Below, one piece after another: positions 1 to 50,999 of a stretch of DNA of 50,999 nucleotides. Source of the DNA: an uncultured Planctomycetaceae bacterium (GTDB taxonomy: Bacteria > Planctomycetota > Planctomycetia > Planctomycetales > Planctomycetaceae); assembly GCA_937901285.1 (NCBI GenBank), contig CALCHI010000240.1, forward strand, positions 1 through 50,999, read 5' to 3'. Both the position numbers and the translations under genes were made by a program. Under the pieces are notes generated by a model that saw only the letters and a list, made by a program, of their open reading frames with translations, did no database searches and was not told where the DNA came from. Position 1 is the stretch's first letter; each line of letters opens with the position of its first letter.

Positions 1-856
1 GGACATGCTCATGGATGTCCCGCTGCAGGTCAGCCAGCACTTCGACAGATTCGACGGCACTGGCGATGTCGTCCGAACGGGTCCTGAGAGATTCTCCCAG
101 GGCCAGGAGCGTGGAGAGGTTCTTGTCGGCGACGGCGACATCCGACGCGTGGGTGTTGAGCGAATCTTGCAGGAGCACCAGTTGATCAAGCGTCGCGCGG
201 GCCTCGTCGGTGTCTTCGCCCCCATGGAGGATCGCGTCTCTCAGTTCGACGAGTTGTTCGATCTGGTCGTGGGCCTGGTCGAGATCATCGGCGACGCCCT
301 GCAGTCGAGTCACCTCGGCCACGGCGCGGTCTGTCCGTTCGACGCCCGTGACCGCCACGTCACGCAACTGAACAAGCCGGTTCAGGGCGGTCATGGCTGC
401 TCGGTGACCGGCACTCTCGTCGACGATCCGGTTCTGCAACGCGGACAACTGCACCAATACGCCACGTGTCTCGTCGAGTCCGGCCGCAGCGTTTTCGACC
501 TGCTCGCGGAAATCCTGGATCGTCTCGATCGCGGTTCGGGTCGCGTCCAATCGGTCGGACTGGTCCTGGATACCGGCCAGCAGGTCGCTTGTTTCCCAGA
601 CCGCATCGCGGGCACCCACCAGGTCGGTCATGTCCTGCTCGACGCGAATGAGGTTCTGCTGGACACCGGCCAGTTGGCGGGCCAACGGCTGGGTCACCAG
701 CATCTGGATCCCCACCAGGGCCAACACGACCGCCCCGCCGGCGATCCACCAGGTCCGGTGCGTTGTTGCGGCGTCCGGAACAGAAGGCGAGGTCGAGTCG
801 TTCACCGGCACAGGCGAGGTGTTGGAGACATCGTGGTCGTGTCGTTGACTTGGCAT
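1..856 (-). CDS. Hypothetical membrane-anchored coiled-coil protein (3' end truncated by window edge)
   Basis: Absent from the ORF track because it leaves the window without a stop. Manual reverse-complement translation from ATG (854-856) gives MPSQRHDHDVSNTSPVPVNDSTSPSVPDAATTHRTWWIAGGAVVLALVGIQMLV..., then an L/Q/D/E-rich heptad-like sequence down to position 1 with no stop. Third codon positions are strongly G/C. One TM helix followed by coiled coil. Confidence 0.6.
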   Translation of the reverse strand, partial: MPSQRHDHDVSNTSPVPVNDSTSPSVPDAATTHRTWWIAGGAVVLALVGIQMLVTQPLARQLAGVQQNLIRVEQDMTDLVGARDAVWETSDLLAGIQDQSDRLDATRTAIETIQDFREQVENAAAGLDETRGVLVQLSALQNRIVDESAGHRAAMTALNRLVQLRDVAVTGVERTDRAVAEVTRLQGVADDLDQAHDQIEQLVELRDAILHGGEDTDEARATLDQLVLLQDSLNTHASDVAVADKNLSTLLALGESLRTRSDDIASAVESVEVLADLQRDIHEHV

Positions 857-1241
857 CGCTGTTTTCCTCGTCGGTGTTCGTCGTGTTGCTGTGCCGCTGG
901 TCGCTTTTACTTCTCTGTCACCGTCACCGGTTGTCGCGCGGTCAGTTCCCACGCAGGACAAGCCGGCGAATTGCCCCTCCCAATCCGCATATCCGGACAT
1001 CTTTGGTCCATGCGGAATGTCTACGTCTGTTATCCATACTGTGCAGACTGGGTATCTACCGCTTTATCGCCATATTTCCATTTGGGATTGTGGGAGATTC
1101 CTGGAAGATCAGGTGGTCGAGCGAATCGGGCAGAGGCGAGCAGATCAAGCGGACTGGTGCGTGAAATCGGCACGAGTTGAATGACCGGTCGCGAGACCCA
1201 ATGATGGGGGCGTCGAGTGAGTTGGATATGGGAGAGAGAAC

Positions 1242-1730
1242 GTGGACATCGCGGTGCGGGGTGCGGTGGCTGGAGATATCCGGTTGCTGGTGGACTTCAA
1301 TCTGAGGATGGCCGAGGAAACCGAAGGGAAGTCACTGGACGGTGCGACTTTGAATGCCGGGATCGAGGCGGTCGTAATGGGGGCCGAGTCGGACGGCGTA
1401 CCAACCGGACGGTATCTGGTGGCGGAGGTCGACGGTCGTGTGGTGGGGGCGTTGATGCACACCTGGGAGTGGAGCGATTGGCGGAACGGGGTGGTGTGGT
1501 GGTTGCAGAGTGTGTTCGTGGAGCCGGAATTTCGCCGCCGCGGGGTATTCCGATTGCTCTACGAAACACTCCGCAGCGAGGCCCGAATCGACGAACGGGT
1601 GGTGGGATTGCGTCTGTACGTGGAGCGTGACAACCGTGGGGCGCAGGCGACATACGCCCGGTTGGGGATGTCCTCGAGCGGTTATACCGTCATGGAGGAA
1701 CTGTTCACCGAGGCCCCCGAAAGGGGCTAG
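1242..1730 (+). CDS. GNAT family N-acetyltransferase
   Basis: 162 aa. GTG start preceded by GGGAGAGAG. GNAT motif-A-like acetyl-CoA site VFVEPEFRRRGVFRLLY. Size typical of a single GNAT fold. Confidence 0.85.
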   Translation: MDIAVRGAVAGDIRLLVDFNLRMAEETEGKSLDGATLNAGIEAVVMGAESDGVPTGRYLVAEVDGRVVGALMHTWEWSDWRNGVVWWLQSVFVEPEFRRRGVFRLLYETLRSEARIDERVVGLRLYVERDNRGAQATYARLGMSSSGYTVMEELFTEAPERG

Positions 1731-1829
1731 CAGAGGAAATGTGAGCCCGTATTACTGGCGAGGCAGACCGTGTTTGACGAGTATCGTGGAGACCGACCGC
1801 TTCGGTGACCAATCACAGGAGAGACAGTT

Positions 1830-2552
1830 GTGATCGATGATGTACGAGACGAGCAGGTGTTGGTGGGAAAACACACGCGACGGGAATTCCGTCAGCGAAT
1901 GGACGGGGGTGAGTTGAAGGCGTGCATCATCCCGGTGGCTGCGACCGAGCAGCATCTCGAGCACCTGTCGATGGAGCACGACTGGCGGAGTTGCATGCAC
2001 GTGTCGATGGAGGTGGCCAAGCGGCTGCATCCGGGCGTACTGGTGGCTCCGTCGATGAACATCGGGATCAGTGAACACCACATGCGTCATCGTGGGACGC
2101 TCTCGGCGATGCCGGGCAGTTGGCTGGCGGTGCTCTTCGACACGATTCGCAGTATGCACAGTGCCGGTTTCGAGCACATCCTGGTGCTCAACGGTCACGG
2201 CGGCAACGTGGCTCCCTGCCAGGGCATCTGGGGTCAGTTCTTGCAGCGTCTGGAGACCAACCTGCAGTTCCACAGCTACTGGGACTTTCTCGACGACGAG
2301 GCGGTTTCGCCGTATCTGGAGACCGGTCGGTTTCCCGGTCACGCCCAGGAATTCGAAACGGCGTTTGCCCTGGCGGTGTTTCCTGAGAACGTCCGCGAGG
2401 ACGCGATGCAGGACCAGGAGGACAAGGAGCCGTTGTCGGCGACGGCCGAGAACGGTGCCGCGATGGTCGAGACGATCATCACCCGGGTGGCTGCTCACGT
2501 GCAGGCGATGATCGACGGCGAAAGCGTCGCCGACGTGCCCGCGTTTCACTGA
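1830..2552 (+). CDS. Creatininase (creatinine amidohydrolase/MftE/ArfB) family protein
   Basis: 240 aa. Family motifs VAATEQHLEHL and LVLNGHGGN. AGGAGAG SD-like sequence before the GTG start. Confidence 0.8.
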   Translation: MIDDVRDEQVLVGKHTRREFRQRMDGGELKACIIPVAATEQHLEHLSMEHDWRSCMHVSMEVAKRLHPGVLVAPSMNIGISEHHMRHRGTLSAMPGSWLAVLFDTIRSMHSAGFEHILVLNGHGGNVAPCQGIWGQFLQRLETNLQFHSYWDFLDDEAVSPYLETGRFPGHAQEFETAFALAVFPENVREDAMQDQEDKEPLSATAENGAAMVETIITRVAAHVQAMIDGESVADVPAFH

Positions 2553-2565
2553 GCCGTCCGGCCTG

Positions 2566-3405
2566 TTAGCGGCCCAGCCGTCCGCGTGCCTGCCACACCC
2601 GTTGGGCGGTGTTCGGCTTCATTTTCGATGAAATGGACCGCCGGGAGGTCACCGGTTGGGCTGCGATCGGGGCCGGGACCAGCCTCACCGTTGGTGGTTG
2701 TCCGGTCGCGGTTGTTCTGCGAGCCGGAATGCCAGGTGTTGATGCCGCCATTCGCTGGTAGGGCACCACGCGGTAGCCCAGCACAGAACGGTAGGTGGTT
2801 TGGGGCACTTGTTGCAGTGCGGGCCGCGAGACCCAGACCATGCGATAGGAACCGCGGTCGACCCACCGGGTCTGCCAGGTGGTCACAGGCACCTGTTTTA
2901 CGACCGTCTCTCGCTGGTAGATCACCGGAGGGCCGGTTGGTTGGATCGGGGGCGAGGGGTAGGGCACACCCGGAGTTGGCCGCATGGCGTAGCGGGCCAC
3001 TGGTGTGCGGGTCGCCGGAAGGGTCGCGGCCACAGGCGGTGCCGGCGGTGCCGACCGAAACACGGGCGGAGGCAGGAACGTCTGCGAAGGGATTGGCGGC
3101 GTGGTGGCCAGCGGAGCGTAGGGAGACGCGGTCTGCGGTGTCGGTTTGTGTGAAGATTGAGGTGTAGGCTGCGGCGTGGGGCGGTGGGCCGTTTGTGGGG
3201 TCCTGTGCTGGCTTTGTGCCTGCTTGGGATGGCTGCAGCGAGGTCGACAGCGGCAGTTGCTGGCGTGGGTTTCGATGATTTCGACATCCTCGTCACGGTC
3301 GCGTTTGAGGAAGTCGAAGATCCCGGCGGGGGCGATGTCGGGAATGGCCACGACGGCCAGGGACAGCAACAGTGGGCAAACCAGGGTTCTGGCCGAGAAC
3401 CTCAT
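2566..3405 (-). CDS. Secreted proline-rich protein with TPQ repeats and a YTV-like C-terminal segment
   Basis: ORF 2566..3519. I prefer ATG at 3405 (MRFSARTLVCPLLLSLAVVAIP, signal-peptide-like). It has a Cys cluster NCRCRPRC and P/T/Q-rich repeats (RTPQTAHRPTPQPTPQSSHKPTPQTA). The C-terminal segment RETVVKQVPVTTWQTRWVDRGSYRMVWV resembles the repeat protein at 39209..40438. GC3-rich codons throughout. Confidence 0.55.
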   Translation of the reverse strand: MRFSARTLVCPLLLSLAVVAIPDIAPAGIFDFLKRDRDEDVEIIETHASNCRCRPRCSHPKQAQSQHRTPQTAHRPTPQPTPQSSHKPTPQTASPYAPLATTPPIPSQTFLPPPVFRSAPPAPPVAATLPATRTPVARYAMRPTPGVPYPSPPIQPTGPPVIYQRETVVKQVPVTTWQTRWVDRGSYRMVWVSRPALQQVPQTTYRSVLGYRVVPYQRMAASTPGIPARRTTATGQPPTVRLVPAPIAAQPVTSRRSISSKMKPNTAQRVWQARGRLGR

Positions 3406-3615
3406 TGGCCGGGCGGTATCCTGCAGCGGGTCCAGCGACATGCCTGTCACTCCGTTGACGGACCGAGAGACTCGGTGAATCGACTTTTCCCCCTGTTGAC
3501 TTATCGGCACAACCGGCAAAGTCGCCTTAACCGGTTTTATTGGAATTGCCGGATTGCGTCGGTCGCGGGTCCGTCCAACAACGATTGCCAGCCGTTCGTA
3601 ACGGGCCGAATTGCG

Positions 3616-4836
3616 CTACGGCTGGATGGTGAATTCGCGATAGCGTGTCGCGGCCGAGGTGGGCTCGGCCGATTTCGCGTCGGTGACGTCAACTTCGAAG
3701 GGGCGTTCCAGGCTGTTGCCGGCCAGGTCTTCGAGTACGCTGCCGACGGCCAGTCGGTAGCGTCCAGGTTGCCAGGCCGACTGGGGGGTGAACGTCCAGG
3801 TCGACTCGTGGTCGTTCGTCTGGATAGTGCCGACGACGGGGCGACCCGCCGCGGTTTCGACTCGAACGTCACTGCGGAGCAGCGCCCAGTCGTGCGGGCT
3901 GCCGAGTCCACAGACGAGCGGCGAAAAGGAACGAACGGCCGGAACGGTGATTTTCCACTTGGCCAGGTCGGGTTGTTGGTGATCGGCGGGCCCGGCTGTG
4001 AATTCCCGGGTGACGGCGTCACCCAGGGGCGTACCGCGAGCTGAGGGCCAGTCGCCGGAGATGCTCAATCGGTACCGTCGGCCCTCGACGAGGATGGCAC
4101 CGAGTTCGACGTTGAGATTCACGCCCTGCTTGACCCGGCCGGGGTGAAACCACAACGTCAGCGTTCGACGGTCCCGGGACCACAACTCGGTGTGGCGGAA
4201 TGGCCGCGGCACCGGGCGGTTGTTGTCGAGATCGTCCAGCTGGAAATAGCCCCAGATCTCGCCAGGCTGCATCGGTTCGGAGAACACGATGTAGAACTTC
4301 AGGTGGTTAGCCGGCAGAACGGTGGAGGTGGGATAGACCGCCGTGACGGTGGGGGCCGGGGACGGCTCGGGAGCCGGGACCCGGTACCGACATTCCAGCC
4401 GATCCGCACCCTGTTCTGCTCTTCGGAGGAAACGGACCAGGTACTCCTGGCCGGCCAGGAGTGGGAAGGAGGGCGAGAAAGAGATTTCGCGGCCCGAGAT
4501 TTTCTCGATCGATCCCAGCAGGGGGGCGGCTGAACGCACTTCGATGAGACCTTCGAGTTGTTCGTCGGTCATCTCGTCGAATGCCGACCGGGCGTCGGTG
4601 ACCACGACGGAAATGGTTGTCGGATCGCCGGAGCCGGGTTTCACCTCCAGCGTGAAACGGCCGTCGGTAGCGGTCCACTCGCTCGTGCCGCCGGAACCGG
4701 TGGTGGCCGCGGTGCGTGCCACGGTCGGCGGGGGAGTGGGATCCGGCCGGCAGCCGGCCACTCCAGTCAACGAGACAACCGCCGCAAGCAGCAGGCTTGC
4801 GGCGGTCGTTCGTCTGATTGCCGAAATGCGGATCAT
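3616..4836 (-). CDS. Hypothetical lipoprotein (Ig-like/beta-sandwich rich)
   Basis: 406 aa. N-terminal signal peptide with lipobox LTGVAG|C. Starts 6 nt after the stop of the upstream gene. No catalytic motif recognised. Confidence 0.7.
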   Translation of the reverse strand: MIRISAIRRTTAASLLLAAVVSLTGVAGCRPDPTPPPTVARTAATTGSGGTSEWTATDGRFTLEVKPGSGDPTTISVVVTDARSAFDEMTDEQLEGLIEVRSAAPLLGSIEKISGREISFSPSFPLLAGQEYLVRFLRRAEQGADRLECRYRVPAPEPSPAPTVTAVYPTSTVLPANHLKFYIVFSEPMQPGEIWGYFQLDDLDNNRPVPRPFRHTELWSRDRRTLTLWFHPGRVKQGVNLNVELGAILVEGRRYRLSISGDWPSARGTPLGDAVTREFTAGPADHQQPDLAKWKITVPAVRSFSPLVCGLGSPHDWALLRSDVRVETAAGRPVVGTIQTNDHESTWTFTPQSAWQPGRYRLAVGSVLEDLAGNSLERPFEVDVTDAKSAEPTSAATRYREFTIQP

Positions 4837-4842
4837 CGGCGA

Positions 4843-5994
4843 TTACGGCAGGACGGCTGGCTCGAGGCTGAGCTTGCCCTTGGTGTCACGAAGCACGACG
4901 ACCTTGTCGTTGGCGAACTGGTCGATGTGTTTGACACCGAACAGCACGTCGAGGACTTCCATTCCCTCGGGGCCCTTCTTCTTCTTGACCGTTCGCCTGG
5001 CGGCCTTTTCGTTGATCTCCTTGGCTCCAAGGTATTTCATGTCAACGCGGCATCCCCAGTACTGGCTGGGTCCGATCGGCCGTCGCTTGTGGTGGAACCG
5101 GTCGGTGTTGGTCACCAGCCAGTCCTTGCCGCCCTTCTTGTAGATGAACATGTCGACCGGCCGGTTGCCACTGCCCAGTTCGACGACGCTGGTCCCCTTG
5201 ATCTTGGCACCGCTTTCGAGTCCGTCGACGGGGAACTTGGCGATCGGAGTGCAGTTGAACGATCCGACGATGTAGGTCTTGCCCTTTTCCTTGATCGGGA
5301 TAAACGACTGGATTGGGGCACGGGTTTCCCAGCGGCCGTGGGCCACGTGGAAGGTTTCGGTGCTGTAGACGGCGGCCGAGTTGCCGTGTTCAAGGGGGAG
5401 AGGAATCGAGTAGATCTTGCTGGCGAATTCGCGTCCGCTCTGTCCCGCAGCGAGCACGCGGCTGCCGGCCAGTTTCACGCCGGTGACGTTGCTGACCTTG
5501 GCCTTACCGTCGCCCGGCAGCGTGATCCGCACGTGGCGGGCCTTGGCCAGGTTGACGGCCGCCACCTTGCTGGATCCGTCGATTGTCAGCAGGGCACTGA
5601 TGCCGTCCTGCTTGCGGATCACCGAAAGATAGATGCGTCCGTTGATCCGGTTGACGACCATGTCGACGATCTGCACGCCGGCCGCCTTGGTGCCCAGTGC
5701 ACCAGCGATCAACGTGTCGATGTTGTCGATTCGCTTCTTCAGCGGCGTGGCCGACCCGGTGTCACCGGTGTCGATGGCCACAACTGAACCGTTTCCACGG
5801 TCGGCGACCAGCAAGACCCCGTCGGTTGCGAAGCTCATCCGTCCAATCTGCCGGAACTTCAGTCCCTTGGTCTGGACGTTTTTCAGAAGCCTGTCGGCAC
5901 CCTTTTTCGCCGGGGCCGCCGAACCGGTTATCGCCAGGACGCCGATGGTCAGCACCAGCCCGACAACCGACAACGTTGCGATCTTGCGTGTCAT
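4843..5994 (-). CDS. Hypothetical secreted protein (beta-rich, Lys-rich C-terminal part)
   Basis: ORF 4843..6099. I prefer ATG at 5994 (MTRKIATLSVVGLVLTIGVLAITGSAAP, signal/anchor). The 35-aa extension in the track looks like non-coding read-through. No recognised motif. Confidence 0.65.
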   Translation of the reverse strand: MTRKIATLSVVGLVLTIGVLAITGSAAPAKKGADRLLKNVQTKGLKFRQIGRMSFATDGVLLVADRGNGSVVAIDTGDTGSATPLKKRIDNIDTLIAGALGTKAAGVQIVDMVVNRINGRIYLSVIRKQDGISALLTIDGSSKVAAVNLAKARHVRITLPGDGKAKVSNVTGVKLAGSRVLAAGQSGREFASKIYSIPLPLEHGNSAAVYSTETFHVAHGRWETRAPIQSFIPIKEKGKTYIVGSFNCTPIAKFPVDGLESGAKIKGTSVVELGSGNRPVDMFIYKKGGKDWLVTNTDRFHHKRRPIGPSQYWGCRVDMKYLGAKEINEKAARRTVKKKKGPEGMEVLDVLFGVKHIDQFANDKVVVLRDTKGKLSLEPAVLP

Positions 5995-6099
5995 GTCTTG
6001 TCTCCCGCTCTCAGGGTGTTGGGGAACACGTGTGTATTGGAGGACCGACAGCATACCCTTGCCCGGTGGACTCGTCCACGATCCGGCACCTCGGGCCAC

Positions 6100-6714
6100 C
6101 TAGTCGGCTGTCGAGGTTGTCTGTGGCGTCGCCAGCCAGATGGTCCGCTGGACGAATCCCTCTGGCAAGTCCACCGGAGAGGTGATCAAGACGGTGGTGT
6201 TCTCCAGTTGCTCGAGCACTTCGCGGATCAACGTGATCCCCGCGTCATCGATCTCGGCCAACGGTTCGTCCAGCAGCAACAGCCTCGGCGCGATCGCCAG
6301 CGCCCGTGCCAGTGCGACCCGGCGGCGTTCTCCACCCGAGAGACCCTCGACCTGGCGTTCGGCCAGCTGCGAGATCCCCAGTCGCTCGAGCCATTCGCCG
6401 GCGATCCGACGCCGCGTGGAACGGTTGATCTGTCGGGCGGCCAGTCCGTACTCGATGTTGCCCAGCACGTCGCCGCGAAACAGCCAGGGATGCTGGTGCA
6501 CCAGGGTGATGTCACCCGACGCACAGTTGGAGGTGACCATTCCGGGAGGGACCGGTTCGAGCCTGGCCAGGACTCTCAGCAGGGTGGTCTTGCCCGTTCC
6601 GTTGCCGCCACAAATGCCCACACGTTCGCCGGCAGCGATCTCCAGGTCGTTGCCGGCCAGGATCGGGAGGTTGGCTCGACGGACGATCAGCTGGTTTGTC
6701 GAGACGATCGTCAT
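6100..6714 (-). CDS. tupC: ABC transporter ATP-binding protein, TupC-like (tungstate/oxyanion)
   Basis: Walker A GGNGTGKTT, Q-loop VHQHP, ABC signature LSGGERRR, Walker B LLLLDEP. ATGA overlap (6711-6714) with the permease gene. Short at 204 aa. Confidence 0.75.
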   Translation of the reverse strand: MTIVSTNQLIVRRANLPILAGNDLEIAAGERVGICGGNGTGKTTLLRVLARLEPVPPGMVTSNCASGDITLVHQHPWLFRGDVLGNIEYGLAARQINRSTRRRIAGEWLERLGISQLAERQVEGLSGGERRRVALARALAIAPRLLLLDEPLAEIDDAGITLIREVLEQLENTTVLITSPVDLPEGFVQRTIWLATPQTTSTAD

Positions 6715-7412
6715 GCGTCTCTCCGGTCTTCTTTTCCCAGCATGGCCACCAGCAGTGTCATCCCGGTTGCCAGCAGCAGCAGCAGGCCGCCCATCGCCAG
6801 CCCGACAGCGAACTCACCCCTGCCGGTTTCGAGTGCCGTGGCGGTCGACAGCGTGCGGGTTCGGTCCTTGATGTTGCCGCCGACCATCATCGCGATGCCC
6901 AGTTCGGTCGAGCAGCGGGCGAAAGCGGTCAGGATGGCCAGGATCAACCCCGTGCGGGCCTCGTTGAGATAGGTCAGCAGGCGACGGACTGGTCCGGCAC
7001 CCAGTGTCCGGGCGGTTTCCGGGATCCGGTGATCGAGTGTGGCGAGGGCTCCGTGAGCCAGGGCGACGACGATGGGCAGTGCCAGCAATGTCTCTCCGAT
7101 GACAATTGCCGAGGGGGTGTAGAGCAGGTCGAGCGGTCCCAGCGGACCACGCCGCGCCAGCAGGCCGTAGCACAGCAGGCCCAGGAAGACTGTCGGGACA
7201 CCCAGGGCCGCCCGGAACATCACCAGCAGCAGACGGTGACCAAAAAATCGGCGTCGGGCCAGGCACGTGGCAATCGGCAGCCCGATCAGGATGGCCAGGA
7301 CGACGGCGGACAGAGATATGCTCAGCGTGCGGAGCATGGCATCGATGATCTGCTGATCGCCGCTGGCGATCAGCCGGACGGCTTCTTGCAGACCGTCGAC
7401 CAGGAAGTCCAT
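6711..7412 (-). CDS. tupB: ABC transporter permease, TupB-like
   Basis: 233 aa polytopic permease. GGNIKDRTRTLSTATALETGRGEF segment is typical of TupB-type permeases. 1-nt overlap with the binding-protein gene. Confidence 0.8.
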   Translation of the reverse strand: MDFLVDGLQEAVRLIASGDQQIIDAMLRTLSISLSAVVLAILIGLPIATCLARRRFFGHRLLLVMFRAALGVPTVFLGLLCYGLLARRGPLGPLDLLYTPSAIVIGETLLALPIVVALAHGALATLDHRIPETARTLGAGPVRRLLTYLNEARTGLILAILTAFARCSTELGIAMMVGGNIKDRTRTLSTATALETGRGEFAVGLAMGGLLLLLATGMTLLVAMLGKEDRRDA

Positions 7413-8263
7413 CAGGGCGTGTCACGCGGGTGTGGGTAGAACAGCGGTTCGCCCTCGATCCGAAACGACCCGATCTTGTTCTGTACCTGGTCCGAAATCA
7501 GGTAGTCGGCCAGTCGGATCGCCATCGACACGTTGATCCGCTCGTGTTTTTGCGGATTCACCACCAGCACTCCGTAGGGGTTGTGCAACGCGGGGTCATC
7601 CTTCACCAGCGGAACCAGCGTGATCTTGTTCTTGAACTTCAGATAGGTGCCGCGGTCGCACAGCACGTGGGCCGCCATTTCGTTGGCGGTCATCAGCGTG
7701 TGCCCCATGCCGCGGCCGGTTTCAACATATCGGTCCCAGGTGGCCAGTCCCCCGGTATTTTGCCAGAGCTCGAGTTCCCGCTTGTGGGTTCCACTGTCGT
7801 CGCCTCGAGAAACGAACGGTGTGGCGGTGTCCCGGATTTCCTTGAACGCCGCCACGGCCTTTCGGTCCGAGATACCGACGGGGTCGGACGCGGGGCCGAG
7901 CAGTACGAACGAGTTGTACATCACGTCATCGCGGCGCATCGCATGTCCGGCCTTGAGGAAGTCGAGTTCACTCTTCCGGGCGTGGATCAGCAACACATCG
8001 ACGTCTCCCCCGGTCCCCAGGCTCAGGGCCTGGCCGGTCCCGACAGCGATCACGTCGACTCTCACGTTGTGAGCCGCCTCAAACTCCGGAAGCAGGTAGT
8101 CCATCAGCCCGGTGTCCGCCGTGCTGGTGCTTGTTGCCAGGCGGAGCACGCTGGACCCACCGGAGGCCGGGCCCGTTGTTGACCCGGCCTGTTCTTCGGA
8201 TCCGTCACTGCACGCTGACAACCCGAGCACGGCGGCTACGACGGCACCGAACACGAGTCGCAT
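7412..8263 (-). CDS. tupA: Periplasmic oxyanion (tungstate)-binding lipoprotein, TupA-like
   Basis: ORF 7412..8302. I prefer ATG at 8263 (MRLVFGAVVAAVLGLSAC lipobox). Anion-binding motifs LATSTSTADTGL and SRGDDSGTHKRE are typical of TupA-type binding proteins. Confidence 0.8.
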   Translation of the reverse strand: MRLVFGAVVAAVLGLSACSDGSEEQAGSTTGPASGGSSVLRLATSTSTADTGLMDYLLPEFEAAHNVRVDVIAVGTGQALSLGTGGDVDVLLIHARKSELDFLKAGHAMRRDDVMYNSFVLLGPASDPVGISDRKAVAAFKEIRDTATPFVSRGDDSGTHKRELELWQNTGGLATWDRYVETGRGMGHTLMTANEMAAHVLCDRGTYLKFKNKITLVPLVKDDPALHNPYGVLVVNPQKHERINVSMAIRLADYLISDQVQNKIGSFRIEGEPLFYPHPRDTP

Positions 8264-8334
8264 GGTGGAACTGATGAGGTGTCGGGACAACGGGGTGACC
8301 ACTTTGCTTCGGTGAGCGAGAGAAGATGAGCGGA

Positions 8335-11019
8335 TCAGCGAGGGCTGGCTCGAACCGGCGACTGCGTGCCGCCCAGGCGTCCTCCGTCCTGTTTCAGCGA
8401 TGTGCCGAGGTGATCAAACAACTCGTCTCCGGAAACGTGGCCATCGGCATCCTTGTCGGCCAAACCGCGGAAGCCGGTGGCGATGTGCCAGGCGAACAGG
8501 CCATGCCGTCTCTGTGGATCGACCAGCCCCTTTTGTCCATCACCGCAACTGGCGATCACCGTCGTGGTTTTGAGCCGTTTGCCGAGAGTTTCCAGCAGGG
8601 CGACGCCGTCGGGCTGCCGTTGCAGATCGCGACCGCTGCCGGCGTGTGTCACGTCGAGCAGCCAGATCTTTTCGGCTCCCCGGCTCGATTCGATCTGGTC
8701 GGCCAGCCAGTCCATCGACACACCGGTTTCGGCCATGTTCTCCCAGTCGAATCCACGAGGGGCCAGCCACAGCCGATCGTCGTCACCGCGGTAGACGTGG
8801 CCGGTGGTGTAGACGACCAACTCGGCACGGCCTCGCAATTCCCCCAGGAATCCGGTCACCTGCTTCTGGAGTTCGGCTCGGGGGGTGTCATTGAGCAGCT
8901 TCGCATGACTGCCGTCGGTGGGGACGCGGTAGAACCGCTCCAGGTGGTTGGCAACCAGTTTCAGGTCACCGCTGGCAAATGGCAGGGGGGTCAGCGACTT
9001 GTCCCGGTAGCGGCTGGTGCCGACCAACAGGGCCCAGCGATGGGGGTAAGCCCCTCGCTCGGCGGCCACCAGCAACGTTCGGCCGCCGTCGGGCTCGGCC
9101 GAAATCCACACGGTGTCGTCGGGTCTCAGGTCGCCCAGTTGCGACGGGTGGCTGTTGAGGAACACCGAGGCCTCCTTGTCAACCGACAGGTTGACGGTGC
9201 CGCCGGAGGACTTGACGGCCAGGCGACCAGGGGAGACATCTATCGAATTGATGGCACCGCGGATCATCGGTTGCCGGGCCTGGATGACGGTGACCGATGA
9301 GATGGTCCTGTCGTGATCGATGGCCACCAGCATGTTTTGCTCGATCGACTTCAGCGTCCAGGAGGCTCGTTCGGCGGCCGACGCCCCCCGTCCGGTCAGG
9401 GTGGCGTTGTCGGCCAGCGTCCACGACTGGTAGCCGGGGCTGCTGGATCCCTGTTGCAGTTGCAGGGTCAGTCGCCGCTTGGCCGCATCGATCCGGTTGA
9501 CCAGTCCCACGGTTTTCATCGTTCGCCGGATGTCGACCTGGGTGGCCAGCCGCGACCCGCTGCCACCAGAATCGAGGACGTGGACCGCTGTGATTTGGTC
9601 GCCGGGGGTAATATCGGCAACGTCGCCGGTTTTGCCGTTGAGTCTCATCCGAGTCCCGTCACCGATTCTCAACCCGATATCGTCGCGGTCGTCACCGGCC
9701 TGCGGGGAGAGAACCAGCCGTGAGGCGGGGACATCAACTCCACCGACCACGCCTTCGTGCGTCGTTGCTGGTGCCACGATCAACTCGACCACCCGCGACG
9801 GCTCCTCGGCGGTCCGTTTCAATTCGAGCCGATCGCCGGGCGAGAGGTCGGCCAGGGCCCCGTGTTCCTTGTCGTTACTGTTTCGCGTGATCACCACGTG
9901 CACGCCGTCATCCAGGCGAACGTCGCTGGAGATGCCGGTCGTCATGTTCCGGACCCGCAACCGGTGGCCGTCGTCGATGATCTCCTCAAGCACGACCACG
10001 TCGGCAACGGTGTCGCCGTCCCGAGGAGCCGGTGCCGGTCCGCCGCTGGGGAGGAAGACCATCAGCAGCGAGAGCAAGACCGACACGCAGGCGGCGGCAA
10101 TGGCCAGCGTCCGGCGTCGATTGGGAGGTTCGGCGGCCGTGGTGTCCCTGTCCGCCTCGGCCGCATCTCCGGAGCCGTCCTTGCGGATGATTTTCACGTC
10201 GATGTTGAGGTCCGAGAGGGCGTCTTCGGCCGATTCGTATCTCCGCGACTTGTCCTTTTCTGTCAGTTTCTGGATGACCTTTGCCAGGTCCTCGGGAACT
10301 CCCTCCAGGACTTCGCTGATCCGGGGCAGTCGACGGTCCGGTGCCGCGTGCCATTCGATCCACGGGTCTTCCCCGGTGACGTCACTCCGGAGGGCCCCCA
10401 GTCCCAGGGCGAGTTCTTCGAACGGCGGACCGCACATCAGCTCGTAGGCGGAAAACCCGAGCGAGTAGAGATCACTGCTGGCATCGACTTCGCCGAAGTC
10501 CTCCGACACGACCTCCGGTGCGATGTAACGGGTGGCCCCCTTGAGCAGCGTTCCGTCCTGGTCGCTGACCCGGCGGGAGAGACCGAAATCGCCGATTTTG
10601 ATTCGTCGGCGGGCGTCGATCATCATGTTCGACGGCTTGACGTCTCCGTGGACAATTCCGCGACTGTGCAGGTAGTGCAGGGCTCTCAGGCAATGAGCCA
10701 GGGTGGTCTTGAGAGCTCGCAGATCCATCTGTCTGCCGGCCAATCGCTCGGCCAGCGTGGCCTGCATCAGTTCCATCACCAGCCAACCCCGTTTGCGGTC
10801 GATGTCGTAGATCGTGACGACGTTGGGGTGCTGCAGCGATGCCAGCAGCTGGGCTTCCTGCCAGTAGCGGTCCAGTTGCAGGGTTCCGCCGAGGAACTCG
10901 TCACGGATCTGCTTGACGGCGACCTCGCGGCCCAATTCCCGGTCGCGGGCCCGGTAGACGGTCGTGTAGCGTCCGGTCCCGACGGTTTCGAGCTGTTCGT
11001 ATCGGGTTTCGCCGGCCAC
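8335..11019 (-). CDS. Transmembrane Hanks-type Ser/Thr protein kinase with periplasmic repeat region, caspase-like (peptidase C14) pseudo-protease domain and EF-hand loop
   Basis: 894 aa. Kinase motifs: VGTGRYTTVY, VAVK, HGDVKPSN (non-RD), DFG, APE. TM helix LAIAAACVSVLLSLLMVFL (about aa 304-323). Four ~80-aa repeats (aa 337-655). C14-like block: WALLVGTSRY ... VVYTTGH ... WLLDVTHAGSG ... IASCGDGQ ... GLFAWHIATGFRG. EF-hand loop DKDADGHVSGDE. Confidence 0.9.
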   Translation of the reverse strand: MAGETRYEQLETVGTGRYTTVYRARDRELGREVAVKQIRDEFLGGTLQLDRYWQEAQLLASLQHPNVVTIYDIDRKRGWLVMELMQATLAERLAGRQMDLRALKTTLAHCLRALHYLHSRGIVHGDVKPSNMMIDARRRIKIGDFGLSRRVSDQDGTLLKGATRYIAPEVVSEDFGEVDASSDLYSLGFSAYELMCGPPFEELALGLGALRSDVTGEDPWIEWHAAPDRRLPRISEVLEGVPEDLAKVIQKLTEKDKSRRYESAEDALSDLNIDVKIIRKDGSGDAAEADRDTTAAEPPNRRRTLAIAAACVSVLLSLLMVFLPSGGPAPAPRDGDTVADVVVLEEIIDDGHRLRVRNMTTGISSDVRLDDGVHVVITRNSNDKEHGALADLSPGDRLELKRTAEEPSRVVELIVAPATTHEGVVGGVDVPASRLVLSPQAGDDRDDIGLRIGDGTRMRLNGKTGDVADITPGDQITAVHVLDSGGSGSRLATQVDIRRTMKTVGLVNRIDAAKRRLTLQLQQGSSSPGYQSWTLADNATLTGRGASAAERASWTLKSIEQNMLVAIDHDRTISSVTVIQARQPMIRGAINSIDVSPGRLAVKSSGGTVNLSVDKEASVFLNSHPSQLGDLRPDDTVWISAEPDGGRTLLVAAERGAYPHRWALLVGTSRYRDKSLTPLPFASGDLKLVANHLERFYRVPTDGSHAKLLNDTPRAELQKQVTGFLGELRGRAELVVYTTGHVYRGDDDRLWLAPRGFDWENMAETGVSMDWLADQIESSRGAEKIWLLDVTHAGSGRDLQRQPDGVALLETLGKRLKTTTVIASCGDGQKGLVDPQRRHGLFAWHIATGFRGLADKDADGHVSGDELFDHLGTSLKQDGGRLGGTQSPVRASPR
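9055..10011 (-). repeat. Four tandem ~75-80-aa beta-rich coding repeats inside the kinase ectodomain
   Basis: Each unit begins with a hydrophobic x-I/V-D stretch and ends with a D-L/I-x-P-G/D-D turn. The units begin VVVLEEIIDDGHRLRV...LSPGDRLEL; VVGGVDVPASRLVL...ITPGDQITAV; VGLVNRIDAAKRRLTL...; IRGAINSIDVSPGRLAV...LRPDDTVWIS. Aligned by eye only. Confidence 0.5.
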
Positions 11020-11120
11020 CGCGTCGGTCCTCAGGGCAATCCTCCCGGATCGGGAGGGCGGTCCGATTATGTCCCCATCGGGGCGGTGGCGGAAGGGAAG
11101 GCGTTGGGATCAGGCCCGGT

Positions 11121-12017
11121 TCAGGGCCCCTTCAACGTTGCGATCGACTTCCGCAATTGCTTGTCCCGGCTCACGTCGCCGGTCAGGCCCGTTGTGCCGA
11201 GGTCTTCGGCGTTGAGCAGTTTCAACAACCGGTCATAAGCCTGTTGTTCGCCGGCTCGATCGGATCGGGCGGCCGACGTCAGTGCGTCACGGACCAGCAG
11301 TCGCCAGCCCGCCTCGGCCCGGTTCTTCTTGGGCTGGGAATCGTTGAGCATCTGCTTGAGATTCTGTCGTTCGGTTCGGCGGTCGTCGCTGGTCGCACGA
11401 TTGCCGGGGCCCTCGACCACCAGCAGCAGAACCGTGGAGGCCACGCTGGCCGCCAGCAGCAGGGAGAGCATCAACGAGTTGGAACGGCGGGTTTTCTGCT
11501 CCGACTGCCCGCCGGTGAGTTCCTCGTCCAGGCTCAACTCCGGAAGCTGCCCGTCTTCGCCCAGTTGCACCCGGGATTCGCCTTCGGCGTTGGTGACGAA
11601 CTTGGCCAGTTGTCTCTTGCGTCGTCGTCCCTTCCGGCCACGTCGTTTCTCCTTGCCCGACCGCTTGGCCGGTTCTTCGGTCTCCTCTCCGCCATTCCCG
11701 TTTTCGTCGTCGGTGGCCATGGCGAAGTGGAGGCTGGTGCGATCCCCCAGCACGATGTCGGCTTCTCCGGGCAGCCAGACCCACCGCTGGGGGGGGATCG
11801 GGCTGCCGTCGATGGAGACGGCGTCGGGTAACGGGGTGAAGATGGCGTAGCGGCCGTTGCGGAGAACGATGCTGGCGTGGTGATCCGCCAGGTTGGCGTC
11901 CTCGAGCACCACCTGGTTGCTCTCGGCGCGACCGATGTGCACCAGCTCGGTCTCGAGCTCGAACAACTGACCGCGTGCCGGACCGCGGGTGATGGTGATG
12001 GTTGCCGGTTCACTCAT
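11121..12017 (-). CDS. FHA domain-containing membrane protein
   Basis: 298 aa. N-terminal FHA fold (LVHIGRAESNQVVLEDANLADHHASIVLRNGRYAI ... GDRTSLHF). Poly-basic tract KEKRRGRKGRRRKRQ. One TM helix (LMLSLLLAASVASTVLLLVV). About 90-aa C-terminal tail. Confidence 0.8.
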   Translation of the reverse strand: MSEPATITITRGPARGQLFELETELVHIGRAESNQVVLEDANLADHHASIVLRNGRYAIFTPLPDAVSIDGSPIPPQRWVWLPGEADIVLGDRTSLHFAMATDDENGNGGEETEEPAKRSGKEKRRGRKGRRRKRQLAKFVTNAEGESRVQLGEDGQLPELSLDEELTGGQSEQKTRRSNSLMLSLLLAASVASTVLLLVVEGPGNRATSDDRRTERQNLKQMLNDSQPKKNRAEAGWRLLVRDALTSAARSDRAGEQQAYDRLLKLLNAEDLGTTGLTGDVSRDKQLRKSIATLKGP

Positions 12018-12036
12018 GGGACAATTCTACCCGCGG

Positions 12037-12972
12037 CTACTCCATCAGGTCGACATAGATGAAACTGAGCACGAAGGGGCCGAGGATGATCAGCACGGTG
12101 GCAGCCATCACCAGCACGCTGGGCAGCAGCATCTTCACCCCGGCTTCACCGGCGATGGTCTCGGCCCGCTGCGTCCGCTTGATTCGCAGCACGTCGGCCT
12201 GGGTTCGGAACAGCCTCGCCAGAGGAGTGCCCAGGGTTTCGCCCTGGATGATCGATCCGATGATGCTGGTCACTTCGGGGTCGTCCAGCCGGTCTCGCAT
12301 CGCCTCGAGTGCCCCGATACGGCTCTTGCCCATGTTGATCTCCGAGAGCACACGGCCGAATTCCACTCCAACCGGATGATCACGAAACTCCGCCACGGAT
12401 TCCTCGAGCGATTGCAGAAACGTCGCTCCCGCTTCCATCAAAAGCGTCAGCAGGTCCAGCAGGAACGGCAACCGCTGCTTGATGCGGAACAGTCTCAGGG
12501 CGGCCTTCTGTGCCAGTCGACGGCGGAGTAGCCAGACCGTCGCCGGCCCGGCGATCAGGCCGCCGAGCAGCCCCGGGGGGCCGGCCAGGTCGAGACCGAT
12601 GTAGATGTAGGCGGGCGTCAGCATCGCCGCCAGGATCTGTATCGTGCCGAGATACTCCTGGGGGGTCCAGAAACGGGGCAGGCCGGCAGCATGGATGTCT
12701 CGCAGAATGCCGGGAAGCGAATCGCGGAAAGCGCGACGGTTGATCTGCCCCAGGCCCACCACCAGCGGCTGCAGGAAACGGTAGACCAGGCTCCGACGCC
12801 GCAGCTCGGCAATCCGCAGCTGGTCGTGACGCCACGTGTCGTCACCGTCCGGGTCATCGGCGACGGCACTCTGCACGGCGCGGGCCAGCACAAACAGCCC
12901 TATTGCCAGCATCAGGCAGGCGATCACCTGCAACAGCGGGAAGGGCGAGGATGTGGATTGAGCGAGAAACAC
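12037..12972 (-). CDS. tadC: Type II secretion system F family protein, TadC-like
   Basis: 311 aa polytopic. T2SS-F-type C-terminal region ...GETLGTPLARLFRTQADVLRIKRTQRAETIAGEAGVKMLLPSVL... Sits 7 nt after tadB. Confidence 0.8.
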   Translation of the reverse strand: MFLAQSTSSPFPLLQVIACLMLAIGLFVLARAVQSAVADDPDGDDTWRHDQLRIAELRRRSLVYRFLQPLVVGLGQINRRAFRDSLPGILRDIHAAGLPRFWTPQEYLGTIQILAAMLTPAYIYIGLDLAGPPGLLGGLIAGPATVWLLRRRLAQKAALRLFRIKQRLPFLLDLLTLLMEAGATFLQSLEESVAEFRDHPVGVEFGRVLSEINMGKSRIGALEAMRDRLDDPEVTSIIGSIIQGETLGTPLARLFRTQADVLRIKRTQRAETIAGEAGVKMLLPSVLVMAATVLIILGPFVLSFIYVDLME

Positions 12973-12979
12973 GGGAGGA

Positions 12980-13825
12980 TCAGATCTCGGGATTGAGGAT
13001 AGCGCGGGCCCAGAAGTAGGCCATGAGGTTCAGGATGAAAGCCAGGCAGAGGATCATCTGGCCGGGGACCTCGGTGAACAGCATCCGGGTGTGAATCGGG
13101 TCGATGAAGTAGTTCATCAACAGGATCACCGGCGGGGCCAGGGCCATGTACAGTGACGATGTGCGGGCCTGGGCGGTTTCGGATCGGACCTTTCGCTCCA
13201 GCCGCTGCAGTTCGCGGACACTGGTGGCGATGCGTTCGACTGTCTCGTTGAGCCGTCCGCCACTCTGGCGGCTGGCCTCCAGCGCCGCGGCGAACAACGC
13301 GAAGTTCTCGCTCTGCAACCGTTCCTTGGCCTCCTTGAGGCACTGTTCGAGGTCCTTGCCGAGCTGGTACTCGCCGACGATCTGCAGGAATTCCTGGCTG
13401 ATCGGCTTGGGACTCTGCCGGGCGAGGATGTCCAGCGCCTGGGCGAGCGAGAGTCCGGCCTTGATGGCATTGGAGAGCGAGACCATGGCGTCAGCCAACT
13501 GGTCCTCGATCAACAGGCGACGTTTCTCGGCCAGTTGCCTGAGTACGTACCATGGCAGGCTGACCAACAACACCGCGGCGGTCACCGCAAATACCAGGGA
13601 GCCGGCGACGATCAGCAGCGAGGCCGCGACGGCCGCGACCAGGATCGACCAGGTCACCAGGTACTTCCTCAGACGGTCGGTCCGCAGTCTCAACCGACGA
13701 AGCTTGTCCTTCAGGTCCTCCTCGACGAAGTCGATCGACTGGGAGTAGGTCGAGCGACCGGCGATGGCCCCGACGGTGACGGCGGCGGCGACCATGCCGC
13801 TGCCGATGATGGCCAGCAAGTCCAT
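12980..13825 (-). CDS. tadB: Type II secretion system F family protein, TadB-like
   Basis: 281 aa. T2SS-F pattern LADAMVSLSNAIKAGLSLAQAL ... RELQRLERKVRSETAQARTSSLYMALAPPV. Sits 12 nt after the ATPase gene. Confidence 0.8.
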   Translation of the reverse strand: MDLLAIIGSGMVAAAVTVGAIAGRSTYSQSIDFVEEDLKDKLRRLRLRTDRLRKYLVTWSILVAAVAASLLIVAGSLVFAVTAAVLLVSLPWYVLRQLAEKRRLLIEDQLADAMVSLSNAIKAGLSLAQALDILARQSPKPISQEFLQIVGEYQLGKDLEQCLKEAKERLQSENFALFAAALEASRQSGGRLNETVERIATSVRELQRLERKVRSETAQARTSSLYMALAPPVILLMNYFIDPIHTRMLFTEVPGQMILCLAFILNLMAYFWARAILNPEI

Positions 13826-13837
13826 CGGCGGAGTCTC

Positions 13838-15736
13838 CTAGGCCTGGTCACCGTAGAGGGATTCGAGTTTCAGCAGGTCGCTTTCGACCAGTCGGTCGAT
13901 GAAGCTGGGCATGTAACCGGTCGGAACCAGCCCCGTCTCGCTGCGGGTGCTGAAGATATCGGTCGTCGCCACACATTGTCGCTCGATGTCGTAGCCGGTG
14001 ACCTCCGAGACCTGCGTCACGCCGCGGCGGCCGCCGGGCAATCGGCTGATCTGAACGATGATGTCGATGGCCGAGGCGACCTGTCGCTGGATCGAGATCA
14101 CTGGCAGATCGACGGCCATCAGCACCAGCACCTCGAGACGTTTCAGAACATCTTCGGTGTTGTTGGCGTGGATGGTGGTCATCGAGCCGTCGTGGCCGGT
14201 GTTCATCGCCTGGAGCATGTCGAGTGACTCGGGGCCGCGGCACTCGCCGACGATGATCCGGTCGGGCCGCATCCTCAATGCGTTCTTGACCAGGTCGCGG
14301 ATCGAGTACTCACCGGCGCCCTCGACGTTGGGTGGCCGGGCTTCGAGCGTCACCACGTGTTCCTGGTGCAACTGAAGCTCGCTGGTGTCCTCGATCGTGA
14401 TGATCCGATCCTTGTGCGGGACGAAGCTCGAGAGCACGTTCAGCAACGTGGTCTTGCCGGTGCCGGTCCCGCCGCTGACCAGGACGTTGCGTCGGTCGAT
14501 CACGCAGGCCCGCAGGAACTGGGCCGCGGCGGTGGTGATCGAGTCGAGCTCGATCAGATCGTCCATGGTGAAGCGATAGGCGGGGAACTTGCGGATTGTC
14601 AGGCAGGGGCCGCGGGTGGCCAGCGGGGGGATGATGGCGTTGACCCGCGACCCGTCCGGCAGCCGGGCGTCGACCAGCGGTTGGCTCTTGTCGATCCGAC
14701 GTCCGACCTGTGCCACGATCCGTTCAATGATCGACTCGGTGACCTTGTCCGAGATGAACCGGCGTCCGGAAAGCTCGACCACGCCGTCACGCTCGACGTA
14801 AATCTGGTCGCTCTTGACCACCATGATCTCGGTGATCGTCGGAGCCCGCAGCAGGTCCTGCAGGGGGCCGAAGCCGAAGACGGTGTCCTTGAGATCCTTC
14901 TTCAGCGTTCGCAGGATCAGGTACCGCTTCAGTTCCTGGTGCAGGTGTGGCCGCACACGGGGGAACACGTCGTTCATCCGCGACTCGACCCGGTTGATCC
15001 GTTCGCTGAGATCGCGGCAGCCCTCCAACTCCAGTTGCTCGCGAACGAACCCGACCAGGTGTTCAAGTTCGGTCTCCCGTTCGGGGACCAGCGTCGCCGG
15101 GACGTCGAATTCGTTGGCACCCATTGCCGTGACCGTGTCCCCCATCGGAACCGTGTCGTTCCCACTCTCGAGAATCAATTGGTTGATCATCAGGTCCTGC
15201 AGCAACAGCGACACCACCTCTTCGAGCAACGGGAGGTTCTCGTCGCCGAAAAGATTCAGTTCACGGCAGACATCTTCGATGTTCTCCTCGAGCATCAGGA
15301 TGCTCTCCGTGCCGCCCAACTGGCTGCTCTCCAGTTCGAACAGGTCGAAGCGTTCCAGCAACTGCCGGTGCACTCGGAGTTCGAGGCTGGCCATGATCGA
15401 GCGGAGGTGCGATTCGAGCTGGCTGCGGCTGATCGGGCTGGCCTGCTCGGACTCGAAAGTCAGCGTGAACGGCCAGATGCGGACGGTGTCGCCTGGCGAG
15501 AACTCGCAGCTCTGCCCGCCGAGCACCTCGGTCTCGCCGACGACGCAGCTGTTGATACCAAGGTTTTCGAGGGTCAACAGTCCGTTGTCACGTCGGATGA
15601 CGGCCTGCTGCTTGCCGACCAGCGGGCTCTGCAGCACCACGGTGTTGCCCGTGTCACGGCCGACCCGGATCACCGGGTCGTCGGTTTCGACCAACGACCG
15701 GCGGCTGTCGTGGACCTTGTTGAACCAGACTTTCAT
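13838..15736 (-). CDS. cpaF: CpaF/TadA-family pilus assembly ATPase with N-terminal FHA domain
   Basis: 632 aa. The first ~95 aa have an FHA fold (VIRVGRDTGNTVVLQSPLVGKQQAVIRRDNGLLTLENLGINSCVVG...GDTVRIWPFTLTF). The C-terminal part is a secretion ATPase (T2SS-E type) with Walker A VSGGTGTGKTTLLNVL, IITIEDTSEL, IIVGECRGPE and TGHDGSMTTIHAN. Confidence 0.9.
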   Translation of the reverse strand: MKVWFNKVHDSRRSLVETDDPVIRVGRDTGNTVVLQSPLVGKQQAVIRRDNGLLTLENLGINSCVVGETEVLGGQSCEFSPGDTVRIWPFTLTFESEQASPISRSQLESHLRSIMASLELRVHRQLLERFDLFELESSQLGGTESILMLEENIEDVCRELNLFGDENLPLLEEVVSLLLQDLMINQLILESGNDTVPMGDTVTAMGANEFDVPATLVPERETELEHLVGFVREQLELEGCRDLSERINRVESRMNDVFPRVRPHLHQELKRYLILRTLKKDLKDTVFGFGPLQDLLRAPTITEIMVVKSDQIYVERDGVVELSGRRFISDKVTESIIERIVAQVGRRIDKSQPLVDARLPDGSRVNAIIPPLATRGPCLTIRKFPAYRFTMDDLIELDSITTAAAQFLRACVIDRRNVLVSGGTGTGKTTLLNVLSSFVPHKDRIITIEDTSELQLHQEHVVTLEARPPNVEGAGEYSIRDLVKNALRMRPDRIIVGECRGPESLDMLQAMNTGHDGSMTTIHANNTEDVLKRLEVLVLMAVDLPVISIQRQVASAIDIIVQISRLPGGRRGVTQVSEVTGYDIERQCVATTDIFSTRSETGLVPTGYMPSFIDRLVESDLLKLESLYGDQA

Positions 15737-15784
15737 GGGATTTCGAGCGGGGAGTGGAGAGAAGAAAGGGGGGGCGGACCAGGA

Positions 15785-16519
15785 CTAGGGCTTGGTTTTG
15801 TCCCGGCGATGGAGCAGCACCTGGACACCCTGGAAGTTGTTGACTGCCAGGATCCCGGCCAGTGTTTCGGCCTGGGGTTCGAGTTTGCCACCGGGATTTT
15901 CGACCTTCACGGCGACGGCGATCACGTTCTCGGCACCCGAGGCCAGGCCGGCCGCCTGGCGGACGTCGCGTCGGCCCTTGCGATTGCCCAGGGCCAGGAT
16001 CCGGAAGGGGCCGATGATCTTTCCTCCCCCGTCGGTTGGTTGGCTGCGGCTTGCGCCTTCGCCGAATTCCGGGATGCGGAAACTGACCTGGTCACCCGGA
16101 TCGACATGCTGTGGGTTGAACGTCCTGGAATCGACCGGCAACCACATCACTCGCTCGTTTTCGGCGATCAGTTCGTTGATGTCCTTGATGGCCGGGGTGG
16201 TCAGATCCCGGTGCATCACCAGTTCGGCTTCACCCGAAACGGCCAGGTCGCGAGCGGCTTTCTGGCCGATCACCAGGTCCTTCTGGTCCCAGAGAACAGC
16301 AACCTGTGACAACTGGGACTCGTGGCTCTTGGGCATCGAGATCGGCACGAGGTCTTCTGACTGGATCACGTCCCCCCGCTTGACGTCGGCCGGTTGAGAC
16401 ACGCCGACGAATCTGACGAGCTCGACCCGGCTGGCTTCCCGTTCGAGATACAGCCAGTTGCAGACGAAGCCGACGACGCCCAGCGCCACGGCGATCATGA
16501 TGCCCTGTGCACCCTTCAT
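15785..16519 (-). CDS. cpaB: CpaB/RcpC-like Flp pilus assembly protein
   Basis: 244 aa. N-terminal TM anchor (IMIAVALGVVGFVCNWLY), then a SAF-like segment (ADVKRGDVIQSEDLVPISMP) and a beta-rich C-terminal domain. Position matches tad loci. ATGA overlap with the upstream gene. Confidence 0.65.
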   Translation of the reverse strand: MKGAQGIMIAVALGVVGFVCNWLYLEREASRVELVRFVGVSQPADVKRGDVIQSEDLVPISMPKSHESQLSQVAVLWDQKDLVIGQKAARDLAVSGEAELVMHRDLTTPAIKDINELIAENERVMWLPVDSRTFNPQHVDPGDQVSFRIPEFGEGASRSQPTDGGGKIIGPFRILALGNRKGRRDVRQAAGLASGAENVIAVAVKVENPGGKLEPQAETLAGILAVNNFQGVQVLLHRRDKTKP

Positions 16520-17496
16520 GTTGACTCCCGCTCGCCCGGTGACACCGGGCTCGTTTCAATTGTCCCCGGGCGGACCGGGGTGAAGACGTTCAGCATACCA
16601 TGCCATCTGCCCGAGTTGTCATGTCGCAACGAGACGACCACGGTCCGGCCGGAGGGGTGTTGCCAGCGGGCGGTCCAGCCCTCGCGGTGCCGGGACGGCG
16701 GAGATGTCATTGTCCAGCCGTCGTCGTGCAGTTCGCGTTCGAAATGTTCCCACCAGCCATCCGGCCCCGGTGATCCGGTGAAGACCACCAGTCGCTCGGG
16801 GTCGCCGTCGCCGACGGCCAGCAGCCTGCGGCAGTCGGCCGGCAGCTCGACCGGTTCCGCCGCCACGTCACCGGCCGCGGCAAATGTCCAGGTCACCCAT
16901 TCGTCCCGGGGCGTGCGGGTGGCCAGTCCCCAGCCAACAACCCGCCGTTGGCCCAGCAGTTGGCGGACCGCCACGACCATCGGCAGCGGACCCTCGAGTC
17001 GATGCAGCGAGGTGGCGGCCTGTGACGGGCCGGGGCCCGGATTCGATTCACGACCGGCCAGGACTTTCAGCAGTTGCTGCTCAGCCTCGTCGGCGTCCGT
17101 CTCGGGCCACCCCGCCGTTTCGGCCGTGGCGCGAGTGGAACTCTCGAGCGCCCGCCAGGCCACCGCGCGATCACCGACCAGTCGCCGGCGATGGATCGTC
17201 GTTGCCAGTTCCCCAAGTTGAAGGTCATCGGGCTCGGTCCAGGCCGTGCCCGCTCCGGTGACGCCGTCGGCATTCGGGGTCGATTCGAGTCCCGGCTCGT
17301 TCCACCAGGAGGTCAACTGGCGTCCCAGCGCCAGCCCGACAACCAGCAGCATGCCGACCGCCAGCAGGTCGGTGGCACGCCGGCGGTACCTCCTGGCCAA
17401 CTCGCCGATTCCACCGGTCGCGGCGGATTCCGAAGACGCCGACAGGCCGTCGGCCGCCGGGGCGTCGTGATCGGGATGGTTGGTCTGGTCGGACAC
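16516..17496 (-). CDS. Hypothetical single-pass membrane protein (Trp-rich periplasmic domain), Tad-operon orphan
   Basis: 326 aa. GTG start. TM helix LLAVGMLLVVGLALG. No recognisable motif. Translationally coupled (ATGA 16516-16519) to cpaB. Confidence 0.6.
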   Translation of the reverse strand: MSDQTNHPDHDAPAADGLSASSESAATGGIGELARRYRRRATDLLAVGMLLVVGLALGRQLTSWWNEPGLESTPNADGVTGAGTAWTEPDDLQLGELATTIHRRRLVGDRAVAWRALESSTRATAETAGWPETDADEAEQQLLKVLAGRESNPGPGPSQAATSLHRLEGPLPMVVAVRQLLGQRRVVGWGLATRTPRDEWVTWTFAAAGDVAAEPVELPADCRRLLAVGDGDPERLVVFTGSPGPDGWWEHFERELHDDGWTMTSPPSRHREGWTARWQHPSGRTVVVSLRHDNSGRWHGMLNVFTPVRPGTIETSPVSPGEREST

Positions 17497-17511
17497 GGCG
17501 GATGCGAGGGG

Positions 17512-18513
17512 CTAGTTCAGCAGGGTTGATTCGAAAGATTCCAACTGCTGGATCAGGGGAATGTAGGCGGCGTCGGATTGTCCGTTCATCCGGGCCCGCT
17601 CGGCCAACTCGCGATACATTCTCAGGAAATCCCGCGTCAACGCGCCGGGGATGCCGGCCTGGTTGAGGTTTCCTCTTGGTCGTGCACGGCCCTGGATCTG
17701 TTCGACCAGCCGGTCGGTGAACCTCGAGAGGTCCGCGCGGTCACTGGTTCGGGCATTGCGCGGAGGACGGGGGTAATAGTCGCGGTTGGCCAATTCGCCG
17801 TCGCGATCAAAAAGGTCCATCCCGCGACGGTTCAGGCCAACACGTAATGCGGTGGCCAGTTGACGAAAACGGGCGGTGTGAACCGCCGTCACGTTCTGCC
17901 AGCGTCCGGCCAGGTCGGGATAGAGACGCAGCGAGCGGCGGGAATCATTCGACGACAGCCCCATCTGCCAGAACTGCCAGCAATTGTCGAGGACGGGAAA
18001 GTCCACCTCGTGCCGGTAGCCTTTTGGCGGCAATTGTCCCAGGACGGGGAAGCCCCGTTCGACAGAGGCCTGCCCGGTGATCATTCCCCGGCGGACGTCC
18101 AGCAGGTCCTGGTCGACCCGCAATCCGCGGCCGGATCGTGGGTCGATCAGCATCGGGCCGCGGGCGACCGTGTGCTGATCGTAGAGGGCCAGTTGGATTG
18201 TTGGCATCGAGATGCACGGCACGTGGGATCGATCGACGCTCATCCGGGCGGGTGCCGGGAACCCGGGCGGATTGGGCATGTCCTGCGCGTCTGTACGAGG
18301 GTTGGCCCGCCAGATCGATCTCCACGCGGCCTCGCGGGCATGGATCTGGGTGCGGACCTTGAAGGTGGCGGCCCAGCCGATGAGGATCATCAGTCCCATG
18401 ACGAACAACACCACCGGCAGGCTGAGCACCAGTTCGAGTGGCGCCAGGCCGCGACGGCCGGACCGCTTGCCGGGGACAGCCCGGTCGCGCGTCGTTGTCC
18501 GATAGGCCTGCAT
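17512..18513 (-). CDS. TadE-like pseudopilin-family protein (large)
   Basis: 333 aa. N-terminus GRRGLAPLELVLSLPVVLFVMGLMIL matches the TadE-type hydrophobic leader (G-x-x-x-x-E followed by a hydrophobic helix). Confidence 0.6.
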   Translation of the reverse strand: MQAYRTTTRDRAVPGKRSGRRGLAPLELVLSLPVVLFVMGLMILIGWAATFKVRTQIHAREAAWRSIWRANPRTDAQDMPNPPGFPAPARMSVDRSHVPCISMPTIQLALYDQHTVARGPMLIDPRSGRGLRVDQDLLDVRRGMITGQASVERGFPVLGQLPPKGYRHEVDFPVLDNCWQFWQMGLSSNDSRRSLRLYPDLAGRWQNVTAVHTARFRQLATALRVGLNRRGMDLFDRDGELANRDYYPRPPRNARTSDRADLSRFTDRLVEQIQGRARPRGNLNQAGIPGALTRDFLRMYRELAERARMNGQSDAAYIPLIQQLESFESTLLN

Positions 18514-18523
18514 GCGGGGGATC

Positions 18524-20062
18524 TCAGTGACTGACCAAATTGTCGAGTGTTTCGCTGGTGATTCTCGCGAACGGGCCGCTGCGCAGCGTTCCGGCCCGGG
18601 GGTCGAGTCCCGAGGGTGAACGAGCCAGGATCTGCTGCAACTCCGGCAGCGAGGCGGGCATGATCCGCGTGGTCCAGTTCTGGCTCATCAGGTCCCATCG
18701 CTGCGGCCAGTTTTCGCGGTATGGGATCGGACGCCATCCGGTGATCTCGCGAGTCTCGGGATCACGGATCGGCACCCAGCGGACCCAGGATCCATTGACC
18801 CGGACAAATCGGGGTTCGGGCAGGTAGACCTGCAGTTGGGCGAACGACTGCGCGTCCGAAAAATCTGAGAGGGGGTTCTTGAACAGCCCTGGACCCATCT
18901 CTTCAATATGCCGGCGATAGACGACGGCCAGCAGGTGGTAGTCACGATTGAGGTGCATGTTCACCTGCCGCCATCCCCCCGATTCCTGCATCTGTTTCAT
19001 CCGGCCCGGATGCGTTCCGTTGTTCATTCGGCGAATCTGGAAGGGGAGATTGTTTAGCGGGTATTCCCGGATGAGCAGGCGGTCGAGTTGTCCGCGTGTG
19101 GCGATCCGCCACAGGTCGCCGAAGCGGGACATGCGGGCATCGCGGTCGAACAGTTCGAGCTTCTGGTTGTTCCAGAGTTCGAGGTAATGATTGGCGAGAT
19201 CACTACGCTGCTTGACGGCGTCCTCGAAGTACTCCTGGCCGTGTCCGGCCGCTCCGAAGTCCGATCCGGTCGGCGAAGGATCGATGGCCGGCACGGTTCT
19301 CAGCAGAGGATGGGCCTCGGAGGCTTCGCCGATGGCCTGGGTGTTGGACCGGAACAGCACGCAGGCCGGCACATCGCCGGGCTGAAGGCTGCGGCTGACC
19401 AGGTTGGGATTCGACGGATCGTGACGTGCGGGATTGGTTGGCCGGGCGTGTCGTCGAACCGTTTCCCGTGCCGCGGAGACCGCCAGGTGGGGAACGGTTT
19501 CGACCAGCGTCCGCTGGTACTCGGGAATCAACTCGTACTCGAGTACGGACTCGAATATCGGCAGGAAATGGGCCGCTGCCGCGGCGTGCTCGTCACCGAA
19601 TGCTGCGACCGCTCGTTGTTCGAAGGGGATTCGCTGGACGACCGCTTGGCCGGCAGGGGGAAACTTGGCGAAGGTGGCCTGCAGCAGGTCGCCGCCGGCC
19701 AGGCCCCAGGCCTGCAGGATCTTCGGCACCTGGGCCTCGGCATTCCGCTGCTGGCCCTCGCGGAGGTAGGCGGTGATCGCGAAGACCTCGCACAGCAGGT
19801 GGTTGGTGTGGGCGAGTCCGTTGAGTCCACGGGCCAGCATCACCCCGCCGGTGACGGCGGCCGAGTCGGCGGCATTCTGCATCTTGAGCTTGTCGTCGGC
19901 GTGACGGCCGACGTTGGTGATCATCACCAGCAGCATGGTGAACACCAGCAGCACCAGCAGGGTCACGATGCTGATCGTGCCACGTTGGTCACCGTGCAGG
20001 CGACCGAGTCGAACCCGAAGCCGCGAGCGGATCCGGTGGCTGGGCTGGTTATCGGTTGGCAT
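18524..20062 (-). CDS. TadG-like (Tad N-terminal domain) pilus assembly protein
   Basis: ORF 18524..20188. I prefer ATG at 20062 (MPTDNQPSH...), which reduces the overlap with the upstream gene to 14 nt. RGTISIVTLLVLLVFTMLLVMITNVGRHADDKLKMQNAADSAAVTGGVMLARG matches the TadG/Tad_N pattern. Confidence 0.7.
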   Translation of the reverse strand: MPTDNQPSHRIRSRLRVRLGRLHGDQRGTISIVTLLVLLVFTMLLVMITNVGRHADDKLKMQNAADSAAVTGGVMLARGLNGLAHTNHLLCEVFAITAYLREGQQRNAEAQVPKILQAWGLAGGDLLQATFAKFPPAGQAVVQRIPFEQRAVAAFGDEHAAAAAHFLPIFESVLEYELIPEYQRTLVETVPHLAVSAARETVRRHARPTNPARHDPSNPNLVSRSLQPGDVPACVLFRSNTQAIGEASEAHPLLRTVPAIDPSPTGSDFGAAGHGQEYFEDAVKQRSDLANHYLELWNNQKLELFDRDARMSRFGDLWRIATRGQLDRLLIREYPLNNLPFQIRRMNNGTHPGRMKQMQESGGWRQVNMHLNRDYHLLAVVYRRHIEEMGPGLFKNPLSDFSDAQSFAQLQVYLPEPRFVRVNGSWVRWVPIRDPETREITGWRPIPYRENWPQRWDLMSQNWTTRIMPASLPELQQILARSPSGLDPRAGTLRSGPFARITSETLDNLVSH

Positions 20063-21149
20063 TGAAGGCGTGCACGTAGGGGACCAGGGACTTGACGCCG
20101 TCGTTGGTGACGGTGGCCCGGGCCCAGATGGTGGTGGTGTAAACGCGGTTGTTGTATTTCGGGTCGTGGGGTGACGAGTCACCGTCACGGGCTTCTCCGC
20201 TTTGCGGATCGATCTGGCGTCGGGGGCCGGCCCACTTGTTGATCCGGTGGCTGACCAAATCGGGTGGGCCGCCGGGACGGACGAGAAACTTGGCCAGGAA
20301 CCGGCCCGGACCGGGCAACAGGGCGAGGTTGTGCCGCACGGTCACGGTGATCGGGTCCCGCCAACCGATTTCGTTGGGCAGGTTCGTATGGGTCGGATGG
20401 TTGAGCGGGTTGTGGGTGGGGCCGATGTGGGAGTTGAGGTTCTGAAACCGGATCCAGATCTCGGTGTTCCAGTAGCTGTAGCAGAACTTGTTGTAGAGCC
20501 GGGCGTCGGTGGAGGGGGTCACTTCGGGGCCGGCGAACTGTTGCCAGGCTGTCTGTATGGCCAGGAAGTGACTGCGGGCGTCGGACTGGATGTCGAGTCC
20601 AAGATGACGTGAGGGCGAGATGGTGGCACAGGCGGTCACCGCCGTGCGGTGCGGGTACTCGAGCTTGAGCATGTTCTCGGCGGAGTTGACGTCGGCATTT
20701 TCGGTGAGACCGTCAATCCGAGTGCCACCGATGAAGTTGTAGCCACGACTTTTTCCGGGCCGCAGTTCGGGGGCGCGGATCATGTTCTGGAAGTGAACCT
20801 CCTCGCCGAACGGGTCGGTCGAATCGTCGCCTTCGACCTCGGTGACATGCTGGGGCACCCAGGCCGCGATGCTACGGGCAGCGCCGTAGGCGGCGTAGTT
20901 GATCACCACCTGGGCGATCATCAACTGGCTGACCTGGACGACGAACATCACGAGCATCACGAAGATCGGCAGCGTCAGCACGAACGAGAGACTCTGTACT
21001 CCGCCACGCTGGCAACGGTGCAACTGGACCAGCCGCCGCAGGTCGAAGCGGCAGCCGCTGGCCCGGATCACCACGATCAATGCCAGCACCGCCGCGGCCA
21101 GCGCGAACAGAGCGGGTCGGCAGTCGTCGAGGATCACTCGCAGTGCCAT
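20049..21149 (-). CDS. TadE-like pseudopilin-family protein (large)
   Basis: 366 aa. The TadE-type segment QRGGVQSLSFVLTLPIFVMLVMFVV starts near aa 48. An alternative TTG start at 21023 would put it at the N-terminus, as in typical TadE. Confidence 0.6.
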   Translation of the reverse strand: MALRVILDDCRPALFALAAAVLALIVVIRASGCRFDLRRLVQLHRCQRGGVQSLSFVLTLPIFVMLVMFVVQVSQLMIAQVVINYAAYGAARSIAAWVPQHVTEVEGDDSTDPFGEEVHFQNMIRAPELRPGKSRGYNFIGGTRIDGLTENADVNSAENMLKLEYPHRTAVTACATISPSRHLGLDIQSDARSHFLAIQTAWQQFAGPEVTPSTDARLYNKFCYSYWNTEIWIRFQNLNSHIGPTHNPLNHPTHTNLPNEIGWRDPITVTVRHNLALLPGPGRFLAKFLVRPGGPPDLVSHRINKWAGPRRQIDPQSGEARDGDSSPHDPKYNNRVYTTTIWARATVTNDGVKSLVPYVHAFNANR

Positions 21150-21192
21150 GTCTTCTGGTCGATCGAAGTGGAACGGATCGGGTGAGGGTGGT

Positions 21193-21756
21193 TCAGATGT
21201 AGTCTCGCAGCGACTCGGCGGCCCCGGTGAGAGTCATCAGCACGCCGGCCAGGGCCGAGGGGGCCAGGAACAGGGATCTCTTCAACGGTTCGCGTTCGGT
21301 CGTCTCCAGCGGGACCCAGCCTCGCGAGCGGATGACCAGTGCCAGGTGACGAGCGGTGCCGACCAGGATGCGGCCGGCTCCGATCTGCCAGATCAGCATC
21401 GCCAGCCCGGTGACTCCGCCGAGCACAATCGTCCACAGCAATGCTGTCAGTCCGTGTTGCAGTCCCAGGAACGCCCCGACGGTGGCCAGCAACTTGACGT
21501 CGCCGCCACCCATGTCTGAGAGCAGAAAGCAGGTCAGCATGATGCCTCCACAGCCGACGATTCCGAGAAGGCTCTCGGTCAGGCCGGTCGTATCGAGTTC
21601 CAGGCGGCCCGCCTCTGACAGACGAATGGCTCCGAAGAGCAGCCCGGCGACCAGGCCGGGGTAGGTGATCCAGTTGAAGATGCGGCCTCTCAGGACGTCG
21701 GTCACCGAGGCGACCAGTAACAGGCCCACCAGGACGATTTGTGATAACTCCGGCAT
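21193..21756 (-). CDS. cpaA: A24-family prepilin peptidase, CpaA/TadV-like
   Basis: ORF 21193..21801. I prefer ATG at 21756. Two catalytic-Asp contexts: ASVTDVLRGRIFNW and GGGDVKLLATVGAFLG. Polytopic membrane protein. Confidence 0.8.
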   Translation of the reverse strand: MPELSQIVLVGLLLVASVTDVLRGRIFNWITYPGLVAGLLFGAIRLSEAGRLELDTTGLTESLLGIVGCGGIMLTCFLLSDMGGGDVKLLATVGAFLGLQHGLTALLWTIVLGGVTGLAMLIWQIGAGRILVGTARHLALVIRSRGWVPLETTEREPLKRSLFLAPSALAGVLMTLTGAAESLRDYI

Positions 21757-21814
21757 GGACGAAGCACTCTCCACGACGGCCCGCCCGACCCGTCGGCCCA
21801 CCGAACGGGACGAT

Positions 21815-22036
21815 CTAGCGAACCGCTTCGTCGGTGCTCTGTTCCAGCGATTGCAGGCCCTTGTCGAAATAGTTGCGGATTGCCGGCCAGCCGAACTTGA
21901 TGATCACGATCAACACCGGCAATGCGATAGCCGCGATGATCAGCACGGTTTCAAGTGTCAACGCTCCACGTTCGTCACGGTGCAGCCTCCGCAGCATACG
22001 CCCCGTCCGATTGATGAACGGCTTGATGAATCGCAT
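21815..22036 (-). CDS. flp: Flp-family type IVb pilin precursor
   Basis: 73 aa. Basic leader, then the processing motif ERG|ALTLETVLIIAAIALPVLIVII (Gly, Glu at +5, hydrophobic helix). GAGGAAG SD 6 nt before the ATG. Confidence 0.7.
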   Translation of the reverse strand: MRFIKPFINRTGRMLRRLHRDERGALTLETVLIIAAIALPVLIVIIKFGWPAIRNYFDKGLQSLEQSTDEAVR

Positions 22037-22063
22037 GTCGTCTTCCTCTGTCTGTGTGCTCGG

Positions 22064-22261
22064 CTACACGAAGGGCCAGGCCACCAGTGAGCAGATGATC
22101 TCGTAAACCACGGTGATCGCGTGTCGGCTCATTGGGATCAGCAACGCCGCCATCGCGAAAATGACGGCCAGGACAAGTACGAAGTCCAGAGACGACGCGG
22201 CACGGCGCGACGACACGTGAGCCGTCGGGTCAGTCGCTTCTGTCCGCTTCGCCTGTTGCAC
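22064..22261 (-). CDS. Small hydrophobic protein, possible divergent Flp-like pilin
   Basis: 65 aa with a GTG start. An internal GTG would give MSSRRAASSLDF.... The segment RRA|ASSLDFVLVLAVIFAMAALLI has Asp/Phe where Flp pilins have Glu+5/Tyr+6. It is the first gene of the operon. Weak call. Confidence 0.4.
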   Translation of the reverse strand: MQQAKRTEATDPTAHVSSRRAASSLDFVLVLAVIFAMAALLIPMSRHAITVVYEIICSLVAWPFV

Positions 22262-22357
22262 GTCTGGATCCTAGCTGGCCGGATCGTTTGTCGAATGGCG
22301 GGGCGAACCCGCGGCCACTTCGAGTTCATCGTATCGCGCAATCAGGAACGGATCCAG
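22262..22357. promoter_or_regulatory. Perfect 9-bp inverted repeat pair bracketing the intergenic region upstream of the Tad operon
   Basis: TCTGGATCC at 22262-22270 and GGATCCAGA at 22349-22357. Each contains the palindrome GGATCC. Together they span almost exactly the gap between the stop at 22360 and the start at 22261. Confidence 0.3.
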
Positions 22358-22359
22358 AT

Positions 22360-23778
22360 TCACCCGTATGCAATCCAGCCCCAGTCTTCCATCAGGCGGT
22401 AAAACCACGGGGCCTGGAAGGGATTGGGAGGCGGGGGATATTTTTTCCAGGTGTGCAGCAGTGGGAAGACAGCCGAGACGATCGAGAGCGCGGTCAGGAT
22501 CCAGGCCACCCGCAGCGCCGTACGACCCGACGCAGGGGATTTTGGGTCCTCTCCGGGCGGGGCCGCTCGTGATCCGGTTTCGGACCACGAATCGACCACC
22601 GGGACCAGGGACATCAGCCACAGTGGCACCAGCCACAGCGACCATCGCAACGCACAACTGACCCCGCCGTAGTTGTAGTTCTGGGTTCGGGTCAGGTAGA
22701 AGCCCAGTACCACGGTGGTCAACAGTCCGGTCCACGCGGTCAATCGCACCAGTGGAGATCCCTCCCGGCGGACCCGATTCGAGATCGTCAGCAGGCCGAT
22801 CAGGAAGACGGGCGAGAGAGAGAAAATGCCGTGGTGGCCGACCAGGCAGTGCAGCAGGTAGACCGCCGGCGAATCGTTTCCCTTGTCGATCCCCAGCGGG
22901 TTGAGCCAGTAGCTCTGCTGGCCATCAACCGTCCAGAGATACTTTTCGGTGCCGTAGTAGGCGTAGAATGGTTTCCAGCCTCCGGTGGCGATCACGTTGG
23001 TTCCGATGAACGCCACGGCCACGAGTGCGACTGCCGGCAGGAAAAACATCAGGGTGCGGCGGCGGTCGGTTCCGAACAGCAACCAGCCGGCGACCGCCAC
23101 CAGGGACGCAGCTGGCAGATCATTGGCCGCGGCCCAGCCCGCGAACAACCCGGCGAAAATGAAGTGCCGGGGGCAGAGGTCTCCGTCGACGGTGACCCGC
23201 AGCACGGCGGCCACGACGAACACGACGGCCGTGGCGGCAACCGTGTGGTTGTTCAGTGCCACCAGGAACGGCAGCAGCAGTGTCCCGACCGACGCGGTGA
23301 CCAGGACCAGCACGCGAGTCGAGCGGTGCCGGGCGTAGCGATCGAGCATCCGGGCCAGCACCACCAGGGCGATGGTCCACGGCAGCCAGTTGACCAGCAT
23401 CAGGATCAAACGGGAGACGGTTTCGGTCTGGTCGAGGAGGTTCCAGCCGGTTGCTCCGCGGATTCCGGCATAGACTCCGGCGACCAGCGTGGGCAACAGG
23501 GGCGGCTTGCTGGAGTAGAAGTGGCCGTCGTGGCGGACCTTGTCGATCGTGCGGAACCTTAGACGCCGCTTGCCCGAGGGCTTGTGGAGCACTTTCCGGG
23601 AGTCGATCTCGTCGATGCGGTATGTGCCACGTTCAACCAGTGACCAGACGGTGGCCCAACGCGACCGGTCGTTGGCGCTCAGGCAACTCTCGGCCCGACC
23701 AATCGCCAGGGCGGCAACCAGGGATCCCAGCCCGACGAGTCCCCAGCGGACCGTGGGGCTCAGTGGAGGATCGGACAC
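22360..23778 (-). CDS. Polytopic membrane protein (possible GT-C-fold glycosyltransferase-like)
   Basis: 472 aa with more than 10 predicted hydrophobic helices and an early loop containing RIDEIDS...FYSSKPPLLP. The function guess rests on topology only. Confidence 0.6.
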   Translation of the reverse strand: MSDPPLSPTVRWGLVGLGSLVAALAIGRAESCLSANDRSRWATVWSLVERGTYRIDEIDSRKVLHKPSGKRRLRFRTIDKVRHDGHFYSSKPPLLPTLVAGVYAGIRGATGWNLLDQTETVSRLILMLVNWLPWTIALVVLARMLDRYARHRSTRVLVLVTASVGTLLLPFLVALNNHTVAATAVVFVVAAVLRVTVDGDLCPRHFIFAGLFAGWAAANDLPAASLVAVAGWLLFGTDRRRTLMFFLPAVALVAVAFIGTNVIATGGWKPFYAYYGTEKYLWTVDGQQSYWLNPLGIDKGNDSPAVYLLHCLVGHHGIFSLSPVFLIGLLTISNRVRREGSPLVRLTAWTGLLTTVVLGFYLTRTQNYNYGGVSCALRWSLWLVPLWLMSLVPVVDSWSETGSRAAPPGEDPKSPASGRTALRVAWILTALSIVSAVFPLLHTWKKYPPPPNPFQAPWFYRLMEDWGWIAYG

Positions 23779-23800
23779 CGGCGGCTCCTGGACGGCGGGT

Positions 23801-24715
23801 TCAGAGACAGTCTCGCAGCTGGATGTGATGCTGCCCCAATTGGCCGCCGTAGTTGCCCGCTCCGATCAACTCGACCCCCTCGCAACCGGTTGCGGTGGCC
23901 AGCCCGACCCGCATGGCCTCGGTGACCGATTCGAGCGTCAGGCCGTCGATGACGATCTCGTAGACGGCTTCGACGGTTTCGGGCAGCACCGAATCGACCT
24001 GCGCTCGCAAGGTCGGACACCACACGTCATTGGTGCTGGCCTTCAGGGCCTTGTACTGAGATCCCACCTTGCTGCCGCTGCGGACCAGTCCTCCGGGAAA
24101 TGGCAGGATGCAGTCGGGCACGCCCCGCATTGCCTCCACGGCGGCCGTTGCGGCCGCCAGCGCCTGGTCTCCGGTGGTGCCGCAGATCAACAGGTTGCCA
24201 CCGGCCACGCCCTTGGTCGATCCGAGACGCTCCTCGCAAAGGAACTCGCCGTCCATCACCGGCACCCGCCACAGTCGGCGGTCGCCGAGTTTCTTGGAGC
24301 CCTGGTAGCCGTCACCGAAGAACCTCAACTGGCCGCCCACGTTGATCCATTTTTCCGGGTCGCCGTCATCCAGGCCGTTGTAACAGGCGGTGGTGGGGCA
24401 GGTGAGCACGCACTGGCCGATCCGGTCGATGACCGCCTGGGCCAGCGCGTCACGGTTGAAGGCGAATATCAAGAGCGATACGCCGGGACGGCCGTCGGGA
24501 GTCTGGTCCGGCTCGAGACGATGCTCGATCGCCGCTTCGGCATTGCAGGCGATCACACTGGTGGCAAAACCGGTCGCCTGGACACCGGCCGTTTCGGCCC
24601 ACTCGGCTGACACGGCCGTCACGATCACTCGCGTTCCGACCATCGTGAAGGCCTCGGCAAACGTGTCGGCAATCGCCACTCCGTTGTGCTCGAAGGTCTC
24701 CATTGCCGTCGTCAT
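23801..24715 (-). CDS. ftr: Formylmethanofuran--tetrahydromethanopterin N-formyltransferase (Ftr/FhcD family)
   Basis: ORF 23801..24808. A start at ATG 24715 or 24703 is likely. Ftr hallmarks are collinear over the full length: IADTFAEAFTMVGTRVIVTA, ATGFATSVIACNAEA, TPDGRPG, LTCPTTACYNGL, MDGEFLCEE, PFPGGLVRSGSKVGS, GAGNYGGQLGQHHIQL. Confidence 0.85.
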   Translation of the reverse strand: MTTAMETFEHNGVAIADTFAEAFTMVGTRVIVTAVSAEWAETAGVQATGFATSVIACNAEAAIEHRLEPDQTPDGRPGVSLLIFAFNRDALAQAVIDRIGQCVLTCPTTACYNGLDDGDPEKWINVGGQLRFFGDGYQGSKKLGDRRLWRVPVMDGEFLCEERLGSTKGVAGGNLLICGTTGDQALAAATAAVEAMRGVPDCILPFPGGLVRSGSKVGSQYKALKASTNDVWCPTLRAQVDSVLPETVEAVYEIVIDGLTLESVTEAMRVGLATATGCEGVELIGAGNYGGQLGQHHIQLRDCL

Positions 24716-24853
24716 CTCCGCGATTGGATTGCTGGCCGGGTGTGAGGGGCCGGAGGATCTCCAGCACCCTTGGCGAGACATGATGAACGATCCCCGGCGG
24801 TTTGTCACCGCCTGCGGCTGCCGTCACGGTGTCTCGGTGGGCCGGGACCACCG

Positions 24854-26344
24854 CTAGGCGATGATCTCGCGGATTGGCTGGCCGTAGTCGATCTCGAGTC
24901 GCTTGTGACCTGGGACCTCGAGCGTCTTGGGATCCAGGCCCAACTGGTGCAGGACGGTGGCGTGGAGGTCGGTGACGTAGTGGCGGTTCTCGACGGCGTG
25001 GAAGCCGACCTCGTCGGTGGCACCGTGAACCATGCCTCCCTTGATGCCTCCGCCGGCCAGCCAGACCGAAAAGCCGTAGGGGTGATGGTCGCGGCCGTCG
25101 GAATTCTCGGCTCCGGGAGTCCGACCGAATTCGGTGCCCCACACGACCAGTGTCTCGTCGAGCAGCCCTCGCTGTTTCAGGTCCTTGAGCAACCCGGCGA
25201 TCGGCTGATCGGTCTGGCCGATGTTCGACGAGTGATTGGCGATGAGCTTGCTGTGGGCGTCCCAGCCGTTGTGATAGAGCTGGACGAAGCGGACCCCGCG
25301 TTCCACGAACCGGCGAGCCATCAGGCACTGCTGGCCGAACGTCTTCGTGGTGCCCTTGTCGAGCCCGTACAGCGAATGCGTGGCCTTGGTTTCGCCGTCG
25401 AGTGTTATCGCCTCCGGCACGGCCATCTGCATGCGGTAAGCCAGTTCGTACGACTTGACCCTCGCCCGCATCGACTTGTCACCGGGGTACTCGATTGCCG
25501 CCAGCCGGTTGAGTTGCTTGAGCAGCCCCATCTGGTCCTCGCGTTCCTCCCGGAAGACCGATTCTCCGGGTGTGCCGAACGGCAGCGGGTTCCCCGGATT
25601 GATCCGCATCCTGACACCGGCGTGTTCGGGGCCCAGGTAGTCGGCCCCGTGTGCGCCAACTCCGCCGCAGCAGTCACCCGGCGGGCTGCCCAGCACGATG
25701 AAACGGGGCAGGTTGCGATTGAGAGTGCCCAGGCCGTAATGGACCCACGATCCGACCGAGGGATAGAAACCGTCGAAGATGTGTCGACCGGTGTGAAACT
25801 GCAGCTGTGCGGCATGGTCGTTGTCGGTGGTCCACATCGAACGGACCACGCTGATGTCGTCGACACAGGTCGAGAGATGGGGCCACCAGTCGCTGACCTC
25901 CATGCCGCATTTGCCACGCTTCCGGTAGCCAATCTGCAGCGGGTACAGCTTGTTCATCAACTTGCGGGGTGTGCCGGCGAAGTCGCGAACGTTCTTGCGG
26001 TAGAACGGGGAATTCAGCACCCGGTCGTTGTAGGGACTCTCGTCAATCGTCAGCCCGGCGTACTTGTTGAGTGCGGGCTTGGGATCGAATGATTCGAGGT
26101 GGCTGGTGCCACCGACCATGAACAGCCAGATCACGCTCTTGGCTTTCGGGGCCAGCGTCGCCAGTCCGTCAGGTGGCAACCACGAACCGGTTTCGGCTGC
26201 AGAGGCGGTGCGGCTGACACCGTCCTCGGCCAGCATGGCCCCCAGGGCCAGGCCGGTGAAGCCCATGCCGGCATCGGCCAGAAACGTGCGCCGCTGTAGC
26301 CGGCCGCAGGGGGTGGTCGGAGTCGATGTCGGGCGGAGTGTCAT
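24854..26344 (-). CDS. DUF1501 domain-containing protein (sulfatase-fold, Tat signal)
   Basis: 496 aa. Twin-arginine leader LQRRTFLADAGMGFTGLALG. DUF1501 hallmarks SVIWLFMVGGTSHLESFDPKP, WGTEFGRTP, GRDHHPYGFSVWLAGGGIKGG. Confidence 0.9.
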   Translation of the reverse strand: MTLRPTSTPTTPCGRLQRRTFLADAGMGFTGLALGAMLAEDGVSRTASAAETGSWLPPDGLATLAPKAKSVIWLFMVGGTSHLESFDPKPALNKYAGLTIDESPYNDRVLNSPFYRKNVRDFAGTPRKLMNKLYPLQIGYRKRGKCGMEVSDWWPHLSTCVDDISVVRSMWTTDNDHAAQLQFHTGRHIFDGFYPSVGSWVHYGLGTLNRNLPRFIVLGSPPGDCCGGVGAHGADYLGPEHAGVRMRINPGNPLPFGTPGESVFREEREDQMGLLKQLNRLAAIEYPGDKSMRARVKSYELAYRMQMAVPEAITLDGETKATHSLYGLDKGTTKTFGQQCLMARRFVERGVRFVQLYHNGWDAHSKLIANHSSNIGQTDQPIAGLLKDLKQRGLLDETLVVWGTEFGRTPGAENSDGRDHHPYGFSVWLAGGGIKGGMVHGATDEVGFHAVENRHYVTDLHATVLHQLGLDPKTLEVPGHKRLEIDYGQPIREIIA

Positions 26345-26366
26345 GGGGAAATCCGGGGATGAAGAG

Positions 26367-29300
26367 CTAACGGATCGTGACGAAATCGTTGTGGCTGATC
26401 AGCACGTGGACCAGGTTCTCCAGGGCCCGTGAGAACGGGTCGGCCGAGGCGGGCACCACCGTCCCGCTGCTGGCCGGGAAGGTGTTCAGTGTCTTGGTGT
26501 CGGAAAGCAGCCGGGCGTTGCGAGAGAGAAAGACCCGGCAGGCGGTGTGTTCGTCGGGACGGGGGCCGCGTCCGAGCACCGACTCGAACGCGGCGGTGAC
26601 GAAGTCGGCGGCAATCGAGTCGCGGTTGGCGTCGGTGGCCGGCCCAAGCCGAACGCTGATCTCCGCAGCCAGTCGACGAGCCAGTCGCCGTGACCGGTCC
26701 AGGGCCAGGGGGCTGTTGGTCAGCACCAGTGCCTGCTGAGGCACGACACTCTGCTGGCGGTCGTAGCATTCGTTGGGGTTGGCCAGGTCAAACAGTTCGA
26801 GCATCAACATCTTGTTGTCGGGTGTCGTACGGAAGTAGAGGCTGCGTCGAGGTGAACTCTGGCCCTGCGCCTCGGGGATGTCGGGACCGCTGAAGGCCGG
26901 GTCGAGTGTGTCGGAGATGGCGAGCAGGCTGTCGCGAACCACCTCGGCTTCCATTCGCCGTGAGTTCATCCGCCACAGCAGGTGATTGTCGGGATCGCTG
27001 GTCTTCTGGGCCGTCCAGGTCTTGTCGGTGTCCGGTCCGGGCGAGGAGGTCATGCGATAGGTCGCTGAGGTGACGATCAGCCGGTGGATGTGCTTCATGT
27101 CCCAGCCCGACTCGATCAGTTCGGCCGCGAGCCAGTCCATCAGGAGCGGAAAGTCCCGGGGCCGGCTGCGGAGACCGAAGTCGGCCACGGTGTTGACGAA
27201 ACTCGTGCCGGTGTGCCGTAGCCAGATCTGGTTGATCGCGACGCGGGCGGTTCTCGGGTTGTTCCTGGCGGTCATCCAGCGAGCCAGAGCGGTGCGGCGA
27301 CCGGTGCTCTTGGTCGGGTAGGCCGGAGGGAACTTCGTGTAGGATCCGTCGGCGGCGTCGCGGTGAGCCGTGGCCTGGCTGACGGTTTTCCTGGCCTTGC
27401 CGATCGCCTGCGGGTCCGGCTTGGCCGCGGTCTGGGCTGTTGCCAGCTTGACCTGCGCCTGGGCGACGGCGATGTGTCGCTCGGCCCGGCTGGCAGTCAT
27501 TGCCAACGCCGAGCGGTTGTCGTTGTCGGGCTGGTGCTGAGCCCGTTCGGCCCCGATCCTTGCGGCCAACGAGTCGCGATTGGCCCGTGCCAGGGTGGCC
27601 TCAGCCCGCTTGACGGGCAGGTCGGTTCTGGCACGAGCGAGTGTCTGTTCCATGCGTTTGACGGTCGGTCGGAGGGCACGGATCTCCAACTCGTCAAACT
27701 CGGCATGGGCCTGGTGGGCCCAAAGCGCGAATCGTCCCTCGCGGCGTTCGAGCGGCAGCCGGTACTCGAGCACGGTCTTGCCGTCGAGCACGATGGTCAA
27801 CCGGCGATCGACGACGGTCACCTCGATCACGACGTCCTGGCCGACTTTCAGGCCAGGAGCTTTGCGGATGCCGGCGGCCGGGTAATGCTCCTTTCCGCCG
27901 GTGCGGTGGAACGCCTGGACGCCGGGGATCGGGGTCAGGGGATTGATCGCGGTGTAGACATCCTGGGACTCGGTCGGCCCAACGTAATCGAAGCTGAATC
28001 CGATCGAGCGGGGGCTTCCCAGTTTCATGTGGCGGTACTTCATTCGCACACGGAAGTTCCGCGGGTGCTTCTTGTCGAGGAGCAGGGTGCGGAAACGGCC
28101 AATCGTGGTCTGTGACAGCGTGCCGTTCTTTGCGGTCCACGTGCCCGAGAGGACTTTCCAGTGCTTGGGGTCGAGCGTGTCAAAGGTGTCCGAGAAGAAG
28201 GGCACCGATCCGGTGTCGGCCGATCGTTTCTTGGTCCGTGCGGCTTTCAGTTCTCGCGTCGTCTTGGTGATGGTCTTTCGCAGTCCGGCTACGATCTTCT
28301 CGGCCGCGACAACCTTGTCGGTTTCGACTTTCAATTGCCGGGCGGCTTCGGCCGGACGCAACACGGGGATGTAGGCCACCGGAGGCAGCTGGATGGCCGG
28401 GATGGGTTGGGCATTGAACCGCTTGCCACCCAGCGAGAGCGGGACGCCTGGTGAGAGGGGGTTGGACTTGTCGGGATTGCGGTCATCGCCCCGGATGAAG
28501 AGATAGGTCTTCACTTCGGGTTTTTCGTCGAACACCCGGGGCAGGCCGTCCGAGAGCACCGTGGACTTGCGATTGTCGATCTCGGTTTTCACGTCCGCGG
28601 CGACCACCTCGGTGCGGAATCCGTGTGGCTCGAAAAACGCCCGGAACCGGTAATACTCTTCCTGCGTGACCGGGTCGAACTTGTGATCGTGGCAACGGGC
28701 ACAGCGGAAGGCGAGTCCGAGCAGGCCCTGGCTGGTTCGTTCGACGGTTTCAAACAGCCAGGTGTTACGGTCGAACTTGTACCAGTTGCGACCCAGGAAG
28801 CCGGTGGCCCGCAGTGCCTGGTCGTCTCCGGGTGCCAGTTCGTCGGCTGCCAGCATCTCGTGCAGCATCCGGTCGTAGCCCTTGTTGGCGTTGATCGACT
28901 CGATGATCCAGTCTCGCCATCGCCAGATGTGTCGCTGGCTGTAACGAATCTCGTTGCTCCCGCGGCGGCCGTACCAGTCGCTGTACCGCCAGACGTCCAT
29001 CCAGTGGCGTCCCCACCGCTGGCCATGAAGCGGGCTGTCGAGCAGCCTCTCGACGAGTCGTTCGTAGGCACCGGGGCCGGTGTCGGCGAGAAATCCTCGC
29101 AGCTGACTCCGGGTGGGCGGAACGCCGGTGAGGTCGATCACCACACGTCGCAGCAACGTGGCCCGGTCACTTTCCGGACGGGGTCGAAGCCCGGTCGCGG
29201 CGTGTCGTGCGGCCACGAAGGCATCGACGGGATTGCGGACCCAGGCGGTCCGTGCGGTGTTTTGAGCCGATTTGGTGTTTCGAAAGTCCGGAATGTCCGG

Positions 29301-29774
29301 TCGGCGGATTGGCGTGAATGACCAGTGGGAGAGAGGATTGGCCGGGGGCTGTTCGGTTTCCGGTGACTTGGCTCCCTGGGAGATCCAGGCCTTGATGGTG
29401 GCGAGTTCTGCAGCCGACAGCGGTTTTCCCTCCGGCGGCATCCGGCCGGGCAACTTGGCGGTGACCTTCTGCCACAGCCGGCTCCTGTCGGGACGGCCCG
29501 CGACGATGACCGGGCCATCGTCGCTCCCCTTGCGAATCAACTGGGAGGCGTCCAGCCGCAGGCCGGCTTCCTGCTTGAGTGCTCCGTGACAGGCCCAGCA
29601 GTGCTTGCCGAGGATCGTCCTGACCTGCAGTTGGTAGTCGATGGACGGCTCGGTGGCGTGGGCCGACCGATGCGGTCCGGCCAGGACGAAAAACAATACG
29701 ATCGGCAGAAAACGAATCACAGGGAGTCCCGTAGCCTGTCGGATGTCGAGTCGTTTCGTCTGGTAAGACGACAC
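26367..29774 (-). CDS. PSCyt1/DUF1549(PSCyt2)/DUF1553(PSD1) multidomain protein
   Basis: 1135 aa. Signal peptide. Planctomycete cytochrome-c-like CWACHG motif with LRLD. DUF1549-type region (DRATLLRRVVIDLTGVPPT, GQRWGRHWMDVWRYSD). An inserted jelly-roll-like module (FFSDTFDTLDPKHWKVLSGTWTAKNG). C-terminal DUF1553-type region (RRSLYF, QALVLTNSP). Sits 22 nt upstream of its DUF1501 partner. Confidence 0.9.
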   Translation of the reverse strand: MSSYQTKRLDIRQATGLPVIRFLPIVLFFVLAGPHRSAHATEPSIDYQLQVRTILGKHCWACHGALKQEAGLRLDASQLIRKGSDDGPVIVAGRPDRSRLWQKVTAKLPGRMPPEGKPLSAAELATIKAWISQGAKSPETEQPPANPLSHWSFTPIRRPDIPDFRNTKSAQNTARTAWVRNPVDAFVAARHAATGLRPRPESDRATLLRRVVIDLTGVPPTRSQLRGFLADTGPGAYERLVERLLDSPLHGQRWGRHWMDVWRYSDWYGRRGSNEIRYSQRHIWRWRDWIIESINANKGYDRMLHEMLAADELAPGDDQALRATGFLGRNWYKFDRNTWLFETVERTSQGLLGLAFRCARCHDHKFDPVTQEEYYRFRAFFEPHGFRTEVVAADVKTEIDNRKSTVLSDGLPRVFDEKPEVKTYLFIRGDDRNPDKSNPLSPGVPLSLGGKRFNAQPIPAIQLPPVAYIPVLRPAEAARQLKVETDKVVAAEKIVAGLRKTITKTTRELKAARTKKRSADTGSVPFFSDTFDTLDPKHWKVLSGTWTAKNGTLSQTTIGRFRTLLLDKKHPRNFRVRMKYRHMKLGSPRSIGFSFDYVGPTESQDVYTAINPLTPIPGVQAFHRTGGKEHYPAAGIRKAPGLKVGQDVVIEVTVVDRRLTIVLDGKTVLEYRLPLERREGRFALWAHQAHAEFDELEIRALRPTVKRMEQTLARARTDLPVKRAEATLARANRDSLAARIGAERAQHQPDNDNRSALAMTASRAERHIAVAQAQVKLATAQTAAKPDPQAIGKARKTVSQATAHRDAADGSYTKFPPAYPTKSTGRRTALARWMTARNNPRTARVAINQIWLRHTGTSFVNTVADFGLRSRPRDFPLLMDWLAAELIESGWDMKHIHRLIVTSATYRMTSSPGPDTDKTWTAQKTSDPDNHLLWRMNSRRMEAEVVRDSLLAISDTLDPAFSGPDIPEAQGQSSPRRSLYFRTTPDNKMLMLELFDLANPNECYDRQQSVVPQQALVLTNSPLALDRSRRLARRLAAEISVRLGPATDANRDSIAADFVTAAFESVLGRGPRPDEHTACRVFLSRNARLLSDTKTLNTFPASSGTVVPASADPFSRALENLVHVLISHNDFVTIR

Positions 29775-29886
29775 GGGTCACGCGAAGGGTTTCTCGGAAC
29801 CCCCTTTGTAGCCCCGTCGATCGTGGACGGTCAATCGGCCTCGGGGATACACTGTCTTCCAGGTAACAGGCACTGTTTGACTGGGG

Positions 29887-30807
29887 ATGATCGTGCGATT
29901 CGCGTTGTTGATTGCGTTGGTGGTGTTGCCGGGAATCGGCTGGGCCGAAGAGCCCGTCTTTCCCAGGGAACTGGTCTCGTTTGTCCCGTCTGGTCCGAAG
30001 CCGGTCTTCGTGGCCGGAGGAGAGGGCCGCTGGGACGTGAAGATCCGGGAACGGGGCTTCATCCTGAGGGAAGGCCCTCGCTGGCACATGTGGTTCACCG
30101 GATACGACGGGACCCGGCCGGGCCTGAAGATGCTCGGTTACGCCAGCAGTCGCGACGGCGTCAGTTGGACACGCCACAAGACCAACCCTGTCTACAAGGC
30201 CCATTGGGTTGAGGACATGATGGTGGTCAAACAGGGGGCGGTGTATTTCATGTTCGCCGAGGGTCGTGGTGACGTGGCCCATCTGCTGGTCTCGACCGAC
30301 GGAATCGGCTGGACCCGACGCGGTCCGCTCGACGTGCGGTTGGCCAACGGAAAAAAGATTCCCGCGGGTCCATACGGGACGCCGACCGGTTACTACGAGA
30401 ACGGCAGGTGGTACCTCTTTTACGAACGGCGTGATGCGGGGATCTGGCTGGCCACCTCCCGCGACATGCTGACCTGGACCAACATCAGCGACGATCCGGT
30501 GCTGAAACCGGGACCGGGCCTGTACGACCGTGACATGGTGGCGCTCAACCAGGTGATCAAGTACAAGGGCCGCTACTACGCGTCATTCCACGGAGCGGCC
30601 AAGGGTGAGGAGACTCCCACGCTGTGGTCATCGGGCGTGGCCGTTTCCGACGATCTGAAATCCTGGACCAAGTTCCCCGGGAATCCGTTGAGGCCGCGGA
30701 AGGAGAACAAGTCCAGCGGGGTGTACGTTTGGGACGGGTCGCGGTTCGTGTTCTACACGATGCACGGTGCCGTGCATCGTCACCTGCCCGGTGGTAAGAA
30801 GCGGTAG
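29887..30807 (+). CDS. Secreted five-bladed beta-propeller glycoside-hydrolase-like protein (GH43/GH130-type fold)
   Basis: 306 aa. Signal peptide MIVRFALLIALVVLPGIGWA. Repeated blade motifs: SSRDGVSWTR, VSTDGIGWTR, TSRDMLTWTN, VSDDLKSWTK. The family assignment is approximate. Confidence 0.55.
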   Translation: MIVRFALLIALVVLPGIGWAEEPVFPRELVSFVPSGPKPVFVAGGEGRWDVKIRERGFILREGPRWHMWFTGYDGTRPGLKMLGYASSRDGVSWTRHKTNPVYKAHWVEDMMVVKQGAVYFMFAEGRGDVAHLLVSTDGIGWTRRGPLDVRLANGKKIPAGPYGTPTGYYENGRWYLFYERRDAGIWLATSRDMLTWTNISDDPVLKPGPGLYDRDMVALNQVIKYKGRYYASFHGAAKGEETPTLWSSGVAVSDDLKSWTKFPGNPLRPRKENKSSGVYVWDGSRFVFYTMHGAVHRHLPGGKKR

Positions 30808-30811
30808 CGGG

Positions 30812-31096
30812 ATGGAACACAACGAGAATCTCCAGGTCGACGATCGGCCCGTCTCCAGCGACGACCCGCGGCAGCGTCCGCGGCGGTCGATCTGGCTGAT
30901 TGTCACCGCGGCGATCATCGTGCTGGTCGTCTACCCGCTCAGCTACGGACCGGTGCAGTACCAGATCAGCATGGGCCATCTGATTCCGCTGTGGGGCGTC
31001 TTCGACGTGATTTACGCTCCGATCGAATGGTTCGCCAATTCGTCGGAGTTCGGCGAGGACGTGGTGGACTGGTACCTGGGAGTGTGGGGGGCGTAG
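30812..31096 (+). CDS. Small hypothetical membrane protein
   Basis: ORF 30767..31096. I prefer ATG at 30812 (MEHNENLQ...). One TM helix (IWLIVTAAIIVLVVYPL). GC3-rich codons. Confidence 0.5.
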   Translation: MEHNENLQVDDRPVSSDDPRQRPRRSIWLIVTAAIIVLVVYPLSYGPVQYQISMGHLIPLWGVFDVIYAPIEWFANSSEFGEDVVDWYLGVWGA

Positions 31097-31101
31097 CCGG
31101 C

Positions 31102-34100
31102 CTACTTTCCGGTCACGAACCGGGCGTTGGCGGTGGTGGTTTCGTCGATGGTCAGCCCAAGCGGGCGGGTTCTGGTACCGCGGTCGACGGTGATGGTCAG
31201 GCGGTGCCGGCCCTTGGCCAGGTCGAGGGTGGTGACCTGTTCGAGCGTCAGCGGTCTGGTACCGATCCAGGCGGCCAGGCCCGTGCTGTCGCCGACGGCG
31301 ATTGCGACGTCGCCGGCTGCGATCACTTCGATCTCGCACCGCACGACGCTCACCTGCCGATTCCGCACCGTCAACTGTGGCAGGTCCTTCAGCGGCAGCG
31401 TTCCGCCGACGGTGGCGTAACCGGGCGTCCATGTGAAGGCGGCATCGTCGGAGGCCGCCTGCCCGTCCCGGGTTCGTCCGAGCCGGAACCTTGCCGGTTG
31501 GGTGTCGGCCAACACCCGCCAGCGGCGTGCGGTCGGCTTCCGGCTGGCCGCGTACGGACCCGGCTTGCCCAGTGACGAGAGGAATCGGACCAGGTCGATC
31601 AACTCGGCCCGGGTCACGTTTTCGGTCAGCCCCGCCGGCATCAGTGATGTTCCGACCACCTGCTCTTCTATCGATTTCCTGGGGACGGAAATTTCGCGGT
31701 CGTTGGCGTCCCTGAGGACGAGTTCGTTGTTGGTCTGTCGCAGCTTGATCCCGGTGACCACCTTGCCCTGCCTGGTGACAACGACCAGCGAGTGGTAGTT
31801 CTCCTTGACCTTGCTGTTCGGATCCAGCAGCGAGTTGGCGATGTAGTCGACCGGGGCACTGGCTCCGAGGCTGACCAGGTCGGGACCGACTCGTCCACCG
31901 GCACCTCCGATGGCGTGGCAGGCCAGGCACCCGAGTTGTTTTCGGCGATAAATCTCCTCGCCCCGCTGGGCGTTTCCGCGGCTGCCGACTTCGGCCACCA
32001 GCGTTTTCATCTGTTCGGGCGAGAGCCTGGTGGGGCCGGTCGTCAGTTGTCCGGCGGTCCGGGCTGCGGCCACCAGTTTTGGCAGTTTCCGGCCCGAGGC
32101 ATCGATCGTCCGCAGGATCAACTTGGCGTGGTCGGGGGCCAGCGTCTTGCCGGCCAGGGACTTGCTCAGCAGTCCCGGCCCATCCTTGCGGGCCAGGAAG
32201 GCTTCGACGACAGCCGACGGGTCACCCCGGGTTGGCGACTTGGCCAGGACCCCAGGCAGCCGGCCGGCTGCGTCGCCGGGATCGAGAGTGACCAGGGCGG
32301 CCAGGGCCTGCAGGCGGGCCAACGGTGTCGGCAGTTTGTCTGTCAGGTCGGCCAGTTGCTTGCGGCTCGTGTCACCACCCAGGGCCGACAGCCCGTCCAA
32401 CGCGGTACCGCGGAGATCCTCTGAGGTGTCGGCTCCCGCGGCGAGTGACCGCAGGGAGGGCCTCAGCGATTCGAGCTTCCAGAGTCCGGCGCAGCGGACG
32501 GCAGCCCGTTGCACCGCCAGCGAGTCGGACGCGAACAGCGGCCTGATGCCATCGAGTGCTCCCGACGGTTTGACCCGCCGCGTGGCGGCGGTGCGAGCAA
32601 GCGCGTCGAGCAGGTTGGCCGCCTGCGAGGTGGAGGTCCCGGCGTCCAGGGCCATGTCCAGGGCGATCCGGAGCTGTCCGGGTCCGCCCAGGTCGGCCAG
32701 CAGTGCCACCGCGCGGTTGCGGTCGGAGTCGGACAGTTCACCGCGGCCCAGCAGTTCGAGCACCGCGGGGACGACCGCCGCGTTTCGGATGCTGGAAAAG
32801 ACGAACAGCCGTCCCGCGTCATCGAGCCCCTCGTGGAGACGGTGGTTGCCGTTCTTGAGACCATCCAGCCAGTCCGAGCGTTGCTCCCAGGCGGTCAGCC
32901 ATAACGCGTAGTCCAGTGGCGTGTCGCGGTCCATCGGCAGCGCGGCCATCGCCAACGGCAGCACATCGCGGCCACGGCGTGCGATGGCACGAACCGCTTC
33001 GAGACGGACGCGGGGATGGGGATCCCGAACCCGGGCGGCCAGGGTGGTCTCGCCCAACTCGGTCCAGTAGGCCGCCACGCGGCACGCGGCAGCCCGCACC
33101 CGGGGGTCGGTGGCCGTGAGCAGTTGCTCGAGCAGTTGCGGGGCGGGGGCGTTGAGGGCCTGGCAAGTCCAGAGAATCTCCAGCGCCGTGGATTCGCCCC
33201 GGGGCGTGGTGTTGCCGGCGGGGCCGAGTTCCGCCAGGCGGTCGGCCAGGACCTGGAGGATCTGAGGCCGGTTTTCCCGGGGCCGTTCCTGCAGCACACG
33301 TCGCGAGTGACGGCGAATCCAGAGTTCCGGGGCCGAGAGGTTTTTGACCAGTTGGGTGACGGGGGCCTTTGGCAGGTTCTGACGCTTGACCAGTGGGCGG
33401 CCCTTGGCCGTCACCCGCCAGATCCGGCCGTGGACATGGTCGCGGCGAGGGTCACGGAAATCGACCTCGCCATGCTGGATGATCGGGTTGTACCAGTCGG
33501 CGATGTAGATCGCTCCGTCGGGGCCCATCTTGATGTCGATCGGGCGGAAGGCGACGTGCTTGGTGCGAATCACGTCGGGCATCAGCTTGGCCTGGTAGCT
33601 CGAACCGCTTTCGGTCACCTTGAACCGGCAGACGCGGTTGGCCCGGAAATCGTTGGTCAGCAGGTCGCCCCGCCAGTCCTCGGGCAGGTGTGTTCCGCTG
33701 AGGATTTCCAGGCCGCAGTACTTCGGACTGCCGGGATTGAGCCCCCGCAGGATCCGTGGCACACCGATGGCGGTGACGTAGGCAGCGCCCGGGACCAGAT
33801 GGTTGATTCCCTCGCCGCCGGCCCCGTCGGTCACGAACGACTGTCCGAAGCGATCGTGGTGGTGCCCCCAGCTGTTGACCCATCCGCGGGCGAGAATCTC
33901 CAGCCTCATTGTCTCGGGATGGAATCGCCAGATGCCGCCGGCGTTCAGACGGCGAATCCCCCAGGGGGTCTCGATGTGGCTGTGAATGTAGATCGACTGG
34001 TTGAGGTACAGCCGTCCGTCGGGACCCCAGCGGAGCGTGTGCAAAATGTGGTGGGTGTCCTCGGTGCCGAAACCGGAGAGGACAACTCGCGAGGTGTCGG

Positions 34101-34572
34101 CCCGACCGTCGCCGTCCGAATCTCCCAGGTGCAGCAATTCGGTCGAGTTGGCCACGTAGCAGCCGCCGTCACCGGGAGCGACGCCGGTGGGGATCAGCAG
34201 TCCGTCGGCGAACACGGTGGTCTTCTCGGCTCGACCGTCCCCGTTGGTGTCCTCGACCACCAGGATCCGGTCGTTGGCCTTCTGCCCGGGCTTGATTTGC
34301 GGGTAGGTCTCGGAACTGGCGATCCAGAGGCGACCGGCGGCGTCAAAATTCATCTGGATCGGCTTGGCGATCTTGGGGTCCGATGCGTAGAGATTCACCT
34401 CGAACCCCGGCGCCACCTGGAACGACTTGCGCTCGATCTCCGGATCCGGTGGCGGGATGTTCTTGAGTCCCCGCTGGGCGAAGGCCGGCAGAGCGGTGGC
34501 CAGAAACAGTGCGAGGAACAGGACGGAGCGGATGAGATTGGTCATGTTGAGAGAATCGTTGTGGGGGTTCAT
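31102..34572 (-). CDS. Membrane-bound-dehydrogenase-domain / HEAT-repeat / CxxCH heme-binding protein (PVC-type)
   Basis: 1156 aa. Signal peptide. N-terminal beta-propeller region (FQVAPGFEVNLYASDP, GRLWIASS, DTNGDGRAD, DSDGDGRAD). A central HEAT-like helical repeat region. Cytochrome c motif LGCLACHAIGGAGGRVGPDL. ATGA overlap with the upstream SGNH gene. Confidence 0.85.
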   Translation of the reverse strand: MNPHNDSLNMTNLIRSVLFLALFLATALPAFAQRGLKNIPPPDPEIERKSFQVAPGFEVNLYASDPKIAKPIQMNFDAAGRLWIASSETYPQIKPGQKANDRILVVEDTNGDGRAEKTTVFADGLLIPTGVAPGDGGCYVANSTELLHLGDSDGDGRADTSRVVLSGFGTEDTHHILHTLRWGPDGRLYLNQSIYIHSHIETPWGIRRLNAGGIWRFHPETMRLEILARGWVNSWGHHHDRFGQSFVTDGAGGEGINHLVPGAAYVTAIGVPRILRGLNPGSPKYCGLEILSGTHLPEDWRGDLLTNDFRANRVCRFKVTESGSSYQAKLMPDVIRTKHVAFRPIDIKMGPDGAIYIADWYNPIIQHGEVDFRDPRRDHVHGRIWRVTAKGRPLVKRQNLPKAPVTQLVKNLSAPELWIRRHSRRVLQERPRENRPQILQVLADRLAELGPAGNTTPRGESTALEILWTCQALNAPAPQLLEQLLTATDPRVRAAACRVAAYWTELGETTLAARVRDPHPRVRLEAVRAIARRGRDVLPLAMAALPMDRDTPLDYALWLTAWEQRSDWLDGLKNGNHRLHEGLDDAGRLFVFSSIRNAAVVPAVLELLGRGELSDSDRNRAVALLADLGGPGQLRIALDMALDAGTSTSQAANLLDALARTAATRRVKPSGALDGIRPLFASDSLAVQRAAVRCAGLWKLESLRPSLRSLAAGADTSEDLRGTALDGLSALGGDTSRKQLADLTDKLPTPLARLQALAALVTLDPGDAAGRLPGVLAKSPTRGDPSAVVEAFLARKDGPGLLSKSLAGKTLAPDHAKLILRTIDASGRKLPKLVAAARTAGQLTTGPTRLSPEQMKTLVAEVGSRGNAQRGEEIYRRKQLGCLACHAIGGAGGRVGPDLVSLGASAPVDYIANSLLDPNSKVKENYHSLVVVTRQGKVVTGIKLRQTNNELVLRDANDREISVPRKSIEEQVVGTSLMPAGLTENVTRAELIDLVRFLSSLGKPGPYAASRKPTARRWRVLADTQPARFRLGRTRDGQAASDDAAFTWTPGYATVGGTLPLKDLPQLTVRNRQVSVVRCEIEVIAAGDVAIAVGDSTGLAAWIGTRPLTLEQVTTLDLAKGRHRLTITVDRGTRTRPLGLTIDETTTANARFVTGK

Positions 34573-35843
34573 CGGCCCGGCTCGATCGTGATCCGGTGCA
34601 GGACCTTGGTTTTCAGACGGTCGATCTCGGCCTCCTGGATCGCCACCAGCTTCTCGAACTCGGCCACCTCCTTGGCGTTGTTTCCCTGTTCCCGCTTGCG
34701 GAAACCGAAGAGGTAGGTGGTGTTCTGGGGTCGCCAGCGGTGAAAGTAGAGGCGGTTCTTGGCGATCACGGCCCGTCGCAGTGCGGCGTGTTCGTCCCCG
34801 GGCTCGCCCAACTGTGGGGCGATGCCGGCTGCGAATTCTTCGGCGGTATGGTCTCCGAAGTTGTCATCGTCGATTCGCAGGGTGTAGCGGCCCCTGCGGA
34901 GACCGTGGACCTGGAGGACAAACGGGCCGATGCGGGACGAGAACTCGAGTCGCCGCTTCCGGTAGCTGGCACCGCCGGTGGCCAGTGGGCCGGTCACCTG
35001 TGGCGGCTGTCCCCGTTTCAGTTGCACGGCCAGGGTGGAAGTCGGGAACAACTGGGCGAGGACGCCCCGGGTGGCCACCCGGTATCCCTCCGAATTCAGT
35101 GCCCGACCGTCAACGGTGAACAGCAGCCGGAACTGCCGGCGTGGCTTGTCCCAGAGTTTCTGGAACGGGGCGTTGAGATCGAGGTGGGCGTGGCCGTCCC
35201 CGAGAGCGAAGTTGGCCAGGGCCGTGTTGTATCGGTCAATCTGTCGGTTTCGCTCGGTGGGGACGTCGAGATCCGAGCGAATGAACGTCGACGTGACCGG
35301 AACGGCGGTGTTGAGCCGTCTGAGGCCGGGTCGTTGTTGCGGCGGGATCGAGAGGATGACCACACGGGCCTTGGGAGCGCTTCGGGATCTGAGATCCGAG
35401 ATCAGCTTCCGGTACTGGGCAAGGAATTCCTGGATCCTCGCGTCCCCTCCGAATGACGCGTTGCTGCCGTAACCCAGCACCAGCACGGTCGGTTTGAGCC
35501 GTGCAACGTGGTCGAGCATCCGCTGGTAACCCTTGGCGGGAGGATCAAAGATGCCCCGCGATTCGGCACGCACCGTGTCACCGCTCCAGCCGAGGTTACG
35601 GAACGTCAATCGGATGCCGGCCAGGCGGGCGACGATTGCGGTTTCGAGGTGACCGAACGCCTGGGCCCGTTCGACCAGTGTGTTTCCGACCATCACGACG
35701 CGATCGCCGTCCTGGAACTGAAAGTCGACCGTGGCGGGCGGAGCTGGCGGTGGTGGTGCTGCCGACACGGGAAGACCCGCCAGCAGAGCCACGAGCAGAA
35801 TGTGGGCTTTTCGGACAAAAGGGGGCTTATTGGAGTGATTCAT
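34569..35843 (-). CDS. SGNH/GDSL-type hydrolase family protein (secreted)
   Basis: ORF 34569..35864 has a TTG start. I prefer ATG at 35843 (MNHSNKPPFVRKAHILLVALLAGLPVSA). SGNH blocks: VVMVGNTLVE (block I, GNT instead of GDS), NLGWSGDT (II), LGYGSNAS (III). Confidence 0.7.
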   Translation of the reverse strand: MNHSNKPPFVRKAHILLVALLAGLPVSAAPPPPAPPATVDFQFQDGDRVVMVGNTLVERAQAFGHLETAIVARLAGIRLTFRNLGWSGDTVRAESRGIFDPPAKGYQRMLDHVARLKPTVLVLGYGSNASFGGDARIQEFLAQYRKLISDLRSRSAPKARVVILSIPPQQRPGLRRLNTAVPVTSTFIRSDLDVPTERNRQIDRYNTALANFALGDGHAHLDLNAPFQKLWDKPRRQFRLLFTVDGRALNSEGYRVATRGVLAQLFPTSTLAVQLKRGQPPQVTGPLATGGASYRKRRLEFSSRIGPFVLQVHGLRRGRYTLRIDDDNFGDHTAEEFAAGIAPQLGEPGDEHAALRRAVIAKNRLYFHRWRPQNTTYLFGFRKREQGNNAKEVAEFEKLVAIQEAEIDRLKTKVLHRITIEPGR

Positions 35844-35872
35844 GGCAGCATCGTATCGGGGCAATCATCTGA

Positions 35873-35902
35873 TTGACAGTGCCGAGGAAACGAGGCTATA
35901 GT
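35873..35902 (+). promoter_or_regulatory. Candidate sigma70-type promoter for the DUF1501 gene at 36038
   Basis: TTGACA (35873-35878), 18-nt spacer, TATAGT (35897-35902), in an AT-richer divergent intergenic region. About 130 nt upstream of the ATG. Confidence 0.35.
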
Positions 35903-36037
35903 AAGCTCGAAATGGTACATGTGCCGATACTCTGAACTGTCAGGGGAGCGGCAGGACGGTTCGTGCGTGGTGCCCTGCATTGTGGAGGGTGCCGGCCGGG
36001 CGTCGTAAAGTTAGGATTGCGTCAAAGGAGAGGTCCG

Positions 36038-37501
36038 ATGCTGGGAATTACCGGACATAACGGCCGAGACCTGTGCGACGGAATATCGCGTCGCGACATT
36101 CTCAAGGTTGGCGGCACCGCCGCCTTTGGCCTGAGCTTGCCCGAGATGCTGAGGTTGCAGGAAGCCACTGCGGCCGAGGACGCCCGTTACGGTGGTGCCG
36201 GCTTCGGCAAGGCCAAGCACGTGATCATGCTTTACCTGCAGGGTGGTCCGAGTCACCTCGACCTGTGGGACCCCAAGCCGAACGTTCCGGACAACGTCAA
36301 GAGTGTCTTCAAGCCGATCGACACCAAGTTGCCCGGCGTGCAGTTCACCGAGAACATGCCGAACCTGGCGAAGGTCAACGACAAGTTCACGATGATCCGG
36401 TCGATGAGCTACACGCCGATCGGGTTGTTCAACCACACCGCTGCGATCTACATGATGCTGACCGGCTACACGGCCGATAAGGTCTCGCCCTCGGGTCAGC
36501 TCGAGCCGCCCAGCCCGAAGGACTTCCCCAACTTCGGCTGCAACATCACCAAGCTGCGTCCGACGACAGTTCCGATGCTGCCCTACGTGATGATGCCGCG
36601 TCCGTTGCAGGAGAGTTCGGTGATCGGCAAGGCTGGCACCGCCGGATTCCTGGGCCGGGCCTTTGACCCGTACTACCTCTACCCGTCCGGCGGCGACATG
36701 GACATGGCCAAGATGGATCGGATCAACGTCGATGATCTGAAGCTGCGGAAGGAAGTGCCCCTGGCACGGCTGCAGCGTCGCGCGTCGTTGCGTGACAAGA
36801 TCAACGCCGGCCTGGGCGAACTGGACGTTGCTGTCCAGAAGTTTGCTCTCAACGAGTACTACGAAAAAGCTCTGAGCCTGGTGCTTTCGGGGCGGGCCCG
36901 CGACGCGTTCAACCTGGGCGCGGAGAAGAAAGAGGTCCGTGAGCGTTACGGCAAGAACACGTTCGGCCAGAGTTGCCTGCTGGCCCGTCGGCTGGTCGAA
37001 GCCGGCACCCGGGTCGTCGAGGTCAACTGGCCCAAGGTTGCCAACTCCGACAACCATTCATGGGATGTTCATGTGGGACTGTCCAAGCGGATGAAGACCC
37101 AGAACAGCCCCATGCTCGATTCGGGCCTTTCGGCCCTGATCGGAGATCTCGACGAGCGAGGCCTGCTCGACGAGACGCTCGTGATCGCTGTGGGCGAATT
37201 CGGCCGCAGTCCCAAGCGGGGGGTTTCCACCTCGGGCAACACGAACTCCAACGACGGGCGCGACCACTGGCCCTACTGCTACACCGCCGTGATGGCCGGT
37301 GCGGGTGTGAAGCGCGGCTTTGTCTACGGCAAGAGCGACAAGACGGCTTCGGCACCGGTCGAGAACCCGGTGCATCCCAGGGAGTTGCTGGCGACGATCT
37401 ACCACAGCGTCGGGATCAACCCCCACACGATCGTCTACAACCACCTCAACCAGCCTCGCGACCTGGTCAAGGCCGATGCGTTGACCGGGATCCTCTCTTA
37501 G
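36038..37501 (+). CDS. DUF1501 domain-containing protein
   Basis: ORF 35963..37501. I prefer ATG at 36038, preceded by AAAGGAGAGG. Leader [22 protein letters not shown]. Hallmarks [50 protein letters not shown]. Confidence 0.9.
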
Positions 37502-37523
37502 GGGAACTGTCTGAAGCACACCG

Positions 37524-37563
37524 GGGGCCGGACACGCCACGTGCGAGTCCGGCCCCTTTTTTT
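37524..37563 (+). terminator. Rho-independent terminator between convergent genes
   Basis: GGGGCCGGAC (37524-37533), 13-nt loop, GTCCGGCCCC (37547-37556), then TTTTTTT (37557-37563). Sits 22 nt after the DUF1501 stop. Confidence 0.55.
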
Positions 37564-37570
37564 GTGCGCG

Positions 37571-38944
37571 TTACAGCACCTTCCCGGGGTTCATGATCCG
37601 CAGCGGATCCAGCGCGTCCTTGATCGCTCGCATCACCGCGACGCCGGGACCGTGTTCGCGTTCCAGCAGGTGCCGCTTGCCGAGGCCGATCCCGTGCTCG
37701 CCCGACGTCGTGCCCTCCAGTTCCAGGGCGTGTTCGGCGATCCGGTCGCTGATCTTCTGCACCTCGGCCAATTCGTCGGCGTCCCCGGGCCGGATCGGGA
37801 ACACGACGTGGAAATTGCCGTCGCCGACGTGACCGAAAAGCGGTGAGGGCACGCTGCAGCCCTCGAGTTCCCGTCGTGTCCTGGCGATCGCCTCGGCCAG
37901 TGCCGTCACCGGAACGCAGACGTCGGTCACGTAGCCGGTGCTGCCCTCCCGGAGTCCCAGGGTCGCGTAATACCCGTCGTGTCGGGCTTGCCACAGCCGG
38001 TTCCGTTCGGCTTCGTCGGTCGCCCAGCGGAAGTCCGACCCGCCGTGCCCGGCGGTGATCGTCTCGACCGCACCGGACTGTTCGACCACCGACGCCTCGG
38101 ATCCGTGGAACTCGAAGAACACGGTCGGTTGGACGGCGTTGCCGAGTCCCGAGTAGCGATTGACGGCCTCGATCTGCACCGCGTCGAGCAACTCCATCCG
38201 GGCCAGGGGGATCCCCGCGACCAGGCAGTCGATGACCGCCTCGACGGCCTGCTCGATCGTGTCGAATCCGCAGACGGCCGAGGAGATGGCTTCGGGGACG
38301 GGAGCCAGTCGGAGCGTGACTTCGGTGATCACCCCGAGGGTTCCCTCGGAGCCGACCAGAAGTGCCGTCAGGTCGTAGCCGGCGGCCGTCTTTCGGGCCC
38401 GCCCCGCGGTGCGGACGACCGACCCGTCGGCCATCACGGCCTCGACCGACAGCACGCGGTCACGCATCGTGCCGTAGCGGACGGCGTTGGAGCCCGAAGC
38501 CGATGTCGCGGCCATCCCGCCGAGACTGGCATCGGCGCCGGGATCGACAGGGAAGAAGACGTTGGTTTTCGAGTCGGACAGGTGCCGGTTGAGTTGTTCG
38601 CGGGTGACTCCGGCCTGGACGGTGGCGTCCATGTCGCGGGGGTGGACCGAGACGATTCGGTCCATGCGGCCGGTGTCCACGCACAATCCGCCAGTGACCG
38701 CCACCACCCCGCCTTCGACGGCCGTGCCGGTTCCGAAGGGGATCAGGGGCACTCGATGGCGGCGGCAGGCGTTGACGGCCATCACCACCTCGTCGGTCGT
38801 CAATGGCCAGCAGACGGCCTGGGGCGGGCAAGGTTCGTGGTGAGAGACATCGGCCGCGTGCTCGTGGCGATCGGCCTCGGAGGTCGAGATCCGTTCACCG
38901 AAGTGGTCGGACAGCGTTCCAAGGACGTCGTTGATGTCGGGCAT
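37571..38944 (-). CDS. FAD-linked oxidase (D-lactate dehydrogenase / GlcD family)
   Basis: ORF 37571..39052. I prefer ATG at 38944 (MPDINDVLG...). FAD-binding PCMH-type region VPLIPFGTGTAVEGG and LVGSEGTLGVITEVTLRL. C-terminal GTTSGEHGIGLGKRHLL. Confidence 0.85.
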   Translation of the reverse strand: MPDINDVLGTLSDHFGERISTSEADRHEHAADVSHHEPCPPQAVCWPLTTDEVVMAVNACRRHRVPLIPFGTGTAVEGGVVAVTGGLCVDTGRMDRIVSVHPRDMDATVQAGVTREQLNRHLSDSKTNVFFPVDPGADASLGGMAATSASGSNAVRYGTMRDRVLSVEAVMADGSVVRTAGRARKTAAGYDLTALLVGSEGTLGVITEVTLRLAPVPEAISSAVCGFDTIEQAVEAVIDCLVAGIPLARMELLDAVQIEAVNRYSGLGNAVQPTVFFEFHGSEASVVEQSGAVETITAGHGGSDFRWATDEAERNRLWQARHDGYYATLGLREGSTGYVTDVCVPVTALAEAIARTRRELEGCSVPSPLFGHVGDGNFHVVFPIRPGDADELAEVQKISDRIAEHALELEGTTSGEHGIGLGKRHLLEREHGPGVAVMRAIKDALDPLRIMNPGKVL

Positions 38945-39208
38945 TTCGGTCACGGTTCTGTCCGTTTTCCGGAGATTGGGCGGACCTCCTGATCCGCGTC
39001 CCTCCACCGACCCCATTCTGGCGGATCGACGCCGCGGCGTCATCACAGCCACCCTCTACCGCAGTCCGAATCGGCTGGTCTGCGGAATCCTCACAACGCG
39101 ATCACCGGGGTCATCCAATCCCTACAACCGGACGTTTGACGAGGACCTTGCGGATTCTGGCGGCCGTGAGGACTGGTGGCATCTTGCGTTTGGTATCGGA
39201 GAGACGGG

Positions 39209-40438
39209 ATGATGAAGTTATCGGATTCCGCCGCCGCGGGCCGCTCGTCTCCGGCGGCGATACCAGATTGGAGTGCTCCATCCATGATGAAACGAATCAT
39301 CTCCCTGCCGATGTTGGTTGTCCTGGCAAGCACGGTCCTGTTTTCCGGGTACACGGTTGCCGACGACAAGCCCGCCGTGAAGGCCGGGCAGACGGTGGCC
39401 AAGCCCTACGATCCGGCCGTCAAGCGGGTCACCTCGTGCGCGAGGCCACTGGTTCACTGCTCGCGTCCGGGCAGCCCGTCGACCGCCTACATGCTGCAGC
39501 CGGTCACCTACATGAAGACTGTCGTTGAGACGGTTTACGAGCCGGCCCAGGTCAAGGTGCCGCGTACCGTGTACGAGACGGTCTATGTCAACGAGGAGGT
39601 GGAGCTGTTCCGGGTGGTTTGTGAAACCGAGATGCGTGAGCAGCAGTACCAGGTTTGTCGGACGGTGACCGAGACGAATGAGCGGGAGATCACCCAGACG
39701 ATCCGCGAGCCGAAATGGGTGACCGTTGACAAGAAGTTCGAGTACCAGGAGCGGAAGTTGGTGCGGGAGACCTCCGAACGGGAGATTCGCCGGAAGACCT
39801 ACAAGCCGGTGACCGAGGAAGTGACCCGGACGGTTTGCGTTCGCAAGACCGAACCGGTGACCGAGAAACGGACGGTGACCGAGGATCGGGGTCGGTGGGT
39901 CCGTCGACCGGTTTACCACCGTGGCCCGTTGCTGCCGGGGCTGGGACCCAAGCCGTGTGGTCAACTGGGACTCCGCTGGACCCCGGCGGGGTTCCGCTCG
40001 TCGCGTCTCCAGTGGTGTCCCAACCCGGTGACTCGGGAGGTGACCTGCACCCGATACGTGACGCGAGTCGAGACCAAGCAGGTGCCGGTGATGGTGCAGC
40101 GGATGGAGATCGGCGAGGAAGTCAAGAAGGTGCCGGTCGAGACGTGCCGCTGGGTGGTCGAGACCAAAACCCGCACGGTGCCGGTGCGACAGTTGACGTA
40201 CGAGACCCGTACGGTGACCCGCAAGGTGCCGGTGACGATCAGCAAGGTGGTGACCGAGACCCGGACGCGGCAGGTGCCGGTGCGTGTGACCCGGCGTGTG
40301 CCCTACACGGTCACCCGGCGTGTGGCTCGACAAGTGTCCCGCCAGATCGAGGTGACCTGCACAAAGATGGTGCCCCGTTACGTGGAACGCCAGGTGCCGT
40401 GCACGACCCGGGAACTGGTTCCGGTGGTGGTCGAGTAG
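39209..40438 (+). CDS. YTV-type repeat protein (secreted)
   Basis: ORF 39176..40438. ATG at 39209 follows GGAGAG. An alternative ATG at 39284 starts directly at the signal peptide MMKRIISLPMLVVLASTVLFSGYTVA. The body is built of T/V/R/E-rich repeats (TVYETVYV, RTVTET, VPV..ET.TR). Confidence 0.7.
   Translation: MMKLSDSAAAGRSSPAAIPDWSAPSMMKRIISLPMLVVLASTVLFSGYTVADDKPAVKAGQTVAKPYDPAVKRVTSCARPLVHCSRPGSPSTAYMLQPVTYMKTVVETVYEPAQVKVPRTVYETVYVNEEVELFRVVCETEMREQQYQVCRTVTETNEREITQTIREPKWVTVDKKFEYQERKLVRETSEREIRRKTYKPVTEEVTRTVCVRKTEPVTEKRTVTEDRGRWVRRPVYHRGPLLPGLGPKPCGQLGLRWTPAGFRSSRLQWCPNPVTREVTCTRYVTRVETKQVPVMVQRMEIGEEVKKVPVETCRWVVETKTRTVPVRQLTYETRTVTRKVPVTISKVVTETRTRQVPVRVTRRVPYTVTRRVARQVSRQIEVTCTKMVPRYVERQVPCTTRELVPVVVE
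40082..40321 (+). repeat. Five in-frame 48-nt (16-aa) tandem coding repeats, each starting GTGCCGGT(G/C) (VPV)
   Basis: GTG of VPV at 40082, 40130, 40178, 40226 and 40274, exactly 48 nt apart. Peptide units: VPVMVQRMEIGEEVKK / VPVETCRWVVETKTRT / VPVRQLTYETRTVTRK / VPVTISKVVTETRTRQ / VPVRVTRR-VPYTVTRR. After 40298 the pattern continues as a mix of 8-aa VP-units (VPYTVTRR, VPRYVERQ, VPCTTREL) separated by a 16-aa non-VP segment, ending VPVVVE. Confidence 0.75.
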
Positions 40439-40451
40439 AGGGGCGCCCGCG

Positions 40452-40481
40452 TTGACACTCTTTCGGGCTTTCCCCTATCAT
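40452..40481 (+). promoter_or_regulatory. Candidate sigma70-type promoter for trxA
   Basis: TTGACA (40452-40457), 18-nt spacer, TATCAT (40476-40481). About 55 nt upstream of the trxA ATG, which is preceded by GAGGGA. Confidence 0.35.
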
Positions 40482-40534
40482 CCCGCCACAACTGAGGACC
40501 CGACTCCGCGACCGCAACCCGAGGGACGGCACCG

Positions 40535-40864
40535 ATGGCAGAGAACATCCTGGACGTCACCAACGAGAACTTTCAGACCGAGGTGCTGGACAGTTCCTCC
40601 CCGGTTCTGCTCGATTTCTGGGCGCCCTGGTGTGGCCCCTGCCGGATGTTGACCCCGGTGGTCGAGGAGCTGGCGTCCGATTACGAGGGGCGTGCCACGG
40701 TGGCCAAGCTGAACGTCGACGAGGCCAGCGACGTCGCTCAGAAATACAACGTGGGCAGTATCCCGACCGTCCTCATCTTCAAGGGTGGTGAGGTTGTCTG
40801 GAGTTACACCGGCGTGGCGGAGAAGGCCAAGTTCGTGGAGGTGCTGGATCAGCATCTCGATTGA
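40535..40864 (+). CDS. trxA: Thioredoxin
   Basis: 109 aa. Active site WAPWCGPCR. Collinear with TrxA (NFQTEVL, VAKLNVDE, YNVGSIPTVLIFKGGE). Confidence 0.92.
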   Translation: MAENILDVTNENFQTEVLDSSSPVLLDFWAPWCGPCRMLTPVVEELASDYEGRATVAKLNVDEASDVAQKYNVGSIPTVLIFKGGEVVWSYTGVAEKAKFVEVLDQHLD

Positions 40865-40906
40865 GCTGTCCCCGTGGCGGTTGTGACCTGGGAAAGGACT
40901 CCCACG

Positions 40907-42739
40907 ATGAGCGAACCGGCCTCTGTGCCCGAACCGGATTCCCGTGCCGATGGTGGGCACGGTTCCGGCCCGCAGGGTCCCTCGCCAATCGCCGATTGGC
41001 CCGGGGCGGACGTGCCGACGAGTGTTCCCGAAACGGTTTCGGTCTCCCGAGAGGGATTCGCACCGCAACCGGGGCCGGGTGCAGCGGAATCCCCCGAAAA
41101 CGACGATGTGGAGAACGCAAAGAACCAGAAGTTGCTGGCGCAGGCCAGCCAGATCGCCGGCGACCTGCAGACCCAGGTCGATGAGCTCGATCGCCGCGAA
41201 AACAGCCTCAACTCCCAGCACGCCCAGCTCGACCAGGAACGCCGTTCGGCTCGACTCTCGGCCGACCAGCAACGGCAGGCCCTGGAGGACCAGACCGAAG
41301 AACTGGGCGAGCGGCAGCAGCAGGCCGACCAGCGGTCTGCCGAGATGGACGAGCGTGCCCTGGAGCTGTCGTCGGCTGAAGCTGAGGTCGAGGTGGCTCG
41401 CGAGGAACTGTCGAGGCGACGTGAATCGCTGTCAGCTGATGTCCAGTCCGAACTGGATGCCGACCGCCGGAGGCTGGAGGAGACCGAAGCGGATCTCAAG
41501 TCACGGGCCGCCAACCTCGAAGCCGAGCACGCCGCTCGCCTGGAACAACTCGAAGAAGATTTTGCCCGACGGACCGCAGAACTCCGCGGCGAACTGACAC
41601 ACCAGTTGATGAGTGGTGAGCTCCGGGCCGAACGCAAGCAACTGGATCGTGATCGGGAGGAGTGGAAGCGGCAGCGGGACAGCCAGGGCCTGGAACTGAA
41701 GCGGGGCCAGGTCGGGCACGATCAGGAGGTGCAGAAGTTCGAGGCCGAACAGTCCGAACGGGAGACGAACCAGACCCATGAACTGGAATTGACCCGCAAG
41801 CGGCAGGAACGAGAACTCGACGACGCTCGTCAGGCGTTTGCGGCTGAACAGGAGTCGATTCGTTCTGAGACTCAGCAGGAACGGGCGTTGATGGAGAACC
41901 GGCATTTGTTCCAGCAGGAACATCTCGCCAAAGCTCGCAGCATGCTGGAGGTCGACCAGGCGTCTTTCCGTCAAGAGATGCAACGGCAGCGGACCGACCT
42001 CGTCCACCGTATCGAGATGCTGGATGCTCTTCGGCACCAGTTGGCCCATTGTCGTCGCCTGCTCGATGACCGCGAATCGCTGCTCGAACGGGGCCTGCAG
42101 GGCCTGGAACGCAAGACCCGTGCCACCGAAGCATCACTCAAGCAGCACGAGCAACGGCTGGCGACCGCTCGAGAGAACTGGCAGGCGAAGCGTGAGGAGC
42201 AACGTGAAGAGGTGGCGGCGTTGCGCGAACACCTGAGATCCGAATCGCAGTCACTGCAGGATCGCAAGCAGCGGATAGAGACGCTCCGCGAGGAACTCGA
42301 GGGGAGTCACCGTGAGAGCCTCGAGTTGAGGTTGGCGGTCGAGGAGTCGATGGCGACGATGCGGGAGGAGCAGGGTGAGGCTGTCGACGAGCAGGCCGTG
42401 GTCCGGCTCGAAACCGCCCGCGAGGCTGTCGCCGAACACTACAGCCAGATGCGTGAGACGCTGGTGACCCAGCGAGCCGATCTTGAGGCCGCGCAGAAAC
42501 AACTTGCCGCCCAGGTCGCTCAACAGCAGAAGATCTACGCCGATCACGGCGAGCGGTTGACGGAACGTGATCGGGACCTGCATGCCAGGGAGGAGGAACT
42601 CGGGCGGCAGGCCGCCGAGTTGCCCGATGGAGAGACACGCTGGCAGCAGATGCAGACCCGTTGGACCGCCGAGAAGCAGCAGGCCGAGACGATCATCCGT
42701 GACCTGCTGAAGCAGCTCGGGGAAACCCCGGCGGCGTAG
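40907..42739 (+). CDS. Long coiled-coil protein (E/R/Q/L-rich) with Pro/Gly-rich N-terminus
   Basis: ORF 40874..42739. I prefer ATG at 40907, preceded by GGAAAGGA. About 65 aa of disordered P/G/S-rich head, then about 540 aa of uninterrupted heptad-like charged sequence. No TM helix or signal peptide. Confidence 0.7.
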   Translation: MSEPASVPEPDSRADGGHGSGPQGPSPIADWPGADVPTSVPETVSVSREGFAPQPGPGAAESPENDDVENAKNQKLLAQASQIAGDLQTQVDELDRRENSLNSQHAQLDQERRSARLSADQQRQALEDQTEELGERQQQADQRSAEMDERALELSSAEAEVEVAREELSRRRESLSADVQSELDADRRRLEETEADLKSRAANLEAEHAARLEQLEEDFARRTAELRGELTHQLMSGELRAERKQLDRDREEWKRQRDSQGLELKRGQVGHDQEVQKFEAEQSERETNQTHELELTRKRQERELDDARQAFAAEQESIRSETQQERALMENRHLFQQEHLAKARSMLEVDQASFRQEMQRQRTDLVHRIEMLDALRHQLAHCRRLLDDRESLLERGLQGLERKTRATEASLKQHEQRLATARENWQAKREEQREEVAALREHLRSESQSLQDRKQRIETLREELEGSHRESLELRLAVEESMATMREEQGEAVDEQAVVRLETAREAVAEHYSQMRETLVTQRADLEAAQKQLAAQVAQQQKIYADHGERLTERDRDLHAREEELGRQAAELPDGETRWQQMQTRWTAEKQQAETIIRDLLKQLGETPAA

Positions 42740-42845
42740 GCCGGTTTCCTGCGTTGCCGCCGGTCACCCGCTGCGGGTAGAACCGTATGTCCGCCCCGCC
42801 TCCTGTTGCGGTGCCACGAGTTCTCCATTTCACGAGTCAGCCACC

Positions 42846-44270
42846 ATGACCAACGTGCGCGATTTCGGAGCGGTCGGCGACGGCAAGACCGACGACACCG
42901 AGGCGATCCAACACGCGATCGACGAGGGCATCGGACGCGTCGAATTTCCTCGAGGAGACTACCTGGTCAGCAAGACGCTGCTGGTTGATCTCGAGAAGGT
43001 CGGGAGGACCGGAATTGACGGCTCCGGAGGATCGGCCAAGCTGCTGATGGCTGGTGCCGGCCCGGCGATCTTCCTGAAGGGCACCCACGCCCGCACCGCC
43101 GATCCCGATGGGTTCCGCCCGTCGGAGTGGAAAAACGAGCGGATGCCGATCGTGCGGGACATCGAGATTGAAGGGCGTCATGCCGAGGCCGACGGGATCC
43201 GAATCGTCGGCGTCATGCAGCCGACTCTCTCGGGGGTGCTGATTCGTGAGATGCACACCGCGGTGCACATCACCAGCCGGGCCCGAAACCTGGTCATCGA
43301 CGGCTGCCATTTCTACCACAACACCGGCATTGGCGTTCACCTGGACAACGTCAACCTGCACCAGTCGATCATCGCCGACAGCCACATCAGCTACTGCCGG
43401 CTGGGGGGGATCCGGATCGACAACAGTGAGATCCGCAACCTGCAGATCACCGGCAACGACATCGAGTACAACAACAACGCATCGCACGAGGTCGCCGATG
43501 CCGATGACGAACCGACCGCCGAGATCTACATCGACGTGGGATCCGGGAGCGTCCGTGAGGGGACCATTGCCAGCAACACGATCCAGGCCACCGCATCGGG
43601 CAACGGGGCCAACATCCGCATGGTGGGCAGCGGGGGCGAGGACCGCGGGCGAAGCAACCATAAGGCCGGCATGTGGACGATCAGCGGCAACCTGATCGGC
43701 AGCCAGCGGACCAACGTTCACCTGACCAGTGTTCGTGGCGTGGTGATCAGCGGCAACTACATCTACAGCGGTCACCATCGGAACCTGCTGGTCGAGTCCT
43801 CACGAAACATCGTCGTGGGACCCAACTGCTTCGGCCACAATCCGGACTACCGGAAGAAGGAACTGGCCACCGGGATCCGGCTGGTGGATTCCGAGAACTG
43901 CAACCTGAGCGGTGTGTTGATCGAGGATGCTGAAGCGGGACAACACACGGTCGACGGAGTCGAACCGATCCGGCGTGAGGCGCTGGTCGAACTGGTCCGT
44001 TGCCGGCGGGTCAATGTCTCGGGTGTTCAGATCCTTGACGGCACGCCAAACGGCCTGTTGCTCGAGGATTGCCGGGACACGGTGATCACCGGGTGCACCA
44101 TCACCGATGACCGTCAACCCAAGCGGATGGAACGAGCGATCGTCTGGAAGGGAAGCGGCGATGGCAGCCTGCTGGCGCAGTCGCGGATCGGCCGGGGCAC
44201 CCGCGGTGACATGACGTTACCCGCGGAGGTGAAGGTCGACGGCGTGGTTCGGGACGGGGACACGTCGTGA
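42846..44270 (+). CDS. Right-handed parallel beta-helix (pectate-lyase-superfamily) protein
   Basis: 474 aa. N-terminus MTNVRDFGAVGDGKTDDTEAIQHAID is typical of pectate_lyase_3 / GH28-55-like proteins. Many I/V-x-G-N/C repeats follow (VIDGCHFYHN, ITGNDIEYNN, ISGNLIG, ISGNYIY, ITGCTI). No signal peptide. Confidence 0.75.
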   Translation: MTNVRDFGAVGDGKTDDTEAIQHAIDEGIGRVEFPRGDYLVSKTLLVDLEKVGRTGIDGSGGSAKLLMAGAGPAIFLKGTHARTADPDGFRPSEWKNERMPIVRDIEIEGRHAEADGIRIVGVMQPTLSGVLIREMHTAVHITSRARNLVIDGCHFYHNTGIGVHLDNVNLHQSIIADSHISYCRLGGIRIDNSEIRNLQITGNDIEYNNNASHEVADADDEPTAEIYIDVGSGSVREGTIASNTIQATASGNGANIRMVGSGGEDRGRSNHKAGMWTISGNLIGSQRTNVHLTSVRGVVISGNYIYSGHHRNLLVESSRNIVVGPNCFGHNPDYRKKELATGIRLVDSENCNLSGVLIEDAEAGQHTVDGVEPIRREALVELVRCRRVNVSGVQILDGTPNGLLLEDCRDTVITGCTITDDRQPKRMERAIVWKGSGDGSLLAQSRIGRGTRGDMTLPAEVKVDGVVRDGDTS

Positions 44271-45928
44271 GCGGGACCGAGGTGAGCAGTACGTCGACCG
44301 GAGGGGCCGCGGTCGTCGCCGCACTGGCGGCCCACGGCATCGAGACGGTCTTCGGCATTCCCGGGACACACAATCTGGCGGTGTACGAGGGCCTGGCCGG
44401 ACAGTCCGATGTGACGCATGTCCTGGCGCGGCACGAGCAGGGGGCCGGGTTCATGGCCGACGGGTACGCCCGTGCCAGCGGGGGGGTCGGGGTCTGCCTG
44501 AGCACCACCGGGCCGGCGGCGCTCAACGTGCTGACTCCCCTGGGCACCGCGTTCGCCGATTCCGTTCCGGTGCTCTCGATCGCCAGCGAGATTCCCTCGC
44601 GGGGACTGGGCCTTGGCAAGGGGTTCCTGCACGAGTGTGTCGATCAACTGGGATGCTACACGCCGGTGACCAAGTTCTCCGCCCGCGTGACCGAAGTCGA
44701 GGCGATCGTGCCGACGTTGTGCTCGGCCATCGCGGCGGTGACCAGCGGACGGCCCCGGCCCGCGGCGATCGACATTCCCTGTGACATTCTCGACGCCGAG
44801 GGGATCCCCGGTGACGCGGTGCCGGAAGATGAGGCCGAATCGGATTGCGATGAGCAGGCCGTCCAGCGCGTGGCGAAGGTACTGGATTCTGCCCAACGGC
44901 CATTGATCTGGGCCGGCGGTGGCGTGGTTCGCAGCGGCGGATTTTCTGCGCTGGCCCGTCTGGCCGAACGCCTGGATGCTCCGGTGTTTTCGACCGTTCT
45001 CGGCAAGGGGGCATTGCCGGCCGATCACCGGTTGTCGGCTGGTGAAGGATTGCTCCACCCGGCCGCGAGTGACATGAGGGCCGATTGCGACGTGATGCTC
45101 GCGGTGGGCACCGGTTTCGGACAGCTCGAGACGGTCAGTTGGCAACTGCCGATGCCGCCAGTGCTGATTCAGGTGGATGTTGATCCGGCGATGATCGGCC
45201 TGAACTATGACGTGCAGGATTCGATCATTGGCGACGCGGGGACGGTGCTCGAGGCACTCTGTGAGGCGGTGTCCGAGCGGAAACCGTCCAGGGCCGACGA
45301 AGTGGCGGCGATGCGGAGCGAACTGCGGCGGCTGAGCATCGAACGATGTGGTCACGTGGTCGGCCTGATCGATGCGGTCCGTTCGGGGACACCCCGCGAG
45401 GCCATCTTCGTCAATGACCTGACGGTGGCCGGTTACTGGGGACGGTACCTGCTGGATGTCTATGAACCCCGCAGCTACCTCTATCCCTGGAATTTCTGCA
45501 CGCTGGGCTACGCGCTCGCGGCATCGATCGGCGCGGCAACGGCGCGAAGAGATTGTCCGGTCGTCGTGCTGACCGGTGACGGCGGGATGCTGTTCAATGT
45601 CCAGGAACTGGCCACCGCCGTGCAGCACGGCGTTCCGCTGACGGTGATCGTGTTCAACGATGACGCCTACGGAGTGCTCAAGCCACAGCAGGAGGACCGT
45701 TACGGGCGGACGTTCGCCACCGACCTCATGAACCCGGACCTGGTCCGTCTGGCCGAATCGTTCGGGGCCGACGGGGTCCGCGTCAATTCCGCCGAACAAC
45801 TCGGAAAGGAACTGTCCACAGCCGTCGAGAACGATCGCGTGACGGTCATCGATGTGCCGGTTTCGGTTCCCTGGCCGATCTGGAAGGGGCAGGAAGCCGT
45901 CGTGGCCACCCGAAAGGACACCGCGTGA
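44267..45928 (+). CDS. Thiamine diphosphate-dependent enzyme (acetolactate synthase large-subunit-like family)
   Basis: 553 aa. GTG start overlapping the upstream stop (GTGA). N-terminal Pyr domain GIETVFGIPGTHNLAVYEGL and ARHEQGAGFMADGYAR (catalytic Glu). ThDP motif GDGGMLFNVQELATAVQHGVPLTVIVFNDDAYG. Confidence 0.85.
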   Translation: MSGTEVSSTSTGGAAVVAALAAHGIETVFGIPGTHNLAVYEGLAGQSDVTHVLARHEQGAGFMADGYARASGGVGVCLSTTGPAALNVLTPLGTAFADSVPVLSIASEIPSRGLGLGKGFLHECVDQLGCYTPVTKFSARVTEVEAIVPTLCSAIAAVTSGRPRPAAIDIPCDILDAEGIPGDAVPEDEAESDCDEQAVQRVAKVLDSAQRPLIWAGGGVVRSGGFSALARLAERLDAPVFSTVLGKGALPADHRLSAGEGLLHPAASDMRADCDVMLAVGTGFGQLETVSWQLPMPPVLIQVDVDPAMIGLNYDVQDSIIGDAGTVLEALCEAVSERKPSRADEVAAMRSELRRLSIERCGHVVGLIDAVRSGTPREAIFVNDLTVAGYWGRYLLDVYEPRSYLYPWNFCTLGYALAASIGAATARRDCPVVVLTGDGGMLFNVQELATAVQHGVPLTVIVFNDDAYGVLKPQQEDRYGRTFATDLMNPDLVRLAESFGADGVRVNSAEQLGKELSTAVENDRVTVIDVPVSVPWPIWKGQEAVVATRKDTA

Positions 45929-46866
45929 ATCGCCTGGCCAAGCAACTGAAGGCCCGTGGCGGGCGTGTGCGAGTCGACAAGGCCGGTCGATTGGTCTCGG
46001 TCCGTTTCGTCGATCGACCAATCGAGAAGGCGGACCTGGATCTGCTGGTGCAGTGCCGCAAGCTCCGCCGGCTCGACCTCGAGGGCTCGCGGCTTGATGA
46101 CGCCGGTTTGTCCCGCTTGGCCACCATCAAGTCACTGGAGTCTCTGGCTGTGCACGACGCCCGCATCACCGACGCGGGATTGAAGCACATTGCTCGGCTC
46201 GAACAGTTGAAGACTCTCGGGCTGGCCGGCACACGGATCGGGGATGCGGGGCTGGCGCACCTGGCGGGGCTGGTTCGGCTTGAGGGCCTGGTGCTGACCA
46301 ATTCGAAGATCACCGACAAGGGTCTGGTGCACCTGAAACCACTGGTTCGCCTGTCGGATCTTCCGGTCCGCGGCACCGGGGCGACGTTTGGGGGCGTGGT
46401 CGATCTGTTTGTGCGGCACCAGCGTCGCGGGTTGGCTGCGGCGGTGCGGGCGATGGGATTGGCGGCCACCGGCGACGGTCCCATCAAGCGGATTGACCTG
46501 GGGCGAACCGGGGTTCGTGACCAGGATCTGGCTCACCTGGCCGATCTCAAGGGGCTGGAACACCTGATCCTGGCCACCACCGGCATCACCGACGCCGGGC
46601 TGGTCCATGTCGGTCGCCTGAAGCGACTCAAGGGGCTCTACCTGGCCAAGTGTGCAATCACCGATGCCGGGCTGGCTCACCTGGCCGGATTGCGTGAGGT
46701 TGAGTCGCTGAACCTCTACGGCACGGGGGTGACGGACGTGGGACTGCCTCATCTGTACGGAATGAAGCGGATGAGGGACCTGTATCTGACGGACCTCAAG
46801 CTGAGCGAAGAGGCAATCACCAAGCTGAAGGCGGAATTGCCCAGGGTCACAGTGGCCGGTCCGTGA
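45925..46866 (+). CDS. Leucine-rich repeat protein (RNI/LRR_6-like, ...ITDAGLxHLxxL... units)
   Basis: 313 aa. GTG start overlapping the upstream stop (GTGA). About 9 units of roughly 24-25 aa (LESLAVHDARITDAGLKHIARLEQ, LKTLGLAGTRIGDAGLAHLAGLVR, ...). A non-repeat insert interrupts them (aa ~150-185). No signal peptide. Confidence 0.8.
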   Translation: MNRLAKQLKARGGRVRVDKAGRLVSVRFVDRPIEKADLDLLVQCRKLRRLDLEGSRLDDAGLSRLATIKSLESLAVHDARITDAGLKHIARLEQLKTLGLAGTRIGDAGLAHLAGLVRLEGLVLTNSKITDKGLVHLKPLVRLSDLPVRGTGATFGGVVDLFVRHQRRGLAAAVRAMGLAATGDGPIKRIDLGRTGVRDQDLAHLADLKGLEHLILATTGITDAGLVHVGRLKRLKGLYLAKCAITDAGLAHLAGLREVESLNLYGTGVTDVGLPHLYGMKRMRDLYLTDLKLSEEAITKLKAELPRVTVAGP

Positions 46867-46873
46867 CCTGCTG

Positions 46874-48358
46874 CTAGCCGATCAACTCGGTGATGGCTTT
46901 TCCCTCGGACAGCACCGGCACGGGCCGCCCCCCCACGTTGTTGAACGTCCGCTCGGTGTCGATGCCCATCGCGTGGTAGATCGTTGCCAGGACATCACGA
47001 GGGGTGAGTGGTCTGGAGGCGGGGCGTTCGCCCTTGTCGTTGGTACTGCCGATGATCTGGCCACGTGCCAGGCCTCCACCGAACATCATCACGTTGCCGG
47101 CCGGTCCCCAGTGTTCGCGACCGGGACATCCCTTGCGGACGTAGACCTTTGGCGTACGGCCGAATTCCCCGGCCAAAACCACCAGCACCTCGTCGGAGAG
47201 TCCCCGTTCGTCGAGATCCTCGATCAGCGCCGAGATGGCGCGGTCGAACTTGGGGCCACGTCGTCTCATGACCTCGAAGATGTTGCCGTGGACGGCGTGA
47301 TCGTCCCAGCCAATTCCCGAACGGTCTCCATCGCCTCGTCCATCGGGTGAGAACCGAACGGCAACCACATCGACACCCGCCTCGACCAGTCTCCTGGCGA
47401 GCAGGGCTTGCTGGCCGGAGGTTTCCAGCCCGTACCGTTCACGAGTCCGCCGGTCCTCCCGGCTGAGATCGAAGGCTCGGGCCGCACGGCCGGAACCGCT
47501 GAGCAGATCGAAGGCCTGCTGGGTGTAACGGTCCGCGGCGTCGAGTTGACCGTGGAGGTCAATTTCCGACCTCAGGGTTCCCCGGCGGACGAAGCGGTCG
47601 AGACTGGCCAGGATGGCCCGTCGGTCGGACAGCTTCTTTCCGTCGTCTCCCGCCTGCAGGTTCTGGACTTGGAACCTTGGCCGGGACGGGTCACCGGACA
47701 CCTGGAAGGGGCCGGCGTTCGGGCCGAGGTAGGCCGGCCCACCGCGATGCAGGCCGATGGAGGACTGGCCGCCGAGTGCGACGTAGCCGGGCAAGCCGCC
47801 ACCCGGGGCAGCCCGCCGTCGGTTGCGGCGCATGCCACGGGCCAGGTTGGGGTCGGTTGAGGCACCCAGCGAGATCGGAGAGGCTTCCTCGTGCTGCCGG
47901 CTACGAATCCGGTGCATGATCGCCGCACAGTCGGGGTACTCGCTCCGGCCGCTGACAATTCGGGCTCCGAAATACCCGGTGATGAAGTTGTGCGTGCCGT
48001 CGACGTGTCCGGAGGAGGGCTGGTGGATCGAACGAATGACACTGAAGCGGTCGGCCAATGCGGCTGTCCGCGGCAGGATTTCACAGAACTGCACTCCCGG
48101 CAGCGCCGTGGAGATGGCGTCGAGTTCACCACGGTACTCGGCGGGGGCCAGCGGCTTGGGGTCAAAGGTCTCGTGGTGACTCGGTCCGCCGTCCTGCCAC
48201 AGCAGGATGACTCGCCGTTGCGGTGTTGCCCCGCCCGGCCGCGCCGCCTCGGCTCGAAGCCGCAGGATGTGCGGCAGCGAGAATGCCCCCATGCCGGTCA
48301 TGACCTGGGCCATGGCACGACGGCGAGTGCATCCGGGATAGACGGGGTTCTCGGGCAT
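46874..48358 (-). CDS. DUF1501 domain-containing protein
   Basis: ORF 46874..48361 has a TTG start. ATG at 48358 gives a TGATG overlap with the upstream oxidoreductase stop. Hallmarks RVILLWQDGGPSHHETFDPKP, AGEFGRTP, GREHWGPAGNVMMFGGGLARG. Confidence 0.85.
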   Translation of the reverse strand: MPENPVYPGCTRRRAMAQVMTGMGAFSLPHILRLRAEAARPGGATPQRRVILLWQDGGPSHHETFDPKPLAPAEYRGELDAISTALPGVQFCEILPRTAALADRFSVIRSIHQPSSGHVDGTHNFITGYFGARIVSGRSEYPDCAAIMHRIRSRQHEEASPISLGASTDPNLARGMRRNRRRAAPGGGLPGYVALGGQSSIGLHRGGPAYLGPNAGPFQVSGDPSRPRFQVQNLQAGDDGKKLSDRRAILASLDRFVRRGTLRSEIDLHGQLDAADRYTQQAFDLLSGSGRAARAFDLSREDRRTRERYGLETSGQQALLARRLVEAGVDVVAVRFSPDGRGDGDRSGIGWDDHAVHGNIFEVMRRRGPKFDRAISALIEDLDERGLSDEVLVVLAGEFGRTPKVYVRKGCPGREHWGPAGNVMMFGGGLARGQIIGSTNDKGERPASRPLTPRDVLATIYHAMGIDTERTFNNVGGRPVPVLSEGKAITELIG

Positions 48359-49731
48359 CAAGTCAGGGAACCGTACTCGCGGTCCTTGATCAGTCCGGGC
48401 ATTGGGATCGGGTAGGTGCCGTCGGGGTTGGCCTTCAACGGCGATGGCCCGTCCAGCGTCAGGCGGTCGACAGTCGGGGCGAACTCGTGCTGGCAGTTGA
48501 GCATCTGGTCGCGGGTGATGATCTGGCCGGTGTGGGCCGCCATCCGCCCCATTGCCGTCACCAGGCTGGCCTCGGCACCACGTTTCACCTCGTTGTAGGG
48601 CTCGTCCCGCCGGATCGCCGTCAGCAGGTCATCCCATTCGACCTGATAGGGGTTGGGTTCCCGGCCGGGGAACGACCAGGCGATGTTCTCCTTGGTCATT
48701 TTCCAACCCTTGTAGATCTTCGCCCGCGAGGGAGCGTGTCCCCGTGAGGAGATCACTGCCGAGCCCTTGCTGCCGTGAGCAAAGCTGGCGAATCGCTGGT
48801 TGCAGCCGGGGATTGTGCGGCCATTGACCAGCAGTTTGGTCCCGTCGGCGTAGGTGAACTCGATCGAGTAGGTGTCGAAGTTCTGGTCGACATCGTCGCC
48901 GCGGTAGTGCCGTCCGCCGGAGGCCTCGGCCTGGACCGGGAAGGCGTTCTTCATCCAACTGCACTCGTCGATGTTGTGGATCAGGAAGTCACTGACCGCA
49001 CCACCCGAGAGCCACAGGAAGGCGTGGAAGCGGCGGATCTGGTAGAGCAGATCGGAGGAACCCTTGGGGGCCTTGCCGGTGGCGGCCGAACCGGTTGGGC
49101 CGGCCATGCGGTAGGCCCTCAGTTCGAGCACGTCACCGATCTGGCCGTCCTGGATCCGGCGGAACAGTTCCTGCCGCGCCTTGCAGTGACGGCACATCAG
49201 GCCGACACCCACCTTGAGGTTCTTCTTGACCGATTGCTTGCCCAGGTCCAGCATCCTGCGGCTGCTGGGACCGTCGATGGAGATGGGCTTCTCCATGAAG
49301 ACGTTCAGGCCCTTCTCGATGGCGTAGGTGAACTGGACCCAGCGGAAGGCGGCCGGTGTGGTCAGGATCACCACGTCGCCGGGACTCAGGCAGTCCATCG
49401 CCTCGCGATACGCTTCGAACCCGATGAACTGTCGATCCTCGGGCACGTCGACGGCGCCGCGGAAGCGGTTCGTCAGGGCCTTGTGCGAGTTGGCCATGCG
49501 GTCCTCAAAGACATCTGCCATGGCCACCAGACGGGTTGGTCCCACCTTGCTGGCCAACGCGTTGGCTGCCGCGCCGGTTCCTCGACCACCAGCACCGACC
49601 AGGGCCAACTGGATCGTGTTGTTTCCTGCCGCGTAGATTGCCGGCGCTGTCGAGCCGACCAATGCCGCTGCACCGGCGACCTTCAGAAAACCACGTCGCG
49701 AATCGTCCTGAGGCTGTTGCGTTTGGCTCAT
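48358..49731 (-). CDS. Gfo/Idh/MocA family oxidoreductase with Tat signal
   Basis: 457 aa. Leader SRRGFLKVAGAAALVGSTAP. Rossmann motif LALVGAGGRGTGAA. GGAGAGAGAG SD-like sequence before the ATG. Confidence 0.85.
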   Translation of the reverse strand: MSQTQQPQDDSRRGFLKVAGAAALVGSTAPAIYAAGNNTIQLALVGAGGRGTGAAANALASKVGPTRLVAMADVFEDRMANSHKALTNRFRGAVDVPEDRQFIGFEAYREAMDCLSPGDVVILTTPAAFRWVQFTYAIEKGLNVFMEKPISIDGPSSRRMLDLGKQSVKKNLKVGVGLMCRHCKARQELFRRIQDGQIGDVLELRAYRMAGPTGSAATGKAPKGSSDLLYQIRRFHAFLWLSGGAVSDFLIHNIDECSWMKNAFPVQAEASGGRHYRGDDVDQNFDTYSIEFTYADGTKLLVNGRTIPGCNQRFASFAHGSKGSAVISSRGHAPSRAKIYKGWKMTKENIAWSFPGREPNPYQVEWDDLLTAIRRDEPYNEVKRGAEASLVTAMGRMAAHTGQIITRDQMLNCQHEFAPTVDRLTLDGPSPLKANPDGTYPIPMPGLIKDREYGSLT

Positions 49732-49911
49732 CGTTTCTCTCTCTCCGGTACCAGGTCTTTTCGACCAATGCGGGATCGGCGGTTGATGTTGCCAGTTTTC
49801 AGGCGACTGAATTGTACGTCAACTGACCGGTCGGAATCATCTCCAACCCGCGGAGCGGGTGAATGTCTCGGGAATTGGCGGTGGGAGGCCGAGATGGACG
49901 TCCTGAGCATG

Positions 49912-49933
49912 AATGTAAACACGTGTACACATT
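49912..49933. promoter_or_regulatory. 22-bp imperfect palindrome (candidate operator) in a divergent promoter region
   Basis: AATGTAAACACGTGTACACATT. 9 of 11 positions pair, and the core ACACGTGT is perfect. It lies in the AT-richer 340-bp gap between the divergent Gfo/Idh/MocA (-) and DUF1501 (+) genes. Confidence 0.3.
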
Positions 49934-50071
49934 TGTGAAACCCATGGCAATCAGCAGGTCGGAAGATGTTGCGATTTCCGATACACTGAGATAGCTTCAC
50001 GGCAACGCACACGTTTCCATTCGCTTCGGACTGACCGGGCAACTGGGAACCGAACTGGCAGAGGACGGCCG

Positions 50072-50999
50072 ATGTTGACAATCCCGGGGGTCCAGTCGAG
50101 TTACTGCGACGGCATGACGCGTCGCAGTTGCCTGCAGATCGGTAGCCTGGCCCTGGGTGGGTTGTCGTTGCCGGAGATACTGCGGGCCGAGGCGGAGTCG
50201 AAGTTGGATCGCCCGATCAAGGGCGTGATCATGGTGATTCTGCCCGGTGGTCCGACTCACCTGGACATGTACGACCTGAAGCCGGACGCTCCGTCGGAGA
50301 TCCGTGGCGAGTTTGATCCGATCGCGACCCGGGTTCCGGGCATGGATGTCTGTGAGCTGATGCCCGGGTTGGCCGGCATCGCGGACAAGCTTTCGGTGGT
50401 CCGGTCGTTGTACGGGTTCAAGAACGATCACAATACGCACTGGTGTTCGACCGGGTGGGAGTCTCACGACGAGATGCCCGCTTCGCCGCTGGTTCCCGGA
50501 TTTCCACCGGGTGGGTGGCCGTCGCTGGGTTCAGTGCTTTCCAAGCAGCTTGGACCACAGGTGCCGGGCGTTTCACCGGCTGTCGACCTGGTGCCGACTG
50601 ACGCGGATGCCCGCTTCATCATGAGGATCGGTCCGACGCAGCCGGGATTTCTTGGATCGGCCCATGCCGGGTTCGAGGTCGATGCGGTGGATCGTCGCAA
50701 CCTGAGGCTCAACGGTGTGAGCCTGCGTCGGCTGGGTGATCGCAGGCAGTTGCTTTCGAGCTTTGATCGTTTTCGTCGCCAGGTGGAGATCGACGGACGC
50801 GGTGACGGAATCGACGAATTCCATCAGCAGGCCTTCGAGGTGCTGACGTCTCCACGGTTGGCCGAGGCCCTGGACCTGAGTCGCGAGGAGCGGTCGGTCA
50901 AGAAACGTTACGGGCTGGAGGAGGAGTATCCCAACGAGCGAAACGGGAAGACGTACCTGCACCAGTTCCTGCTGGCTCGCCGGGTGATCGAGGCGGGGG
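50072..50999 (+). CDS. DUF1501 domain-containing protein (3' end truncated by window edge)
   Basis: Absent from the ORF track because there is no stop in the window. ATG at 50072 follows GAGGACGG. Manual translation: MLTIPGVQSSYCDGMTRRSCLQIGSLALGGLSLPEIL...GVIMVILPGGPTHLDMYDLKPDAP...HQFLLARRVIEAGG. The frame is open to position 50999. Confidence 0.8.
   Translation, partial: MLTIPGVQSSYCDGMTRRSCLQIGSLALGGLSLPEILRAEAESKLDRPIKGVIMVILPGGPTHLDMYDLKPDAPSEIRGEFDPIATRVPGMDVCELMPGLAGIADKLSVVRSLYGFKNDHNTHWCSTGWESHDEMPASPLVPGFPPGGWPSLGSVLSKQLGPQVPGVSPAVDLVPTDADARFIMRIGPTQPGFLGSAHAGFEVDAVDRRNLRLNGVSLRRLGDRRQLLSSFDRFRRQVEIDGRGDGIDEFHQQAFEVLTSPRLAEALDLSREERSVKKRYGLEEEYPNERNGKTYLHQFLLARRVIEAG

Follow-up and report, generated by a model that had tools for sequence, protein, structure and literature searches.

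The gene described here lies on the reverse strand of a contig from an uncultured, marine member of the Planctomycetaceae; the window, by which we mean the whole stretch of DNA that was analyzed, comprises 50,999 nucleotides. The reading frame starts with a GTG codon and encodes a receptor-type Ser/Thr kinase of 894 amino acids that is composed, from its N- to its C-terminus, of a Hanks-type kinase domain, one transmembrane (TM) helix, four modules of about 80 amino acids, and a caspase-fold domain with an EF-hand-type loop (Table 1). The extent of this reading frame, given in a preliminary description of the DNA, and the motif positions were exact when we rechecked them (VAVK, aa 33-36; HGD, aa 124-126; DFG, aa 144-146; APE, aa 167-169; VVYTTGH, aa 735-741; LLDVTHAGSG, aa 787-796), except that the Cys residue of IASCGDG, numbered C824 there, is C825. 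Full-length orthologues at the loci L002-L010 possess 63-92% identity to the protein. The preliminary description had called the architecture unusual, a view that we had to abandon: at least 68 of the best 150 family representatives examined, each standing for a cluster formed at 50% identity, possess the same layout, and the combination of kinase, barrels and caspase-like domain is thus not rare. This receptor-kinase/caspase family is large and unstudied.

Table 1. Features of the kinase gene and of the adjoining Tad gene cluster (positions in the window).
Feature	Position	Strand	Basis
Whole gene, 894-aa receptor-type Ser/Thr kinase (stop codon 8335-8337)	8335-11019	-	ORF list
Cytoplasmic Hanks-type kinase domain, aa 7-267	10219-11001	-	Pfam Pkinase, E 1e-46
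HGD (non-RD) motif of the kinase	10642-10650	-	Motif scan
Single TM helix, aa ~303-325, RRR before it on the cytoplasmic side	10045-10113	-	Hydropathy scan
Four tandem OB-fold/CusF-like (DUF5666-type) β-barrels, aa 336-655 (predicted)	9055-10014	-	AF2 model, Foldseek
Barrel R1	9766-10014	-
Barrel R2	9520-9765	-
Barrel R3	9277-9519	-
Barrel R4	9055-9276	-
Caspase-fold (peptidase C14-like) domain, putative pseudo-protease, aa 656-894	8338-9054	-	NF047832, AF2, Foldseek, family profile
D685, conserved acidic residue	8965-8967	-	Aligns with Asp of MALT1 'LVDVY'
H741, catalytic-His position, retained	8797-8799	-	Aligns with His of MALT1 'YYAGHGY'
D789, second acidic residue	8653-8655	-	Family alignment
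T791 (ACA), catalytic-Cys position	8647-8649	-	Aligns with Cys of MALT1 'LLDMCRK'
C825, conserved non-catalytic Cys in 'ASCGxGQ' motif	8545-8547	-	Family alignment
EF-hand-type 12-residue loop DKDADGHVSGDE, aa 855-866	8422-8457	-	Pattern match
Upstream partner: FHA-like domain, basic linker, TM helix (~aa 180-204), ~95-aa helical C-terminal tail	11121-12017	-	Pfam Yop-YscD_cpl/FHA
TadC	12037-12972	-	Pfam T2SSF
TadB	12980-13825	-	Pfam T2SSF
FHA-CpaF/TadA ATPase	13838-15736	-	Pfam FHA+T2SSE
Rest of Tad cluster: SAF/CpaB-like, two unknown proteins, TadG-like, TadE-like, A24	15785-21801	-	Pfam
Prepilin peptidase A24	21193-21801	-	Pfam

As the preliminary description had stated, the kinase domain possesses all catalytic residues (K36, E55, D126, N131, D144 of the DFG motif and A167 of the APE motif), which are kept in 64-68 of 68 relatives, and carries HGD in place of HRD. 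Since HGD is invariant in all 68 family kinases, the entire group represents a family of non-RD kinases. The hydropathy scan found only one hydrophobic segment, in agreement with a single-pass receptor, and a TM helix is present at the equivalent place in 67 of the 68 relatives. With PknB/Stk1-type PASTA kinases the protein shares the N-terminal Hanks kinase, the juxtamembrane linker, the single TM helix, and small extracytoplasmic domains that are repeated in a row and serve as sensor. It differs from them by its OB/CusF-like barrels and caspase fold in place of PASTA repeats, by HGD instead of HRD, and by the low score of its best NCBIfam match in the kinase part (NF033483, 182 bits at a cut-off of 450).

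The four repeats of about 80 amino acids noted before appear in the AF2 model of the stalk (pLDDT 84) as four all-β modules (aa ~337-416, 419-498, 501-579, and 586-654). Their sequence similarity is weak; the best pair, R2/R4, reached z=4.6, and a BLAST comparison of the protein with itself yielded no repeat self-match. In the model, the modules adopt the small five-stranded β-barrel fold of the DUF5666/CusF-like type, and Foldseek matched the stalk to CusF (3e6z; TM 0.77, rmsd 2.0 Å over 86 columns) and to tandem OB proteins, e.g., Unr CSD789 and Mpa. Pfam recognized CusF_Ec alone, and weakly, in the stalk of the query (E 0.096, 13 bits); relatives gave Pfam matches to DUF5666/CusF, and DUF5666 was scored in the relative P0010 with 27.8 bits at a cut-off of 27, and slightly under this cut-off in P0052 and P0048. 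Among the orthologues, the caspase-like domain is better conserved (75-93% identity) than the barrels (55-90%).

The caspase-like domain proposed in the preliminary description is borne out by its predicted fold and by profile searches. Its AF2 model (pLDDT 94.4, pTM 0.92) contains the central six-stranded sheet with flanking helices of the caspase/haemoglobinase fold, and the top Foldseek matches were MALT1, caspase-9, caspase-11, and metacaspases (E 1e-9 to 1e-7; TM 0.62-0.67). When we searched the PDB with the family profile, MALT1 was found at E 1e-9. The Pfam family Peptidase_C14 (PF00656) returned nothing for the query at E<=1, and the NCBIfam model NF047832 (caspase, EACC1-associated type) matched aa 662-877 at E 6e-22 with 78 bits, below its cut-off of 140. 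PF00656 was matched by 15 of 18 aligned relatives (best E 1e-24), and on full-length relatives it reached 28-44 bits at a cut-off of 21.4, covering profile positions 2-224 of 233. As far as sequence comparison can tell, homology of the query domain to family C14, established through these intermediates, is secure.

Both the family profile and the alignment place H741 on the catalytic His and T791 on the catalytic Cys, as had been suggested earlier. Position 741 is occupied by His in 122 of 162 family domains. The ACA codon of T791 differs in all three bases from a Cys codon (TGY), and it is not an assembly error, since it is supported by nine orthologous genome loci as well as by two independent metagenome assemblies (16x and 15x); the preceding residue is Val, so that there is no neighboring Cys. 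A profile check for a true Cys at the catalytic position left this reading standing: C825 belongs to a different column, which contains Cys in 116 of 162 domains. Judged from these alignments, the domain is a C14 homologue and not a cysteine peptidase. D685 (126 of 150 domains) and D789 (152 of 159) align with two Asp residues of MALT1 that belong to its Arg-binding S1 pocket. The model contains two further strands (169-173 and 239-241 in model numbering) after the strand bearing the Cys position, and the protein ends in a conserved QTP; this terminal motif and 'SCxxGQ' are similar to the p10 motifs of metacaspases.

MALT1 paracaspase and the type I/II metacaspases (Yca1, AtMC4, AtMC9, TbMCA2) are the best profile and structural matches, yet the query shares only 13-18% identity with them, lacks the nucleophilic Cys as well as death, Ig or prodomains, and has the EF-hand-type loop inserted between its last helices. 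A second group for comparison are the pseudo-orthocaspases, bacterial C14 homologues without the His/Cys dyad such as SyOC of Synechocystis (PMC6426788, PMC7889975); a low dyad conservation of 64% has been reported for Planctomycetes (PMC3501461). Like the query, which has His-Thr for His-Cys in its p20 homologue, they combine the C14 caspase fold with a substituted dyad, are presumed to be non-proteolytic, and are held to have arisen from active relatives more than once. Most of them carry Tyr-Ser, Tyr-Gly or Phe-Ser, whereas the query keeps the His and replaces the Cys by Thr; its domain is predicted to be periplasmic and sits C-terminally on a receptor kinase behind an OB-fold stalk; and its model contains C-terminal p10-like strands, so that its placing among ortho- or metacaspases, which are told apart by the absence of p10 in the former, is tentative.

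The column of the catalytic Cys varies widely across the 162 family domains (Cys in 75, Ser in 28, Thr in 22, and other residues, among them Val, Ala, and Gly, in 37). Conservation of Thr among homologues holds for the ten orthologues, all of which have Thr at position 791, but not for the family as a whole. Thr as a special replacement was considered and rejected, since it is one of many recurrent replacements in this column. An intact H/C dyad is kept in 25 of the 68 full-length representatives, and Fitch reconstruction gave Cys as the root state and about 18 independent changes from it, a count that is approximate since the NJ tree is star-like. The fold, D685, D789, and the EF-hand-type loop are conserved whatever the state of the dyad. 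Loss of the Cys some 18 times on a scaffold that is otherwise kept suggests that the core job of the family would not need proteolysis.

At ten orthologous loci and in four distant subfamilies (P0048, P0052, P0009, P0060), a Tad (tight adherence) cluster ends with the kinase gene, and the order TadB-TadC, FHA-like membrane partner, kinase is conserved. The link to the adjacent pilus made in the preliminary description hence gains support from synteny. The partner gene also adjoins P0020, and its C-terminal half is co-conserved beside the kinase in L011, L014, L016, and L017. Two sampled relatives, P0012 and P0039, have no adjoining Tad genes on their contigs, which are short. In comparison with a reference FHA sequence, the FHA domain of CpaF in the query clade keeps Gly-Arg and Asn, whereas the canonical phosphothreonine-binding Ser is replaced by Gly; this Ser is present in the CpaF of the more distant L017 orthologue. 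The FHA-like domain of the partner, which best matches the YscD-type FHA-like fold, lacks the canonical Ser as well, and L011 and L017 do not keep its Arg. These features make a classical relay from phosphothreonine to FHA domains doubtful.

A membrane-bound Hanks kinase with a periplasmic domain that is encoded with FHA proteins inside the cluster of a nanomachine is also known from the PpkA/Fha1/PppA pathway of type VI secretion systems, and the kinase studied here likewise resides within the cluster of its machine. That machine is a Tad pilus, its FHA domains lack the Ser just discussed, and no PP2C phosphatase was found among the 45 other ORFs of the window scanned with Pfam. The periplasmic domain of PpkA is of a different, vWA-like type. 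The type VI threonine-phosphorylation pathway has been proposed as an analogy for FHA-rich Tad-like systems in a study of the Myxococcus Kil system, whose ATPase KilF is FHA-fused and whose cluster holds several FHA proteins, and a signalling cascade was proposed there (PMC8460266). Class III CpaF/TadA ATPases bear an N-terminal FHA domain (PMC12019362), exactly the layout of the adjacent ATPase. A linked kinase is reported in neither of these two papers, the former of which does not contain the word at all while the latter names a kinase only as an assay enzyme, whereas a kinase belongs to the conserved content of the cluster studied here.

We propose, as a reading that to our judgment has an even chance of being correct, that the protein is a single-pass receptor kinase associated with the Tad pilus, which it tunes, and that its caspase-like head serves for binding and not for cleavage. 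It would be a dedicated accessory of the Tad machine. Outside the membrane, the four predicted OB/CusF-like barrels carry a complete caspase fold as head, which in the query clade would be a pseudo-protease that binds a partner, probably a stretch of peptide containing a basic residue. The source of this peptide could be the pilus machinery or the envelope, or else the short tail that the upstream membrane protein, co-conserved with the kinase, would expose in the periplasm. Occupancy of the head, or tension on it, would change the activity of the kinase, which might phosphorylate a component of the Tad platform, the partner protein, or its own juxtamembrane region, and phosphorylation would tune CpaF-driven extension or retraction of the pilus, much as PpkA and Fha1 switch type VI secretion through threonine phosphorylation. 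The path from the kinase to the pilus is one that we infer, and responsiveness to Ca2+, binding of a ligand, and control of the pilus are pure conjecture. The preliminary interpretation as a whole is therefore partly supported.

Signals might also run in the opposite direction: the OB stalk and the caspase-like head would contact the Tad machine on its periplasmic side, and the kinase would report the state of the pilus (surface contact, retraction load or pilin pool) to the rest of the cell. The Tad synteny applies equally to this possibility, and nothing in silico tells it apart from control of the pilus by the kinase. The poor look of the local FHA domains as phosphothreonine binders weakens a direct relay from the kinase to CpaF, and in L019 and L020 a module of TadB, TadC, partner, and kinase occurs without an adjacent CpaF. 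Two papers describe Tad pili as surface sensors (PMC6920026, PMC13170226). The scanned ORFs of the window encode neither a downstream target nor a transcription factor nearby. We regard this reverse flow as unlikely.

The EF-hand-type loop offers another input. In the six-frame translation of the window (~102,000 aa), DKDADGHVSGDEL is the only match to a PROSITE-type EF-hand pattern; it fits the consensus at positions 1, 3, 5, 6, 8, and 12, as had been noted before, and lies in the AF2 model (205-216 in model numbering) between helices spanning aa 841-853 and 864-881 (model 191-203 and 214-231). D855, D/N857, D/N859, a hydrophobic residue at 862, and E866 are conserved throughout the family, and the family profile weakly matches EF-hand proteins at E 0.016-1 (3akb, E 0.016; calmodulins, E~0.2). 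Metacaspases are Ca2+-dependent (PMC6426788). One could imagine, in line with the Ca2+ responsiveness considered in the preliminary description, an ectodomain that is chiefly a Ca2+ sensor, with seawater or periplasmic Ca2+ gating the kinase through the loop. Against this, the loop is single and unpaired, Pfam EF-hand families returned nothing for the query at E<=1, and the Gly at position 6 is found in only 41 of about 152 relatives, many of which have Leu or Asn. Seawater Ca2+ is nearly constant at ~10 mM and would make a poor signal. The loop is equally present in members with an intact dyad and without a kinase, so that it does not represent an adaptation specific to the dead form, and a constitutive structural metal site fits better. 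We therefore hold a Ca2+ sensor to be rather improbable; most simply, the loop would be a structural Ca2+ site.

It is very improbable, in our view, that the head is still a protease in which Thr791, or Ser in relatives, acts as the nucleophile together with H741 on a periplasmic substrate, e.g., pilin or its own stalk. H741 is retained in 20 of the 22 variants with Thr and in 16 of the 28 with Ser, these two residues together make up 50 of the 87 non-Cys states, and the pocket Asp residues are kept. Yet the His is kept equally with Val, Ala, Gly, Phe, and Gln, all of them non-nucleophiles, and is itself lost elsewhere in the family (R, Q, N, P, Y). Proteases very rarely use an internal Thr as nucleophile, Cys-to-Ser mutants of caspases are standard dead controls, and none of the clan CD enzymes is known to work with Ser or Thr instead. 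A kinase-protease of an anti-phage or conflict system that stands beside the pilus genes by chance would be in keeping with strong PADLOC matches (mad6, PD-T4-6), an EACC1-associated type of caspase, known from conflict systems, as best model and the frequency of inactive caspase domains in such systems (PMC7159879), but it is hardly credible, given that the PADLOC matches are confined to the generic kinase domain (aa ~4-300), that an EACC1 neighbor is absent, that prediction puts the caspase-like domain outside the cytoplasm, and that the TadB/TadC/partner gene order is kept across deep divergence, unlike in mobile defence islands.

Extended beyond the query clade, the proposal of a binding head on a pilus-associated kinase would describe a so far undescribed, Planctomycetota-wide Tad signalling module of TadB/TadC, partner, and non-RD kinase, an extension that we offer tentatively and that has a good deal less than an even chance. 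The head, whether active or repeatedly 'killed', would dock on a basic peptide belonging to the pilus machinery or to the envelope, and cytoplasmic Ser/Thr phosphorylation would thereby respond to the mechanical state of the pilus or to its state of assembly. Each of the components is of a known kind, and no long-standing open question is touched. If the module exists, a caspase fold would for the first time be known to provide a bacterial receptor kinase with its extracytoplasmic input domain. Planctomycetota possess receptor Ser/Thr kinases in abundance, and for almost none of them is the input or the output known. The present family has a defined genomic partner, the Tad platform with its co-conserved membrane protein, and a defined ectodomain, which makes it directly testable by genetics in a cultivable relative; it could reveal how FHA-bearing class III CpaF motors are regulated. 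The roughly 18 losses of the nucleophile on a conserved scaffold also constitute a natural experiment on pseudo-enzymes, in which active and dead heads can be compared within one and the same architecture.

The kinase gene (8335-11019, minus strand) starts with GTG and encodes 894 amino acids. All motifs that the preliminary description had quoted from this protein were found in their places, with a single correction in numbering: the Cys of the IASCGDG segment is residue 825, not 824. The Pfam Pkinase model matched amino acids 7-267 (E 1e-46), and the kinase domain carries the full set of catalytic residues. Since the one hydrophobic helix (aa ~303-325) is preceded by three Arg residues and followed by an acidic, Pro-rich stretch, the kinase domain should be cytoplasmic and the remainder of the protein extracytoplasmic. 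Two plus-strand ORFs lie antisense to the kinase gene (8326-9300, 324 aa; 9757-11238, 493 aa); they are shadow ORFs of a coding region with 64-65% GC.

Features of the kinase, its relatives and the neighboring Tad (tight adherence pilus) genes
Feature	Nucleotides	Strand	Amino acids	Remarks
VAVK			33-36	kinase domain
HGD			124-126	kinase domain
DFG			144-146	kinase domain
APE			167-169	kinase domain
Repeats R1; R2; R3; R4	9766-10014; 9520-9765; 9277-9519; 9055-9276	minus		ectodomain
Modeled repeat modules			~337-416, 419-498, 501-579, 586-654	AlphaFold2
VVYTTGH			735-741	
LLDVTHAGSG			787-796	
Thr791 codon, ACA	8647-8649	minus	791	three of three bases unlike TGY
EF-hand-type loop, DKDADGHVSGDE	8422-8457	minus	855-866	
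Family layout, kinase			1 to ~275	
Family layout, TM helix			about 300	all but one of 68 full-length relatives
Family layout, spacer				colinear, ~340 aa
Family layout, caspase-like domain			about 650-890	
Partner gene, FHA-like single-pass membrane protein	11121-12017	minus		first upstream of kinase, same strand
TadC and TadB				next upstream
CpaF/TadA ATPase with N-terminal FHA domain	13838-15736	minus		upstream of TadC and TadB
SAF-domain protein, two unknown proteins, TadG-like, TadE-like, prepilin peptidase	15785-21801 (minus)			farther upstream
Partner gene, locus L011	1267-2193			
Partner gene, locus L014	236-919			
Partner gene, locus L016	1093-2148			
Partner gene, locus L017 (CP130886.1)	8986-9912			
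Relative P0048				intact dyad; Tad genes and partner upstream
Relative P0052				intact dyad; Tad genes and partner upstream
Relative P0009				complete 7.3-Mb genome; whole Tad cluster present
Relative P0060				TadB-TadC-partner-kinase; CpaF not adjacent
Relative P0020				partner gene present; contig too short to show more

The C-terminal domain is established as a caspase fold, although Pfam Peptidase_C14 missed it in the kinase itself (undetected at E<=1). Among curated Pfam models, only the kinase was found besides a sub-threshold CusF match, and phmmer comparison of the C-terminal 244 aa with PDB sequences gave no match. The C14-like assignment in the preliminary description is borne out instead by related sequences and by structure. 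NCBIfam model NF047832 (caspase, EACC1-associated type) matched aa 662-877 with an E value of 6e-22, under its trusted cut-off, PF00656 was matched by 15 of 18 aligned relatives (best 1e-24), and an 18-sequence family profile found the MALT1 paracaspase (E 1e-9) as well as metacaspases 4, 1, and 9 and TbMCA2. AlphaFold2 modeled the domain with a pLDDT of 94.4, and the structures closest to this model were those of MALT1, caspase-9, caspase-11, and metacaspases (TM 0.62-0.67).

In the profile alignment, the MALT1 segments 'YYAGHGY' and 'FLLDMCRK', which hold its catalytic His and Cys, lie over VVYTTGH and LLDVTH, respectively. Because of this alignment, H741 is the equivalent of the catalytic His and T791 that of the catalytic Cys; the kinase has Thr where MALT1 has Cys. 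A profile alignment with a genuine Cys, for instance that of IASCGDG, at the catalytic position would have refuted the preliminary description; no such placement was obtained, as T791 occupies that column. C825 is well conserved (Cys in 116 of 162 domains of the family alignment), yet it was rejected as the true nucleophile since it forms a column of its own, separate from the T791 column (Cys in 75/162), and homologues with Cys at both columns exist. The Thr codon does not stem from faulty sequencing or assembly: Thr is present at position 791 in nine orthologous genome loci and four database fragments, and two independent metagenome assemblies (depths of 16x and 15x) are identical to the window across 8400-8900. 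The likeness to MALT1 extends to two Asp residues that are part of its Arg-binding S1 pocket: D685 aligns with the Asp of 'LVDVY' and D789 with the Asp two residues before the MALT1 Cys. Since D685 (126 of 150 family domains) and D789 (152/159) are conserved, a pocket for a basic residue is plausibly intact in the head of the kinase.

Relatives of this kinase are numerous. When 1.84 billion cluster representatives were searched exhaustively with a profile, 18,861 matched at E<=1e-3, of which 130 reached E<=1e-30, and the architecture, which had been called unusual, recurs at full length in 68 of the best 150 representatives. The full-length relatives fall into two length classes, ~880-905 aa (that of the kinase studied here) and ~1,100-1,150 aa, the latter with an extra C-terminal ~230 aa in which the sole relative with any Pfam match shows weak TPR matches. 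About two thirds of the full-length members possess this extension (P0010, P0020, P0052, P0061, P0072, and others); the clade of our kinase does not. The HGD triplet is found in 68 of 68 full-length relatives, and Lys36, Glu55, Asn131, DFG, and APE are kept in 64-68 of them; the family is thus one of intact non-RD kinases, the class named for this member in the preliminary description, and HGD is no local oddity. PADLOC matches reflect generic kinase-domain similarity, and a defence-system reading of them was discarded. We found no description in the literature of the kinase-caspase family in Planctomycetes or of a kinase linked to Tad/CpaF-FHA genes. A word-indexed homologue search recovered only four close fragments; orthologues in public data are mostly fragments (proteins P0001-P0004), and at locus L001 a scaffolding gap of Ns (about 9890-10000) interrupts the kinase gene. 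P0003 is named 'exonuclease VII small subunit' by one source, which is not credible as it aligns full-length with the kinase ectodomain.

The His/Cys dyad is kept in just 25 of the 68 full-length relatives. The others possess His-Thr (9), His-Ser (5), His-Ala (4), His-Val (3), or one of many singleton combinations, and in some of them the His is gone too. Non-Cys states are scattered over the neighbor-joining tree, and Fitch parsimony places Cys at the root with about 18 changes (a rough count on a star-like tree). Thr is conserved among the orthologous loci; the wider family has many substitutes for Cys. The His is retained as frequently with Val, Ala, or Gly at the nucleophile column as with Ser or Thr, which argues against Ser and Thr as replacement nucleophiles. 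Comparison of orthologues shows higher identity in the caspase-like domain (75-93%) than in the repeats (55-90%), so this domain is under selection for something. The frequent dyad loss matches reports that 8.6% of bacterial orthocaspases are pseudo-orthocaspases (PMC6426788) and that the dyad is conserved in only 64% of the homologues from Planctomycetes (PMC3501461); inactive caspase domains are also frequent in other bacterial systems (PMC7159879). The kinase belongs to a large Planctomycetota family whose members have commonly lost the nucleophile.

The four repeats proposed for the ectodomain were recovered as modules, with weak sequence self-similarity. BLASTP self-comparison gave no off-diagonal match, and pairwise local scores against shuffled sequences yielded z=4.6 for R2/R4, z=3.0 for R1/R2, and nothing for R1/R3; the repeats are detectable only by such z-values and by the structure model. 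This AlphaFold2 model, computed from a 13-sequence alignment, is all-beta (pLDDT 84, pTM 0.70). Foldseek comparison of the model with the PDB returned tandem OB-folds (Unr cold-shock domains 7-9, the Mpa OB tandem, HIN domains, and EF-P), and a single module matched CusF (TM 0.77, rmsd 2.0 Å over 86 columns). In relatives, scores lie at or near the Pfam DUF5666 threshold, and CusF is matched weakly too; in the kinase itself DUF5666 was undetected at E<=1. The model points to four tandem OB/CusF-like barrels, which would most simply form a periplasmic stalk.

The EF-hand-type loop was confirmed as a pattern. Among the about 102,000 aa of the window's six-frame translation, a PROSITE-style pattern matched only this loop, which in the model is flanked by helices (aa 841-853 and 864-881), and the family profile weakly matched EF-hand proteins (3akb, E 0.016; calmodulins, E about 0.2). 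No Pfam EF-hand family was detected in the kinase at E<=1, and the loop is single. It is a family trait, specific neither to this kinase nor to forms without the dyad. Nearly all relatives share Asp855, Asp/Asn857, Asp/Asn859, a hydrophobic residue at 862, and Glu866; of about 152 relatives, only 41 have Gly at loop position 6; and the strict pattern occurs at the same place in 64 of 154 related proteins, including kinase-less tandem caspase-like proteins with an intact His/Cys dyad. An EF-hand motif adjoining orthocaspase domains has been noted earlier (PMC6426788). The loop is probably a structural metal site of this C14 branch and not evidence of Ca2+ sensing.

The proposed tie between the kinase and the adjacent pilus genes gained support from synteny. 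The same gene order, with 63-92% identical orthologues, was found in nine genome loci (marine Planctomycetaceae/Planctomycetota MAGs) and one metagenome scaffold by a search limited to orthologues with 61% identity or more. Eight subfamilies were sampled for context, the eighth being the clade of our kinase; in four distant ones TadC or TadB-TadC and the partner gene lie directly upstream of the kinase, and P0012 and P0039, on short contigs, showed no Tad genes. Conservation of the partner is confined to its C-terminal half, where a conserved motif is joined by the TM helix and the helical tail. Its N-terminal domain is FHA-like in our locus, L011, and L017, unrecognizable in L014, and Cys-rich and, by our reading of the sequence, zinc-ribbon-like in L016. 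Because of this partner conservation and the subfamily contexts, TadB/TadC, partner, and kinase constitute the conserved unit, and the synteny makes a functional link between kinase and Tad system well supported.

Several further observations concern this neighborhood. The partner gene is co-conserved with the kinase across the family; in its product, a linker rich in Lys/Arg connects the FHA-like domain to one TM helix, after which comes a helical tail of ~95 aa. The two conserved unknown proteins of the Tad cluster (326 and 333 aa; 16516-17496 and 17512-18513) have no Pfam match, and a 472-aa protein without match (22360-23778) lies just past it. The window ORFs scanned include no identified secretin, Flp pilin, or TadZ/CpaE. 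Following the kinase is a three-gene ABC uptake system (PBP_like_2 binding protein, permease, ATPase; 6100-8302, minus strand), present at the same position in 8 of 10 orthologous loci.

As a mechanism, the type VI secretion switch offers the obvious analogy: there the membrane kinase PpkA phosphorylates a target, which is read by the FHA protein Fha1. A study of the Myxococcus Kil system proposed this switch as an analogy for FHA-rich Tad-like systems (PMC8460266), and FHA-bearing 'class III' CpaF motors, to which the Tad ATPase of the window belongs by its N-terminal FHA domain, are recognized with no kinase assigned to them (PMC12019362). We compared the FHA domains with a reference FHA core. 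The CpaF FHA domain of our clade keeps Gly-Arg and Asn; Gly replaces the Ser that normally binds phosphate, and Gln replaces the structural His. This Ser is present in the more distant L017 CpaF orthologue (5100-6983). In the partner FHA-like domain the Ser is absent, the Arg varies across the family, and the best Pfam match is a YscD-type domain, a non-phospho-binding FHA fold. Because these binding residues are altered and no PP2C phosphatase was found in a Pfam scan of 45 other ORFs of the window, a specific pThr-FHA relay is, unlike the kinase-Tad link, not supported. The kinase could either control the pilus or report on it.

Elsewhere in the window, a formylmethanofuran-tetrahydromethanopterin formyltransferase gene (FTR, H4MPT-linked C1 metabolism; 23801-24808, minus strand) adjoins the Tad cluster. 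Three DUF1501 proteins are encoded in 24854-29774 (minus), 35963-37501 (plus), and 46874-48361 (minus), one of them paired with a 1,135-aa PSCyt1/PSCyt2/PSD1 protein containing a 3-keto-disaccharide-hydrolase-like insert; PSCyt/PSD gene sets are typical of planctomycetes. A 1,156-aa DUF7133/HEAT/cytochrome c protein is encoded at 31102-34572, and the gene for a 313-aa leucine-rich-repeat protein (45925-46866, plus) directly follows the gene of a thiamine-pyrophosphate enzyme (44267-45928), whose stop codon overlaps its start codon.

Taken as a whole, nearly everything that the preliminary description observed is confirmed, and its interpretation is supported in part. The receptor kinase, linked to the adjacent Tad pilus genes, bears a caspase fold that lacks its nucleophile; this loss is commonplace in the family, and the EF-hand-type loop is a trait of the family. 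We regard the protein as a variant of a receptor Ser/Thr kinase, of a pseudo-orthocaspase, and of an accessory of a type IV-filament machine. On the simplest reading, the core role of the family would require the fold and the pocket, not hydrolysis, and dyad-bearing members may carry out proteolysis in addition.
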